Shown here piece by piece: positions 1 through 64,000 of a DNA stretch of 64,000 nucleotides (within the stretch, counting starts at the first letter, position 1; every line of letters begins with the position of its first letter). The stretch covers positions 1 through 64,000 of the forward strand of contig JBKAGE010000049.1 of the NCBI GenBank assembly GCA_046290225.1, written 5' to 3'. Under the pieces are notes generated by a model. It did no database searches, was not told the DNA's origin, and saw only the letters and a list, made by a program, of their open reading frames with translations. Both the position numbers and the translations under genes were made by a program. Origin of the DNA: Bradymonadia bacterium (lineage in GTDB: Bacteria; Myxococcota_A; Bradymonadia; UBA7976; UBA1532).

Positions 1-101
1 TCAGCACACGCTGGGAGAGGAATCCTCGCAACTTTGAGGCCTTCGTCTATGTCGCGTTTGCCTGGCTCTGGCTCACGAAGCTGTTAATGGGATAGTCTCT
101 A
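1..101 (+). mobile_element. 3' end of a probable IS5-family insertion sequence (transposase C-terminus plus right end); continues off the window
   Basis: Frame 3 reads STRWERNPRNFEAFVYVAFAWLWLTKLLMG* (stop 93-95), matching the IS5-family C-terminal pattern R(W/Y)E(R/K)...N(F/Y)xAF...A. It is followed immediately by GGGATAGTCTC-TA, which resembles an IS5 right end. Not in the ORF track. Confidence 0.65.
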
Positions 102-139
102 TAGATTCCGACGACTTTGAAGCGATCGACTTTTATAAC

Positions 140-3100
140 ATGATGAGCTATCACAGGAGAGGATCCGGCCCAGTAATTAAAGATGGCCATACATTTAGAT
201 CCATCACACCTCAGCAAGAAGCTCTTGTTCGATTGACTCTCACACCATGTGACAATGGTTATATGTCACACCAAAACATCCTTGTCTCTCTTCCAGACGA
301 CTACTCCACAAACCTACTTGAAGACAAGTGTGGTGAGAGAGCGGGTATGACAGATGTTTGTGCATCTGAAGGGGGTGACTCTGATGGAGATGGTATCTGT
401 GACGATGTGGATCAATGCAATGGTGGACCACTATCGGCTTTCGACTTGGATTTTGATGGAGATGGTGTTCCTAGCTCATGTGATTTATGTGATACAGATC
501 CGAATATTGGTGCAGTAGGGGATCCTTCAAACCCGGCAAGTCTGGATTATGACGGAGATGGCAATTCAGGCTTCTGTGATGCGGACTCAGACAATGACCA
601 TTGTTATGACTATGAAGACTATGAACCATTTAATGACACCAAGTTTTTTGGTATCGATGAGTGTGATGGAAGTGAGATCTACCTGTGGGCCGGCGGCAAT
701 GTTGATGATGACATAGATGCGAATGGGAAAGAAATCCTCAATTGTGCAGACGATGACAGTGATAATGATGGGCTACCCGACTATCCTGGACTTATTGAAG
801 TTGAACCAGGGCGATTTGAGATACTTTCTGACCCTTGCCCTTTGATTCCTGGTGAGTTGTGCAGGATCGCTTGTAGTAATATTTCAGAGCGCCGGTTCTT
901 CTGTTCTGCGGCAACCTGTGGCCTCCATCGGTTTGAGATAACATCGGATGCACTCAATGGGCCAACTATACCTCTGTCTGATGTACAGACGGTCGTAAAT
1001 GACATTGTCTACGTTCGACCATCCGACACAATTGCAACAGTTTCACATCGCGCCCTTATTTCACAGATAGAAAGCAGCTTCCCTGTAGACTCCAATTTGG
1101 TTGTATCGGCCATCAGAGTATCAGACAACGAAGTGGTCAAGTCATGGAATACGAAAGTATCTCACTTCAAACAGTCAAGCATCACAACATATGGCGTTCT
1201 GTACGGCATTCCTATGGTCAGCTCTGCCTTTCCCTCAGGGGATCATACATTCTTTACATTCCAGCACACATCTTGGGAGGGCCCAGATGTTGACGGGGAT
1301 GGTGTCCTTGATCATCTCGATAACTGCGTGCAAGCATATAACCCGTCGCAGGCTGACACTGATAGGGATTCCTACGGAAATGCATGTGATTACGACTATA
1401 ATCAGGATGGGGTTATTGGCACAGATGACTTGGCTCTCTTGGAAGCCTGCATAGAACAGGGTATCCAATCACAAAACAACCCACATATTTTCGATAGTTC
1501 GATCATACCATGCAATGACACGGATATGAATATGGATGGGCTCATCACCAATGATTATGAACTTGAGGAGTTTCTCAAGGTTGACTTTGGTTCTGTGCCT
1601 GGCCCATCATTTATAAACGACCGCTATCCTAACCTGGCTTGCCCACCAAACCCAGGAAATGATGAAGACTTGGATGGTGTTTGTTTAGTCCATGACAACT
1701 GCCCATCTATAGCCAACTCAGATCAGATGGATGATGATGAAGATCTTACGGGCAATGCCTGTGATATATGCCCATTGGATGCAGCCAATGATGTGGATGG
1801 CGACGGGATTTGTGGTGACGTAGACAACTGCCCCACATTGGCCAACCATAACCAAGAAGATAACAATAATGATGGTTTCGGCGATGCCTGTTTACCTCTC
1901 AACGCCACAATATCTGACTGTGCAATCATCGATCATGGCGCCATCATCGGAGAAAACGCGGTCATCAACTGTGCTCACATCCACAGTGGTGCAGTCATCG
2001 GTGAAGGCGCGGTCATCGGGCAAGGCAACTCCTGGCCCAGAGTCGAGGTGAGAAGCGGGGCCAACATTGGTGCTCAAGTCATAATTGGCGAGCGCAATGA
2101 CATTGGAGAAAACGTCACCATCGGTCCAGATGCCACCTTGGGCCAAAATGTCATCCTGGCAGCCAATGCAACAGTCGGCGCAAATGTGACATTAACAAGC
2201 TACAACACGGTTGGCGAAGGCTCCGAAGTATACGCCAATATGGGAAGCAGCAGCCGCATAGGCACTCACAGCATCATCGAGGCGGGAGCCACCATCAACT
2301 CTCACGTGGTGATGGACGATGACGTTGTCATCTCCAACGGTGCCGTAATTGAGAGCCATGTAGACATATCAAATCGCTCAATCGTGGGTGCAGGCGCGAC
2401 ACTGGGCTCTCAAACAGAGGTAGGCGAAGACGTCTCCATTGGTGAGAACTCACAGATAACGGCCAGACTGAAAAATGGCGTGACCATCGGCAACGACTGC
2501 AATATCCGCAGCGACGTGGGCGAGGGCATCAGCATCGGCAACAACACAATCATCAAGCCGAGGGTGGGCTACAGCGGCGACGGTTGGCCCATCATCTCCG
2601 GCAGTGTGACGATTGGTGATGACGTTTACATTGGCGACAGCACGGAATTGCCCCGCGACATCCGGATTTCCAGCGGGGTGACCATCATGTCCCACGTGAC
2701 GATTCGAGATTCGGACGACCCAGGGGCCAGCGTGGTGATTCACGCTGACACGGTCATCAACTACACCGCTGTCATTGGCGAGAATGTATTCGTCGGGCCT
2801 GGGGCGTACATCGAGGACGCCGCTCACATTGACGACGATACGATGCTGGCCTCCAACGTGCGTGTGCAGCCTCGGGCCTACGTGGGCAAGCGCTGTCTCT
2901 TCGGCGACAGCGTCCTTGTTGGCTCTCGCTCGACTGTTGGTGACGAAAGCATCCTCGATGATGAGGTCGTCATCTTCCCCGACACCACTGTGGGAGAGAG
3001 GGTGGAGCTTGGAAACGGTGTTCGTGTGGGTGAGGGGGTGAACTGGCACGGTGAGACCATCATCGGGGACTACACCACCGTCGCCCCTGGCATCAACGTG

Positions 3101-3199
3101 CACTACAAGGCTCAGGTGGGCAGCTGCCTCTACATCGATGCCGATGTGCCCATTCGAGGTGTCGTGCCTGGCAACTCCGACTGTGTGCCTGCTCAGTAG
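140..3199 (+). CDS. Large extracellular-type protein, probably 5'-truncated: metzincin Met-turn remnant, TSP3-like Ca-binding repeats, dockerin-like pair, long hexapeptide (left-handed beta-helix) C-terminus
   Basis: No signal peptide or RBS; the frame is open upstream (IDSDDFEAIDFYNMMSY). Repeated DxDxDG..D..DNCP motifs; DYNQDGVIGTDDL and DMNMDGLITND; [IV]G-x-x-x-x hexapeptide periodicity from ~1890 to ~3170. Confidence 0.75.
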   Translation: MMSYHRRGSGPVIKDGHTFRSITPQQEALVRLTLTPCDNGYMSHQNILVSLPDDYSTNLLEDKCGERAGMTDVCASEGGDSDGDGICDDVDQCNGGPLSAFDLDFDGDGVPSSCDLCDTDPNIGAVGDPSNPASLDYDGDGNSGFCDADSDNDHCYDYEDYEPFNDTKFFGIDECDGSEIYLWAGGNVDDDIDANGKEILNCADDDSDNDGLPDYPGLIEVEPGRFEILSDPCPLIPGELCRIACSNISERRFFCSAATCGLHRFEITSDALNGPTIPLSDVQTVVNDIVYVRPSDTIATVSHRALISQIESSFPVDSNLVVSAIRVSDNEVVKSWNTKVSHFKQSSITTYGVLYGIPMVSSAFPSGDHTFFTFQHTSWEGPDVDGDGVLDHLDNCVQAYNPSQADTDRDSYGNACDYDYNQDGVIGTDDLALLEACIEQGIQSQNNPHIFDSSIIPCNDTDMNMDGLITNDYELEEFLKVDFGSVPGPSFINDRYPNLACPPNPGNDEDLDGVCLVHDNCPSIANSDQMDDDEDLTGNACDICPLDAANDVDGDGICGDVDNCPTLANHNQEDNNNDGFGDACLPLNATISDCAIIDHGAIIGENAVINCAHIHSGAVIGEGAVIGQGNSWPRVEVRSGANIGAQVIIGERNDIGENVTIGPDATLGQNVILAANATVGANVTLTSYNTVGEGSEVYANMGSSSRIGTHSIIEAGATINSHVVMDDDVVISNGAVIESHVDISNRSIVGAGATLGSQTEVGEDVSIGENSQITARLKNGVTIGNDCNIRSDVGEGISIGNNTIIKPRVGYSGDGWPIISGSVTIGDDVYIGDSTELPRDIRISSGVTIMSHVTIRDSDDPGASVVIHADTVINYTAVIGENVFVGPGAYIEDAAHIDDDTMLASNVRVQPRAYVGKRCLFGDSVLVGSRSTVGDESILDDEVVIFPDTTVGERVELGNGVRVGEGVNWHGETIIGDYTTVAPGINVHYKAQVGSCLYIDADVPIRGVVPGNSDCVPAQ

Positions 3200-3230
3200 G
3201 ATTCTCGTCTCGCCAACGCGAAGCTCTGGC

Positions 3231-4298
3231 TCAACGACGGCGCCTTACGGCCATCAGCGCCAGCAGCCACATCATCAGGCCCGAGCCTGTACGCCCTGCC
3301 ATCGTGGAGCAGCCGCTTTCGCTCTCCCCAGACGACTGTGCTGATTCATCCATCGGCTCTGCCTCTGGGCCGGCAGTGCACCACTCTTCGAGATCATCCC
3401 CCTCGTCTTCGACACCATTTCCGTCTTCCACCACGACATCATCACCACACATGCCACCATCGACGCGATCCTCGGGCACCCAGGCAGGGCCGGCGTCGAT
3501 CGCCTGCCAGTCTTGCTCTACCTCCACGCGGCGTTGATGACACGGCGTGCACACCTCGGGGATCTCGGCGCTGACGTTGCCTGCGGCGTCGATCACCTCC
3601 ACACGCCAGCACTCATTGCCAGGCTGTGCCAGCTCAGGGTCGTAGCCATCGAAATTCGACGAGAAGCCCGCCTCTCCCGGGGTCCGTCGCAAGCGGCGCC
3701 GGATGTACCACTCGTCGGTGGGGGCGTGGTGGTTGTAGATGTTGATGATCTCCAGTGCACCCGCTGCGTCAGCCGCCTCGAGATCACCGCGTAGATAGCT
3801 CGTGTAAATCGCGAAAGGATCGCAGGCGTCCGAGAACTTCTCGGGATACTCGAAGACATCGAACATCAGCCCCTGCACCGGGCTCGGCGCCTGCTCGTCT
3901 GGGGCGGTCAATGTATAGGTGAGATCCACTGGGCAACCCGCCACCTCGTTCAGCTCTCTGCTGCACATGAAGCCGGAAATGTGCAACACCCCGCCCGCGG
4001 CAGGTGTGTCTTCGAGCCGCACCGCGAACTCCGTGTACCCCTGACTGGCGCTGTAGGACTCCGTAATCTCGAAGGCCACGGGTGCACCATCCACGGTGAC
4101 TTCGAACTCTTCTGGCTCGAGCCAACGACCATCGATGAAGACGGCTGCGTTGGCGGGCAACTCGGCACCACTCTCTGGGTAGGACCGGCCTAGTTGGGGA
4201 AACGGCTCGCCACAGGCAGAGGCCTGCTGAGCGCCGAGGGCGAAGAGACCCATGAGGGTGAGGGCGCAGTAAGAGATGATGTGGGGTGTGCTGAACAT
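3231..4298 (-). CDS. Secreted protein with MYXO-CTERM-type sorting tail
   Basis: Start reassigned to MFSTPH (GGAG RBS, signal peptide ending ASA-C). C-terminus GCSTMAGRTGSGLMMWLLALMAVRRRR. Confidence 0.8.
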   Translation of the reverse strand: MFSTPHIISYCALTLMGLFALGAQQASACGEPFPQLGRSYPESGAELPANAAVFIDGRWLEPEEFEVTVDGAPVAFEITESYSASQGYTEFAVRLEDTPAAGGVLHISGFMCSRELNEVAGCPVDLTYTLTAPDEQAPSPVQGLMFDVFEYPEKFSDACDPFAIYTSYLRGDLEAADAAGALEIINIYNHHAPTDEWYIRRRLRRTPGEAGFSSNFDGYDPELAQPGNECWRVEVIDAAGNVSAEIPEVCTPCHQRRVEVEQDWQAIDAGPAWVPEDRVDGGMCGDDVVVEDGNGVEDEGDDLEEWCTAGPEAEPMDESAQSSGESESGCSTMAGRTGSGLMMWLLALMAVRRRR

Positions 4299-4574
4299 GG
4301 GCGTCTCCAGAGGCGAGGCTCGAGTGTGTATGGCTCGTCTAGTCGCAACTGCGCCCCGCCTCTTACCGAAAAAAATTGAGCACACCGCGCACAACAATGT
4401 GCGGGGGTTGACTGTGCCAGGACCACGACACCTGGGAGCAGCTGGGCCTTGGATACACTGAAGGTCGTGGTAGGTGCCTCGGCGTTGGGTCTGATCAGTC
4501 ACGGGCGATCATGACCTGTGGCGCAGAGCGTCACCCACCGGAAACATCACGCGCCCATTTCCACCGGTTTGAGC

Positions 4575-4590
4575 TGGCGCACGCGTTGCT
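4575..4590 (+). promoter_or_regulatory. Putative sigma54 -24/-12 promoter for the USP pair
   Basis: TGGCGCACGCGTTGCT: GG-N10-GC spacing, close to the consensus TGGCACG-N4-TTGCW, ~30 nt before the start at 4622. Confidence 0.6.
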
Positions 4591-4621
4591 TTTCCTCTCC
4601 GCGCACAGAGAGGAGGACATC

Positions 4622-5542
4622 ATGCAGCAGCGGACCGCCGACGCCACGCCCCAGCGCCTCGTGGGCCCCCAGGGCCCCATCTTGATCGCCACCGACATGA
4701 CTGAGGGGGCGCGTACTGCCGCCCAGTGGGGTCACGCCCTGGGCATGATCACCGACACCCCCACCGTGGCCACTCACGTCATAGAGCCCCGCTTTGGAGG
4801 CATCTTCGCCAAACGGTTCGAGCCTGATCTCACCGACGATCGCATCGAGGGCATCCGAGGGCTCATGGACATCTGGTACCAGGAGACCACTGGGGGCGAA
4901 GCCAGCGAGACCGAAGTCTGTGGCGGCCATGCCCACGCTGCCCTCGACGGCCTCGCCCGAGATCGAGATGCTCGCATGCTCGTCATGTCGCGCACGAGCA
5001 AGGGCTCGATTCAGCAGGCCCTCATCGGCTCTCGTGTGCAGCAGATCGCCCAGAACCCGCCCTGCCCCCTCGCCGTAGTGCACCCACAAGGGCCGCCCAT
5101 GAAGCGGGGCATGCACATCGCCGTGGCCACCGACTTTTCAGAGGCCAGCATCTCCGCCATCCGGTACGCCGCCCACCTTGCGGCGAAGACCGACAGCACG
5201 CTGTCGCTGGTGCACTGCACCTTCATCCCCGCCTCGGAGAACGGCAGCTTCGACGATGTGCAGGAGCAGGCCCTGGGCACCCTCACCGAGCTGTGCACCC
5301 GAGAGCTTGAGATGATCCGCGCTGCGGTGTGGTCCGACCACCTCGGCCTGCAGATCGACCTGCACGTGCGCACCGGCCGGGCCATCGACATCTTGCTGGA
5401 GTTCGACCAGGAGATGGGGGTGGATCTCATGGTGGTGGGTCAGACAGGGCAGGCCTCCACCCTCGGTGCGCTCTTGGGGAGCGTGCCGCGTCGCTTGCTT
5501 CAGCAGACCGTCGGGCACCTCGTCATCGTGCCCAGGTTCTGA
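4622..5542 (+). CDS. Universal stress protein, tandem USP domains
   Basis: ILIATDMT and IAVATDFS starts; LIGSRVQQI and LLGSVPRRLL ends; GAGGAGG RBS before ATG 4622. Confidence 0.92.
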   Translation: MQQRTADATPQRLVGPQGPILIATDMTEGARTAAQWGHALGMITDTPTVATHVIEPRFGGIFAKRFEPDLTDDRIEGIRGLMDIWYQETTGGEASETEVCGGHAHAALDGLARDRDARMLVMSRTSKGSIQQALIGSRVQQIAQNPPCPLAVVHPQGPPMKRGMHIAVATDFSEASISAIRYAAHLAAKTDSTLSLVHCTFIPASENGSFDDVQEQALGTLTELCTRELEMIRAAVWSDHLGLQIDLHVRTGRAIDILLEFDQEMGVDLMVVGQTGQASTLGALLGSVPRRLLQQTVGHLVIVPRF

Positions 5543-5551
5543 GGCACGGTC

Positions 5552-6031
5552 ATGGACACCCCCAGCTCGGCACAGTGCATCGACCGGGTGCTGGTGGCCA
5601 CAGATCTGTCACCGGCGAGCAACGCGCTCTATGCCGCTGCGCGCGATCTGCTCTGCCCAGGCGGCACAGTGCACCTCGTGCACGTGCTCGATCCCGCAGA
5701 GTCGCTGTGGTCGGCGCTGGTCCGAGACTACAGTCCGGAAGGCATCGAAAAGCAGATGTTGATCCAGGCGGAGTCGGCGCTGCTCGATCTCGACCCGTCA
5801 GGGCAACCACTGCCCACACTCGAAGCGCACATCATGGTGGGGCACCCTGCGGCGCAGATCGCCAGCCAGGCCGAGGCCGTGGGTGCAGATTTGATCCTCG
5901 TGGGGGCAGCCCGAGGCGAGGGCGTGCTTCAGGGGATCCTGGGCCATGTGGCCGACGAGGTGCTGCGACGGACGCGGTGCCCGACGATGGTGATCCCCGT
6001 GGGGGTCAAAACAGCTCGACCTCACCTGTAG
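5552..6031 (+). CDS. Universal stress protein, single domain
   Basis: RVLVATDLS...[11 protein letters not shown]...[21 protein letters not shown]. Confidence 0.92.
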
Positions 6032-7448
6032 CTGTATCTGTGTACTCCCCTCCGAGGCCCCGATATTCCTGATGCGCAGAGAGCACCCGGCGGGCCAGCT
6101 CGACGCTGACGCCCTCGGCGAATTTCACGCCCATTTCATCTTCAGAGGACCACATCACTCGAGCTGTGGCGATCCCGTGGCCCTCGAACTTGATCTCCAC
6201 ATCGTGGCCGCTCTCGATGGCCGGGAGCAGACGTAATCGAGCACCGTGGGGAGACAGATCTCGCACGCGGCTCGTCATCTCCTTGCCCTCGCGGGTCACC
6301 ACGACCTCCAGATCCAGCTCCAACCTGTCGTCCTCTCGACGATCCTTTGCGTCGGAGCTGTTGAGATCCTGAATCATCTGCATCAACTGCTCGGTGAGGT
6401 GCACAGCAGAGCACTTCAGCTGCGAGCTGGCGCACAGGCTGAGGTTGGCGTTGTCCTGATCTTCGCTGAGATCGTGATTGAGCGCCTCGACGAGACCGGC
6501 ACACTGACGAGCGGCTTCAGCTGCCTCCATGGAGCGCTTCGCAATGGTGCGCGTGTGGGCATCTTGAGTATCGGTGGCGCGCCTGATCTCGACGATGGTG
6601 CCCTGAAGCGCAGTAGAGATCGTACCCATCTCCACGCTGGACTCACCTACACGGGCCACACCAGCCTCAAAAGCCGCGAGGCTGTTGTTGATCAGCTCAG
6701 TGGCCCCGGTGATGCGCTTCGACAACGCCCGCACCTCATCGGCCACCACACCGAATCCCTTGCCGGCCTCCCCTGCCCGCTGGGCCTCGATGCTGGCATT
6801 GAGGGCCAACATCGTGGTCTGGCGGCTGATCGCCTTGATGGTGGTCGTGGCTTCGTTGACATCGGCGATACGGGCCATCAGCTCTTCTGCATGCGTGCGG
6901 TTCGCAGAGGCCTCGTCGGCCGCACGGTGGATCAACTCTTCTGATTTGACGGCCTGGCTGACGATGTCGGACATCGATTCTGTGAAGGCCTGCATGCTCG
7001 CCTCGCTCTCGGCAATGAGATCTCGAGCCTGGTTTGAGCTAGTCTCTGCACGCACAGCACGCTGGATGGATTGCTCGGTGGACTCCACCACGCCAATGGA
7101 GGATGCCTCCACAGTCTCCATGGAGTAGCTGAGCTGCTGCATGAGGGTGAAGACGTCTTTTTCAAGGAATTTGAGCACCTTGAGCACCCGCATGCGGTAC
7201 TGCATCACGCTGCGCATGGTCTCTTCGTACTCTGCGTTGATCTCAGATACAGCCTCAGATGGCGCAATCATGACGGGCGCTTCGACTTCGAGTGACGTCG
7301 GGACGGCCTCCTGGCGCAGCCCCCACTGCGCGGCGAGCCAGCCCGCACCCAACCCGACACAGGCAGCACCCAGCCATACAGGGCCCATGATGAATGCCCC
7401 CACGCATCCAACCACCCAGCCCCCAAAAATAGCTTTTTGATTTTGCAC
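6006..7448 (-). CDS. Methyl-accepting chemotaxis protein with C-terminal PilZ domain
   Basis: MCP hairpin [30 protein letters not shown]; PilZ motifs RREDDR and DLSPHG; two N-terminal hydrophobic helices. Confidence 0.9.
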
Positions 7449-7616
7449 ACTTCACCCCTCATTTGAGTGAGCTCTTCATCTTTCATCGGCGGCTTGATGA
7501 CATGAATGAACTCACCCCAGTACACATGACTGCCCATGCAGCCCATGCCGAGAAACCGCTTCCCCTGAAGCCCCCGTCTCCCCACACTTTGCAACCATCA
7601 CCATGCCCTGAGACAC

Positions 7617-8738
7617 ATGTCTCAACACAATGGGTCATCGATGACCTTGGGGGTAGCCACTTTGAGTCACACACACTCACTCATACACAGCCTTTTCGCT
7701 GTTTTCTTGGTGTTGTCAGGTCACAGCGCCATGGCCCAGATCAGCCCCTACCCCACCCCGACACCGGCGCCCTGGCCCGCCACAGGGTTTCAGCGGGGCA
7801 TGGTCTATTCGTCGTGGGATGGCAGCTATCCGCACCGAGAGGCGTGGTCCGAGCACCTCGATCGGTTCGAACAGTTGGGGATCACCTGGCTCGAAGTGAT
7901 GACCTTCGCCGAGCAACCCGACATCAATGCGCCACAGATCAGGACCATGCCACCGAGCCGATGGCCCTCGGCCTTTGTCACCGAGGCCCGAGCCCGCGGG
8001 TTCAAGATACTACTCAAGCCCCATGTCTGGTCCCGGCAGTTCTATGATGGCTCGAAACGCTGGCGGGGGAGTATTCAGCTGCCCGACGACGCAGCCTATG
8101 CACAGTGGTTTGCTCAATATGAGCAGTTCATCCTCGCCGAAGCCCGCCTGGCAGCGCAGCACGGTGTGGAGATGTTCTCGGTGGGCCTCGAGTACGTGGA
8201 GATCACCCGCACGCAAGGCCCCCGCTGGCGCAACCTAGTGAAGAAGATCCGCGCAGTGTACCCCGGCCTGCTCACGTACAGCGCCGACGGCAATCACGAG
8301 GCCGCCCACGTGGACTTCTGGGACACCCTCGACGTGATCGGCGTGAACGCCTACTTCCAGATCAGCAAGACACCGAGCCCCACCCTGGAGATCATGCGCC
8401 AGGGCTGGCAGCCACACGTACAACGCCTCAAAGCCCTCTCCGAGAAGTGGGCCCGCCCCATCGTCTTCACCGAGGCGGGCTTCGCCAGCACCGCCGATGC
8501 CCCGGTACAGCCCTGGCAATGGCCATCGAAGACCGCCGCTCCGGATCTCGAAACGCAGCGTCGTGGATACGAGAGCCTGTTCGAAGCCTGCACTGGGCAG
8601 AAATGGTGTCAGGGTGTGTTCTTGTGGAAATGGTACGAGGTGCCCGAGAAAGACACCCCGCATGGGGTGGATTACACCCCCAGAGACAAGCCCGCCGAGC
8701 ATGTCTTGAAGCGCTGGTACCGTCGAGAAAGCCAGTGA
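7617..8738 (+). CDS. Glycoside hydrolase, GH113-like TIM barrel, secreted (start uncertain)
   Basis: ILLKPHV, WRGxI, FSVGLEY, LTYSA, DVIGVNAYF, IVFTEAGF and GVFLWKW follow the GH113 pattern with two candidate catalytic Glu. Confidence 0.8.
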   Translation: MSQHNGSSMTLGVATLSHTHSLIHSLFAVFLVLSGHSAMAQISPYPTPTPAPWPATGFQRGMVYSSWDGSYPHREAWSEHLDRFEQLGITWLEVMTFAEQPDINAPQIRTMPPSRWPSAFVTEARARGFKILLKPHVWSRQFYDGSKRWRGSIQLPDDAAYAQWFAQYEQFILAEARLAAQHGVEMFSVGLEYVEITRTQGPRWRNLVKKIRAVYPGLLTYSADGNHEAAHVDFWDTLDVIGVNAYFQISKTPSPTLEIMRQGWQPHVQRLKALSEKWARPIVFTEAGFASTADAPVQPWQWPSKTAAPDLETQRRGYESLFEACTGQKWCQGVFLWKWYEVPEKDTPHGVDYTPRDKPAEHVLKRWYRRESQ

Positions 8739-8828
8739 GCGCCTCTGGCCATCCACTGTGACCACAATGCCCCACCTCTGCTGACCCCACCACGCATCAA
8801 ATCCCCTCTGCGCCAACGACTCACAGTG

Positions 8829-8844
8829 TGGCACATTAAGTGCT
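8829..8844 (+). promoter_or_regulatory. Putative sigma54 promoter for the surface-protein operon
   Basis: TGGCACATTAAGTGCT with exact GG-N10-GC spacing in an AT-rich patch ~70 nt upstream of the start at 8914. Confidence 0.5.
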
Positions 8845-8913
8845 TTAAATACTTCGACCTGCTCAAGGTGATGGATGGACCCCCTGGCGCCGCACGGCGC
8901 GAGAGGTTGTGTG

Positions 8914-11900
8914 ATGATGAGATGGCTCTCTTTTCTCGTGTTGCTCGCTGCCCTGACGGGGTGTGACGACGGTGGTGGTGTGTCCACGCCGGACTGGGCA
9001 CCGTTCCCAGCGGACGTCAGCGGCCCTGATGCCCTGGTCACTGATGGCACCCTCCCTGAAGATCCAGACGCCGAGGCCGCTACAGACGGCGCGGTGATGC
9101 CCGATGGGGGTGATCTCGACATGGAGGCGCCTGCCGACGGCGATGTTTCTGACGCAGAGATCCCCGATGCAGAGATCGCAGACGCCGAGGTGCCGGATGC
9201 TGATCCCAATGCACCGTTGCTCGCAGTCACCGAGCCTCAGGCAGGGGCCTTCATCGCCACTGCAGAGTTCACCGTGAGCGGCACCGCCCGCGCAGCCATG
9301 GCGGGCGACGCAGTCACGGTGACCCTCGACGGGGTCCAGCTGCCTGTGAACGATGACGCCTTCGAAGCGGTCATCGAGCGCCCCGACGGGCCGCACGTGC
9401 TGGCCTTCGTCGCCGAGGCCAACGGCTTCGAGACCCGCGTCGACGTGCCCATCACCGTCGACACCCGAGCACCGCGGGTGGTCATCACCGACCCACAAGC
9501 GGGGGCACGCCTGATCCGCGACGTCATCGACCTCACCGGCACCGTCGACGAAGACGGCGTGCGGGTGCAGGTGGGCGACATTGTTGCTGACGTGGGACCC
9601 GAGGGCTTCGTCGCCCGAGGGGTACAGCTCGCCGAGGGGGCCAACGAGATCGTCGTCGTGGCGACGGATCAGGCGGGCAACCAGGGCACCGCGAGCGTGC
9701 AGGTCGACGTCGACATCACCCCACCATCGATTCAAATCGACACACCCGAAGACGGCACCCTGCTCCAAAGAGAGGCAATCGACGTCTCAGGTCGGGTCAA
9801 CGGCGAGGATGTGGTGCAGGTCGAGGTGGACGGCGCCGCCGTGGAGGTGGCCGCAGATGGCACCTTCACCCGTGAGCTGATCCCCCTCGAAGAGGGCCGG
9901 AACATCATCAGCGCCGCAGCCACCGACGGTCACGGCAACGTCGCCGTAGCCCAGATCGCCGTCATCCGGGACACCTCGCCGGCGACGATCCGCATCGAGA
10001 CCCCGAAAGACGGCGACGTGCTCACCTCGACCCAGGTCGACGTGGCCGGTGTCTGCAACGACCTGATCACTGGGGTCACGGTGAACGAAGACGACCTGCG
10101 GGTGTGGGTAAACGGGGTCGAGGCCCAGGTGCTCAACCGCACCTTCGTGCTGCCCGACCTGCTTCTGCAGCGCGGGCCCAACGTCATCACCGTCGAGGCC
10201 GAGGATCGCACGGGGAACCGCTCGAGCCAGAGCATCCGCGTCCGGGTGGACGATCAAGCGGGCCAGCGCATCGTGAGCTTGTCGGGGAACGGCCAGCGCG
10301 TGCGGGTGGGCGACGAGACGGAGCGTCCCCTTGTGGTGTCACTGCTCGACGCCAACGGCAACCCCGTGGCCAACGCCCCGGTGAGCTTCGCCGTGAGCCG
10401 CGGTGAGGGCGCCGTGGTGGCCTTCCCCGAGCGGGGCCGCGAGGTGCAGGTGCGCACCGACGACAACGGCCTTGCCTCGGTGACCTTCGCCCCGGGCCGC
10501 CGCGCAGGGGCCGGCAGCCACCGCGTCACCGCCACGGCGCCGGGGTATGTGGGCAAGGTCGAGTTCTGCACCAGCGTCATCGCCCACACCGCTCACCGCA
10601 TCTCCATGGTGAAGGGCGACGCGCAAGAGGGCGCCACCCGCGCGGCGCTGCCTGATCCCTTCGTGGCCCTGGTGGTGGATCAGTGGGGCAACCCGGTCTC
10701 CGGCGTAGAGGTCACCTTCGAGGTGATGCAGGGCGACGGTCAGATCGTCGACAGCCCCCGCCGCGTGGTCACCACGGACGCCGACGGCTTGGCCATGGCC
10801 ACCCTCACCCTCGGCGGCGCCGGGTTGCACACCGTGAACGCCCGCTTCGAAGGCCTAGAGGGCGATCCTGCAACCTTCCAAGCGACGGCTCTGGTGCCCG
10901 GACCCCGGGACACCACCCGCCTTGTGGGCCAGGTGCTCGACAATGAAGAGCAGCCTCTGCCCAACGCCACCGCCTGGGTGCGCCTGCCCGACGGGCCCAT
11001 CATCAGCAGCTTCGCCGACGAGGCGGGGCGCTTCTTGCTCGAGGGCGTGCCCGTGGGCCCGGTTCACCTCGTGGTGGACGGCAGCACCACCCGCCGCGAG
11101 GGCTCGTGGCCCAGCATCCAGTACGATCTGACCACAGTGGCCGGGGTGGACAACACGGTGGGTCGGCCCATCTTCTTGCCCCGGAACGATCTCGGCAGCG
11201 CCCGGATCGTGGGCGGCGACGCCGACACCACCCTCACCATCGACGGCGTGCCCGGGGCGGAGATGACTGTCTTCGCCAACAGCGTCACCTGCCCCGACGG
11301 CGGCAACACCTGCCAACTGATGTGGTCTCAGGTCCGCGGTGAGCGCGTGCCCGATCCGCCGCCTCTGGGCTCGAACTTCTCCCTGGTCTGGACGGTGCAG
11401 CCCCCGAACGTGCGCTTCGATCCGCCCGCTCGGGTGTGCATCCCCAACGAGGGCTGGCCCGTGGGTCAGCAGCTCGAGATCTTCTCCTTCGATCACGATC
11501 TCGCCGACTGGGTGGGCCTGGGCACCGCCACGGTGACCGCCGACGGCACCAAGGCCTGCACCGACGAAGGCTTCGGCCTGCGCAAGTCGGGCTGGGGCGG
11601 TGCGCCGCCGCCGCCGCCGCCGCCGAGCTGCGTGGGCAGCTGTGACGACGGCAACCCCTGCACCAGCGACAGCTGCCAGGACGGCAACTGCGTACACGAT
11701 CCCATCGACGGCGGCAGCTGCGACGACGGCTCGGGCTGCAGCAGCCGCGAGTGCCAGATGGGCAACTGCGTCACCCTTGAGCAGCAAGAAGACGGCACGG
11801 AGTGTGACGACAACAGCATGTGCACCGAGGGTGACACGTGTCAGGGCGGCGACTGCGTCGGCGAGGAGATCGAGTGCGGCGACGAGAACGACTGCACCGA

Positions 11901-12993
11901 AGACACCTGTGATCCGGCGGCGGGCTGCCGCAACGAGCCCCGGGTGGGCGCCGAGTGCGACGATGGCGATCTCTGCACCGAGAACGATCAGTGCAACGCC
12001 GAGGCGGCCTGTGAAGGCACCACCAAGGAGTGTGAGCAGGACGAGAACGAGTGCGACGAGCACGTCTGTGACGAGAACACTGGCGAGTGCACCCCGGAGC
12101 CTCGAAACGAGGGGGAGCGCTGCGGCGACGAGGCGGACGAGGATCAGTGCGGGGTCTACGAGTGTCAGCCCGACGGCACCTGCGCTCCGCCCCCCGGCGA
12201 GCCCTCGACGAACGGTCAAGAGTGTGACGACGAGGACATCTGCACCGAGAACGACATGTGCCAGGACGGCGAGTGCAAGGGCGAAGACGTGGAGAGCCGC
12301 GACTGGCTCGACCGCAACCGCCTGGGCTTCGAGCTGAAGGTGCCCAGCAACGTCGTCGCCCGCTGCAACAGCTTCATCAACCGGATCCCCGGCCTCGGGG
12401 GCGTGAAGTTCAAAGAGGCGACGGTGGATGGCCGCGCCCGGGTGAAGGACTGCTGCGACCCGGATCGAGGCATCGTCGATTTGGGCCGCAAAGAGCTCAG
12501 CGCCCGGTTCACTCTGCGCATGAAGACCGGCGACATCCCCATCGGCCCGTGGTTCATCAGCATCGACGGCATGTTCGACTTCGGCATCGCCCGAGGGGGC
12601 ATCTTCGGCGACGTGGGCCCATTCTGGGACGGCGAGTTCACCATCCTGGGAGAGCTGGGCCGCCGCATCTCGGAGTGCGAGGGCGACAACTGCTTCTTCG
12701 GATCCGGCGGCGGCCGCGCCCGCCTGGGCATCAAGCTGGTGCTCGAAGCATTCGCGTGCATCGGCACCCCGCTCTTCGGAGACTTCTGCAGAGGACTCAC
12801 CTTCGCCCCGGCCATCATCCGCGTCGAAGCCGGGGCCCGCATCACCTACAACAAATCATCGTGTGACTCCGGCATAGGTTTCTGCGGCTATCTGGGCCGC
12901 GTCATCTTCCAGTTCGAGCTGTCGCTCAGCTCGCCGGGCAGCAACAAAATCCTGTTCCAGAGACAGGTCTACGACGGCTTTGGGAACTGTTGA
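8914..12993 (+). CDS. Gene A: large lipoprotein with Ig-like stalk, carboxypeptidase-regulatory-like domain, trunk domain, poly-Pro hinge, Cys-rich repeats and a distinct C-terminal domain
   Basis: MMRWLSFLVLLAALTG-C lipobox; DAExP linker; four Ig-like repeats (e.g. EGANEIVVVATDQAGN); two Big_1-like repeats (D..GNPV....V.F.V..G.G); FSFDHDL...KSGWGGAPPPPPPP; CDDGNPCT-type repeats. Confidence 0.88.
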   Translation: MMRWLSFLVLLAALTGCDDGGGVSTPDWAPFPADVSGPDALVTDGTLPEDPDAEAATDGAVMPDGGDLDMEAPADGDVSDAEIPDAEIADAEVPDADPNAPLLAVTEPQAGAFIATAEFTVSGTARAAMAGDAVTVTLDGVQLPVNDDAFEAVIERPDGPHVLAFVAEANGFETRVDVPITVDTRAPRVVITDPQAGARLIRDVIDLTGTVDEDGVRVQVGDIVADVGPEGFVARGVQLAEGANEIVVVATDQAGNQGTASVQVDVDITPPSIQIDTPEDGTLLQREAIDVSGRVNGEDVVQVEVDGAAVEVAADGTFTRELIPLEEGRNIISAAATDGHGNVAVAQIAVIRDTSPATIRIETPKDGDVLTSTQVDVAGVCNDLITGVTVNEDDLRVWVNGVEAQVLNRTFVLPDLLLQRGPNVITVEAEDRTGNRSSQSIRVRVDDQAGQRIVSLSGNGQRVRVGDETERPLVVSLLDANGNPVANAPVSFAVSRGEGAVVAFPERGREVQVRTDDNGLASVTFAPGRRAGAGSHRVTATAPGYVGKVEFCTSVIAHTAHRISMVKGDAQEGATRAALPDPFVALVVDQWGNPVSGVEVTFEVMQGDGQIVDSPRRVVTTDADGLAMATLTLGGAGLHTVNARFEGLEGDPATFQATALVPGPRDTTRLVGQVLDNEEQPLPNATAWVRLPDGPIISSFADEAGRFLLEGVPVGPVHLVVDGSTTRREGSWPSIQYDLTTVAGVDNTVGRPIFLPRNDLGSARIVGGDADTTLTIDGVPGAEMTVFANSVTCPDGGNTCQLMWSQVRGERVPDPPPLGSNFSLVWTVQPPNVRFDPPARVCIPNEGWPVGQQLEIFSFDHDLADWVGLGTATVTADGTKACTDEGFGLRKSGWGGAPPPPPPPSCVGSCDDGNPCTSDSCQDGNCVHDPIDGGSCDDGSGCSSRECQMGNCVTLEQQEDGTECDDNSMCTEGDTCQGGDCVGEEIECGDENDCTEDTCDPAAGCRNEPRVGAECDDGDLCTENDQCNAEAACEGTTKECEQDENECDEHVCDENTGECTPEPRNEGERCGDEADEDQCGVYECQPDGTCAPPPGEPSTNGQECDDEDICTENDMCQDGECKGEDVESRDWLDRNRLGFELKVPSNVVARCNSFINRIPGLGGVKFKEATVDGRARVKDCCDPDRGIVDLGRKELSARFTLRMKTGDIPIGPWFISIDGMFDFGIARGGIFGDVGPFWDGEFTILGELGRRISECEGDNCFFGSGGGRARLGIKLVLEAFACIGTPLFGDFCRGLTFAPAIIRVEAGARITYNKSSCDSGIGFCGYLGRVIFQFELSLSSPGSNKILFQRQVYDGFGNC
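11605..11625 (+). repeat. (CCG)7 pure trinucleotide run encoding PPPPPPP
   Basis: Read directly; sits at the trunk/Cys-rich junction of gene A. Confidence 0.95.
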
Positions 12994-12994
12994 C

Positions 12995-14128
12995 ATGTCG
13001 ATCAAGCAACTCGCACTCTGCACCGCCCTGGCGGCGGCCTTCGCCGGCACCGCCTCGAGCACCGCCTCTGCCGAGCCCCGGAGCTACCCGCTGCCCTACA
13101 CCGTACGGGCCGTGAGCAATGCCCCCATGGCGAGCGGCTTCTATCTGCGCATGGACGCGCAGCAGATGTCCGTGCCCCTGAGCGACTTCGTCAGTCAGTC
13201 GGGCAAGCTCGACGCCGACGCGGCCATGAGCAACCTCTTCAAGGGCTTCGTCGATCGCGACGCCGTGGCCGTGGGCCGCTGGCTCGACCGCCGGCAAATG
13301 ACCGGCACCGCCGCAGACGCGGTGAACACCTACCGAGAGGCCTTCAACAACTTCGAAGGTGTGCGCATCGAGCGCCGCGTCGCCGTGGGCGATCACGTGC
13401 TCTTTGTCTGGTCGGTGGACAAAAAGAACGCCGAAGGCAAGGGCCGCCGCTGGCTGCGTGCCTTCGCCGTGAGCCAAGTGGGCGGCCGCTGGAAGGGGGA
13501 GCTGGTCACCTCGAACCGGGCCCTCGATCTCATGATCCTCGACGCCCTGAGCGCAGAGCGCATGTTCCCCGAGCGCTTCGCGAGCCAGCAGGCCCCGCAA
13601 GGCAGCCACAGCCTGTCGATCGCCACGGGGGTGGCCCTGGAGTTCACCGGAGTGAGCTTGAGCTACGACGCCACGGTGGAGTCGCCGCCCTCGGATGATC
13701 CGCGCCTGCAGATGTTCAGCACCCTCGCCGGGGCGCTGCGCGACGGCGACATGCCCGGTTTCGCCCAATACCACGACACCGAGAGCATGAAGCGCCTCGA
13801 GCACCGCATCCAAAACGCCACGGAGCACATGCGGGGCTGGATGCAGTTCAACGGCCAGGGCCGCCACGTCCTGGGCCTCGCCGGTGGCGCACCGGACGGC
13901 CCAGGTGAGCTGTCGGTGATCTTCTACGCCGAGGGGCCCCAGGGCCCCGACGCGGAGCGCCTCGTGCGCTGGAGCTGGTTTCGCCGGTTCCCCCGAGCGG
14001 GCTGGCGACCGGTGAACTTCATGTACTTCGACACCCTCGACGAGTTGCTCGACAAGGCGGCCTTCCCCAAGACGGCCCCGGCCTTCTCCACCGCATTCCG
14101 AGGGGCTTCCCGGGGGGTGACTCGATGA
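12995..14128 (+). CDS. Gene B: secreted hypothetical protein
   Basis: ATG 1 nt after the gene A stop; Sec signal MSIKQLALCTALAAAFAGTASSTASA; stop overlaps the gene C start (ATGA); high-GC3 codon usage. Confidence 0.85.
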   Translation: MSIKQLALCTALAAAFAGTASSTASAEPRSYPLPYTVRAVSNAPMASGFYLRMDAQQMSVPLSDFVSQSGKLDADAAMSNLFKGFVDRDAVAVGRWLDRRQMTGTAADAVNTYREAFNNFEGVRIERRVAVGDHVLFVWSVDKKNAEGKGRRWLRAFAVSQVGGRWKGELVTSNRALDLMILDALSAERMFPERFASQQAPQGSHSLSIATGVALEFTGVSLSYDATVESPPSDDPRLQMFSTLAGALRDGDMPGFAQYHDTESMKRLEHRIQNATEHMRGWMQFNGQGRHVLGLAGGAPDGPGELSVIFYAEGPQGPDAERLVRWSWFRRFPRAGWRPVNFMYFDTLDELLDKAAFPKTAPAFSTAFRGASRGVTR

Positions 14129-17100
14129 GACGACTGAAGCTCACGGGGGCTTTGGCCCTGGCCAGCACCATGCTGATGTGCGCCTTCGCCGCGGCGCAGC
14201 CCAACGTGGTGCCCCCTGATCCGCCACAGAACTACCCGCTCGACGAGCGGTGCACGGTGAACATCCTCAACCGCACGGCGCCGGTGAACGCCCACGGCGG
14301 CTTCGTGCTGCCCAACGTGCCCGTGGATCGCGGCCTCTACCGGGCACGGGTCATCTGCGAGCGGAACGGCGTGCTCCTGCGCGGGCAGTCCGATCTGCTC
14401 ACCCTCGAGCCCAACGCCGAGACCAAGGTCGGCTTGGTGGACTTCACCCGGCAGATCCCGGTGCCTCAAGCGCTCTACCTCCACACAGCCGACGGCCGCG
14501 ACACCCTCACCGAGGTGGGGGAGACGGTGGATCTCGTGCTGCTGGGTCGAGTAGCCCCTGGCGGCGTGCTTGAAGGTCAGGTCGACGCCGGTGGCCTCGT
14601 GCCCCTCGATGGCGCCATCAACGGTACGATCTACATCTCGAGCAACCCCGAAGTGGCCACGGTGGACGACACCGGCCTGGTGACTGCCGTGAGCCGAGGC
14701 CGCGTGAACATGATCGCGGTGAACGAAGGCCGCGTAGTGGCGGTGGAGATCGAGGTCGACATCCCCGACGACCGTGATCTCGACGGGCTGCCCGACGCTT
14801 TTGAAATCAGAAATGGCCTCAACCCGGATGATCCCGCCGACGCAGCCCTCGATCTCGACGGTGATGGTCTGAGCAACCTCGACGAGTTCCTCGCGGGCTC
14901 GAGCATCAACACCGCAGACACCGACGGCGACGGCCTGCTCGATGGCGCCGAGGCGGCTCTGGGCACCTCCCCCGTACGGGCCGACACGGACGACGACGGC
15001 CTGCTTGATGGCGACGAGCAAGCCCGCGGCACCAACGCGACGGTGGCCGACACCGATGGTGACGGCATCGCCGACGGCGCCGAGGTGGACGCGGGCCTCG
15101 ATCCCACGGTGGCCGACGAGACCACCACGGTGACAGGCCAGGTCCTCAGCCCCGATGGCGCCGCCGTAGAGGGCGCGGTGGTCATCGTGGCCCGGACCTA
15201 TGTGACCAACACCGACGCCGACGGCACCTTCAGCATCGACTTCGTGCCCACGAACCGGCGCCTCAAGGCTCAGGTGCGCTACATCGAAGACGGCGAGGCC
15301 TTCGACGGCACCGCCTCTGCAGCGAACCCGACCCCCTTCGGGGTCACCGACTTCGGCACCATCAACCTGCGCCCCGTGCTCAACGCCGTGGGCGGGCAGG
15401 TGCTCAGCCCCCGGGGTGAGCCCGTCGTGGGGGCCCACGTCAGGGTCACCGTCGACGGCGAGACCCGCACCGGGCACACCGATCGCGGCGGCCTCTATCT
15501 GATCCGTCAGGTCCAGGAAGGCGAGGTCACAGTCGTGGCCACGGATCCCGACACGGGTCTGCGGGGCTTCGCCGAAGGCACCCTCGCCGCGGACGAGGCC
15601 CTCACCGTAGATGTGCAGCTCTCCGCTTCGGGCACCTTCGAAGGCCAGGTCTACGCCCAGGACGGCCAGCCTGTAGGCGAGGGCATCTCGGTGATTTTGC
15701 GCGGCCCCATCGGCGCCGAGACCACCACCGATGCCCTGGGTCGCTACCGCTTCGATTTCGTGCCCCTCGGGCGATACAGCCTCGAGGCTTTCGATGACGC
15801 CGGAGCCCGTGGCCGCACCACCGCAGCGATCAGCAACACCAACCAGATCATCGACGCGCCCATCAGCTTCCTCGGCGCTGGGCAGATCGTCGGCCGGGTG
15901 GAGTCCGGCGCGGGCGCCCCGGCGCCAGGCGTGCAGCTGGTCGTGGTCGCTCAGGGGGCCTTCGAAGCCACCCTCGAGGGCGTCTCCGACGCAGAAGGTC
16001 GGTTCCAGTTCGACGGGCTCCCCGTGGGCCCTGTGGAGATCTCCGCCATCGATCCCGACTCCGGCCTCGCCGGCGTCGTGGCCACCACCCTCGACTTCAA
16101 CGGCGACACCGCCGAGGTGGTGATCACCCTGAGGGCGGCGGGCAGCCTCGTGGGCACGCTCTACACCGCCCCCATCGGCGGCGCCCGTCAGCCCGCCCCC
16201 GGAGGCTCGATCACGCTGCAGCCCTCCGGGCGCACCGCTGCCACCGACGCCACAGGGCGCTTCCGCTTCGACGGGGTGCCCCTCGGGGCCTACACGCTCG
16301 TGGGGGCCCTCGGCGCTGATCGCGGCCACGGCGTGGCCAACGTCGACCTGCCCGACGGTGAGAGCGAGACCGAAGTACAGCTGCTCGGCCTCGGCGAGGT
16401 GCAGATCCGCGTGCTCGACGGGGGCGGTGCGCCGGTGCAAGGCGCCCACCTGACCCTCAACTCGGCGGTGCCCTTCGAAGGGGCCGCATTCGATCAGATC
16501 CTCAACGGATTCACCGACGCCGACGGCGTCGACACGCTCCCCGGCGTACTCGCTGGGCCCTTCACCGTGCAGGCCGTCGACGCCCTCAACGGCCTCACAG
16601 GTCAGGTGAACTCCAGCGTGCTCCCTGGTGAGCAGGTGGCCCTCACCGTGCGCCTTGAAGGCGCCGGCGCCATCGTGGGCCAGACCCTCGCCCCCGACGG
16701 CGCCACCCCAGTGCCCAACCTCACCGTGACGGTGCTCTCTGCCGATCGCCGCAGCGAGCGCACGGTGACCAGCGATGCCACTGGTCGATTCCGGTTCGAC
16801 CTGCTGCCTGTTTCTGGCTCGCCCTATGTGCTGCAGGCCTTCGACAACTTCGGCGCCCTGCGGAGCGAAGCTGGTGATCTTCAGCTCGCCGGCCACGGTG
16901 ATGAGATCACCCAGGATCTGGTGCTCGGCGGCACCGGCTCGATCTACGGGCTGGTCTTCCAGCCCGACGAGACCCCCGCAGCGGGGGTGCGCGTCACCGT
17001 GGAGAGCGATCAGCTCGGCAGCCCGCTGCGCTATGCCACCACGGACGCCGCTGGGGCCTACCGCGTCGACGGGGTGCCTGAGGGGGCCTTCGTCGTCACG

Positions 17101-20100
17101 GCGAGCAACCTCGCCGCCCGCCGGGCCGCCACGGCCTCGGGCAGCATCGACGAAGACGCCGCCGAGGTGGAGATCGATCTCACCCTCGAAGAGGACATCA
17201 TCCCACCGCCTCCGGGGGACAACCCGGTCATGGCCCGCCTGGAAGACGCCAGCCGCTACCCCTGGACCATCCGCCAGGACGGCAGCAGCGAAGACGGCCT
17301 GAACCGCGTGTTCCTGGGCAATGGTGCCGAGCGCCGTGGCGCCCTGGAGCTGGCGGTGCGCATCGCCGGTGGAGTGCAGTTCCTGCCCTTCACCGCCCGG
17401 GGCGGCCGCTTCGAGCTCGACGGTCGTCAGGTGGTGCTTCCTGGCACCGCCCTGGGCGATCTGCAGGTGAGCCGGAAGCTCTATGTGCCCGTGGACGGCT
17501 ACTTCGTCCGAGCCCTGGAGCAGTTCGAAAACACCGGCGACGAGGCCATCTCCGTCGATGTGCGGCTGCAGAGCCACTACGACTTTGTGAACCGGGTCCG
17601 AGATGGCTTCACCTTCCAGGAAACCGCCCGGGTGGTCCGGGACGACAACGGCGACGTGACCTACACCGCCGCGGATCGCTGGGTGGCCCTCGACGACGAG
17701 CTCGACATCGATCCGTTCCTCGTCTTCAACCTGCCGTCGGTGGCCCACGTGCTCCATGGCGGCGCAGCGGAGAACAGCGTCCTCCCCGCTGAGGGCAGCC
17801 ACACCATCTTCGAAGACGGCTCGAGCACCCTCGAGACCCAGTGGCTCCGCATCGACGTGCCCGCAGGCGCCACGGTCTCCCTCGTGCACTTCGCCGCTCA
17901 GCGCGCCAGCCACGATGGCGCTCAGGCTGCGGCGAGCCGTCTGGCGCAGCTGCCCCCGGAGGCCCTCGCCGGCCTCACCGAAGAAGAGCGCGGTCAAATC
18001 GTCAACTTCGATCTCGGCGCCCCTGTAGATCTCGAGCCGCTCCCCGCCATCGACGGCGTCATTGAAGGGCACGCCCTCGAAGGCGACGGCGCCCCGGCCC
18101 CCGGAGGCGGGATCAACTTCAAGAGCGCTCACCCGATCTTCGACCGCACGTGGCGGGTCATCAGCGCTCTGGGCAGCAGCGACGAGCCCGCGGCCTTCAC
18201 CTTCGTGGGAGAAGCCGGCCGCGGCGGTCGGCCAGTGCCTGTGGCCGACTTCGAACTCTGGGGCGAGCACCCCCAGTCGAGGCTGGAGTCCCCTCGCATT
18301 CGGGCCAGCTTCCCCGAAGAGTCTTCCACCGCCTCCGCCGACGTGATCTTCGAAGGCACGGGCCGCCTCACCGGTGAAGTCCGCCGCGCCGGCGGTGACG
18401 TCGCCAGCGTCGGGCAAGTGGAGATCAGCGGCGACGCCATCGAGCGCCCGCTCCGGACCGCCATCGCCATCGACGGCCGCTACAGTCTCGGCGGCCTGCC
18501 CCCGGGCAACTACGGGCTCCTCGCTGAGGTCCCGATCCCAGGCGGCACCCCGGTGAGCGGCAGCGGCGAGGGCCGGGTCTTCATCGAGCAGGCCACCACG
18601 GTGAACATCACCCTGGTGCCCACCGGGGGGATCACGGGCTTTGTGCTCGACGGGGGCGGCAACCCCGCCATCGACGTGCAGCTTCGCCTGCGCGGCCCCG
18701 ACAACTTCCGACGCGATGGGGCCTCCGACACTGGCGGGCGCTACGCCTTCCTCGACCTGCCCGTGGGCGACTACACGATCGAGGCCTTCGAGCCCCGGAC
18801 CGGGGTGGCGTCGACGGTGGAGATCAACATCGACGAAGGTGGCGCCATCGAGCGCAACATCGATCTCGTGGCCATCGGCCGCGTACACCTTACTGCCGTC
18901 TACCCCGACGGGCGCCGGGCCATCGAGGCGCCGATCCAGATTCAGCGGGCCCTGCTCGGGCCCTTCTTCCGCAGCGCGGGCGCGACCAACGGCCAGGGTG
19001 AGCTCACCCTCGAGGGGATCCCCCTCGGCGGGTTCCAGATCCGCGCCCTGCACCCCGGTGGCGGCAACCTCGCCGGTCTGGTGGAAGGTGCCATCGAGGC
19101 CCATGATCAGAGCCTCGACCTCACAGTGGAGATCCCTGAAGATCTGCCCCCTGAGGTGGCCCTCCTGGCACCTCAGTCCGGGGCCTTCCTCGAAGGCACC
19201 CAGCTGGGGCTGCGGGCCGAGGCCTCAGACGATCTTCGGGTGGTTCGGGTGGAGTTCCTGGTGAACGGCCTGCCCGTGGCCACCGACTCCGCGGCGCCCT
19301 ACACCCAGACCTGGGTGCTGCCTCAGGGCGCCCCGGGTGATCTCACCCTCGTCGCTCGAGCGGTGGACTCCGGTGGCAACCAGACCGACTCCGAGCCGGT
19401 CATCCTCACCCGCGTCGATGACGACACCCCGCCGGTGGTGGCCATCGCGGCGCCCTTCGAAGGCGCCGAGCTCACCGTGGGCGCGCCCTTCACGTTCACC
19501 GCCACCGCCACCGACGACGTCGCCGTTGAGGTTGTGCGGTTCTACGTGGGCGATGTCGAAGTCGGCACCGATGACACCCTGCCCTACCGCGTGCAGGCGG
19601 TGATCCCCCCGAACACGGTGCCGGGGCCGCAGGACCTGCGCGTCGTCGCCGAAGATCGAGCCGGCCTCACCACCGAAGCCACTGTGGGTGTGGTGATCCG
19701 CGCCGACGAGCCACCGGTCATCGAGCTGGTCGCCGGACCAGAGCCCAACGGCACCGTCGTCGAGGGCACCCCAGTCACCTTGGAGGTCGACGCCACCGAC
19801 GACGTCGGTGTGGTGGTGGACGTGCTCTTCGATGGCGAGGTGGTGGCCACCCGCAGTCAGGCCCCCTTCCGCTTCACGCCCCCGGCGCCGGCCACGGCCG
19901 ATGGCGCACCCCGAGCCCTCGAGATCACGCTGCGGGCCACCGACACCGCGGCGCAGACCGCAGAGCTCGTGATCCCCGTGCAGGTCACCGTCGACCAGCC
20001 GCCTCAGGTGGTGATCACGGCCCCTGCAGCGGAGGCCGAGTTCGTCGAGGGCACCACGATCACCGTCACCGCCGACGCCGAGGATGATCTCGCCGTAGCA

Positions 20101-23100
20101 GAGGTGATCTTCGACTTCGGCAACGGGCTGCAAATCACCGACGACACCCCGCCCTACACCGCCACGGCCCCCATGGAGTCTGGCGATGCCGGGCCCACGC
20201 CCATCATCGTCACCGCTGTGGACAGCTTCGGTCAGCGCACCGACGAGACCCTCACGGTGATTCGGCTCGATGACGAGACGCCCCCCACAGGGGCCATCGT
20301 GAGCCCGGCGGACGGCGCCAGCCTCGCCCTCGGGGCCACGGACGTGATCTTCGTCTTCGGCAAGAACAACCGCGGCGACGTGCTCACAGAGGTGGATCTC
20401 GACGACGACGGCAACAACGACTCGCTCCTGCAGATGCAGGTCATCGCCGCCCGGGCCATGATCAGCGCCCTCGATCTCACGAGCACGCAGGTGGCTCTGG
20501 CCACCTACGACGTGAACGCCCGGGTCGATCAGAGCTTCAGCCAGGGCCGGGACACTCTGGACACTGCCCTGGCCCTCATCCCCGAGGGCCAGATCAGGTT
20601 CGGCGCGATCCCCGAGCGGGGCATCAACGCCGCGGTGGCCCACGCCATCGGTGTCGAAGGCAACCGCACGGCGGCCCCGGTGATCTACCTCTTCGCCGCC
20701 GACGACGATGACTTCGACATCGACACCAGCGCCGCCGAAGAGGCCGGGGTGATCGTGCACACGGTGCTCACGGGCGACGCCATCGAACGCGGTGAGCTGC
20801 GAGAGGCCGCCGAAGACACCGGTGGGCGCTTCAACCGTCTGAACTCACCTGAAGACGTCGACGCCCTCGTGGACAGCGTGCTGGTGAGCGCCGACGCGCT
20901 GCGGGCCACCATCGAAGCCGACGACGACGTCGCCGTGCGCCGCGTGACGCTCCGAGCCACCAGCGCCGACGGCGCCGTGCAAGAGACCGGTCGAGCCTTC
21001 GAGGCGCCTTATGAGTTTGCTCTGGGCTTGCCCCCGCTTCCTGGGGCCACCGAGATCACTCTCCGTGGAGAGATCGCCGACTACAGCGACACCCCCGCCT
21101 TCACAGATCCGGTGACGGTGACGGTGCTGCCGGACAACGCCGCCCCCATCCTCCTCGCCGCGGTGCCCGCCAAGGGTGTACCCGGCGACGAGATCACGCT
21201 CCAAGGCCGCTTCTTCTCCGCGACGCCCGCAGACAACACGGTGCGCTTCGGCGACGTCGCGGCCGAGGTGCTCAGCGCCAGCAAGATCGCCCTCGTGGTC
21301 CGCGTGCCCGAAGGGGCGCAGACCGGGGGCATCACCGTGGAGGCCGACGGCGAGATCTCCGGGCCCCTGCGCTTCGGTCTCGATGTCGACGCGGACGGCG
21401 CGGACGACGAGGAAGAGGCAGCCCTGGGTACCGATCCGAACAACCCCGACACCGACAGTGACGGCCTGCTCGACGGCGACGAGGTGCCCAACGGCGCTGA
21501 TCCCCTCGACGCTGACACGGATGATGACGGCATGTCCGATGGCTTCGAGGTGCAGTACGACCTGAACGTCACCGAGGCCGGTGACGAGATCATCGACCAC
21601 GATCGGGACAACCTCACCTCGCTCGAAGAGTTCAACCTGGGCACGAACCCCCGCGATCCGGACACCGACGACGACCTGCTCGACGACGGCGAAGAGGTAC
21701 AGGCGGGATCGGACCCCCTCGACGAGGACTCCGATGACGGAGGCACCCTCGATGGCTTCGAGGTCCTCGAAGACGGCACGAACCCCCTCGACGGCGCCGA
21801 CGATGTGCCTCGAGTCGACCTGCCCTATAGCCTGAACGACGGGAACAACTACCTCTGGGACGTGCAGGGCACCGGGGCGATCCGCAACGGCACCAGCGAC
21901 GCCTACGACTTCGGCCTGAACCTCGAGATCAACGGCGCCCGGTTCCCCACTTTCCAGGTGGCCATCGTGGAAGATGATCGCGAGCTCTCCATGGGCCCCT
22001 GGGCCATCTCCGGCCTGGTGGTCCGCCGCAAGATTTTCGTGCCCGAGGGCGAGGCCTTCGCCCGGTTCCTCGAGGTGGTGGAAAACCCCGGCGACGAGCC
22101 CGTGAGCGCCACCCTCGAGGTGAACACCAACCTGGGCTCCGACGGCAACACCGTGCTCGTGGCCACGAGCTCGGGTGACGCCACGTTCGATCTCACCGAC
22201 GGCTGGCTCACCACCGACGATGCCTCGAACGGCGGCGGTGATCCATCGATGGCCCACGTCTTCGCCGGCACCAACGGGCGCCTGGAGCCGAGCGCGCTGA
22301 GCCTTGACCGCGACAACATCAACTACACGTTCCCGCTGGAGCTGGCCCCTGGCGAGCGCGTCATCGTGATGCACTTCGCCGCCCAGAACCTGAACCGCGA
22401 GACGGCCCTCACCTCGGCGCAGACCCTTCAGGCGCTTCAAGGCAGCACGCTCGCCGGACTCACCGCCGACGAGCAGGACGAGATCGCCAACTTCTTCGCC
22501 TTCGCGGACGCGGATGGTGACGGTCTCTCCGACGCCCGGGAGCTGGAGCTGGGCACAGGCGTGAACACCCCCGACACCGACGGCGACGGCCTGCTTGACG
22601 GCTTCGAGTTCCGTTATGGCCTTGACCCGCTGGTGCCCCAGGCTGCCGACACCGACACGGATGGCGACGGTCTGCCCGATCTCGGGGAGCAAGCGCGCAA
22701 CGCAGATCCCACCGATCGCGACTCTGACGACGACACGCTGGAGGATGGCTTCGAGGTGGACACCTCGGGCACCGAGCCCGCGCTCTTCGACACGGACGGC
22801 GACGGCATTGATGACGGCACCGAGTGGGCCGGCCCCACGGATCCCACTGTGGCCGACACCGACGGCGACGGCCTGCTCGATGGCGAAGAGGTCAACCGGT
22901 ACCGCACGGATCCGAACGACCCCGACACTGATGGTGACGGCATGCCTGATGGCTTCGAGATCGAATACGACTTCGAGCCCACAGAGCACGAGGACGGCGC
23001 CGAAGATGCGGATCGAGACGGCCTGACCAACGCTCAGGAAGCACAGGCCGGGGCCAACCCCTACAACGCCGACACCGACTTCGACGATCTCACCGACGCT

Positions 23101-24819
23101 GAAGAGGTGCTGGTGCACAACACCAACCCCGCTGAGAGCGACACCGACGGTGGTGGCCGCCGCGACGCCGCGGAGATCTACCTCGACGGCACCGACCCGC
23201 TGGCCGCTGGCGACGACCAGGAGGTCTTCGACGATCGGCACTTCCTCAACGACGGCGAAGGCTTCTACTGGGATCTTCGGGGCGACGGCCGGGTGAACAA
23301 TGGCACCGCCAACGCCTTCGACGGCGGCTTCGACATCCGGTTCAACGACGGGTTCTTCTTCGAGAGCGAGTCGGGTCGCCGCCTCAACAACCGCGAGCAC
23401 TTGTTGGGCCCGTGGCGCCATCGGGACCTGCTCCTGAGCCGAGCCATCTTCGTGCCTGAGAACGACGGCTTCGCCCGCTACCGCGAGATCATCATCAACC
23501 CCACCAATCAGCCTCAAACAGCCACTCTGGTCTTCAACACTGATCTGGGGAGCGACGGGCAGACGGAGATCGTCGCCACCTCGAGCGGCGACCAGACCTT
23601 CACCATCGAAGATGACTGGATCATCACCGACGACGGCGACGACGAAGGCAGCCCCGCAGTGGTGCACGTGTTCTCCGACGCCGTGGGCACCGCCCAACCC
23701 GTGGACGTGAGCGCCAGCATCGGGGTGGACGACGTCACCGTGACCTTCGAGGTGGTGGTGCCGCCGAACAACTCCGTGGTGCTCATGCACTTCGCGGCGC
23801 AGCAGACCACCCGGGCCGAGGCCCTGGCCAAGGTGGATCACCTCACGGGTTTGCTCGGCGCCACCCTCGATGGCCTGACCCCTGCGGATCAGCGCGCCGT
23901 GGCGAACATCGTCACCTTCGAAGACGCCGACGACGACGGCCTGAGCAACGAAGAAGAGCTGCAGATTGGCACCTCGCCTCAGAACCCCGACACCGACGCC
24001 GACGGCCTGCTCGACGGCTTCGAGGTCACCTACGGCTTCGACCCGCTCACCGGCGGTGATGGGCCGAATGATCCTGATGGTGATGGCCTGGCCAACACAG
24101 ACGAGCAGAACATCGGCAGCTCCCCGCTCCTCGCCGACACCGACGGCGACGGCCTCGACGATCCCGACGAGGTCCTCGCCACCAGCGATCCCAACCTCCC
24201 CGACACCGACGGCGATGGCTTGCTCGACGGTGACGAGGTGAACGTGCACGGCACCAGCCCCATCCTCGCCGACACCGACAATGGTGGGCTGAACGATCTC
24301 GAGGAGATCACCCGGGGCAAGGATCCCCTCGATCCCGCCGATGATCTGCTCTCTGGCTTGTCGTGTGAGTTCGCGGAGCCCACCGAGGTGGATCCGTTCA
24401 CCTTCGGCTTCGAGGCGTCCACGGACATCGAAGCCCCGAGCAATTACGTGGGCTCTTGCGGCGGTGATGGCCCCGAGGTGGTCTTCGGCCTCTCCGTGGG
24501 CGAGCCGTCGTTCATCTTCGCCGCGGTGACGTGGGCGGAGTTCGATACGGTGATGTACGTCCGGTCGAGCGACTGCGACAACAACCTGCGCGAGGTGGCC
24601 TGCAACGACGACAGCGACTTTGGTGACATCGTGGGCCCCGGCCCTGGGTTTGGTGGTGAAGGTGAAGGCGGCGAGGGCGCTGATCCGAGCGTCTACTCCG
24701 CCATCGCCACGCCAGTGGGCCCCGGTGAGATCTACATCTTCCTCGACGGCTTCGACGAGTTCGAAGCGGGCGCAGCCACGATCGACATCTCCGTGGAAGA
24801 AGGCGGCCTCGAGGAGTGA
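14125..24819 (+). CDS. Gene C: 3564-aa giant secreted multidomain protein (Ig-like, carboxypeptidase-regulatory-like repeats, DTDGDG Ca-binding repeats, VWA-like, IPT/TIG, three copies of a ~230-aa domain)
   Basis: Signal peptide; Big_2-like SSNPEVATVDDTGLVTAV; many TD..GRFRF..LP.G.Y repeats; Big_7-like ASDDLRVVRVEFLVNG repeats; VWA-like region ~20340-20880; IPT ~21140-21375; four blocks of DTDGDGLxDGxE...GTxP; strongly acidic. Confidence 0.92.
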   Translation: MRRLKLTGALALASTMLMCAFAAAQPNVVPPDPPQNYPLDERCTVNILNRTAPVNAHGGFVLPNVPVDRGLYRARVICERNGVLLRGQSDLLTLEPNAETKVGLVDFTRQIPVPQALYLHTADGRDTLTEVGETVDLVLLGRVAPGGVLEGQVDAGGLVPLDGAINGTIYISSNPEVATVDDTGLVTAVSRGRVNMIAVNEGRVVAVEIEVDIPDDRDLDGLPDAFEIRNGLNPDDPADAALDLDGDGLSNLDEFLAGSSINTADTDGDGLLDGAEAALGTSPVRADTDDDGLLDGDEQARGTNATVADTDGDGIADGAEVDAGLDPTVADETTTVTGQVLSPDGAAVEGAVVIVARTYVTNTDADGTFSIDFVPTNRRLKAQVRYIEDGEAFDGTASAANPTPFGVTDFGTINLRPVLNAVGGQVLSPRGEPVVGAHVRVTVDGETRTGHTDRGGLYLIRQVQEGEVTVVATDPDTGLRGFAEGTLAADEALTVDVQLSASGTFEGQVYAQDGQPVGEGISVILRGPIGAETTTDALGRYRFDFVPLGRYSLEAFDDAGARGRTTAAISNTNQIIDAPISFLGAGQIVGRVESGAGAPAPGVQLVVVAQGAFEATLEGVSDAEGRFQFDGLPVGPVEISAIDPDSGLAGVVATTLDFNGDTAEVVITLRAAGSLVGTLYTAPIGGARQPAPGGSITLQPSGRTAATDATGRFRFDGVPLGAYTLVGALGADRGHGVANVDLPDGESETEVQLLGLGEVQIRVLDGGGAPVQGAHLTLNSAVPFEGAAFDQILNGFTDADGVDTLPGVLAGPFTVQAVDALNGLTGQVNSSVLPGEQVALTVRLEGAGAIVGQTLAPDGATPVPNLTVTVLSADRRSERTVTSDATGRFRFDLLPVSGSPYVLQAFDNFGALRSEAGDLQLAGHGDEITQDLVLGGTGSIYGLVFQPDETPAAGVRVTVESDQLGSPLRYATTDAAGAYRVDGVPEGAFVVTASNLAARRAATASGSIDEDAAEVEIDLTLEEDIIPPPPGDNPVMARLEDASRYPWTIRQDGSSEDGLNRVFLGNGAERRGALELAVRIAGGVQFLPFTARGGRFELDGRQVVLPGTALGDLQVSRKLYVPVDGYFVRALEQFENTGDEAISVDVRLQSHYDFVNRVRDGFTFQETARVVRDDNGDVTYTAADRWVALDDELDIDPFLVFNLPSVAHVLHGGAAENSVLPAEGSHTIFEDGSSTLETQWLRIDVPAGATVSLVHFAAQRASHDGAQAAASRLAQLPPEALAGLTEEERGQIVNFDLGAPVDLEPLPAIDGVIEGHALEGDGAPAPGGGINFKSAHPIFDRTWRVISALGSSDEPAAFTFVGEAGRGGRPVPVADFELWGEHPQSRLESPRIRASFPEESSTASADVIFEGTGRLTGEVRRAGGDVASVGQVEISGDAIERPLRTAIAIDGRYSLGGLPPGNYGLLAEVPIPGGTPVSGSGEGRVFIEQATTVNITLVPTGGITGFVLDGGGNPAIDVQLRLRGPDNFRRDGASDTGGRYAFLDLPVGDYTIEAFEPRTGVASTVEINIDEGGAIERNIDLVAIGRVHLTAVYPDGRRAIEAPIQIQRALLGPFFRSAGATNGQGELTLEGIPLGGFQIRALHPGGGNLAGLVEGAIEAHDQSLDLTVEIPEDLPPEVALLAPQSGAFLEGTQLGLRAEASDDLRVVRVEFLVNGLPVATDSAAPYTQTWVLPQGAPGDLTLVARAVDSGGNQTDSEPVILTRVDDDTPPVVAIAAPFEGAELTVGAPFTFTATATDDVAVEVVRFYVGDVEVGTDDTLPYRVQAVIPPNTVPGPQDLRVVAEDRAGLTTEATVGVVIRADEPPVIELVAGPEPNGTVVEGTPVTLEVDATDDVGVVVDVLFDGEVVATRSQAPFRFTPPAPATADGAPRALEITLRATDTAAQTAELVIPVQVTVDQPPQVVITAPAAEAEFVEGTTITVTADAEDDLAVAEVIFDFGNGLQITDDTPPYTATAPMESGDAGPTPIIVTAVDSFGQRTDETLTVIRLDDETPPTGAIVSPADGASLALGATDVIFVFGKNNRGDVLTEVDLDDDGNNDSLLQMQVIAARAMISALDLTSTQVALATYDVNARVDQSFSQGRDTLDTALALIPEGQIRFGAIPERGINAAVAHAIGVEGNRTAAPVIYLFAADDDDFDIDTSAAEEAGVIVHTVLTGDAIERGELREAAEDTGGRFNRLNSPEDVDALVDSVLVSADALRATIEADDDVAVRRVTLRATSADGAVQETGRAFEAPYEFALGLPPLPGATEITLRGEIADYSDTPAFTDPVTVTVLPDNAAPILLAAVPAKGVPGDEITLQGRFFSATPADNTVRFGDVAAEVLSASKIALVVRVPEGAQTGGITVEADGEISGPLRFGLDVDADGADDEEEAALGTDPNNPDTDSDGLLDGDEVPNGADPLDADTDDDGMSDGFEVQYDLNVTEAGDEIIDHDRDNLTSLEEFNLGTNPRDPDTDDDLLDDGEEVQAGSDPLDEDSDDGGTLDGFEVLEDGTNPLDGADDVPRVDLPYSLNDGNNYLWDVQGTGAIRNGTSDAYDFGLNLEINGARFPTFQVAIVEDDRELSMGPWAISGLVVRRKIFVPEGEAFARFLEVVENPGDEPVSATLEVNTNLGSDGNTVLVATSSGDATFDLTDGWLTTDDASNGGGDPSMAHVFAGTNGRLEPSALSLDRDNINYTFPLELAPGERVIVMHFAAQNLNRETALTSAQTLQALQGSTLAGLTADEQDEIANFFAFADADGDGLSDARELELGTGVNTPDTDGDGLLDGFEFRYGLDPLVPQAADTDTDGDGLPDLGEQARNADPTDRDSDDDTLEDGFEVDTSGTEPALFDTDGDGIDDGTEWAGPTDPTVADTDGDGLLDGEEVNRYRTDPNDPDTDGDGMPDGFEIEYDFEPTEHEDGAEDADRDGLTNAQEAQAGANPYNADTDFDDLTDAEEVLVHNTNPAESDTDGGGRRDAAEIYLDGTDPLAAGDDQEVFDDRHFLNDGEGFYWDLRGDGRVNNGTANAFDGGFDIRFNDGFFFESESGRRLNNREHLLGPWRHRDLLLSRAIFVPENDGFARYREIIINPTNQPQTATLVFNTDLGSDGQTEIVATSSGDQTFTIEDDWIITDDGDDEGSPAVVHVFSDAVGTAQPVDVSASIGVDDVTVTFEVVVPPNNSVVLMHFAAQQTTRAEALAKVDHLTGLLGATLDGLTPADQRAVANIVTFEDADDDGLSNEEELQIGTSPQNPDTDADGLLDGFEVTYGFDPLTGGDGPNDPDGDGLANTDEQNIGSSPLLADTDGDGLDDPDEVLATSDPNLPDTDGDGLLDGDEVNVHGTSPILADTDNGGLNDLEEITRGKDPLDPADDLLSGLSCEFAEPTEVDPFTFGFEASTDIEAPSNYVGSCGGDGPEVVFGLSVGEPSFIFAAVTWAEFDTVMYVRSSDCDNNLREVACNDDSDFGDIVGPGPGFGGEGEGGEGADPSVYSAIATPVGPGEIYIFLDGFDEFEAGAATIDISVEEGGLEE

Positions 24820-26711
24820 TCAACCGCCCCCTCCTTTGCATGCTGGCCCTGCTCTGGGGCTGCACCGATCCCCACTCGGCCCCCACACCTGATGCAGGCT
24901 TCGACGCCGCTCTCGACCTCGACGGAGGGCTCGACGCCGGCCGGTCATCACTTCAGGTGGTGCCCATGGCCGACGGGCCCTTACTCCTCGGGGTATGGCA
25001 CGACGGGGCCTCGATCTGGCTCGCGGGCGGCCGCTCCGGTGACACCGGTGGCGTACTGCTCACCGGCGGCGACACACTGACGCAGGCCCCCATCCCGCCA
25101 GGGCCGCCGCTCTGGTGGGTCTGGGGCACCGGCGAGCAACGCTTTGCCTCTGGAGAAGGCGGCCGCATCGTGCGCTTCGACGGCGCACGTTGGCTGGCCG
25201 AGCCCACAGGGTTGCCAGACATGGCGGTGCTCTGGGGCATCTGGGGTTCTGGGCCTGAAGATCTCTGGGCAGTGGGTGGCTCCCCACGCCCTGATGGGCC
25301 CAAGGGGGTGATCCTGCGGTCCACCGGAGACGGCCAGTGGGAACGGGTGGATCACCCTGCCCTGCCCACGACCAGCAACCTTTACAAAGTCTGGGGCACA
25401 GGGCCCAACGACGTGCACATCGTGGGCGAAGCCGGCGTGGCCCTGCACTGGGACGGCGCCGACTACCGCCGTATCGACACGGGCACTGACGCGATCTTGT
25501 TCACGGTGCATGGTCAGCCTGAAGGACCGATCTTCGCCGTGGGCGGCACCGCCTCGGGGGTGGCGCTGCAATGGAGTGGTGATCGCTGGATCGACGCGGG
25601 GCTCCCAGAGGGTCTGCCCCCGCTCAACGGGGTCTTCGTCGCTGAAGACGGCGTGGTGTACGTCACGGGCCAGCGGAATCGCATCGCCCGACGCGATCTC
25701 GAGGGTGAGTGGTCCACGGTCATGTTCGACGGCCGCCGAGAGAGCGCCGACACACTGCACGCGGTCTGGGGGCGCGCCCCTGGTGAGATCTGGGTGGTGG
25801 GCGGCGACTTCTTCGGTGGCAATGGCGGGGTGTTGATCACGGATCGTGCACCTCGGCCCACACTCGACTTCACCCCACCTCCACAGCCTGATGCTGGCCT
25901 GCCCGACATGGATCTCCCCGACGTCGAGCCCCCAGATTCAGAGCCGCTGGACTTCGCGCTGCCCGATGTGGAGATCCCCGATATGGGCCTGCCTGATCTC
26001 GATCTCCCCGACGCAGATGGGCCGCCGATCTGCGGGGATGAACGGGTGCAGGGAGACGAGACTTGCGATGACGGCAACCGCCAAATCGGAGATGGCTGCG
26101 ACGCGGACTGCCAGCTCGAGTGCGGCAATGGACGCCTCGACCCCGGCGAGGCCTGTGAGGATGGCAATCGAGATCCTGGTGATGGTTGCGACGCTGAGTG
26201 CCGTCGAGAGTGCGGGAACGGCCGCATCGACGGAGACGAAGCCTGCGATGACGGCAACCGAGAGCCCAATGACGGCTGTGATCGCTTCTGCCGGCTGGAG
26301 TGTGGCAACGCACAGCTCGACGGCGACGAGACCTGCGATGACGGCAACACTGAGCCCGATGATGGCTGTGACGAGGCATGCCGCCTCGAATGTGGGAACG
26401 GCCAGCTCGACGGCGACGAGGCCTGCGATGACGGCAACACCGAGCCTGGCGACGGCTGTGATGCTCAGTGTGAGGTAGAGCGCCTCCCAGGTCCGGGAGA
26501 GATCTGCCCTGATCTGGTGTGTGCCGAGCCCTTCGAATGCTGGGGGGTGGCCGATTTGAACTTCACGAATTACTGCCTCAAGCCTTGTGAAGTGGTGACG
26601 GACTGTATCGATGACTTTGGTCCGGAAGTCTGCTGTCAGCCTCCGGGGCCCCAGCTGCTCGATACATTCTGTGTGCCCCAAGCGTTATTGCAGGATCCTT
26701 GTGGGGAATAA
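24816..26711 (+). CDS. Gene D: lipoprotein with WGxxxxDxWAVG beta-propeller-like repeats and five myxobacterial Cys-rich repeats
   Basis: LLWG-C lipobox; GTG start overlaps the gene C stop (GTGA); GIWGSGPEDLWAVG, KVWGTGPNDVHIVG and AVWGRAPGEIWVVG repeats; DxxLP linker. Confidence 0.88.
   Translation: MINRPLLCMLALLWGCTDPHSAPTPDAGFDAALDLDGGLDAGRSSLQVVPMADGPLLLGVWHDGASIWLAGGRSGDTGGVLLTGGDTLTQAPIPPGPPLWWVWGTGEQRFASGEGGRIVRFDGARWLAEPTGLPDMAVLWGIWGSGPEDLWAVGGSPRPDGPKGVILRSTGDGQWERVDHPALPTTSNLYKVWGTGPNDVHIVGEAGVALHWDGADYRRIDTGTDAILFTVHGQPEGPIFAVGGTASGVALQWSGDRWIDAGLPEGLPPLNGVFVAEDGVVYVTGQRNRIARRDLEGEWSTVMFDGRRESADTLHAVWGRAPGEIWVVGGDFFGGNGGVLITDRAPRPTLDFTPPPQPDAGLPDMDLPDVEPPDSEPLDFALPDVEIPDMGLPDLDLPDADGPPICGDERVQGDETCDDGNRQIGDGCDADCQLECGNGRLDPGEACEDGNRDPGDGCDAECRRECGNGRIDGDEACDDGNREPNDGCDRFCRLECGNAQLDGDETCDDGNTEPDDGCDEACRLECGNGQLDGDEACDDGNTEPGDGCDAQCEVERLPGPGEICPDLVCAEPFECWGVADLNFTNYCLKPCEVVTDCIDDFGPEVCCQPPGPQLLDTFCVPQALLQDPCGE
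26031..26480 (+). repeat. Five tandem 90-bp / 30-aa Cys-rich repeats (CGNG.LD..E.CDDGN....DGC...C..E), DUF4215/myxococcal type
   Basis: Five units counted in the translation with an exact 30-aa period. Confidence 0.9.
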
Positions 26712-26727
26712 CGACACTGCTTGCTGA

Positions 26728-27047
26728 GCCTTTGTAGGCAGTCATCGCTGCGCTCTGCCTGCGTAGGCGTCCGGCCTTCGGCACATCTTCGATGCGCCTC
26801 GTCGGTCGCGTACACGTCGGCGTACTCGCTGGCGCGAGCAGGCCTCCGGGTAGGCAGGGTCGCTCAGGGCTTCGCCCTTTACGCAGGGAGCGAGCGAAAA
26901 GGGCGAAGCCCTGAGCGACCCTGCCTACCCGGAGGGGTTCCGCGCAAGCGGATGCCCGAACGTGTACGCAGCTCCAAGGCGGGCCGCAGGCCGGCCGTCG
27001 GCAGCTGCCTACGCAGGCAGAGCGCAGCGATGACTGCCTACAAGGGC
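26728..27047. repeat. ~320-bp nested palindromic element (REPIN/MITE-like)
   Basis: Outer 41-bp inverted repeat 26728-26768 / 27007-27047 (1 mismatch); inner perfect 38-bp inverted repeat 26843-26880 / 26898-26935; both arms contain GTAGGCAG. Confidence 0.92.
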
Positions 27048-27184
27048 CCAAGCACGACCTCACAAATCAGCGAGAGGGCCATCATCAAAAATCTTGATGC
27101 TCTTCTTCGATCCTTTGTCTCTCCCACACATCTCGAGCGCTCCGTAGCCTTCACACCACGAACACCCCCAACAAGGAGGACATC

Positions 27185-29023
27185 ATGGTGTGGCGCCATT
27201 TCATGTGTGGGATCAGCGCATTGACGCTGAGCCTTTCGCTCGTGGCCTGTGACGATGACGACAGCGATGGTACGGCAGCAGACGGTGCCGGTGGCGAGGC
27301 TGGTGCTGGTGGCATGGCCGGTGCCGGCGGAGAAGCAGGCGGTGCCGGCGGTGATGCTGGTGCTGGTGGCGACATCGGCGGCGCAGGTGGAGAAGCCGGC
27401 GGCGCAGGCGGTGACATCGGCGGCGAAGGCGGCATGATGGGCGGCGCCGGTGGCATGGTCGAAGGCCAGCCCGTCATCGAGATGAGCGTGCGCCTCGTGC
27501 CCGAGGCCAACTACAACACTTTCGCCACCGCCCACAGCACCTACCGGACCGCCCTCGGCGGCGAAGACGGGGTAGGCGACCACGCCCTGTTCCGCACCTT
27601 CTTCTCGGGCTCTGCCCCCGACGTGCCTGCAGCGCGGGTCGGTCTCACCGAGTTCACCGTTTTCGACTCAGAAGCGGACTACGACGCCGCCATGGCCGCC
27701 GTCGGTGATGCCGAGAGCGCCCTCGACGCCTTGAGCGCCGAAGAGGTGCAGATGCTCGTGCGCTTCGAAGACGGCAGCGTCGACCTGAGCACGCTCAGCG
27801 GCGCCGCCCTCGAGATCGCCGTGCGCGACGTCGACCCGGCCAACCGTGAGGCCTATGACGCCGCTCAGGCGGCCTTCCTCGAGGTGCTCACGGGCATCGA
27901 CGGCGCCGTCACCCAGGAGTTCGAGCTGGTCCGGGCAGAGCCCACCTTCACCGCGGGCTTCTCCACCTACGCCACCCAGGACAGCCTCAACGAAACCCTG
28001 GGCTTCTATGGATTCGATCAGCGTGCCTTCGACTTCTTCGGCAGCTTCCGGCTGGCCTCGTCACAGTTCGGGTTCCAGAGCCCGGACCCCAGCCCCGTGG
28101 TGCTGCCCGAAGCCCTCGCACTCAATGACACTGCGGCGCCTGAAGACATCATCACCTTCGAGCACACCGTCTATGTCTCCGACATTGCAGGTGGCTCAGT
28201 GCTCGCCCTCGACCTGCTCAACCTCGACAACGGTCCTCGCACCTTCGTGCCAGCACCACCTATGGGTGATGCTCGGCCGTCGACCTGGGGCCTGCGCATC
28301 GATGCCGATCGTCGGCGCCTACTCGTGGCCGCCAACCCGGCCTACGGCTTCGACGGCAACGTCACCGCCCCATGCGAGCTTCGAGCGTACAACATCGACG
28401 ACGGCAGCCTCGCCGGCAGCTGGGTGTTGCCCGAGGGCACCGTGGGCAACGCTGTGGTGGTGGATGATGCCGGACGCTACTACGTGGGCGACATCGGCCC
28501 CGACGCCCGCATCATCAAGGTCGATCCAGAGACCGACGAGGTGTCGACCTGGGCGGACCCGGAAGACTTCGTCGACGGCGGCTTTGGTCTCGGCGGCATG
28601 GTCTTCGGTGACGACGCCTTCTACGGCATTCAGGCCCCGGAGCTGTTCTACCGCATCCCCCTCGAGGCCGATGGCAGCGCTGGTACGCTGCAGAAGGTCG
28701 CTCTCGTAGACGGCGAGGGCGCCGAGGTGACCCAGTTCTTCGCTGACGGCATGACCTGGGCCGACGGCACCCTGTGGTACGCCCTCAACGACGTCCAGGT
28801 CGAGGGGGCCAACGGGGTGGTCTTCCGCGTGGACTTCGACGGCCTGACCTCAGGCACCCTCACCCCGGCGCAGGCCGGCCTCAAAGATCCCTCCGGCGTC
28901 ACCGCCACCGAGATCTTCGGCGAGCCCACCCTGCTGGTGAACGAGTCCCAGCTCGGCCACGCCTTTGGCGTAGATCCCGGGGCGCCGAATACTCCGTTCA
29001 GAGTGCTGCGCTTCACGCGATAA
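27185..29023 (+). CDS. Lipoprotein: Gly-rich linker, alpha/beta middle region, SMP-30/gluconolactonase-like beta-propeller
   Basis: AGGAGG RBS; LVA-C lipobox; GAGGEAG repeats; PEDII...VYVSD, GNAVVVDDAGRYYVGD, ADGM and DPSG blade motifs. Confidence 0.75.
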   Translation: MVWRHFMCGISALTLSLSLVACDDDDSDGTAADGAGGEAGAGGMAGAGGEAGGAGGDAGAGGDIGGAGGEAGGAGGDIGGEGGMMGGAGGMVEGQPVIEMSVRLVPEANYNTFATAHSTYRTALGGEDGVGDHALFRTFFSGSAPDVPAARVGLTEFTVFDSEADYDAAMAAVGDAESALDALSAEEVQMLVRFEDGSVDLSTLSGAALEIAVRDVDPANREAYDAAQAAFLEVLTGIDGAVTQEFELVRAEPTFTAGFSTYATQDSLNETLGFYGFDQRAFDFFGSFRLASSQFGFQSPDPSPVVLPEALALNDTAAPEDIITFEHTVYVSDIAGGSVLALDLLNLDNGPRTFVPAPPMGDARPSTWGLRIDADRRRLLVAANPAYGFDGNVTAPCELRAYNIDDGSLAGSWVLPEGTVGNAVVVDDAGRYYVGDIGPDARIIKVDPETDEVSTWADPEDFVDGGFGLGGMVFGDDAFYGIQAPELFYRIPLEADGSAGTLQKVALVDGEGAEVTQFFADGMTWADGTLWYALNDVQVEGANGVVFRVDFDGLTSGTLTPAQAGLKDPSGVTATEIFGEPTLLVNESQLGHAFGVDPGAPNTPFRVLRFTR

Positions 29024-29033
29024 AATAGAAGAC

Positions 29034-29942
29034 ATGTTCGACGATCAGTTCGCCAACGCCCTCACGATGGACCAGCTCAAAGTCTTCGTGACCATTGTGC
29101 AGATGGGCAGCTTCTCCGCTGCTGCCCGTGCCCTCAAACGCACCCAGGGCTCGGTGAGCTATCACGTGGGCAGCCTCGAAGCACAGCTCGACCTCACCCT
29201 CTTCGACCGTACTCAGCGGCCTGCGAAGCTCACCCCAGAAGGGCATACCGTTTTTCAGGCAGCGCTGAAGACCCTCGAAGCCTTTCACGATCTCAAGCAG
29301 GTGGCCTACACCCTCTCCGAGGGCCTGGAGAGCCGGGTGCATCTCGCTGTTGACGCCCTGTTTCCCTCCGAAAATCTCGGGGCGCTCCTCCATCGCTTTC
29401 AGAGCCGGTTCCCCTCTGTCGATTTGGTGGTGTCCAGCGGCGTGGTTGAGTTCGCCCTCCAACAGCTGCTCGAAGGCCGGGCGGATCTGGCCATCAGCCC
29501 ACCACTATCCATCTCAGAGGGGCTCGTGGCTCACCCGTGCACGCGGGTGGTGATGGTGCCCGTGGCCTCACCTCTGCACCCGCTGGCGCAGAGCAGCGTC
29601 CCCGTCACCGCAGCCATGCTCGATGCCCATGTGCACCTCGTAGTGGCCCGGGCACCCGATCACGGTCACTCCTTCGCCCTGGGCCACAACAGCGCGCGGC
29701 GCTGGTTCATCAGCGATCCACAGCGCCGTCATGCGCTCCTGCTCTCTGGTCTCGGGTGGGCGCGACTGCCGCAACACGAGGCACGGCAAAGGCTGGCCAG
29801 TGGTGATCTGGTCTTGCTCGAGGCCGATGACACGCTGCCATCCCGCACAGTGCCCTTGAGGGTGTTTCACCACGCCGACGCCACCATGGGGCCAGCGACA
29901 CAATGGCTGATCTCGGCGTTGACCGAGGCATCAGAGCTGTAG
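29034..29942 (+). CDS. LysR-family transcriptional regulator
   Basis: LKVFVTIVQMGSFSAAARALKRTQGSVSYHVGSLEAQLDLTLFDR HTH; ~300 aa. Confidence 0.95.
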   Translation: MFDDQFANALTMDQLKVFVTIVQMGSFSAAARALKRTQGSVSYHVGSLEAQLDLTLFDRTQRPAKLTPEGHTVFQAALKTLEAFHDLKQVAYTLSEGLESRVHLAVDALFPSENLGALLHRFQSRFPSVDLVVSSGVVEFALQQLLEGRADLAISPPLSISEGLVAHPCTRVVMVPVASPLHPLAQSSVPVTAAMLDAHVHLVVARAPDHGHSFALGHNSARRWFISDPQRRHALLLSGLGWARLPQHEARQRLASGDLVLLEADDTLPSRTVPLRVFHHADATMGPATQWLISALTEASEL

Positions 29943-29980
29943 GTATATCTCTCTGAGGGCTCGTCCTCCGAGGAGACACT

Positions 29981-30742
29981 GTGCACACGACCCCACCACA
30001 GCCTGCTTGGGCAGAGCACATCACCGATGACGACTGCGGGCAGCGCGCCACCTTCATGGTCGACGGAGAGCTCTACGCCATGCGTTGGATCCCCCCTGGT
30101 CAGTTCATGATGGGCTCTCCGCTGAAAGAGAAGAACAGGCACCACACCGAGACGCTCCACGAGGTCATCCTCACCTCGGGCTTTTGGATGGGAGAGACCA
30201 CCGTCACCCAGAGCCAATGGGTGGCGCTGATGGGGGACAACCCGAGCCGCGCGAAAGATCCCCAATGCCCCGTGGACACCCTCAGCTGGGATGATTGCCA
30301 CCGCTTCCTCGACCGGTTGAACTCGAGCGCGCCAGGGCTGGAGGCGAGGATGCCCACGGAGGCTCAGTGGGAGTATGCGTGTAGAGCAGGGACCGCCACC
30401 CTCTACTGGTGTGGCCACACCGTGAAGGCCCTGAAGACAACAGCCTGGTTCATGCGCAACTGCCGGGGGATCGCCCACCCTGTGGGCCTCAAAGAGGCGA
30501 ACCCCTGGGGGCTGTACGACATGCACGGCAACGTCAAGGAATGGTGCCACGACTTCTTCGAGGACTACCCCGAAGGGATCGTCACTGATCCCACTGGCCC
30601 GACACAGGGATACAGTCGTGTGCTCCGGGGCGGCTGCTGGATGGGTGAGCCTCACGAGGTGCGCTCGGCAAGCCGCAAGGGCTATGGAGCAGACGATCCT
30701 GGTTTTGGTGATCGGGGCCTGCGGTTGGTGACGCCGGCCTGA
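29981..30742 (+). CDS. Formylglycine-generating enzyme (FGE-sulfatase/SUMF1) domain protein
   Basis: IPPGQFMMGS, RMPTEAQWEYACRAG, NPWGLYDMHGNVKEWC, RVLRGG, GLRL. Confidence 0.93.
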   Translation: MHTTPPQPAWAEHITDDDCGQRATFMVDGELYAMRWIPPGQFMMGSPLKEKNRHHTETLHEVILTSGFWMGETTVTQSQWVALMGDNPSRAKDPQCPVDTLSWDDCHRFLDRLNSSAPGLEARMPTEAQWEYACRAGTATLYWCGHTVKALKTTAWFMRNCRGIAHPVGLKEANPWGLYDMHGNVKEWCHDFFEDYPEGIVTDPTGPTQGYSRVLRGGCWMGEPHEVRSASRKGYGADDPGFGDRGLRLVTPA

Positions 30743-30756
30743 CGCAGCACCCTCAG

Positions 30757-31155
30757 TCAGAAGACGCCCATCGACAGCGAGAACAACGCCAGCGGTGCGA
30801 ACATCCACGCCAGCGCCATCCCCACCCCAAGACCCAACACCCACAACAGCCATCGCTGCCGTCGCCAGCCCTCTCGAAAATCGGATCCCTGCACCAACAG
30901 ATCGATGATGTACGCCACGCAATAGCAGATGTTGGCCATTATCCCGAGGATGAACAGCTCAAGCAGGACGTCAGGCCAAGTACCAGACTCATCGATCATC
31001 TGTTTCAACGGCCAGAGCCGCACGATGGCCACGACCGCCAGGATGATCGTGAAGGGGATCCGCCTGATCTCCCAATAGCGTAAGGCGTCGGAGATCATGG
31101 CGCGGAACGTCACAGGCGCTGGCGCCTCTGAATGGCTGGGCTCGCTGGGATGCAT
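30757..31155 (-). CDS. Small membrane protein (about 3 TM)
   Basis: Three hydrophobic segments; YWEIRR and ANICY..AY motifs. Confidence 0.7.
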   Translation of the reverse strand: MHPSEPSHSEAPAPVTFRAMISDALRYWEIRRIPFTIILAVVAIVRLWPLKQMIDESGTWPDVLLELFILGIMANICYCVAYIIDLLVQGSDFREGWRRQRWLLWVLGLGVGMALAWMFAPLALFSLSMGVF

Positions 31156-31355
31156 CAGGAGATGAAGTCTCTGCTTGTTCGAACAACTGAGATGACATTA
31201 GAGCAGTATGCGAAGTGACCTGCCACACCAGAGTCGCCCATCGACGTGTACGCCACTCCTCGCGCAGCTCAATTTGTTGGCGCTTCAGCTCAAAGTGTAT
31301 GGGTCTGGACTTATGGCCCCGAGAATACACATCAGACACAGAACTTCCTGGAGCC

Positions 31356-32498
31356 TCAAAAGGTCACGCCCACTCCGGTCTCCATAGAAACCCCAGTGAC
31401 GCTTCCCCGACCACGATCGATCTCGATGGCTGCATTGAAGGCGGCACCAAGATCGAGCATGAACACACCCACAACCCATCGATAGCCAAGCTCTGGCTGG
31501 AGCACTAAATAGAACCCAGGATCTGGGGTGTAGTCGACGAATTCGCAATCACCGGTACATTGCCACTCCACGTTCATAAAGCCCCCAGCAAGGCCCAGGT
31601 AGAAGCCGTGGCCAAGGTCGTTGGGATAAATGTGAGCACCTCCGAGGACGCTGGCGGCAGAGCTCAGCCCGTCCCCGAACTTTGCCGGTATGGCCTCTCC
31701 GCTGCCGTTGAGCTGAAGGCGGCCAAACCATCCCACCGTGCCATCCGGGATCCCCTCCAGAGTGAAACTGGGGCCAAAAAACATCACGCCGAGGGGATCC
31801 CCCTTCAGGGCGAAAGTCTTGTGGGGTTTCTTTTTGCGCTTTCGACGCTTTGCCTGGGCACGGACACGCTGCTCGATGGACCGATCAACAGACACCTTTT
31901 CAGCGAGCCCAGGAGACGGCGCGGGCTGCTCGGACGCCGTCGGCTCTGGTGGTGAAGGAGGCGCTGCTGGCGCGGATGGGGCTGGCGCGGATGCCTCTGG
32001 TGGAGATTCAGGCATGATGACGTCTATGAGCTGGTGGGCAGAGACCAGGAGCGACTCTTCCAGTTGAAGTACGTCGTTCCCTTTGGCCTGCTTGCTCGCG
32101 AGCAACGTCCCATCACGTGTTTCGTGCAGCTTCATCACCACCCTGAGCGTGTTGCCGAAGGTGATGATCTGCCCCGAGATGATGTAGTCCACGCCGATGT
32201 TGCGCCCCGTCTCGACCTCGCAGGCCCCCTCGCAGCTCGCCAGGTCCACGCCGGGCGGCAGCATGGCCAGAATGTTCTCCTGGCTCATGAGGAAAAACGA
32301 CGACCTCGGCAAACGTGTGGCCTGCTCCCGCACCAGGTTGGTGATGAACTGTGCCTCTTCCACGGTCAGCGACGTGCTGTTGATGAACTCCAGCACCGCA
32401 ATTTTCTTTTGCGGACCTGTCGTCGCCCCAACCTCACCCAGGGTGAGACACCACACACACATGACCCACAACAGACCCGCTCGCCTGACGCCCCGCAT
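31356..32498 (-). CDS. Secreted protein: TolB-N/CsgG-like domain, Pro-rich linker, C-terminal beta-barrel-like domain
   Basis: Signal peptide; IAVLEF...CEGACEVETGRNIGVDYIISGQI; amphipathic strands ending GVGVTF. Confidence 0.7.
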   Translation of the reverse strand: MRGVRRAGLLWVMCVWCLTLGEVGATTGPQKKIAVLEFINSTSLTVEEAQFITNLVREQATRLPRSSFFLMSQENILAMLPPGVDLASCEGACEVETGRNIGVDYIISGQIITFGNTLRVVMKLHETRDGTLLASKQAKGNDVLQLEESLLVSAHQLIDVIMPESPPEASAPAPSAPAAPPSPPEPTASEQPAPSPGLAEKVSVDRSIEQRVRAQAKRRKRKKKPHKTFALKGDPLGVMFFGPSFTLEGIPDGTVGWFGRLQLNGSGEAIPAKFGDGLSSAASVLGGAHIYPNDLGHGFYLGLAGGFMNVEWQCTGDCEFVDYTPDPGFYLVLQPELGYRWVVGVFMLDLGAAFNAAIEIDRGRGSVTGVSMETGVGVTF

Positions 32499-32514
32499 CT
32501 TTCGACCCTTGTGC

Positions 32515-34008
32515 TCAACTGTATCCGTCTCGCCTCGGCAACCTGCTCTCGCCCATCAGAAATAGATCGATTTGTCGAGCAACTTCCCTGCCCTCGGCGA
32601 TGGCCCATACCACCAGAGACTGACCCCGGCGGCAATCCCCCGCAGCGAATACTCCGGGCACTGAAGTGATGTAATCCCCTTCGGCGGCGCGCACGTTGCC
32701 CCTGCCATCGAGGTCGACCGAGAGCTCACTGATGAGGGCGTCGTGCACCGGATGTACATACCCCATGGCCAGCAGCACCAGATCGCAGGGGAACACCTGC
32801 TCGGTGCCGTCGATGGGCACTGGGCGCCCTTGCTCGAACTTCACCTGAACTGCGTGCAACGCCTCAAGCCGACCATCAGTGCCGCTGAAGTGGGTGGTCA
32901 TCATGGCGAAGGCCCGATCACCGCCTTCTTCGTGCGAAGACGAGAGGCGCAACATGTGGGGCCAGAGCGGCCAGGGCGTTGACGCATCACGGGTCGCTGG
33001 GGGCTCTTCCATCAGCTCGAGGTTGAGGACCGAGAGGGCCCCTTGACGGTGGCTGGTGCCGATGCAGTCCGATCCAGTGTCACCGCCGCCGATGACCACC
33101 ACCCGCTTGCCTTCGGCAGAGATGGGCGCCCCATCGAAGGGCTGACCGCTCACCCGCTTGTTCGACTGCCGCAGGAAGTCCATGGCGAAGTGCACCCCGT
33201 CGAGATCTCGACCCTCGATGGGCAAATCTCTGGGGTGCTCTGATCCACACGCGAGCAGCACGGCGTCATAGTCGGCCTGTAGCTTCGACGCAGAGACATC
33301 ACGGCCCACAGTGACGCCAGTCTCGAAGGTGACCCCCTCGGCGACCATCTGCTCGACTCGGCGAGTCACCAGCCACTTCTCCAACTTGAAGTCGGGGATC
33401 CCATAGCGCAGCAGGCCGCCCACGTGCTGCTCGCGTTCGAAGACCGTCACCGCATGGCCTGCACGGGCGAGCTGTTGCGCTGCAGCGAGACCCGCAGGAC
33501 CAGAGCCTACCACCGCCACCTGCTTGCCACTTCGGCGTGAAGGGGGTTGGGGCGTGATCCAGCCTTTCTCCCAGCCGTAGCGGGCGATCTCGTATTCGAT
33601 GCGCTTGATGGTGACGGGCTCGTCGCCAATGCCCAACACACAGGCGGACTCACAAGGCGCCGGACAGACCAGACCGGTGAACTCGGGGAAGTTGTTGGTG
33701 TCGTGGAGCACCTCGAGGGCGTGCTGCCATTGATCGCGGAACACCAGATCGTTGAAGTCGGGGATCACGTTCCCGAGGGGGCAGCCACTGCTGCAGAACG
33801 GCACCCCGCAGTCCATACAGCGTTTCGCCTGCACCTGCGCCTTCTCTGGCGGCATGTCCTGCATGACCTCACGCCAGTCCTGCAGGCGCTCGTCGACCGG
33901 GCGCAGCGGGTGATCTTCGCGTGCGTGCTCCAGGAAACCCCGGGCCTTGCTCAGGGTACGTTGGAACGTGTCCAAGGGCTTTTCACCGCCTTTTGGATGC
34001 CGAGTCAT
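32515..34008 (-). CDS. gltD: Glutamate synthase small subunit
   Basis: [52 protein letters not shown] overlap with gltB. Confidence 0.97.
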
Positions 34009-37000
34009 GCGGAGATCTCCTTGCCGGACGCCTTCTCGGCCCCCTTCTTGCGCCGCCCGGCCCTGGGTGCTTGCCCTGCCTTCTTCTGCTCACTGTGCTT
34101 GGGTGATGTCGACCTCACCCGAGCGGCGAGGGCGCGCTTGTAGTCCACGGGCATCACCGTGACGAAGTGCTCACGGGCCGTGGCCCACGTGTCGAGGATG
34201 GATTGGGCCAGCGGGCTGCCGGTGAGGGTGTGGTGCTCGGAGACCAGCGACTTCACGATGTGCGCATCGCCTTCGCTCAAGGGCTCAAGCTCCACCATCT
34301 CGAGGTTGCAACGCCGCGCGCTCAGACCATGGGGGTCGTACAGATGAGCCACACCACCGCTCATGCCTGCAGCGAAGTTGCGCCCTGTGGGGCCCAGCAC
34401 CACCACCCTACCGCCAGTCATGTACTCGCAGCCGTGATCGCCGATGCCCTCCACCACCGCCGTGGCGCCGCTGTTCCGCACAGCGAAACGCTCCCCGGCG
34501 AGCCCCTCGAAGAAGGCCATCCCCGATGTCGCCCCGTAGAGCGCCACGTTGCCCACGATGACGTTCTCGCTCGCCACGTACGGCGCCCCCTCGGGGGTGC
34601 GGATCACGATGCGGCCACCGCTGAGGCCCTTGCCGGTGTAGTCGTTGGCGTCGCCCCGGACCACCAGGGTCATGCCCCGAGGCACGAAGGCGCCGAAGCT
34701 CTGCCCCGTGGTGCCCTCGAAGTCGATGTGCACCGTGTCGTCGGGCAAGCCATCAGGGCCATAGCGCCGGGAGATCTCGGCGCCGATGAGGGTGCCCACC
34801 GTGCGATGCACGTTGCGGATGCGGTGAGTGAGCTGCACCCGCTTGCCCTCGTTCAAAGCAGGGGCCAGATCTTCGATGAGCATGAGATCGAGGGCCCGGT
34901 CGAGGCCGTGATCCTGATGCTCCCGTCGGCGCGTCGGGTAGGGCACGTCGGGGGCGTACAGAATGTCGGAGAAGTCGAGGTGCCTGGCCTTCCAGTGATC
35001 GAGGGCCGGATCTGCGTAGAGCATGTCCACACGGCCCACCATCTCGTTGAAGCTGCGAAAACCCATGCGGGCCATGTAATGGCGCACCTCTTCGGCGATG
35101 AAGAAGAAGAACCGCACCACGTGCTCTGGGGTGCCCTTGAAGCGCTTGCGCAGCTCTGGATCCTGGGTGGCGATCCCCACAGGGCAGGTGTTGAGGTGAC
35201 ACACCCGCATCAAGATGCAGCCCATGCTCGCCAGAGGCGCTGTGGAGAACCCGAACTCCTCGGCGCCGAGCAGAGCGCCCACGATCACGTCTCGGCCCGT
35301 GCGCAGGCCACCATCCACCTGCACCCGAATGCGGCCCCTCAGATCGTTGAGCACCAGGGTCTGCTGTACCTCGGCGAGGCCGATCTCCCAGGGCACCCCG
35401 GCGTTCTTGATCGAGGTGAGAGGTGAGGCTCCAGTGCCACCGTCGTGACCGCTGATGAGCAGACGATCGGCCTTACCCTTGGCCACCCCGGCGGCGATGG
35501 TCCCCACCCCGCTCTCCGAGACCAGCTTCACGCTGATCTCCGCGAAGCGGTTGGCGTTCTTCAGGTCGTAGATGAGCTGGGCCAGATCTTCGATCGAATA
35601 GATGTCGTGGTGAGGCGGCGGTGAGATCAGCCCCACCCCCTCGGTGCTGTGACGAATGCGGGCGATGGTGCTGTCGACCTTGTGCCCCGGCAGCTGACCG
35701 CCTTCGCCAGGCTTGGCCCCCTGGGCGATCTTGATCTGCAATACATCACCGTTCACGAGGTACCAGCTCGTGACCCCGAATCGCCCCGAGGCCACCTGCT
35801 TGATCGCGCTCCGGCGCAGATCGCCGTTTTCGTCGGGCTGGAACCGCACCGCGTCTTCCCCGCCCTCGCCGCTGTTGCTGCGGCCGCCGATGCGGTTCAT
35901 GGCGATGGCCAGGGTCTCGTGGGCCTCTTTGCTGATCGAGCCGAAGGACATGGCCCCAGTGCAGAACCGCTTCACGATCTCCGCCGCAGGCTCCACCACA
36001 TCGATGGGCACGGGTGCCCGGGCCTCTTTGATGCGGAACAGCCCCCGCAGCGTGCACAGGCGTCGGGCGTGATCGTCTGCCGCCGCGGCGTACTCGCGAT
36101 ACAGCTCGAAGTCATCGGCCCGCACGGCGTGCTGCAGCTTGGCGATGGTCTTGGGGCCGAAGGCGTGCACCTCGCCCCGGCGACGCCACTGATACAGGCC
36201 CCCTGGATCGAGGGCCTCCACGGGCTCGCCCTCTTCGGGGAACCCGCGACGGTGCCTGATCTCCACCTCTCGGGCGAGCACGTCGAGGCCCACCCCGCTG
36301 ATGCGGCTGGCGGTGTGGGTGAAGTGCTCGTCGACGAGATCCCGGTCGAGGCCCACGGCCTCGAAGATCTGCGCTCCGCGGTAGCTCTTGAGGGTGCTGA
36401 TCCCCATCTTGGCGAAGATCTTGAGCAGGCCGTTGCCCACAGCCTTCAGGTAGTGGGCAATGGCCTGCTCACCGTCGAGGCCCTCGGGTACCCGGGTGCC
36501 CTCTGCGATCAGCGCGTCGATGGTCTCGTAGGCCACGTAGGGGTGCACACAGGTGGCCCCGTAGCCGATGAGCAGGGCGAAGTGGGCCACCTCTCGAGCG
36601 TCGCCCGCTTCGACCACGAGGCTGCATTGGGTGCGCAGCCCCGCGCGGATCAGGTGGTGGTTCACCGCCGAGGTGGCCAGCAGCGCCGGGATCGGCGCCA
36701 TCTGAGCGTCGATGCGGCGATCGCTCAAGATCAGCACGCTGGCCCCGGCCTTCACCTCGATCTCGGCCTGAGCGCAAAGATCGTCGAGAGCGGCTTTGAG
36801 CCCCGGGCCGCCATCGCCGGCCTTGAACAGACAGCGCAGCGTGCTCACCGAGAGCCAGGGCAGCTCGTTCTGACGCAAGCGCTCGATCTGCTCCGCTGTG
36901 AGCAGCGGGTGATCGATGGCCAGCATCTGTCCGTGCTCGGGTCGCTCGTCGAGCAGGTTGCCCTGGGCCCCGAGGCTGGCCCCCAGCGACATGACCAGCT

Positions 37001-38603
37001 TCTCCCGGATCGAGTCGATGGGGGGGTTGGTCACCTGGGCGAACTGCTGCTTGAAGTAGTGATACAGCAGCCGTGGGCGTGTGCTCAGGCAGGCCAGGGC
37101 GGCGTCGTTGCCCATGCTGCCGATGGCCTCCTTTCCGGTGCTGATCATGGGGGCGATGACCCGCTTGAGATCTTCGTCGGTGAACCCGAAGACCTGATGT
37201 CGCTGCACCCGAAAGGCAGGGTTGGGCGTACGCACAAAGCGGGCCTGGGGCAACTCGTCGAGGTGCACCCGGTGCTCGGTGAGCCACTGACCGTATGGTC
37301 GCTGCTGAGCGAGCTGAGCCTTGATCTCCTCGTCGGAGATGATGCGCCCCTGAGCGGTGTCGACGAGCAACATGCGCCCGGGGGTGAGCCGGCCCTTGTG
37401 CACCACCTTGTGAGGGGGCACCTCCACCACCCCGGCCTCGGAAGCAGCGATCAACTGACCATCGGTGGTCTGCACATATCGGGCGGGGCGCAGGCCGTTG
37501 CGGTCGAGGGTGGCGCCGATCTGCACGCCATCGGTGAACATCACCGCCGCGGGGCCATCCCAGGGCTCCTGGAACAGGCTGTGATAGGCGTAGAAGTCGC
37601 GCCGGGCGGCCTCCATCTCCTCGTCACCCTCGAAGGCCTCGGGGATCAGCATGCACATGGCGTGCGCCAGCGATCGCCCGCTGGCCACGAGCAGCTCCAG
37701 GGCGTTGTCGAGCTGACAGGAGTCGGATCCGTCTTCGGTGAGGATCGGGAACATCTTGCGGATGTCGTCGCCGAAGATCTCCGAGTGCAGCGTGCCCTCT
37801 CGGGCCCGCATCCAGTTCACGTTGGCCCGCAACGTGTTGATCTCGCCGTTGTGCGCGAGATACCGGAACGGTTGGGCGAGATCCCAGGTGGGGAACGTGT
37901 TGGTGCTGTACCGCTGATGCACCAGCACGAAGGCGCTCTCGGCCTCCGGATCGGAGAGATCCTGATAAAATACGGGGATCTGCGCCGGCAGCATCAACCC
38001 CTTGTAGATGATGGTCCGCGACGACAGTGAGGCCACATGGAAGTGCTTGGCTTTCTCTCCGGCGGCCTGCACCCGGTTCTCGGCGATGCGCCGCAGCAAG
38101 AACAGCTGCCGCTCGAACCGCCGTGGGTCGAGCTGAGTCGACGCCTCGAGGAACACCTGCTGAATCACCGGGGCGCGCTTCCGCGCCACGGGGCCCAGCA
38201 CGGCAGGGTTCACCTTCACCGGGCGCCACCCGAGCAACCTCAAGCTGCTCTCGGCCACAGTGCGGGCGATCATCTTCTTCTGGAACGCCCGCACGTCGGG
38301 ATCGGGCGACAGAAAAACCATGCCCACGGCATAGCGCCCTGGGGGTGGCAGCCGGATGCCCAGCAAATGACACTCTCGCCGCAGCACAGCATCGGGCATC
38401 TGAATCGAGAGGCCAGCGCCATCGCCTGTGGCAGGGTCTGATCCCACGGCCCCACGGTGGGTGAGGTTCTTCAAGATGCGGGTGCCCTGCTCGATGATCT
38501 CGTGGGTGCGGGTGCCATCGATGTTGACGACGAAGCCCACCCCACAGGCATCGCGCTCATAGGCAGGATCATAGAGGCCCTGTCGTACTGGCTTCATGGG
38601 CAT
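34005..38603 (-). CDS. gltB: Glutamate synthase large subunit
   Basis: [54 protein letters not shown]; start placed at MPMKP with GGGAG RBS. Confidence 0.98.
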
Positions 38604-39017
38604 GTATCTCGTCTCCCGTGATGGGTGCGTCACTGCCCAGATGGCTCCATCGGATGTGACACAGAGAAGGACTATAGGAGAACGATGGTGGCCGAATCTC
38701 TGTAAACACCTTGAAAACCAAATGAAAACCCGCAGAAAACGCATTTTCAATGGCGTTTACAACCCAGATGGGACGCTTTCGAAGAGATCTTGCCCTCGCC
38801 GGCGGGTCGCCATCACAGCGTTCTGCATGTGTGCACGCCCTTCCTCATCACGCTCTACCCGCTCACCCATGCTTTCTATTCGAAAGTCAAAATGACTTCG
38901 AAGTCTCACCGGCCAGCGTACCTTCCACCTGTACGACATGCCCTGAGCACATCGTAATCATTCAATACGGAGGTGATGGCGAGGCGTGCCGTGGAGATCC
39001 CCCGCCTCCGGCATATC

Positions 39018-39033
39018 AGGCATACAATTTGCG
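39018..39033 (+). promoter_or_regulatory. Possible sigma54 promoter for the M4 peptidase
   Basis: AGGCATACAATTTGCG with GG-N10-GC spacing and TTGC, ~45 nt before ATG 39078. Confidence 0.4.
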
Positions 39034-39077
39034 CTGTGCATCAGCAAACAGCCGCTCTCGCCTCTGGAGGCTACTTG

Positions 39078-42000
39078 ATGCGCCACTCCTTCACTCGTCG
39101 CTGGATGCTCACCGCCCTGCTCGCCAGCCCCTTCGCAGGGTGCAGCGACCCTGTCACTGACGACGCGAACGCTCCAGGGGCCCGAGGCGGCGCAGGCGAT
39201 GGCTCTGGCAAGGCAGATGGTGCCAACGGCCCTCTCCCCGCTCACCGCGTCACCGCGCGCTTGAAGAGCGGCGCCCCACGGCTGATCGAGGGCAAGCTCA
39301 GCGATGATGTCGACGCCGCCCTCGCCGTGGCCAGACGCATCATGGGCCCCGAGGCAGACGAGAGCCGCTTCGCCGCCGGTGATCCCATCGTGGACGCCAG
39401 CGGCCACGCCCACGTGCGTTACCGCCGGATGGGGCCTCACCCCGAGAGCGGCGAGGCCACCGTGCCCGTACTCGATGGCGATCTCACCCTGCACATCAAC
39501 GCAGAAGGCGTGATCTACGCCGCCAGCGGCGATCTCTGGCCCCTGAAGATCGAATCACCCAAGCTGGATCACGCCCGGGCTGTCGAGGCGGCCAAAGCCT
39601 TCGTGGCCCCTGAAGATCTCGAGGTCTCTGCCGAGCTGCCCGAGGTCTTGAAGGCCCCGGCGCTGGTGTACGGGCACCATGACGGCGAGGCCCACCTCGC
39701 CTGGCAGGTCCGAGCCACGGGGAACCCCAATGACAACCGGCCCCTGCCTGTGGACGACATCCTGCTCGTGGACGCCTTCGACGGGCAGATCATCGGTCGT
39801 CGCCCGCGGATCCAGGGTGACAGCGCCCACCTCGGACGCCATGTCTTCGACGCCGAGCACAGCTGGGAGATGGAATCTCTGCCTGGGATCTCCCGCCGTA
39901 GAGAGGGCAGCATCCTCAGCGGCGAGCCCACGGTGGACATCTGCTTCGACTACATGGGCGTCGGCATGGGTCTCTTCAACCGCTACGCCGCCCACGTGGG
40001 GGCTGAGCTGTTCCCCGACGCCGAAGAGGTGCACGCCGTCGTACACTTCGGTCAGAGCTACAACAACGCGTTCTGGAACGGCGAAGAGGTGGTCTTCGGT
40101 GACGGCGACGGGGTGGAGTTCAGCAACCTCGCCCACTCACTCGACGTGATGTGCCACGAGCTGGGCCACGGCCTGGTGCAGTTCACCGCGGGCCTCGTCT
40201 ACCAAGATGAGTCCGGGGCCCTCAACGAGTCCGCCGCAGACGTCTTCGGCGCCCTGTGCGACATGGAGCTGGTGACTCAAAATCGCGCCGACTTGACCCT
40301 CACCGAAGAGGACTGGTTCCGCATCTGGGCCATCGGCGAGACCGTCACCACCCCCGCCACCCCCGGCGATGCCCTGCGGTACATGTTCGATCCCACCGCC
40401 GATGGCATCAGCACCGACCATTACGCCATGCGCTTCACCGGCCCTGAAGACAACGGTGGGGTACACCTGAACTCGGGGATCCCCAACCTGGCCTTCTACC
40501 TGATGATCATGGGGGGCACCCACCCCCACGCAGGCAACGGCGTGGTGCCCTTCGTGAAGGTGCCGGCCATGCCCGGGGCTCTGGTGAGCGACTTCCTCGA
40601 TCGTCAGCCCACCCGCTGGGTGGCCGGCTGGGAGATGGGCGGCCTGATCTGGCTGCGGGCCCTCACCCACTACCTCACCCCCGATGCCGACTTCGCCCTC
40701 GCTCGGGCGGCCATGCTCCGGGCCACCCTCGACCTCGGCTACGCCGCTCACTACGAGTCCGTGGCCGCCGCCTGGACCGCAGTGGGCGTGCCCCACGAGG
40801 CCCCAGCGCTGATCTTCGACGGCCAGACCGAGGGGTGGACCGAGCCCTTCGCCGGCGACGTGCTCACCCCCCATCAGCTCACGGTGCAGGTGCCCCCAGG
40901 GGCCGAGGCCCTGGTGGTGGAGCTCCTCGACGGAGTGGGCGACGCAGATCTCTACCTGCGGCACGAGGCCCCGGTGAACCCCATCGATCCCGAGTTCGAC
41001 GGGGCGCAGGTCTACAGTTCTACGGTGCGCCACGGGACCCATGAGGACATCCGCGTGGAGGCGCCGGCGCCGGGCACATGGCATGTGCTGGTCCTCGGCC
41101 GTCCTGGCGGCTACAGCGACGTGGTCCTCTCCGCCCGCGTCGAAGAGCAGGGCAAGTGCGTGGTGCCGACGCTGGTGCCTGCTGAGGGGGCTGTCTTCAG
41201 CGTGTGCCCCACCGACAACCACCCCTTCATCAGCTTCGACGTCGACGTCGACGTGGCCCAGCCCATGACGGTGCGCATCAGCCCCGACGTCGATCAGCCC
41301 TCGCTCTTCGACGACGTGAACCTGTTCGCCTCGGTGGAGCACTTTGCCGAGACCTTCGGCGCTGATCTCGAAGCCAAAGATCCGGACGCCTCCGAGGCGC
41401 TGCGTCTTGAGCAGGCCGGGCGCTGGAACGTGCTCGTCGATGCCTCGGGCGGAGTGCCCAATGGTCGCTACCTCGTGGAGGTCCGCCCCCAGCCTCAGCA
41501 CACCGCCTCGGAGGTGGACGACCGCTGCGCAGAGCATCTGCCGGCGAAAATCGGCCAGCTCGGTGGGGCCTTCACCCTCTGCCCGTCACAACATGGTGAT
41601 CAGGTCGGCTTCGGCCTGCAGATGAACTGGGACGAGCGCTTCCTGGTGCAGGTCGAGCCCCTGGCCCGGCAAGGTGATCTCTTCGACGAGGTGAACATCT
41701 ACGCAGCGCTGGACGATCTGGTGAGCGTGAGCGAGTTCGACGTGGCTCAGAAGGGTGTGGGCCCCCGGCCGCAGCTCGCGCTGGAGACCGGCGGCGACTG
41801 GGACGTGCTCGTCGACATGCGCAACGCCGCCCCAGGTGGTCGCTACCGCGTGCGGGTGATCCCCCAGTCAGTGGACAGCACCGTGGATTGCGACAACCAC
41901 ATCCCCAGCTTCCTCGACGCCAGTGGCGGTGGCTTTGTGCTCTGCCAGAACGAAGATGGCCCCACCCCCTTTGACGTCTTCGTCGACAACGACGAGTCCG

Positions 42001-42950
42001 TCGTGGTGACGGTGCGCCCCCTGGCGGCGATGGACATGTCTCTGGGCATCGACCTCATCGCCTCGAAGAGCCGCCGGCCAACCTCCACTGATGCCGACCT
42101 GCTCGCCGACATGGTGGGCCCTCAGGCCTCGATCTTCATCGGTGAGCCTGGCCAGTGGATGTTCCAGACCGATGTCAGCTTCGCCCCTGACGTGGGCCCA
42201 TTCTGGGTGGAGGTCCGCCCTGCGCTGGGGCCCGATGCATATGATCCGTGCAAGGCCTTCCTTCCCGAGCAGCTCAATGGCTGGAACGAGCGCTACACCT
42301 TCTGCCCCGAGGCCCATGGCACGCAGCACGACTTCTGGCTCGACGTCGCCGAGGGTGCCCCCATGGAATTCGCCATCCGCCCTCACGCTGCGGCGCCAGG
42401 TCTGGCCACACAGCTCACGGTGAAAGCCGAGCTCGAGGGCGGCGCTCAGCCTGAGCAGGTGTCTCAGGTCGTCGATGGCCTGCACCGCCTGCGCCTCGAA
42501 GCCCCGGGTCGCTGGCGCATCTCCGTCGATGCCAGCCTCGCAGCGAACGCAGCCCGGTTCCTACTGCGCTCTGGTTACCCCACAGCCCAGCCAGAAGAGG
42601 ATCAGGGCCCGTGTGACGGCGAGTTCACCGGGCAGTTCGGTCGCGAAGGTGGCGTGAACCACTTCTGCCCCGCCACAGAGGGCGAGTTCACCTACTTCTA
42701 CGTCGTCGTAGAGCCCAACCATCCGATGAAGGTCCGGGTCGAGGCCCTGTTGACGGGCGACCTCTTCGACGACGTCGATCTCTACGGCCGTGTGCACGAG
42801 CTCGCTGATCTCGACAACTTCGATGTCTCCTCGAAGGGCCCGGGCTTCGACGAGGAGATCATCCTCACTGAGCCTGGCACCTGGGACGTGATGGTGCACG
42901 CGCCGGTGCAGTCCGGCACATTCCGGCTGGTGGTCAGCCCCGTAGAGTGA
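39078..42950 (+). CDS. M4 (thermolysin-family) metallopeptidase lipoprotein with propeptide, PPC domain and five further repeats
   Basis: GGAGG RBS; FAG-C lipobox and GKADG; YNNAFWNG, HELGH, GALNES, DNGGVHLNSG; PPC GDADLYLR. Confidence 0.93.
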   Translation: MRHSFTRRWMLTALLASPFAGCSDPVTDDANAPGARGGAGDGSGKADGANGPLPAHRVTARLKSGAPRLIEGKLSDDVDAALAVARRIMGPEADESRFAAGDPIVDASGHAHVRYRRMGPHPESGEATVPVLDGDLTLHINAEGVIYAASGDLWPLKIESPKLDHARAVEAAKAFVAPEDLEVSAELPEVLKAPALVYGHHDGEAHLAWQVRATGNPNDNRPLPVDDILLVDAFDGQIIGRRPRIQGDSAHLGRHVFDAEHSWEMESLPGISRRREGSILSGEPTVDICFDYMGVGMGLFNRYAAHVGAELFPDAEEVHAVVHFGQSYNNAFWNGEEVVFGDGDGVEFSNLAHSLDVMCHELGHGLVQFTAGLVYQDESGALNESAADVFGALCDMELVTQNRADLTLTEEDWFRIWAIGETVTTPATPGDALRYMFDPTADGISTDHYAMRFTGPEDNGGVHLNSGIPNLAFYLMIMGGTHPHAGNGVVPFVKVPAMPGALVSDFLDRQPTRWVAGWEMGGLIWLRALTHYLTPDADFALARAAMLRATLDLGYAAHYESVAAAWTAVGVPHEAPALIFDGQTEGWTEPFAGDVLTPHQLTVQVPPGAEALVVELLDGVGDADLYLRHEAPVNPIDPEFDGAQVYSSTVRHGTHEDIRVEAPAPGTWHVLVLGRPGGYSDVVLSARVEEQGKCVVPTLVPAEGAVFSVCPTDNHPFISFDVDVDVAQPMTVRISPDVDQPSLFDDVNLFASVEHFAETFGADLEAKDPDASEALRLEQAGRWNVLVDASGGVPNGRYLVEVRPQPQHTASEVDDRCAEHLPAKIGQLGGAFTLCPSQHGDQVGFGLQMNWDERFLVQVEPLARQGDLFDEVNIYAALDDLVSVSEFDVAQKGVGPRPQLALETGGDWDVLVDMRNAAPGGRYRVRVIPQSVDSTVDCDNHIPSFLDASGGGFVLCQNEDGPTPFDVFVDNDESVVVTVRPLAAMDMSLGIDLIASKSRRPTSTDADLLADMVGPQASIFIGEPGQWMFQTDVSFAPDVGPFWVEVRPALGPDAYDPCKAFLPEQLNGWNERYTFCPEAHGTQHDFWLDVAEGAPMEFAIRPHAAAPGLATQLTVKAELEGGAQPEQVSQVVDGLHRLRLEAPGRWRISVDASLAANAARFLLRSGYPTAQPEEDQGPCDGEFTGQFGREGGVNHFCPATEGEFTYFYVVVEPNHPMKVRVEALLTGDLFDDVDLYGRVHELADLDNFDVSSKGPGFDEEIILTEPGTWDVMVHAPVQSGTFRLVVSPVE

Positions 42951-42982
42951 GCCCTGTAGAGTCAGCCCTGTAGAGTCAGCCC
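42933..42982 (+). repeat. 14-bp tandem repeat GTCAGCCCTGTAGA, about 3.5 copies, spanning the stop codon
   Basis: GTCAGCCCCGTAGA GTGAGCCCTGTAGA GTCAGCCCTGTAGA GTCAGCCC. Confidence 0.9.
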
Positions 42983-43100
42983 CACCCAACGGCTCACTCT
43001 GAGTCAAAGCTCAATCTGCCAGCATATGACGAATTGAGCTTGATCTGAGCGGCGTCTCCAACGACAACCTCTCCAGATTGGGGACATTTTGGAGAGGTAC

Positions 43101-44783
43101 ATGTCGATGTGGCGCTGGGCCCTGGCCGCCGTACTGGTCAGCTCTGTCTATGGTTGTGACAGTGGAGACAGTGAAGGGAACGAAGCTGCGGGTGGCTCCA
43201 CTGAGGGCGCTGGTGCTTCTAGAGGCGAGACACCTTCGGGTACACCCACCTGGCATCAGGACATCGCCCCCATCATCAGTGAAAACTGCGCCGGGTGTCA
43301 CCACGAGGGGGGCATCGGGCCCTTCGCCCTCGAGACTTACGAGCAGGCGGCGCCGCTGGCGGGCCTGATCCTCGACAGCGTGCAATCTGGCCGTATGCCC
43401 CCCTGGGGCGCCGACGAGACCGACAGCTGCTCGCCCCGCCTGGGCTTCAAAGATGATCTCCGGCTGACGGATGCCCAGCTCTCGGCCCTCGCTGGTTGGC
43501 AGGCAGCAGAGGCCCCCGAGGGTGATCCGGCAACTGCTGCCGAGATCGTCGAGCGCCGGGTCGACACCCTTGCCCGGGTCGACCGCGCCCTGACACCCAA
43601 GATCCCCTTCACCACTCAGGGCGACACTGACCAGTTCCGCTGCTTTGTGCTCGATCCGGGCTTCACCGAGGAGACCTTCGTCAACGCCGTGCACTTCGAG
43701 CCCGGTGATCCCCGCGTGGTGCACCACCTGCTGCTCTACGTCGATCAAGAAGGCGAAGAGGCCACCGAGCTCGGCGGCGAAGAGGGCGCATATGACTGCT
43801 TCGGCGGTCCACGGGCAGGCGACGACTTCCTGGTGGCCGCCTGGGCCCCTGGCGGTGTGCCCACCGAGCTGCCCGAGAACGCAGCATTCCCGATCCAGGC
43901 CGGAGCGAAGTTCGTCTTGCAGGTGCATTATCACCCGCTCGGCGACGAACCTGCTGAAGACTTGACCACCACTCAGCTTCAAATCCTCGATCACACCCCG
44001 GAGTACACCGCCTTCACGGCTCTGCTCGGGAACTTCGACTCGCTCGAAGGCGAGGCTGACGGCCTGCTCCCTGGCATGAATGATCCTGCCGAGGGCCCGG
44101 CCTTCATGATCCCCGCAGGCGCCGAGGGCCACACGGAGCGCATGGCCTACACCATCCCCGGCACCTTCGACGATCGGCCCTTCCCAGGCATGTTCCTCTA
44201 CAGTGTGGCGTCCCACATGCACTATGTGGGCACCGACATGCAGATCGATCTCGTCCGCACTGAGCAGGTGCCGATGTGCAGCGCCGACGAGCTGGCACCG
44301 CTCCAGGCGTGCATGGACGAGGCCTGCCCGGGCCTCACGGGGATTCAGTCGGTGGTCTGCGCCACGATGTCGTGTGAAGAGCACGTCGACGCCCTGAGCA
44401 GCAACTGCGGTGGCTGCCTCGAATATGAAGCCCTCAACGGCGCTGAAGATGCCTTCGCCCCCTGCTCGGTGGTGCGAGTGCCCGAGCAATATGGCGAGCT
44501 GCCTGAGCAGCCCGAGAACGAGTGTCTGCTCCAGACCCCGAACTGGAACTTCGAGTGGCAGCGCTTCTACACCTATGAAGCGCCCATCGAAGAGCTGCCC
44601 TTCGTCGTCGCCGGTGATCGCTTCGAGTTCGAGTGCACCTTCGACAATTCCATGGCCAACCCCTTCGTCCGCGAGGCCCTCGCCGAGCAGGGCCTCGACA
44701 CGCCTCAGGATGTTGTGCTCGGCGACGAGACCCTCGACGAGATGTGTCTCTTCGCGGTCACCGTGCTCTTCAAGTGGGAGTAA
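43101..44783 (+). CDS. Lipoprotein: c-type cytochrome domain plus copper type II (PHM/DBH-like) monooxygenase
   Basis: VYG-C lipobox; CAGCH...RMPP; VVHHLL, QVHYH, SHMH, WNFEWQRFY, DEMC. Confidence 0.88.
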   Translation: MSMWRWALAAVLVSSVYGCDSGDSEGNEAAGGSTEGAGASRGETPSGTPTWHQDIAPIISENCAGCHHEGGIGPFALETYEQAAPLAGLILDSVQSGRMPPWGADETDSCSPRLGFKDDLRLTDAQLSALAGWQAAEAPEGDPATAAEIVERRVDTLARVDRALTPKIPFTTQGDTDQFRCFVLDPGFTEETFVNAVHFEPGDPRVVHHLLLYVDQEGEEATELGGEEGAYDCFGGPRAGDDFLVAAWAPGGVPTELPENAAFPIQAGAKFVLQVHYHPLGDEPAEDLTTTQLQILDHTPEYTAFTALLGNFDSLEGEADGLLPGMNDPAEGPAFMIPAGAEGHTERMAYTIPGTFDDRPFPGMFLYSVASHMHYVGTDMQIDLVRTEQVPMCSADELAPLQACMDEACPGLTGIQSVVCATMSCEEHVDALSSNCGGCLEYEALNGAEDAFAPCSVVRVPEQYGELPEQPENECLLQTPNWNFEWQRFYTYEAPIEELPFVVAGDRFEFECTFDNSMANPFVREALAEQGLDTPQDVVLGDETLDEMCLFAVTVLFKWE

Positions 44784-45343
44784 CCCCCCTTCATCTCTCT
44801 GTGCTGACCCTGCTCGCCCTCAACGGCTGCGACACCGGTGACAGCCCTGCCAGCCATGTGGAGTCATCCTCCGCAGGGGCCTGCGTGCCCGGAGAGCCGG
44901 CCATCATCGCGCCCGTCGGCGGGTGGCGTGTCTCCACAGCAGAAGAGGATGTGTTCTCCGAGCACCGTCCGGCGGCGCCAGACTGCCCGGACTATGCCAT
45001 CACCATCGAAGGGTTCAGCCTGGAGATCGACACTGGGGCCTGTGACTACGTCACCCTGGTGCAGCCGCTGCCGGCCATCTCCACCTGCGACACGCTGGGC
45101 ATCGATCTGGCCCACCTGCCCCTGGAAGCCCCAGAGCCCGCGATGGCACACTTCGCCGTGGCCATCGGCGACGAGATCATCTGGAGCCGCGAGATCGAGA
45201 TCCCCAACGGCCAGCAGGTGTATCAAGTGCGCTGGTCCATGGAAGAGGCAGTCCCCGAAGGCACCCTCGCCGCGGTGCACCTGCACAACCACGGGGCCAA
45301 CTCCTGGTACATCGGTGACTTGAGGCGAACGCCCGCTCGATAG
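44774..45343 (+). CDS. Small lipoprotein with C-terminal HLHNHG motif
   Basis: GTG start overlaps the previous stop; LSVLTLLALNG-C lipobox; 3' part of ORF 44633-45343. Confidence 0.75.
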   Translation: MGVTPLHLSVLTLLALNGCDTGDSPASHVESSSAGACVPGEPAIIAPVGGWRVSTAEEDVFSEHRPAAPDCPDYAITIEGFSLEIDTGACDYVTLVQPLPAISTCDTLGIDLAHLPLEAPEPAMAHFAVAIGDEIIWSREIEIPNGQQVYQVRWSMEEAVPEGTLAAVHLHNHGANSWYIGDLRRTPAR

Positions 45344-45431
45344 CGCGGATCCGCGACACGCTCGACTATCCACAGCTGTGGGCTTCTCTGTGGGCAACCC
45401 AGGTGGGGTCGCCTGACATCACGCTCAGGGC

Positions 45432-47042
45432 TCAGGCCTGCTCCGCGGATGTGGTGGTCTCGGCGGCGACCGTTGCCTCGGCCTTTGTGGTGGTCTCTGC
45501 AGTCGTCTCTGCAGTGGCCTCTACTGGAGGCTGCTCAGAGTGCGCGGGCGCTTTGGGCCTGGCCGCAGCGCGCCGGGGCTTCTTCGGTGCCGTCTTCGCA
45601 GCAGGCTTCGCCGCCGCCTTCTTTGCACCTGCCTTGGCGGTTGCGCTCTTTGTGGTGCTGCTCTTTGTCGCGCTGGCCTTCGCAGCAGCGCTCTTCGCCG
45701 CTGCGCTCTTGCCGGTCCGAGCCCGTGCTGTGCTCGCAGGCTTCTTCGCACTCGCCTTCGCACCCGCCTTCGCAGGCGCAGGCTTCTTCGGTGCCGTCTT
45801 CGCAGCAGGGGCCTTCTTCGCAGTCGCCTTACGGGGTGCGGGGCGCTTTGCGGCAGGCTTCGGCGCCTCTTCAGCGACAGCCTCAACAGGGGCAGCCTTT
45901 GCAGCCACCTCGGGCACCGACTGACGCAGCTCGGCCTCCACGATGGCGTCGGCGACGCTGTTCCAAAGGCCCGTAAAGCGCGCCTCGTCGAAGTTCGACC
46001 CTGAGGGCAGCCAGTCGGTGAACGGATCGCCGCCGCCCCAGGTGAACTGACCCACCACATCGAGGTGATCCCCCACCACAGCAGTGATGGGGCGGCCGTA
46101 GAGCTGGCTCAGCGTGGGCACCACGCCGTCGTTCGACGCAGAATCGAGTTCGAAGGGCAGGCTCTGGGCCCACTCCGGGTTCGCCCCCATGGTCGGGCTC
46201 GGGTAGGGGTAGCTCTTCGGGGCCTTCGCCGTGAGGGTGTACATCAGCCGGAAAACCTTGAAGAGGGCGATCTGCGCCGGGTGATAACGACGCTTGAGCT
46301 GCTCGGCCCCTTCCGGGGGCGCCGCCGCGAGCACACAGCGGTAATCCACGCCGGGGCGATCAGTCACTGCTGCGTTGAACAGGTCAGTGCCTTCGGGCGT
46401 GAGCTGGATCACCGCCCCCTGATCTTCGGAAATGTCCTCGAGGAACCCGAAGAAGGGATCGTCCTTCCGCGTGCTGATGCTGCCCAGGGCCCGCTCGACC
46501 AGGCGATCGAGGAAGTTGCGCTCGAGGCCGATGCGATCGTCCAGGCGGGCGATGGTGCGCAGCGCCTGGATGCCCATGACGATGCCACTGCGGCCCTTAC
46601 CGCTCGTCGCCAGCGCCGCCATCGTACGCAGGATGTGGCGCCCCTGCAGGGTGGTGAAGAACCGTGCCAGGGGGGTGCCGAAGTGGGGGGTGCACACCGA
46701 GATGACGCTCTTGAGGCGGGCGCCGATCTCTTCCTCGTCGTCTCCAGGGCGCAGCTGCACTCCGGGGGTGGCGAGCAACCGGATGTCGAGCCCTCCGGTG
46801 GAATGACCGATCAGGTGCAGCGAGCCCTCGCGGCCCCCCTTCTCGAAGATCTCGTCGATCAAGGTGTCGGCCCGGGACCGGATCGAGCCCGTGGGCTGGG
46901 TCGACGTCTGCTGCACGATGGCCTCGACGCCCCGTGCCTTCAGCGCCTCGGTGAGGATCTCTTCGACGCGGTGGAAGTAGTCGATGTCGCCGAACTGGCT
47001 GAAACCAAAGAAACCAGGAACCAGGAATACGTTGACGCTCAT
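45432..47042 (-). CDS. Alpha/beta-hydrolase lipase with Lys/Ala-rich histone H1-like tail
   Basis: AGGAGGGGAG RBS; LVPGFFG, GHSTGG, TPHFGTP, NDGVVP, DHLDVVG; AAKP/KKAPAAK tail. Confidence 0.88.
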   Translation of the reverse strand: MSVNVFLVPGFFGFSQFGDIDYFHRVEEILTEALKARGVEAIVQQTSTQPTGSIRSRADTLIDEIFEKGGREGSLHLIGHSTGGLDIRLLATPGVQLRPGDDEEEIGARLKSVISVCTPHFGTPLARFFTTLQGRHILRTMAALATSGKGRSGIVMGIQALRTIARLDDRIGLERNFLDRLVERALGSISTRKDDPFFGFLEDISEDQGAVIQLTPEGTDLFNAAVTDRPGVDYRCVLAAAPPEGAEQLKRRYHPAQIALFKVFRLMYTLTAKAPKSYPYPSPTMGANPEWAQSLPFELDSASNDGVVPTLSQLYGRPITAVVGDHLDVVGQFTWGGGDPFTDWLPSGSNFDEARFTGLWNSVADAIVEAELRQSVPEVAAKAAPVEAVAEEAPKPAAKRPAPRKATAKKAPAAKTAPKKPAPAKAGAKASAKKPASTARARTGKSAAAKSAAAKASATKSSTTKSATAKAGAKKAAAKPAAKTAPKKPRRAAARPKAPAHSEQPPVEATAETTAETTTKAEATVAAETTTSAEQA

Positions 47043-47247
47043 GTGCGCTCCCCTCCTCGATGTGTCGGGCCAGGTCTCACCCAGCGGCCCACAGACGGGG
47101 GCATGATAGCGGCCGTGGCTTTCAAATCGAGGCCTGAGGGCCTTCAACCACGTGGTGAGGGTGTGGTGCAGAGCGCACGACATATGTGTGTAAGACATCG
47201 CGTCCTGGTGCATCTCGTCTGTGGCACACACCACATGGGGGACACAC

Positions 47248-49335
47248 ATGACCATGCGCATCTCGACACTGGGGGCGCTGACGCTCAGCTGCCTGACGGC
47301 CACTCTCGGCGACGTGCACACCGCAGAGGCCTGCGGATGCCTCTCACCGCCCATACCTGAGGCCGAGCAGGCCGACTTCGCCATCAACCAGCAGGGTGAG
47401 CAGATCATCTTCGAAGTGGGCGACGGCACTGTGACTGCTCATGTGCTGATCAGGTACGCCGGCGAGCCTGAGAAGTTCGCCTGGATCGTGCCCGTACCCG
47501 ACGTGCCCGACTTCGCGCTGAGCTCTGCAGCGCTCTTCGGCCTGGTCGGGCAGAGTACCCGGCCCCGCCTCTTCGCCAATGTGGAGAGCATCTGTCCTTC
47601 CAGTGAGTACACATGTCGCTACCACCGGACGCCCTGGTGTTCCATTGAGGATGAAGGCGGCTCACACGGTGGGGCAGGCGCAGGTGGCGGTGAAGCGGGC
47701 GCCGGCGGCTATGCAGGTGGTGCCGGCGGAGACGCTTTTGGAGGTGAAGGTGGCCAGGGTGGTGTCGGCGGGCCTCCACCGGTTCAGGTACACCAGCGGG
47801 AGACGATCGGAAGCTACGACACGGTGGTGTTGAGCGGTGAGAGCGCCGAGGCGGTGGTGAGCTGGCTCACAGAAGAGGGCTTCATCGTCAACGAGAGCAT
47901 GGCGCCTTACATGCAGCCCTATCTCGAGGCCAACATGCTCTTCGCGGCCAGCAAGCTCGTCCCCGGCGCCGACGTCTCCGAGATTCAGCCATTGCAGATG
48001 ACCTTCCCTGCAGAGCATCCCATGATCCCGCTGCAGCTCACCGCCGTCGCTGCTGAGCCCCACATGCCCATCACCGCTTACATCTTCGCCGACAGGTCAT
48101 ACGTCCCAGCAGAGCAACCCCTTGTCCTGCCTGGGGACGACTTGTTCAGCGGTGGCAATTATCCTGCAGCCCTGAATCGCGCCATCGACATGGCCGGCGG
48201 TGATGCCTTCATCGCTGAGTTTTCTGGCCCTCTGCGCCCCAACCCAGTGCTCGATGAGGCCTGCTGTGATCCTGGCCGTGACGTCTGCGGTTGGGGTGGA
48301 GATGGTGTCTGCTCCTGCCCAGGGCTCGACTTCGAAGCAGAAGACTGTGCTGACCAGACAGACCTTCTTCAAGGTGTGCAGCAATACAACCAGCTCTCTG
48401 AAACACATGGCAACGTCACCCGCCTCACGACGATCTTGTCACCTGAAGAGATGACGTTCGACCCCATGTTCTCCCCTGGTCCAATCGAGCTTCAGGGGCC
48501 CCGCATACTCACAGGCCGTCGCTTCAACTTGAGTCATTGCATCCCCAATATCATCGAGCCCGATGACCGGACACGCGTCACGCGCGCACGTAACATTCAA
48601 GCCTGTGAAAATATGTATTGCGGCAGTGAAGCAGACACATGCGCCGTCGCCGCCGGCCCCAACGTCGGTTGTATCTGTGCCCCCGGTCGAGTCGCTCGTC
48701 GTTACACCAACCTCGACGGCGCAGTCCAGGTCACTTGTGTGCCCGACACACATACGGTCGACCTCTCCGTCGACGGTATCCCACCGCCAAGTGCATGTCT
48801 GGGTGTGGACTGTGCGGAAGGTGTCTGTGTCGATGTTGGTGGTTTCCCCACTTGCCGCTGTGATCCAGGCAAGGTGGCGGTACAGGTCATCGACAGCAAT
48901 CCTGCGCCCACCTGCGTAGATCCCACAGTGACCGCTGATGGGCCCGGCGGGGAAAACTACACCCTCGACTTCCCCGACATCCCAGTCTGTGCGCCGAGAC
49001 CCAACGGCTGTGGCGCCGATGGCTGGTTGGTGCCCAGAGCCTTGAGAGCAGGTGAGATACGTGGAGTCATGTGTCCATCCTCTATCCCAGATCCCGCGTT
49101 GCTCGTGCCTCCACCACCGCCGAGATGCCCAGAGAGCGATGACTCCGACGACTCTGACGACTCCGACGACTCAAGTGGCTCGGGTGGCTCGGGCGAACCC
49201 ATGTCCATGGCGGACGGTGGTCCGACGCGCTACGTAGATCGCGAGTCTGGGTGCAGCTGCCGCACCTATGACGGAGGCGCTGGTGGCCTGTGGCTTTTGC
49301 CTCTGTTGCTGGGCTTCGCGATACGACGTCGCTGA
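47248..49335 (+). CDS. DUF2330-like protein with Cys-rich region and MYXO-CTERM tail
   Basis: Signal peptide ending AEA-CGC; QQGEQIIF, IRYAGEPEKFAWIVPVP, PMIPLQLT, VTRL...SPEEMTFDP; GCSC...LWLLPLLLGFAIRRR. Confidence 0.85.
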   Translation: MTMRISTLGALTLSCLTATLGDVHTAEACGCLSPPIPEAEQADFAINQQGEQIIFEVGDGTVTAHVLIRYAGEPEKFAWIVPVPDVPDFALSSAALFGLVGQSTRPRLFANVESICPSSEYTCRYHRTPWCSIEDEGGSHGGAGAGGGEAGAGGYAGGAGGDAFGGEGGQGGVGGPPPVQVHQRETIGSYDTVVLSGESAEAVVSWLTEEGFIVNESMAPYMQPYLEANMLFAASKLVPGADVSEIQPLQMTFPAEHPMIPLQLTAVAAEPHMPITAYIFADRSYVPAEQPLVLPGDDLFSGGNYPAALNRAIDMAGGDAFIAEFSGPLRPNPVLDEACCDPGRDVCGWGGDGVCSCPGLDFEAEDCADQTDLLQGVQQYNQLSETHGNVTRLTTILSPEEMTFDPMFSPGPIELQGPRILTGRRFNLSHCIPNIIEPDDRTRVTRARNIQACENMYCGSEADTCAVAAGPNVGCICAPGRVARRYTNLDGAVQVTCVPDTHTVDLSVDGIPPPSACLGVDCAEGVCVDVGGFPTCRCDPGKVAVQVIDSNPAPTCVDPTVTADGPGGENYTLDFPDIPVCAPRPNGCGADGWLVPRALRAGEIRGVMCPSSIPDPALLVPPPPPRCPESDDSDDSDDSDDSSGSGGSGEPMSMADGGPTRYVDRESGCSCRTYDGGAGGLWLLPLLLGFAIRRR

Positions 49336-49336
49336 C

Positions 49337-49660
49337 TCAAGGCCCGCTCACATCGAGCTCCCACACCTGCTGAGCGTATTCGAGGATCAGGGCGCAGAGG
49401 CCCTCTTCGAGGGTGTGCGTGTCACGACGAAAATACGACGCCCCCAATGGCCCCCCACTGGCGACGACGGTGTAGGGGCCGCTGTCTCCGGAGCCGCGAC
49501 GCTCTCCATCCAGCTTGATCAAGATCACAGCCCCATCGACACGCATCCGCTCGAGCAAAGGCCGAACTGGATCTACGCCACTCCAATCTTCGGCGATTGA
49601 AACCCCGAGCTGTTCAGCGACCCAGCACACACGCCATCTTTGATGCGCTCGCGGTGTCAT
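49337..49660 (-). CDS. Small hypothetical protein
   Basis: ATG at 49660 overlaps the activator stop (ATGA); globular-looking ILIKLDGER...PYTVV segment. Confidence 0.55.
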   Translation of the reverse strand: MTPRAHQRWRVCWVAEQLGVSIAEDWSGVDPVRPLLERMRVDGAVILIKLDGERRGSGDSGPYTVVASGGPLGASYFRRDTHTLEEGLCALILEYAQQVWELDVSGP

Positions 49661-50982
49661 CGTCCTCCACGAAAGCCCCGAGCATCGATGCCAAGTGCCT
49701 TCAACCATCGATAGACTTGCTGACGATGTTGCCCAAGCACTCGAGCCACAGCTGCGACATTGCCCTGATGCTCGCCCAGCAGCCGCTCCAGCTCACCCCG
49801 CTCAGGCATGCTCGAGGTCTGTGCTTCTGACGCCCCATCGGGGGCAGCAGGCCGCCGCATGCTCTCCGGCAACAGCTCGGTACCAATACTGCTCAGTCGT
49901 GGGGCAAAGACAGCGATGCGATCCGCGAGCAACTTCAGCTCACGGACGTTGCGGGGCCAGCTGTACGTCAACAGCCGCTCTGCGGCGTCAGTGGTCAGCT
50001 CGGGGCATGTGGGGAGAGCCGATTTGAGAAACCCCCAAAACAACCTGAGCACCTCTTCTCGACGCTCAGCGAGTCCAGGCAGTGAGATGGTGATGCCTGC
50101 GAGGCGGGCGTAGAGATCCGAGCGGAACCGTCCATCCTCTGCCGCCTGCTCCAGGTCTTGATGGGTCGCCGCCACCACCCGCACGTGCACAGGGATCTCC
50201 CGGTCTGATCCCACCGGGCGGACTTTGCCCTCTTGCAGCACGCGCAACAGGGCCGCCTGTTGGGCCATGGGCAGCTCAGCGATCTCGTCGAGGAAGATCG
50301 TGCCTCGATCTGCTTCGACGAACAGGCCTTTTCTCTGGGTGTTGGCGCCCGAGAAGGCGCCCCGCACGTGACCGAACAGTTCGCTCTCGAGCAGATGCGC
50401 CGGGATCGCCGCGCAGTTGAGTGGAACCAGCGGGCCCTGACGACCGCTGGATGCGTGCAGATGCGCCACCAGCCGCTCTTTGCCCGCACCAGTAGGCCCA
50501 TGCACCAACACCGGTAACTCACTGGGGGCAACAGTCTCTGCAAGCGACTCTGCCTGAGCCCGACCAAGAGCCACCCCAGTAAAGACATCGGGCGTCGGTA
50601 ACCCCGGGAGTTGCTCGCACTCGTTGTAGACCAGCAACGAGTCTCCAATTCGGAGGACTGCGCCTGGCCGCAGGTAGTCCGACGTGAGCGGTACCCCATC
50701 GAGGCTGCTCCCATTCGTGCTCTCTGCGTCGGAGACCCGGAACAGGCCGTATTCGCCCACCCAACTCAACCGCAAATGAACACGGCTGATCTGGTTGTCT
50801 TCCACAGTGATGCCATTGCGACCGGGTTCACGGCCGATCACGTACCCCTCGGGCAACAGCACATGACACTCAGGGGGATCGAGGGCCTTACCCCTCTGGT
50901 AAACCACCCACAACGCCCGCAAGCGCGTAGGGCCCGCGCCAGCCTTCCCGAGCGTACCTGGCTTCATCGTCGTCCCGGCCAT
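49657..50982 (-). CDS. FHA-domain sigma54-dependent transcriptional activator
   Basis: FHA IGR...ISRVH...STNGS; GPTGAGKE, ESELFGH..GAFSGA, IFLDEI, WPRNVREL; Fis-type HTH. Confidence 0.93.
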   Translation of the reverse strand: MAGTTMKPGTLGKAGAGPTRLRALWVVYQRGKALDPPECHVLLPEGYVIGREPGRNGITVEDNQISRVHLRLSWVGEYGLFRVSDAESTNGSSLDGVPLTSDYLRPGAVLRIGDSLLVYNECEQLPGLPTPDVFTGVALGRAQAESLAETVAPSELPVLVHGPTGAGKERLVAHLHASSGRQGPLVPLNCAAIPAHLLESELFGHVRGAFSGANTQRKGLFVEADRGTIFLDEIAELPMAQQAALLRVLQEGKVRPVGSDREIPVHVRVVAATHQDLEQAAEDGRFRSDLYARLAGITISLPGLAERREEVLRLFWGFLKSALPTCPELTTDAAERLLTYSWPRNVRELKLLADRIAVFAPRLSSIGTELLPESMRRPAAPDGASEAQTSSMPERGELERLLGEHQGNVAAVARVLGQHRQQVYRWLKALGIDARGFRGGR

Positions 50983-51163
50983 CTATGCCTCACCCTCGTG
51001 CTGTACGGGTGTACGTCGGCGCAGGTTGTACCACAGGGCAGATCGAAGGTGCTCGGCTCGGGCCTTCGCGATGCGCAACACGTGACGTCACAGCGTCACA
51101 GCAGCGAGGTCCAAAAACAGCGAGTAGGCCTCAAAAGGACTGATACCGCGGTCCGGAGTCACT

Positions 51164-51179
51164 TGGCACGCCCCTTGGA
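51164..51179 (+). promoter_or_regulatory. Possible sigma54-like promoter with variant -12 element
   Basis: TGGCACG-CCCC-TTGGA: perfect -24 box, TTGG instead of TTGC; divergent from the activator gene. Confidence 0.45.
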
Positions 51180-51228
51180 TAAGAGTGTTTTCGACAAACG
51201 AACACCCTCAACCACATAGGAGAATGTC

Positions 51229-52050
51229 ATGAAGACTCTGCTCGCCAGCCTCAGCCTCGTCGCCTTGCTTACCAGCTCAGCCATGGCTGGCACCTGCTAC
51301 GAAGACTCTGCGGTTCACGGACGAGACATGCCCTCGTTTGCACCCAACAACGCCTATGGCCTCGAGTCGTTCCGCTTCAAATTCACCAATGGAGATCACC
51401 ACATACGGCGAATTGCAGTCGAAGCTTGGAAGAGAGGCTCCACTGATATGCTGTCCACCTCGTTGGCAGACAAGGGCAACAACGACCCATATGAGTTCAG
51501 AGTGTGTGGTGTAAAACTCGACAAAGTGCCTGGGGTCAAGCTGGGCACTGCCAAGGTCAGCGGTCGAGGTACTGGCTGGACTTCACTCGGAGTGAACCAG
51601 ATGTACAACTACGAGTTCGTCATTCGCGGGTTCGACCTTCAGTTCAAGCAAGGTGACCGTGAGTTGAGAAAAATCATGGTCGAATATGACCGCAATACAC
51701 GGCGCCTCAATGTTCACTTCAAAGACGACGGCAACCCTTACTTCACGGCAGAGATCCAATATGCCTGGGTCCCCAGGTCTCGGCTGATACCGCTCGGCAC
51801 ACCGAAGAAGAGCGTGAACATGACGCGCTTCAACAGCCGGGCTTTCGCAGGCGGCAAGGGTCAGGACACAATGAAGCTCAAGGGTCAGAGGGGCAAGCGC
51901 ATGTTGCAGAGCTTCGAGTTCACGTACAAAGACGCCACACATCACATGGACGAGTTGGTTCTGAACTTGTGGAACGGCGCCGCCGCTCTGAACGACAAGA
52001 ACAACGACGACATCTTCCGCCTGGAAACGAAGTACGTAGTGTTGAGGTGA
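51229..52050 (+). CDS. Secreted basic beta-rich protein with three internal repeats
   Basis: AGGAG RBS; signal peptide ending AMA; FRFKFTNGDHHI, FDLQFKQGDREL, FEFTYKDATHHM. Confidence 0.8.
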   Translation: MKTLLASLSLVALLTSSAMAGTCYEDSAVHGRDMPSFAPNNAYGLESFRFKFTNGDHHIRRIAVEAWKRGSTDMLSTSLADKGNNDPYEFRVCGVKLDKVPGVKLGTAKVSGRGTGWTSLGVNQMYNYEFVIRGFDLQFKQGDRELRKIMVEYDRNTRRLNVHFKDDGNPYFTAEIQYAWVPRSRLIPLGTPKKSVNMTRFNSRAFAGGKGQDTMKLKGQRGKRMLQSFEFTYKDATHHMDELVLNLWNGAAALNDKNNDDIFRLETKYVVLR

Positions 52051-52530
52051 CTCTCTTACTCACCTCATCGAGCATATCCGTGAGCTGTGGCCGATAGAGG
52101 CTCACGGCAAACTCGACGCTGTCATCGAAAAGCGTCAGCTCACCTGATCGCGTGGTCATCGCGGTACGCGGCCGATCAAATGGAACCACCCCCAAAGTGG
52201 CGATCCCATAGAAGACCCCCCTCCGAAACAGGCCTGACCCCATTGCCACCAACTACACCCACTCGACGGTGCTGACGTCGTGGTTGGCGATCTACAATAG
52301 CCCCACACCTACGGTCGTCTTGGAGCGGGATGTGTCCTGACATGCCCAAGTGCTCTTGGACCGGTGCCCTCATATGGGCGATTTCACATATGCCTCACAG
52401 ACCAGTCCAGTGATCCTGCGTGTGAAAACCGGATCTTTGTTTACTTCTACTGGACCAGTATTTTCGTGAAATCAGTTGAAAACCACAGACCGCCGACCAC
52501 GGGTCTGGCGGCGCAGCGACGAGGTGTCCC

Positions 52531-53426
52531 ATGGAGAACGCTTCCTTCCAGACCGCAACGTTCAAGGCCAAGGTCGGCCTCGCCGAGATGCTCAAAGGCG
52601 GGGTGATCCTCGACGTGATCAACGCCGAGCAGGCCCGCATCGCCGAAGACGCCGGCGCCTCCGCCGTCATGGCCCTCGAGCGCGTGCCCGCCATGATCCG
52701 CAAGGATGGCGGCGTGGCCCGGGCGAGCGATCCCGCCATGATCGAAGAGATCAAGGCAGCAGTGAGCATCCCGGTCATGGCCAAGTGCCGTATCGGGCAC
52801 TTCATGGAAGCCCGCATCATCGAGGCCCTTGAGGTCGACTTCATCGACGAGTCCGAGGTGCTCACCCCCGCTGACGAGCAGTTCCACATCGACAAGCACG
52901 GCTTCAAGGTGCCCTTCGTCTGTGGCTGCACCGACATCGGTGAGGCCCTGCGCCGCATCGGCGAAGGCGCCGCCATGATGCGTACCAAGGGCGAGGCCGG
53001 CACCGGCAACGTCGTCGAGGGCGTGCGCCACCTGCGCACCCTGCGTACCCAGATCCGCAAGCTGACTCAGTGCAGCAGCGACGAGTTGATGACCGAGGCC
53101 AAGAACCTCGGCGCCCCCTACGAGATCGTGCGCTGGGTGGCCGAGCACGGTCGCCTGCCGGTGCCCAACTTCGCCGCCGGTGGCATCGCCACCCCCGCCG
53201 ACGCCGCCCTGTGCATGGCTCTGGGCGCTGAGGCCGTCTTCGTGGGCAGTGGGGTCTTCATGTCGGAAGATCCCGTGCGTCGGGCCAAGGCCATCGTCGA
53301 CGCCACCACCTACTGGGAGGATCCCAAGAAGCTCAAGGAGATCAGCAAGGGCCTGGGCACCGCCATGAGCGGCGTCGAGATCAACAAGCTGAGCGAGGCC
53401 GAGCGCATGGCCTACCGAGGCTGGTA

Positions 53427-53427
<1 letters not shown>
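52531..53427 (+). CDS. pdxS: Pyridoxal 5'-phosphate synthase lyase subunit
   Basis: [56 protein letters not shown] end. Confidence 0.98.
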
Positions 53428-53987
<560 letters not shown>

Positions 53988-54098
53988 CCCATAACGCGTC
54001 ATTTATTTTCGTCGTTCCGCTCCCCTTCCTGTTGACACCCACCTGCCCTCTGATACATGTGCCTCACAGTGTCACATCACGACACGTTGGAGGCTCAA

Positions 54099-54701
54099 AT
54101 GCTTGGACTCAAAACATTTTCGACTGTTTTTAGTGTAGCCGCTCTCATCGGCACCTCTGGCTGTGGTGGCGGCAAGGCCATGCACCAGCTGCCCGAGTTC
54201 CCCATGCAGTCCGTGAAGGCTGACCAGGCCGAGAAGATGAAGCTCTATGCTGGCCCCAACGGCGAGATCGAAAAGTTCTCGGTCTATGTGAAGGCAGAGG
54301 CCGTGCCGCAGTGGGCCCACGACATGGCCGACAAAGAGATCGGCAAGGGCGAAGCCTCGTCGTTCGAGGTGGAGCACTATGCCGACGGCAAGCAGACCTA
54401 TGAGATCACTCGGAAGATCGACGGGGTAAAGACCGAGATCAGTTTCTCCACCGACAAGTCGATCAACTATGTCGAGAAAGCCATCGACTGCAGCGCGACG
54501 CCGGAGAAGGTGCAGGCGGCGGCAAAGGCCGTGGCTGGCTTCAACCTCGAAGAGTGCGAGTCCAAGAAGACCGGCGACATGATGGCTTACGAGGTCGAGG
54601 GCAAGCTCAACGGCATGGGCCACAGCTTCGAGTTCAAGGCCGACGGCACCCTGGTCACCCGCCGCAAGACGATCATGGGCAAGATGGAGGTTCGGTACTG
54701 A
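54099..54701 (+). CDS. Lipoprotein with PepSY-like repeats
   Basis: GGAGG RBS; TSG-C lipobox; two VP...YEI/YEV...EI.F..DG units. Confidence 0.65.
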   Translation: MLGLKTFSTVFSVAALIGTSGCGGGKAMHQLPEFPMQSVKADQAEKMKLYAGPNGEIEKFSVYVKAEAVPQWAHDMADKEIGKGEASSFEVEHYADGKQTYEITRKIDGVKTEISFSTDKSINYVEKAIDCSATPEKVQAAAKAVAGFNLEECESKKTGDMMAYEVEGKLNGMGHSFEFKADGTLVTRRKTIMGKMEVRY

Positions 54702-54871
54702 GCACACGCCTCAGCATCTCAATCCTGCCCCCGTAAGATTACCCCTCGTACAAATCCCCATATCAGCCGATATGGGCCATTACGTACTCTTCTGGCGTGT
54801 CATCGCACAGTGTGTGACGTGTCCGTAAACCATGATTCCTCCAGTGATTCCTGGAGTTGGGGAGAGCATAA

Positions 54872-56302
54872 ATGCGCAAGCACCTCATCCTGGCCCTGGC
54901 GTTGAGTGCCTTGGCTCTTGGCTGCGAGTCCGATGATCCTGAAGACACCCCTGTGGGTGGCAGCGGCGGCGGCGAAGCCGGCGCAGGTGGCGAGGCTGGC
55001 GGCGGTGCAGGTGGTGAGGCTGGCGGCGCAGGCGCAGGTGGTGAGGCTGGCGGCGCAGGCGCAGGTGGCATGGGTGGAGATCCCGGCGGTGCCGGCGGTG
55101 AAGGCGGCATGGGCGGTGATGGGCCCGGTCAGGCCTGTATCGACGCCTGCACCGCGCTCGCTGACTGCTCTGCGGCATCCGACGCTTGCCCTGGGATCAC
55201 CCCCGAGACCCGGGACGCGTTCTATGATGCCTGCCTGCCCACCTGTGAGGCCAACCCTGCCCTGCGGGCCCTCGTGAACGGCGACGACTGCGATGGCACC
55301 ATCAACACGCTGCGCGGCCTCAACGAAGACTTCGACGCCGGCTGCATCGCCGACGAGCCCATGATGTGCATGCCCGGCGAGACCTACTACCCCGGCGACG
55401 CCTGGGATGCCTGCATCAGCGACGACGGCATGTTCAACGCCGTCAGGCCCGAGAACATCTCCACCATTCCCCGCGTGGCCAGCTATGAGGAGATCGGCGA
55501 TTTGCTCTGGCGGGTGGACGGTGATCCCTCCGGTGAGGCCTTCATCGACGCCAACATCGAATATGGTCTCGACGAGGGTCTCGGCAGCCGTGTGATCCGT
55601 CGTTACGACTCCCGCATCGATGTGCCCGAGGGTGCAAACTGTCGCGACGAGAACGCAGGTGAGCTGTGGCCCGACTACTGCGTCGGCCCCGGTAAGATCC
55701 TCCCGATCCTCAACGCCGCCTTCGACGCCGGCGCTGTGGGTACGGAGCCTCGCCTGAACGCACGCCGCGTCGAGGCGGCCCTGCTCTGGTTCCTGCACGT
55801 GTCCTCCTTCAAGGAGGCCAACTCCTGCGCGGGCAAGGCTGTGGACTGCGACTCCGCATGGGGCTACTACGGTGGCGGCGGTCAGCCCGGTGGCGACATG
55901 GCCTTCGGCTTCGGCGGTGTGGTGCAGAGCATCGACACCGACGCCCACGAGGCCATCATGCAGGCCCTGCTCGCCGTGCGCTGCTGGCGTGATCTCGACG
56001 ACGCCGAGGTGGCGGAGAACGGTGATCTGCACCAACAGGCCCTCGACCAGCTCGAGCCCGCTCTGGACCGTGGCCTGGCGGTGGTCTTGATGCACGCCCT
56101 GGAGCAGTACGCTCAGGGTGGCGATGCCGCTGCTGAGTGGTGGGCCTACCTCGAGGTCCTCGGCCCCACCGTGGAGACCGGCGCCCGCCGCCGCGGTGAC
56201 GACGCCGCAGCTGACCGCCTGGTGGCCTTCTTCACCGGCGGCGCCCCCGACGACATCGAGCCCGCCATGGGCGATCTTGAGATGCTGTTCCCCTGTCCTT
56301 GA
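54872..56302 (+). CDS. Lipoprotein: Gly-rich linker, Cys-rich domain, helical C-terminal domain
   Basis: ALG-C lipobox; GAGGEAG repeats; CIDACTALADC; DSAWGYYGG. Confidence 0.8.
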   Translation: MRKHLILALALSALALGCESDDPEDTPVGGSGGGEAGAGGEAGGGAGGEAGGAGAGGEAGGAGAGGMGGDPGGAGGEGGMGGDGPGQACIDACTALADCSAASDACPGITPETRDAFYDACLPTCEANPALRALVNGDDCDGTINTLRGLNEDFDAGCIADEPMMCMPGETYYPGDAWDACISDDGMFNAVRPENISTIPRVASYEEIGDLLWRVDGDPSGEAFIDANIEYGLDEGLGSRVIRRYDSRIDVPEGANCRDENAGELWPDYCVGPGKILPILNAAFDAGAVGTEPRLNARRVEAALLWFLHVSSFKEANSCAGKAVDCDSAWGYYGGGGQPGGDMAFGFGGVVQSIDTDAHEAIMQALLAVRCWRDLDDAEVAENGDLHQQALDQLEPALDRGLAVVLMHALEQYAQGGDAAAEWWAYLEVLGPTVETGARRRGDDAAADRLVAFFTGGAPDDIEPAMGDLEMLFPCP

Positions 56303-56334
56303 GCGGACGACCGTGCCTTCGGCACCGTCGCCCG

Positions 56335-58176
56335 CTACTGCAAGTCTTCTCGGCGCGTCAGCGGCACCGCCTGTGACGATCCCGAACTCAACAACACCAT
56401 GAACCCGCTGCCGTCTACCGGCACCCCGAAGTCCAGTCGGAAGGGGTCCTGGTTGAACTGGGGCATCAACACCCGAACCCCAGCCCCCACAGTCTGGCGC
56501 AGCGTGAAGTCTTCGCCGCCGGCGTACACATCGCCAGCATCCCAGAACAGCACGCCGCCGAGGTGCACCGAGGCGAGCACCCACGGGCGAGTACGCAGCT
56601 CTACGTTGGTTCGCAGGAAGTTCTCACCGAAACCGAAGAAAGCCTGACTCGGGTAACCCCGCAGGCCGTTGTCACCGCCGAGGGTCACCAAGGAGTTGTT
56701 GCGATCTTTGATGCGCTGCACCCAGACGCCTCGAGCGATGAGACGCCCGACGCCCAGCTGGGGCGTGGCGCCGCGGGCGGTCACAGTCAGCTCCCGGTTG
56801 ATCAGCTCTTCATCTTCATAGCGACCCTCGACGCCCACTGCCCCTTCGATGAGGCCCCCACCGGCGATGTGTACCCACCCCGCAGAGAGGGCGCCTCTGA
56901 GCGACCCCTTGTCGGATCCCAGGGCCGTGAGGGGGCTGCTCAAGCGGGCACCGATCGACGGGCCTACACGGATGTCCTCGCTCTGACCGAAAGTGGCGAG
57001 GTTGGCCAGCGCCTTGAACCGTGGCTGGAAGAACGACCACTCCACGAAGGGTGCCACGCGGGTCAAACGTTGGGGCAGCACATCGGTCTCGAAGGCCGAC
57101 TGCTCTTCGTCAGTGAGTGCCCCGGTCTCGTCATTGGCTTCGGCATCGATGTGCACCGCAGCGACGCCGTAACCCACCCGATGGCGGAACCCCGTGCCCA
57201 CACCCATCTGGTGCGTGCTGGTGAGCTCGGCGATGTAGAACCGCTGGTCCCAGACCCGGGGGATGGACACGGGGTCTGAGTTCTCGTCGGCCTGGAACGT
57301 GTACGTGCGCACCTCACCACCGGTGAGCTGACGCTGCACTCTGACGTCTGTCTGCACCTCGAGCACCAGGCCCCAGGGCTGCTGCAGGTTGTAGAGCGGG
57401 TGGCCGAAGAGCCACGATGTCGAGAAACCCTCTGCCTCGTCGCTGTCGCGGTTGAAGATCACGTCCGCGCTTTGAGCGAGGCGCAGCGGAGCCCCACCGA
57501 GTCGACGATCGACGAACACCTCGCCGACAGAGTACCGGTCGGGGAACATCTGGTAACGCAGTGTGCCCTGCTGATTGAGACCAAAGAGGTTCCGCTCGGT
57601 GATCTGCAACAACAACTGGTCGAACTGGCCCGCGGTGTAGCTGTACGACTGCTCGAGACGCAGTGACCAGAGATCGCGGGTGAGCACCAGGATCCCCACC
57701 TCATCTTCAGAGTCGGCCTTCACCGGCGCGATGGCCACGAGGGAAAAGATGCCCAGGCTGCGCAGGTTGCGGATGCTCTCGTACACCCGCACGCACTTGA
57801 AGGGCTGCCCCTGAGACACCAACAGCTCCTGCTCAATGATGCGGGGCTTCGTCAGCCAGTGCAGCGCGTTGGGAAACGTGGGCCACAGCTCGTCTTCCGC
57901 GAAGACATCCCGGCGGGCGATCCGCACGAAGGCGACGCGTTTGCCGAGCGGGTTTGCCTCGAAGGCGAGCCCTTCAGCCTTGAGGGCCCGAGCGAGGCGC
58001 TGGCCCTGGTAGGTCTCACCGCCGACGTTGAGGGCGCTCACACACGAGCCATCTTCGGCGTTGAGGGCTTTGCTCGTCTCGGCCTTCGCGCTTTGTTCAG
58101 GCCCGGACTGCCCCCAGGCAAGCCCGGCCCAGAGCACCAGAAGCACCACGAGTAGAGATCTGATTCGAATACGCAT
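56335..58176 (-). CDS. Omp85 (BamA/TamA-like) outer-membrane protein
   Basis: POTRA-like TKPRIIEQELL...ESIRNLRSLGIF; ERNLFG; LGGDNGLRGY; FWDAG...GAGVR; TGATG overlap with the rluA-like gene. Confidence 0.88.
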   Translation of the reverse strand: MRIRIRSLLVVLLVLWAGLAWGQSGPEQSAKAETSKALNAEDGSCVSALNVGGETYQGQRLARALKAEGLAFEANPLGKRVAFVRIARRDVFAEDELWPTFPNALHWLTKPRIIEQELLVSQGQPFKCVRVYESIRNLRSLGIFSLVAIAPVKADSEDEVGILVLTRDLWSLRLEQSYSYTAGQFDQLLLQITERNLFGLNQQGTLRYQMFPDRYSVGEVFVDRRLGGAPLRLAQSADVIFNRDSDEAEGFSTSWLFGHPLYNLQQPWGLVLEVQTDVRVQRQLTGGEVRTYTFQADENSDPVSIPRVWDQRFYIAELTSTHQMGVGTGFRHRVGYGVAAVHIDAEANDETGALTDEEQSAFETDVLPQRLTRVAPFVEWSFFQPRFKALANLATFGQSEDIRVGPSIGARLSSPLTALGSDKGSLRGALSAGWVHIAGGGLIEGAVGVEGRYEDEELINRELTVTARGATPQLGVGRLIARGVWVQRIKDRNNSLVTLGGDNGLRGYPSQAFFGFGENFLRTNVELRTRPWVLASVHLGGVLFWDAGDVYAGGEDFTLRQTVGAGVRVLMPQFNQDPFRLDFGVPVDGSGFMVLLSSGSSQAVPLTRREDLQ

Positions 58177-58952
58177 CAGCGAGGTTTCCAGCGCCGGGGA
58201 CAAGCCACGCCCAACTCTTCGAGGAACTTCAGGTGGGTCTCCGGCAAGGGGGCGTTGAACTGCACCCCACGGCCTGTGACCGGATCAGTGAACCCCAAAG
58301 TGCCCGCGTGCAGAAAAAACGCCCGCTTGCTGGACCGGGCAAAGCGCCGATCGAGCTCACCACGGCGGCCATACTCTCGATCCCCCACCACCGGGCTGCC
58401 ACGGTGGGCCATGTGTGCCCTGATCTGATGCAGGCGGCCGGTCTTGATGCGGCACTGAACCAACGAGACGCCCCGAGCCCGGGACACGATCTCGTAGCGG
58501 GTCTCCGCGGGCTCTGCCCGGGGGTGCTCGCCCACCTGTGCCTGCTTGCGGCCGTCTCGCCTGATCTCCCGGATCGGGGTACGCTCGACGCCCTTGGACG
58601 GCCGAGGGCCTCCGTGCACCAACGCCACGTATTCCTTGAGCAAAGTACGCTTGGCGAACTGTTGCCTCAGGCCATCGTAGCCCTCGATGGACAGCCCGAC
58701 GACCAGCAGCCCGCTCGTCGGTCGATCGAGGCGGTGCAACAAACCGAAGTCACGAGATTTACCAAGGTTCTGAAGCGCCTTACCATAGCGGGCGAAGAGG
58801 CCGTTGAGCACAGTGTCCCGGGTGTGGCCCACCCCTGGCTGGGTCACCACACCAGAGGGCTTGCTCACCACGAGAAAGTGCGGCCCCTCGTAGACAACTT
58901 CGAGGGGCACCCGGGGGTTGGGGTGCACGCTGAGCTGGGGTCCGTCAGACAT
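58176..58952 (-). CDS. RluA-family pseudouridine synthase
   Basis: KPSG, HRLDRPTSG, TGRLHQIRAH, GDREYG, LHA. Confidence 0.95.
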   Translation of the reverse strand: MSDGPQLSVHPNPRVPLEVVYEGPHFLVVSKPSGVVTQPGVGHTRDTVLNGLFARYGKALQNLGKSRDFGLLHRLDRPTSGLLVVGLSIEGYDGLRQQFAKRTLLKEYVALVHGGPRPSKGVERTPIREIRRDGRKQAQVGEHPRAEPAETRYEIVSRARGVSLVQCRIKTGRLHQIRAHMAHRGSPVVGDREYGRRGELDRRFARSSKRAFFLHAGTLGFTDPVTGRGVQFNAPLPETHLKFLEELGVACPRRWKPR

Positions 58953-59033
58953 GACCTCATGGGTAGCCCACCACCCCGCCGATTGCTAGGTTCCCGCTGA
59001 CATCAGCGCACCGAGATTCGCCAAGGAGCACAC

Positions 59034-59396
59034 ATGACCGTCGTCGTGACCAACCGCATCCCCGTCAACGAAGGCCACGAGATCGACTTCGAAGACCGGT
59101 TCCGCAACCGCATCCACCTCGTGGACCAGTCCCCGGGCTTCATTCGGAACGAGGTCCATCGACCGCGGCCCATGAAGTTCGACCACGAGACCGGCGGCTG
59201 GGTGAAGGACGACGAGAAGCAGGGCTACTACGAGATCAAGACGTGGTGGAAGTCGATGGCGGACTTCGTCGCCTGGACCAGGAGCGACTTCTTCCGCCAG
59301 GCCCACGCCAACCGACCCCCGAAGGACATGTTCGCCGGCCCCTCGGAGATCGTGATCCACGAGATCGTCACCAGCACCGACCTGCCCGAAGACTGA
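59034..59396 (+). CDS. ABM-domain monooxygenase (IsdG/HmoA-like)
   Basis: VVTNRIPV...FEDRF..R...PGF...W.S..DF.AW..S..F..AH; AAGGAG RBS. Confidence 0.85.
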   Translation: MTVVVTNRIPVNEGHEIDFEDRFRNRIHLVDQSPGFIRNEVHRPRPMKFDHETGGWVKDDEKQGYYEIKTWWKSMADFVAWTRSDFFRQAHANRPPKDMFAGPSEIVIHEIVTSTDLPED

Positions 59397-59464
59397 AGCC
59401 TCACGCTGATCGCCTCTCACCGAGCAGCTGCGACCGGCGGTGCTCCATCAACATCTGCAGATTC

Positions 59465-61519
59465 ATGGCTCATACTCCACCACGACCCCCGAAACGCCCT
59501 CATGTGCACGTGGCCCACGGTCACGAGCGGATCGACCCCTACCACTGGATGCGGGACGATCATCGCCAAGATGAGGAAATCTTGGCCCACCTGAAGGCCG
59601 AGAACGCCTACACCGAGGCCATGACCGCCGATCTGGCCCCGCTGCGGGAGACCCTGCTCGAAGAGCTCAAGGGCAGGATCCCACAAGCGGAGAGCAGCGT
59701 GCCGGTGCGCATCGGTCCCTGGTGGTACGCCACAGAATATCGAGAGGGTCAGGACTACCCGCTCTATACGCGCTCGGCGACCGCAGAGGGCGAGCGCGAG
59801 GTGATGCTCGATCTCAACACCCTCGCCGAGCCCCACGCCTACTACGCCATCTCTCAATGGTCGGTGAGCGACGACTGCCGATTGCTGGCCTACGCCGAAG
59901 ACACTGTGAGCCGCCGCATCTACACGATCCGGTTCAAAGATCTCACCACGGGGGAGACCCTCGAAGAGTCGATCCCTGGTACTTCAGGGGCCCTGGCCTG
60001 GGCCGCCGACAATCAGACGGTGTATTACGCCCGCCGGGACGAGACAACGCTTCGGCCCTGCGAGATCTGGCGCCACACGCTGGGCACCGACCCATCGGAA
60101 GACGTGAAGGTCTACACCGAGACCGATGAGACCTTCGCCCTCTACCAGCTCGGCCGCACCCGGGATCGCAGCCATGTGGCCATCACCGCCTACAGCACCC
60201 TGAGCACCGAGGTGCTGCTGGTGCCTGCAGATGATCCCACTGCGCCGCTCACGCCGGTGATCCCTCGACAGCGCGATCACAAATACGCCGTCGACCTGCA
60301 CGGCGGACTGGCCTTCGTGCGCACCAACGAAGGCGCCCTCGACTTCCGGCTGATCTCGGTCCCTCTGGACCAGGCCGCCGACCGCAGCGCCTGGCAGGAG
60401 GTCGTGCCCCATCGCCCCGGGGTATTCCTCGCCGACGCCCAGATCTTCGACGACTTCATCGCTCTGGAGATCCGTGAGGCGGCGGTCCTCGGTGTACGCC
60501 TGCTCGAACGCGCCACGGGCGAGGTGCACGCCGTGGCCTTCGACGACGCGGTACACGTGGCCACCCTCAGCCTCAACCCCGAGGTCTCCGAGCCTCAAGT
60601 GCGCCTCGGCTACAGCAGCCCCGTCACGCCACAGTCCACATATGACTATGACCCTGTGGGCCGCGCCCTCACACTGCGCAAACGCCGGGAGATCCCCGGA
60701 GGCTTCGAGGCGAGCCGCTATGACACCGAGTGGGTACAGGTCACCGCCAGAGACGGTGCCGTCGTACCGGTCTCGGTGACCTACCCCGCCGGCGTGACCC
60801 GAGACGGCTCCGCCCCGATGTATCTCTATGGTTATGGCTCGTACGGATACTCCCTGGATCCGGATTTCAATCTGAACCGCCTGAGCCTGCTCGATCGCGG
60901 CTTCGTGGTGGCCACGGCCCACATCCGCGGGGGCCAGGAGCGGGGCCGCCGCTGGTACGACCAGGGCCGCATGCTCAACAAGCGCAACACCTTCACCGAC
61001 TTCATCGACTGCGCCGAGCGCTTGATGGACCTGGGGTTCTCCTCACCTGAGCGCACAGTGGCCGGCGGCGGCAGCGCCGGGGGCCTGCTCATGGGGGCGG
61101 TGATGAACATGCGCCCCGATCTGTTCAAGGCGGTCTACGCCGCGGTGCCCTTCGTCGACGTGGTCTCCACCATGCTGGACGACAGCATCCCCCTGACCAC
61201 GGGAGAGTACGACGAGTGGGGCAACCCCAACGACAAAGCGTACTACGACTACATCTTGTCGTACTCGCCTTATGACAACGTCTCTGATCAGGCCTACCCC
61301 ACGATGTACGTGACCACGGGGCTCCACGACTCACAGGTGCAGTACTGGGAGCCGGCGAAGTGGGTGGCCTGCTTGCGGGACCATCAGCAGGGTGACGGCG
61401 CCATCATGTTGGAAGCAGATCTCGACACGGGCCATGGCGGGGCTTCGGGGCGCTTCAAACGGCTCGAGCAGACCGCTCGGGTCTATGCCTTCATGATCCG
61501 CTCAGTGAGCGCCGGCTGA
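59465..61519 (+). CDS. ptrB: Oligopeptidase B (peptidase S9A)
   Basis: DPYHWMRD, YGYGSYG, HIRGG, GGSAGG, HDSQVQYWEPAKW, GHGGASGR. Confidence 0.95.
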   Translation: MAHTPPRPPKRPHVHVAHGHERIDPYHWMRDDHRQDEEILAHLKAENAYTEAMTADLAPLRETLLEELKGRIPQAESSVPVRIGPWWYATEYREGQDYPLYTRSATAEGEREVMLDLNTLAEPHAYYAISQWSVSDDCRLLAYAEDTVSRRIYTIRFKDLTTGETLEESIPGTSGALAWAADNQTVYYARRDETTLRPCEIWRHTLGTDPSEDVKVYTETDETFALYQLGRTRDRSHVAITAYSTLSTEVLLVPADDPTAPLTPVIPRQRDHKYAVDLHGGLAFVRTNEGALDFRLISVPLDQAADRSAWQEVVPHRPGVFLADAQIFDDFIALEIREAAVLGVRLLERATGEVHAVAFDDAVHVATLSLNPEVSEPQVRLGYSSPVTPQSTYDYDPVGRALTLRKRREIPGGFEASRYDTEWVQVTARDGAVVPVSVTYPAGVTRDGSAPMYLYGYGSYGYSLDPDFNLNRLSLLDRGFVVATAHIRGGQERGRRWYDQGRMLNKRNTFTDFIDCAERLMDLGFSSPERTVAGGGSAGGLLMGAVMNMRPDLFKAVYAAVPFVDVVSTMLDDSIPLTTGEYDEWGNPNDKAYYDYILSYSPYDNVSDQAYPTMYVTTGLHDSQVQYWEPAKWVACLRDHQQGDGAIMLEADLDTGHGGASGRFKRLEQTARVYAFMIRSVSAG

Positions 61520-61532
61520 TCGTCCAGAACAC

Positions 61533-61551
61533 GATGCCCTGTCTGGGCATC
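61533..61551. terminator. Hairpin between convergent genes
   Basis: GATGCCC-TGTCT-GGGCATC, 7-bp stem; no U-tract. Confidence 0.35.
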
Positions 61552-62488
61552 ACCGCTTGCCCTTGAGCACCACGGGCGGGGCCGTCAGTAACTCAGCGCA
61601 AAACGAATCCTCGAAATGCTTGGCTTTGTCTGCGAAGTAAGAGCAGGTCAGCGCCACCCACCGTTCGCGCACGTGGGCCGAAGCGTGAATCACGTGCAGT
61701 GTGGTCGATGGTCCGGGGCTTCCCCAATCCACCAGAGTCTCAGTGCAGGTGGTCTCTACCTCCTCGAGCTTGCAGGGGTACACGTTGTGCCCTGTGGCGG
61801 TCGTGTCTGCCACGTCTACATCATGCTTCTTCAGCTTTTCACGCGCAGCTTTGTTGTAGTCGACCGCGTCTTTTTTCGAAGGCGCGACGACCCAGGAGAT
61901 CTGCCCGTGATCACATTGGATGTTCGTATCTGAGTACGACCGACACTTGTCTGCGATGTCGATGGGTCGCCCGATGAACCTGAACTCGCGTATGGACTGC
62001 GCTTTTTCCAGGAGCACTTGAGGGACCCCCTCGGAGAGGAGCGCGGACAACACCTTTCGGCCCTGCTTCTGGTCCACGATCTTGTTGTTCTCGGTGTATT
62101 GAATCAGGGCCGACGACTCTCGCGTGTAGGCCGGGTCGACCGTCATCACTCCACGCCCATGGCTCATGTCCACCACGATGACGTCGTGTGACTTGCCCTT
62201 GACCTGAAGTGTCTCCCGGCTGACGACTGTGGCGTTCGAGTCTTGAACAGCCCGGTCGAGTAGTGTGTTTGCCGGCGCCATCGAGTGAGGCGCGAGAATC
62301 ATCAGCAGCGCAAAGCTGGGCTGAATGTCTTCACAAAAGATTGTGATCCGCGAGTCCCTGATCTCGACGCGCTTGCACGCAGCCTTCCAATCAAACGGTG
62401 CCTCCGCAGTCTCTGCCGCCGTCAATGACGGGGTCGCCACCCAAAACGCCCAGAAAACCACGCTCTTGAGGAAGCGTACGTGCAGCAT
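61550..62488 (-). CDS. Secreted hypothetical protein with paired Cys
   Basis: AGGAG RBS; signal-like N-terminus; 312-aa ORF filling the gap between neighbours. Confidence 0.7.
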   Translation of the reverse strand: MLHVRFLKSVVFWAFWVATPSLTAAETAEAPFDWKAACKRVEIRDSRITIFCEDIQPSFALLMILAPHSMAPANTLLDRAVQDSNATVVSRETLQVKGKSHDVIVVDMSHGRGVMTVDPAYTRESSALIQYTENNKIVDQKQGRKVLSALLSEGVPQVLLEKAQSIREFRFIGRPIDIADKCRSYSDTNIQCDHGQISWVVAPSKKDAVDYNKAAREKLKKHDVDVADTTATGHNVYPCKLEEVETTCTETLVDWGSPGPSTTLHVIHASAHVRERWVALTCSYFADKAKHFEDSFCAELLTAPPVVLKGKR

Positions 62489-62761
62489 CTCGTGCTCCTA
62501 TCTCGGCTCGACCCCGCGTTGAAACCGGATGGCCGTCCGCCGCTGAGGCTAGAGCATCATGCCCCAAAATCAACCGTGTCGAGCCATCAGTCGCCCCCAT
62601 CAACCCACCCGAACCTCACGACGCCCGTGCCTCATACGCATGCGCTGCACATCTGCAGTTTCCATCTGCATGGTTGTGCGTTGATGCACACCGCCGCCGC
62701 CGCCATGCTCTGAATCACACCAGACAGTTCACCACAACACATCACTGATGGAGCGCCCGCC

Positions 62762-63364
62762 ATGAAATACATGACGATGGGTCTGTTCACCCTCAGCCTC
62801 GGCCTGATGGCCTGCAACTCCGCCACTGCCAAGAAGCCCACCGCTCAGGCAGCCAAAGCTGCCCATGAGAGCATCCCCATCAGCACGCTGACCAAAGCGC
62901 CACGGCGGGTCACCACCGTCACGCGGCTCAACGTGCCCGTCAAAGAGGCCTTCGCATACCTCGGCAACCACCAGAACCTGCTCGAATACTCGAACGGTAT
63001 TCTGGGCAAGGTGAGCGTCGATGGCAGCGGAGCCAGCGAGGCCAACGGCGTAGGCACCAAGCGAGTGTGCGAGACTGCCAACGGCACCGACAAGTTCGTC
63101 GAGACCATCGTCTACTTCAAGGCGCCCTACGTCTTCGCTTACGCCGCCACGGAGAACACCTGGGGGCTCACCGATCACCTGGCCACCGTGAGCCTCAAGC
63201 CCGACGGCAAAGGCGGCACCCTCGTGCAGTGGGACCAGTACTTCAACCACGTGAAGCCCGAGATGGCCCCTCAGGTGGCCATGAACATCAAGGGCATGCT
63301 CCAGGGCAAGATCCTGCCATACCTCACCGGCAAGTTCGGCGGTGAGATCCTGCCCCAGGGCTGA
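62762..63364 (+). CDS. SRPBCC/polyketide-cyclase family protein with lipoprotein signal
   Basis: LMA-C lipobox; LNVPVKEAF..L, GVGTKRVC, FVETI, GGTLVQW. Confidence 0.82.
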   Translation: MKYMTMGLFTLSLGLMACNSATAKKPTAQAAKAAHESIPISTLTKAPRRVTTVTRLNVPVKEAFAYLGNHQNLLEYSNGILGKVSVDGSGASEANGVGTKRVCETANGTDKFVETIVYFKAPYVFAYAATENTWGLTDHLATVSLKPDGKGGTLVQWDQYFNHVKPEMAPQVAMNIKGMLQGKILPYLTGKFGGEILPQG

Positions 63365-63367
63365 GCA

Positions 63368-64000
63368 ATGCAGCTGCTTGTGTTGCCATTGCTCGCGATC
63401 CTGCTCAGTTGTTCCACGGTGGCGGCCCCCAACGACAGCGAGCCTCTACAATGGTACGAGCGCACACTGCCCATGGATCGAGCCACAGCGACGCTTGAGG
63501 TCGACGGCCTGGCAGTGAAGATGACCTATGGCATCGTAGGCAAGCCGGAGTGCCGCCGGACCGGTACGTCCTGCCCCGTCATGGTGGTATTGCCGGGTGG
63601 GGCGCAGAACGACAACCTGATGTCCGAGGGGTTGCGGCCCTGGGCCGAAGACCTCGAGGCTCGGGGTTGGCTGGTACTCAGTCCGGTGGCCCTCGATGGA
63701 GAGCACCTGTTCTTCGGAGATCACGCGGCGGGCTCGGGACTCGACCAGTGGCTGGCCCACGTGAGCACCCACTATGGACGCACCGGTCGACCCTTCACCC
63801 TCGTCGGTGTGAGCAATGGTGGCATCAGCGCGCTGCAACTCGCCGCCCGGCATCCTGGCAGGTTCGCCCATGTGCTCGTTGCTCCGGGGTATATGCCCCA
63901 GACGACAGCTGTCGAGGCTTTTGGCGCTCAGCGTGTCACGTTCGTGATCGGCGAGCACGACACATGGCGGGCTGAAACCGAGCAGTCAGCACATCGGCTG
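63368..64000 (+). CDS. Alpha/beta-hydrolase (esterase-like) lipoprotein, partial; runs off the window
   Basis: My translation: MQLLVLPLLAILLS-C...VVLPGG...LVGVSNGGISA...VIGEHD with no stop to the end; absent from the ORF track. Confidence 0.85.
   Translation, partial: MQLLVLPLLAILLSCSTVAAPNDSEPLQWYERTLPMDRATATLEVDGLAVKMTYGIVGKPECRRTGTSCPVMVVLPGGAQNDNLMSEGLRPWAEDLEARGWLVLSPVALDGEHLFFGDHAAGSGLDQWLAHVSTHYGRTGRPFTLVGVSNGGISALQLAARHPGRFAHVLVAPGYMPQTTAVEAFGAQRVTFVIGEHDTWRAETEQSAHRL

Follow-up and report, generated by a model that had tools for sequence, protein, structure and literature searches.

CdiBA combines a large surface protein with a variable toxic tip, an immunity gene and extra tandem cassettes, and the myxobacterial SitA, grouped here with TraAB outer-membrane exchange, is a lipoprotein toxin with a polymorphic C-terminus and a cognate immunity protein. 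For polymorphic toxins of the Sec/type II route the available part of PMC3482391 describes a signal peptide, a constant N-terminal part, a variable C-terminal domain (CTD) and an immunity gene next to it. The same part of this source lists NTF2, LRR and HEAT folds among immunity proteins and places ZU5 domains, whose cleavage motif is given as CxH, at the N-terminus of RHS proteins linked to SpvB/TcdB-TcaC export. In the umbrella toxins of Streptomyces (UmbA/B/C), as far as the accessible portion of PMC11062931 goes, a protein with a polymorphic tip is accompanied by a separate partner with diversified binding modules, signal peptides are present and the immunity gene directly follows the toxin. 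Bacterial teneurin-like proteins, finally, appear in the available part of PMC13018210 as surface proteins of rare and patchy occurrence, with N-termini of Ig type, a TTR/CRL-like domain, a downstream immunity gene and a polymorphic C-terminus, some of these CTDs resembling outer-membrane proteins.

How does the locus analysed here compare with these systems? It lies in a stretch of 64,000 nucleotides from a Bradymonadia bacterium (the window) and consists of four genes, A to D (Table 1), the first three of which, judged from their homologues, form with a probability of roughly 0.7 a polymorphic toxin-immunity system that would use Sec export and surface display to attack envelopes, with protection in the periplasm. 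With CdiBA the A-B-C loci share the large surface protein, the variable tip, the downstream partner and the tandem cassettes, whereas the CdiB/Omp85 transporter, the TPS domain and haemagglutinin repeats are absent. SitA and the window's A are both lipoproteins, but most A homologues are not, occur also outside the myxobacteria and have exported partners. A-B cassettes share the layout of the Sec/type II toxins, including ZU5 and the NTF2, LRR and HEAT immunity folds; in contrast to what the available part of PMC3482391 describes, the ZU5-like domain of A is found directly before the tip, usually without RHS, and lacks the conserved cleavage serine, the giant C is always at the locus, the tips are nearly all of envelope type and the partners are exported. 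The SpvB/integrin propeller and the RHS/YD shell of TcdB/TcaC or RHS toxins are absent from the products of A-D in the window, and RHS occurs only in the relatives L027 and L162; more distant ZU5-like matches in the phylum are RHS proteins. Umbrella toxins resemble A/C and A-B-C in the features named above, but Pfam and NCBIfam find no ALF repeats, coiled-coil stalk, trypsin-like domain or UmbB match in A-D, the hosts are diderm, the architecture is of Ig/TSP3 type and an A-C complex is a prediction here. The teneurin-like proteins resemble A in domain types and A-B in gene order; however, the window's A has no FN-plug, NHL or YD shell, the end of its trunk matches ankyrin ZU5 in the PDB, and teneurin-like matches of the profile of C's N-terminal domain (Cn) are confined to Big_2.

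No description of the A-B-C architecture was found in the open-access literature, although supplements, for example of PMC3482391, could list members, and the A-C platform domains are missing from the trafficking and repeat domains given in the available part of 10.1101/2021.10.19.465003. The platform is likely undescribed, polymorphic-toxin-like yet outside the RHS/TcdB-TcaC, teneurin-like, umbrella and CDI definitions. If the proposed reading is true, it would add to the polymorphic toxin catalogue a delivery platform that standard anchor lists have missed.

Table 1. Coordinates of the genes, domains and promoter-like site of the locus within the window.
Feature	Position	Strand	Description
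sigma54-like -24/-12 site	8829-8843	+	~70 nt before gene A, one mismatch
Gene A	8914-12993	+	1359 aa, lipobox-like N-terminus; predicted tip-bearing polymorphic toxin
A stalk (limits approximate)	9217-11151	+	Glucodextran_B Ig repeats, two Big_1, one carboxypeptidase-regulatory-like domain
A ZU5-like domain	11152-11601	+	ends in conserved GW motif; family marker
A linker	11602-12294	+	polyproline run and cysteine-rich (Dicty_CTDC-like)
A exchangeable tip	12295-12990	+	modelled as cysteine-stapled amphipathic long beta-sheet and one helix; predicted envelope-acting effector
Gene B	12995-14128	+	377 aa, Sec-type N-terminus; predicted cognate immunity/chaperone for beta tip
Gene C	14125-24819	+	3564 aa, acidic, Sec-type; predicted adhesion/targeting partner
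C N-terminal signature domain (Cn)	14230-14445	+	no Pfam/PDB match
Gene D	24816-26711	+	631 aa, lipobox-like N-terminus

The locus and its conserved unit

The four reading frames described in the sequence-only reading are present with their tight junctions (a 1-nt gap for A/B, ATGA for B/C and GTGA for C/D) and, as far as can be read from the sequence, their export signals, lipobox-like in A and D and of Sec type in B and C; the start of A was set at 8914 in place of 8875 as given by the ORF finder. In line with that reading, which saw none of these features, the RHS, RTX, autotransporter and MYXO-CTERM families of Pfam and NCBIfam have no match in A-D. Pfam recognises Glucodextran_B, Big_1, CarboxypepD_reg and Dicty_CTDC in A, nothing in B, CarboxypepD_reg, TSP3_bac, Big_7, Big_2 and TIG in C, and DUF4215 and a weak propeller in D. 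Modules thought to be shared between A and C are indeed so in having the Pfam label CarboxypepD_reg in common, but sequence likeness is absent (120-aa windows of A against C gave no match at E<1e-4) and the Ig families differ. The sigma54-like site has the right spacing, but it carries a mismatch, and 102 such sites and 22 perfect ones occur genome-wide; with a loose pattern, sites near the A starts of relatives were found in 11 of 62 cases, about chance level, and its action as a promoter is plausible, not established. Directly 5' of this site lies a gene for a GH113-family glycoside hydrolase (7617-8738).

Genes A, B and the Cn part of C are present in one copy each in the own genome. In C, Cn is followed by Big_2, TSP3 repeats, carboxypeptidase-regulatory-like (CRL) repeats and three domains of about 250 aa without a family, and further modules are four Big_7, a vWA-like and a TIG domain and a cysteine-containing C-terminal domain; 17 motifs are of DxDxDG type. 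Homologues of C vary beyond Cn, Big_2 and TSP3 and contain CRL repeats, LVIVD propellers, Big_5, FG-GAP or PA14. The domain of about 250 aa has no sequence match in the PDB; in genome G000 ten ORFs contain it (five on contig C62, the others on C47, C56, C2, C37 and C82), many of them also with TSP3 repeats. At L040 and L044 C is in several pieces. A word-index search with the N-terminus of C returned mainly Big_2 look-alikes, and relatives of Cn were obtained via the loci.

Are A and C also neighbours elsewhere? The comparison covers 39 genome and 38 metagenome loci with 81 cassettes including that of the window, of which five run off the contig end and 11 were dropped (seven duplicates or near duplicates, four broken or cut), leaving 65. 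Cn lies downstream of A in 38 of the 39 genome loci, the remaining one stopping at a contig edge, and among cassettes with at least 2.6 kb of downstream sequence, duplicates included, A is followed by Cn in 61 of 62, the exception having an interrupted tip, so that the adjacency of A trunk and Cn is kept across phyla. Moreover, among 401 genomes sampled without bias from the phylum, eight contain close A trunks (E<1e-40; 15 copies) and nine contain Cn (16 copies); all eight A-bearing genomes have equal copy numbers of A and C, and in the ninth Cn genome tip and partner are truncated at the contig end. Seven extra loci from this sample all consist of A, zero to four partner genes and C, and throughout the genomes searched Cn was seen solely beside A cassettes. 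The view of A and C as a coupled, unnamed surface system, for which effector display was one of several guesses, therefore holds across phyla.

Carriers of A-C were found in Acidobacteriota, Myxococcales, Entotheonella, Gammaproteobacteria, Phycisphaerae, Thermodesulfovibrionia and Limisphaerales; A-B-C is a rare unit scattered over many bacterial groups. No transporter or regulator family recurs among the neighbours in the flanks. Since the own genome has GspD above the cut-off and no match to the type VI component VipA, type II secretion serves as the working guess; GspD exceeded the cut-off in two of five carrier genomes tested.

Gene D, with a propeller-like domain and DUF4215/TIGR02232 repeats, behaves differently. 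Its propeller-like domain occurs in 22 of 27 family genomes, with four copies in the own genome, as compared with 2 of 27 for B at strong E, and in genomes G015 and G023 no D follows C. By this sequence comparison D is a passenger, a lipoprotein of a common family appended here, and the conserved unit is A-B-C. Downstream of D on the same strand a further lipoprotein is encoded (27185-29023), with a Gly-rich linker and a propeller-like C-terminus.

The trunk of A and its exchangeable tips

With residues 680-920 of A (ORF-finder numbering) as query 157 trunk homologues were found, one of them (P0044) from the cultured Pelagibaculum spongiae. Among the matches listed, a GW motif and a polyproline run close the trunk; a linker that is either rich in cysteines or of Ig type comes next, and the tails behind it are unrelated. 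Profile searches of the PDB with the last trunk domain had ankyrin ZU5 regions as top four matches (E 0.0013-0.017), and Pfam ZU5 matches 9 of 43 members (best E 0.00092), weak but consistent indications that this domain may be related to ZU5. The autoproteolytic ZU5 domain has a His-x-Ser-type cleavage motif at its C-terminal end. In the domain of A the corresponding position reads K-[A/S]-G-W and the serine is not conserved, so that a cleavage motif is not found and the domain is read as a binding module. A broad trunk alignment as PDB query yielded Ig/CRL matches only, and a lead towards a teneurin FN-plug (Atlas row score 0.80) was dropped, as PDB profile searches gave no support. More distant ZU5-like domains are seen in RHS proteins and in giants of 3000-4900 aa without Cn (L165-L170). 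At L125 an A-like ORF of 2021 aa (8026-14088) combines nine Glucodextran_B repeats with a beta-type tip; ZU5 gives no match in it, and a small barrel-like gene stands in B's place. The sequence-only reading had missed the ZU5-like domain, the variable C-terminal tip and D's position outside the conserved unit, and lipoprotein anchoring, which it took as the rule, does not generalise, a lipobox (own pattern) being present in just 16 of 101 Met-starting A homologues.

The tips fall into 44 clusters among 182 sequences (117 of 120 listed proteins and 65 locus cassettes, two overlapping sets), the largest being the window's beta type with 87. Tips with a family name in Pfam or NCBIfam are Peptidase_M23 (E 1.8e-28), reprolysin, polysaccharide deacetylase and PLA2G12, found in a scan partly on 30 proteins that are cluster representatives, as well as Peptidase_M74/MepA and DUF6973. 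Others presumably belong, from motifs, with lysozyme, 3D-domain, papain, transglutaminase, lipase and HExxH peptidases. Core A genes with DUF6531, RHS and a C-terminal domain are found at L027 and L162, followed by an LRR gene and by a small gene without evident signal, respectively. Eighteen of 27 non-beta tips have no informative Pfam match, and in some only Ig-like families match (FlgD_ig in L025, He_PIG in the second copy of L028). In pairs with 70-94% trunk identity (n=33) the tips are only 18-46% identical in 32, and the median identity is 17% for the beta tip as compared with 47% for the ZU5-like domain. Tips are broken by an apparent insertion element in L066 and L067 and split in L044. 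The clean boundary motif would allow mining of dozens of predicted envelope-acting effector families and their inhibitors from mostly uncultured Acidobacteriota, Myxococcota-like and other lineages.

The gene between A and C

B is modelled with high confidence (pLDDT 92.7) as two NTF2-like domains, both halves matching NTF2-like chains (best Z 8.5); the immunity protein Tai3 (4hz9_B) is found among ties at Z 7.6. Neither Pfam nor NCBIfam has a match, which places B outside any named immunity family by sequence. A gene stands between A and C in 61 of the 65 cassettes, and two of the four without it have beta tips; L159 likewise has no partner gene. How closely does this gene follow the tip? Tip clusters and next-gene clusters agree with an adjusted Rand index (ARI) of 0.52, a value reached in none of 5000 shuffles, which ignore kinship. 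A B-family NTF2-fold gene follows 32 of 38 beta tips, a class from which L062 was taken out by eye and into which L052 was put on a profile match, and 0 of 25 other partnered tips. In detail, the 38 are followed by seven two-domain B homologues, 25 one-domain forms, which align with B in hhalign at 95.9%, four divergent longer proteins and, twice, nothing. Metagenome loci, which had no part in building the tip profile, gave the same picture (12/12 versus 0/11), and L163 has a B-family partner with no beta-tip match. Common partner families are also found behind tips of the PLA2 type (3/3), the L043 type (3/4) and DUF6973 (2/3), and within L025/L078 and L028/L092 (2/2 each).

Moreover, when 57 cassettes are placed on a tree of their trunks, tip and partner are swapped jointly between the well-supported sisters L064/L063 (support 1.00) and L021/L059 (0.99), and the tip-partner pair of L025/L078 returns in distant trunk clades. 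A signal-like N-terminus is seen in 60 of 61 partners and in 24 of 186 control windows by a hydrophobicity heuristic, the single partner without it being the LRR gene behind an RHS tip. Among beta-tip cassettes, divergence of the partner follows that of the trunk (rho 0.73) about as closely as that of the tip (0.67), which leaves coevolution beyond descent unsupported there. Partners are repeated in L045, L054 and L160, genome G301 has four A genes and four single-NTF2 genes, two adjacent and two orphan, and L016 and L017 have tandem A-B-A-B-C arrays. At L016, L017 and L126 tandem arrays in two family relatives were seen with two more large genes upstream, one of them a further giant of C type. 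What the sequence comparison shows is a constant trunk, a variable tip, a tip-matched next gene and a constant C, and the general genomic features of polymorphic toxins are found in it: 1) a stable N-terminal region with a variable CTD; 2) CTDs of toxin type; 3) a co-varying downstream gene.

Alternatively, the stalk could carry digestive or prey-lysing exoenzymes, the partner serving as a chaperone for folding or as an inhibitor during transit and so guarding the producer's own envelope, with no competition among kin. Tips that are mostly hydrolases of envelopes or polymers, exported partners and the LVIVD, FG-GAP and PA14 modules of C homologues, which suit substrate binding, would fit, and the available part of PMC3482391 mentions ZU5 for surface proteins that bear degradative enzymes. 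Yet one-to-one tip-specific, tandem and orphan partners, RHS tips and fast divergence are features of conflict systems, and the tip found most often is no enzyme, which makes this explanation unlikely.

The beta-sheet tip and a possible mode of action

The model of the window's tip (pLDDT 84 from 25 sequences) consists of a single helix and some ten long strands whose faces alternate between hydrophobic and polar, and its cysteines are conserved. Its closest structures are outer-membrane barrels (Z 7-9, rmsd 4-7.5 Å), with CymA (Z 9.0, rmsd 4.8) and NalP (Z 8.7) scoring best, and Foldseek returned nothing at E<=0.001. The model is an open sheet and A-D lack a Pfam autotransporter match; its barrel likeness is a generic resemblance of curved sheets with no confident fold match. 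Pfam and NCBIfam assign no catalytic family to it, and the Atlas yields unnamed clusters only. Strong matches to the beta tip in the 401 genomes (E<2e-8) are all of A type, as are its four matches among the longer proteins in the candidates listed, a weak test, and the beta-rich end of the RHS protein L169 does not align with it (probability 2%).

Could this domain be the outer-membrane anchor or translocator of A, an autotransporter-like part of a barrel, with B as its assembly chaperone? Barrels including autotransporter translocators as best structure matches, the strands with alternating faces and the tip's place as the commonest one would speak for it. Against it, the same trunk carries 40-odd other tips that lack this domain, the tip diverges far more than the ZU5-like domain, it is small (about 230 aa) with conserved cysteines and high rmsd values, the window's A is already anchored as a lipoprotein and in L124 the beta domain lies inside the protein; an anchor is therefore improbable. 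Since the tip fills the position that other cassettes give to hydrolases of wall or lipid, is the fastest to diverge and comes with an exported partner of its own, we infer that it may be a membrane-active effector. It would point to a possible new family of outer-membrane-attacking proteins.

For the probable toxin-immunity system the likely course is the following. A, B and C would cross the inner membrane via Sec, and A and C, their folds held by disulfides and Ca2+, would be carried to the surface by the type II pathway, while B would remain in the periplasm or envelope, keeping the tip harmless during transit of the producer's periplasm and protecting later against siblings. C would dock onto A, with Cn and the ZU5-like region as the probable contact sites, and would grip the target by its variable adhesion modules. 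The tip would then attack the neighbour's envelope from outside, relatives using wall peptidases, phospholipases and proteases, and the window's amphipathic beta-sheet inserting into or disturbing the outer membrane. Tentatively, and at less than even odds, this amounts to a two-component surface weapon of diderms of at least seven phyla, in which a Ca-binding adhesin C on a ZU5-like stalk A presents toxins that act from outside, the commonest warhead being a disulfide-stapled beta-sheet that would pierce or jam the outer membrane of rivals and that the periplasmic NTF2-fold B family would keep inactive.

Tip and partner might instead be a lock-and-key pair for self-recognition or adhesion, in the manner of TraA-like kin recognition. 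Rapid divergence, pairing and the existence of non-enzymatic tips fit this, and C is like the TSP3-rich cohesion proteins MtsD and CglD, though far under the cut-off and by repeat only; as many tips are hydrolases or RHS toxins and the partners have no common anchor or fold, it is very improbable. The four-protein, Ca-stiffened stoichiometric assembly anchored by the lipoproteins A and D that the sequence-only reading had proposed from overlapping junctions, export signals and C's DxDxDG-type motifs is largely refuted and has the slightest chance of all, D being dispensable, B swapped along with A's tip and the lipobox rare.

Elsewhere in the window the GC content is 46% in positions 1-2000 as compared with about 65% in the rest, and an ORF there (140-3199) encodes TSP_3 and many hexapeptide repeats. 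A large thermolysin (M4) protease with a PPC domain is encoded at 38973-42950, and a protein with a weak Omp85 match at 56335-58203, 30 kb off the locus.
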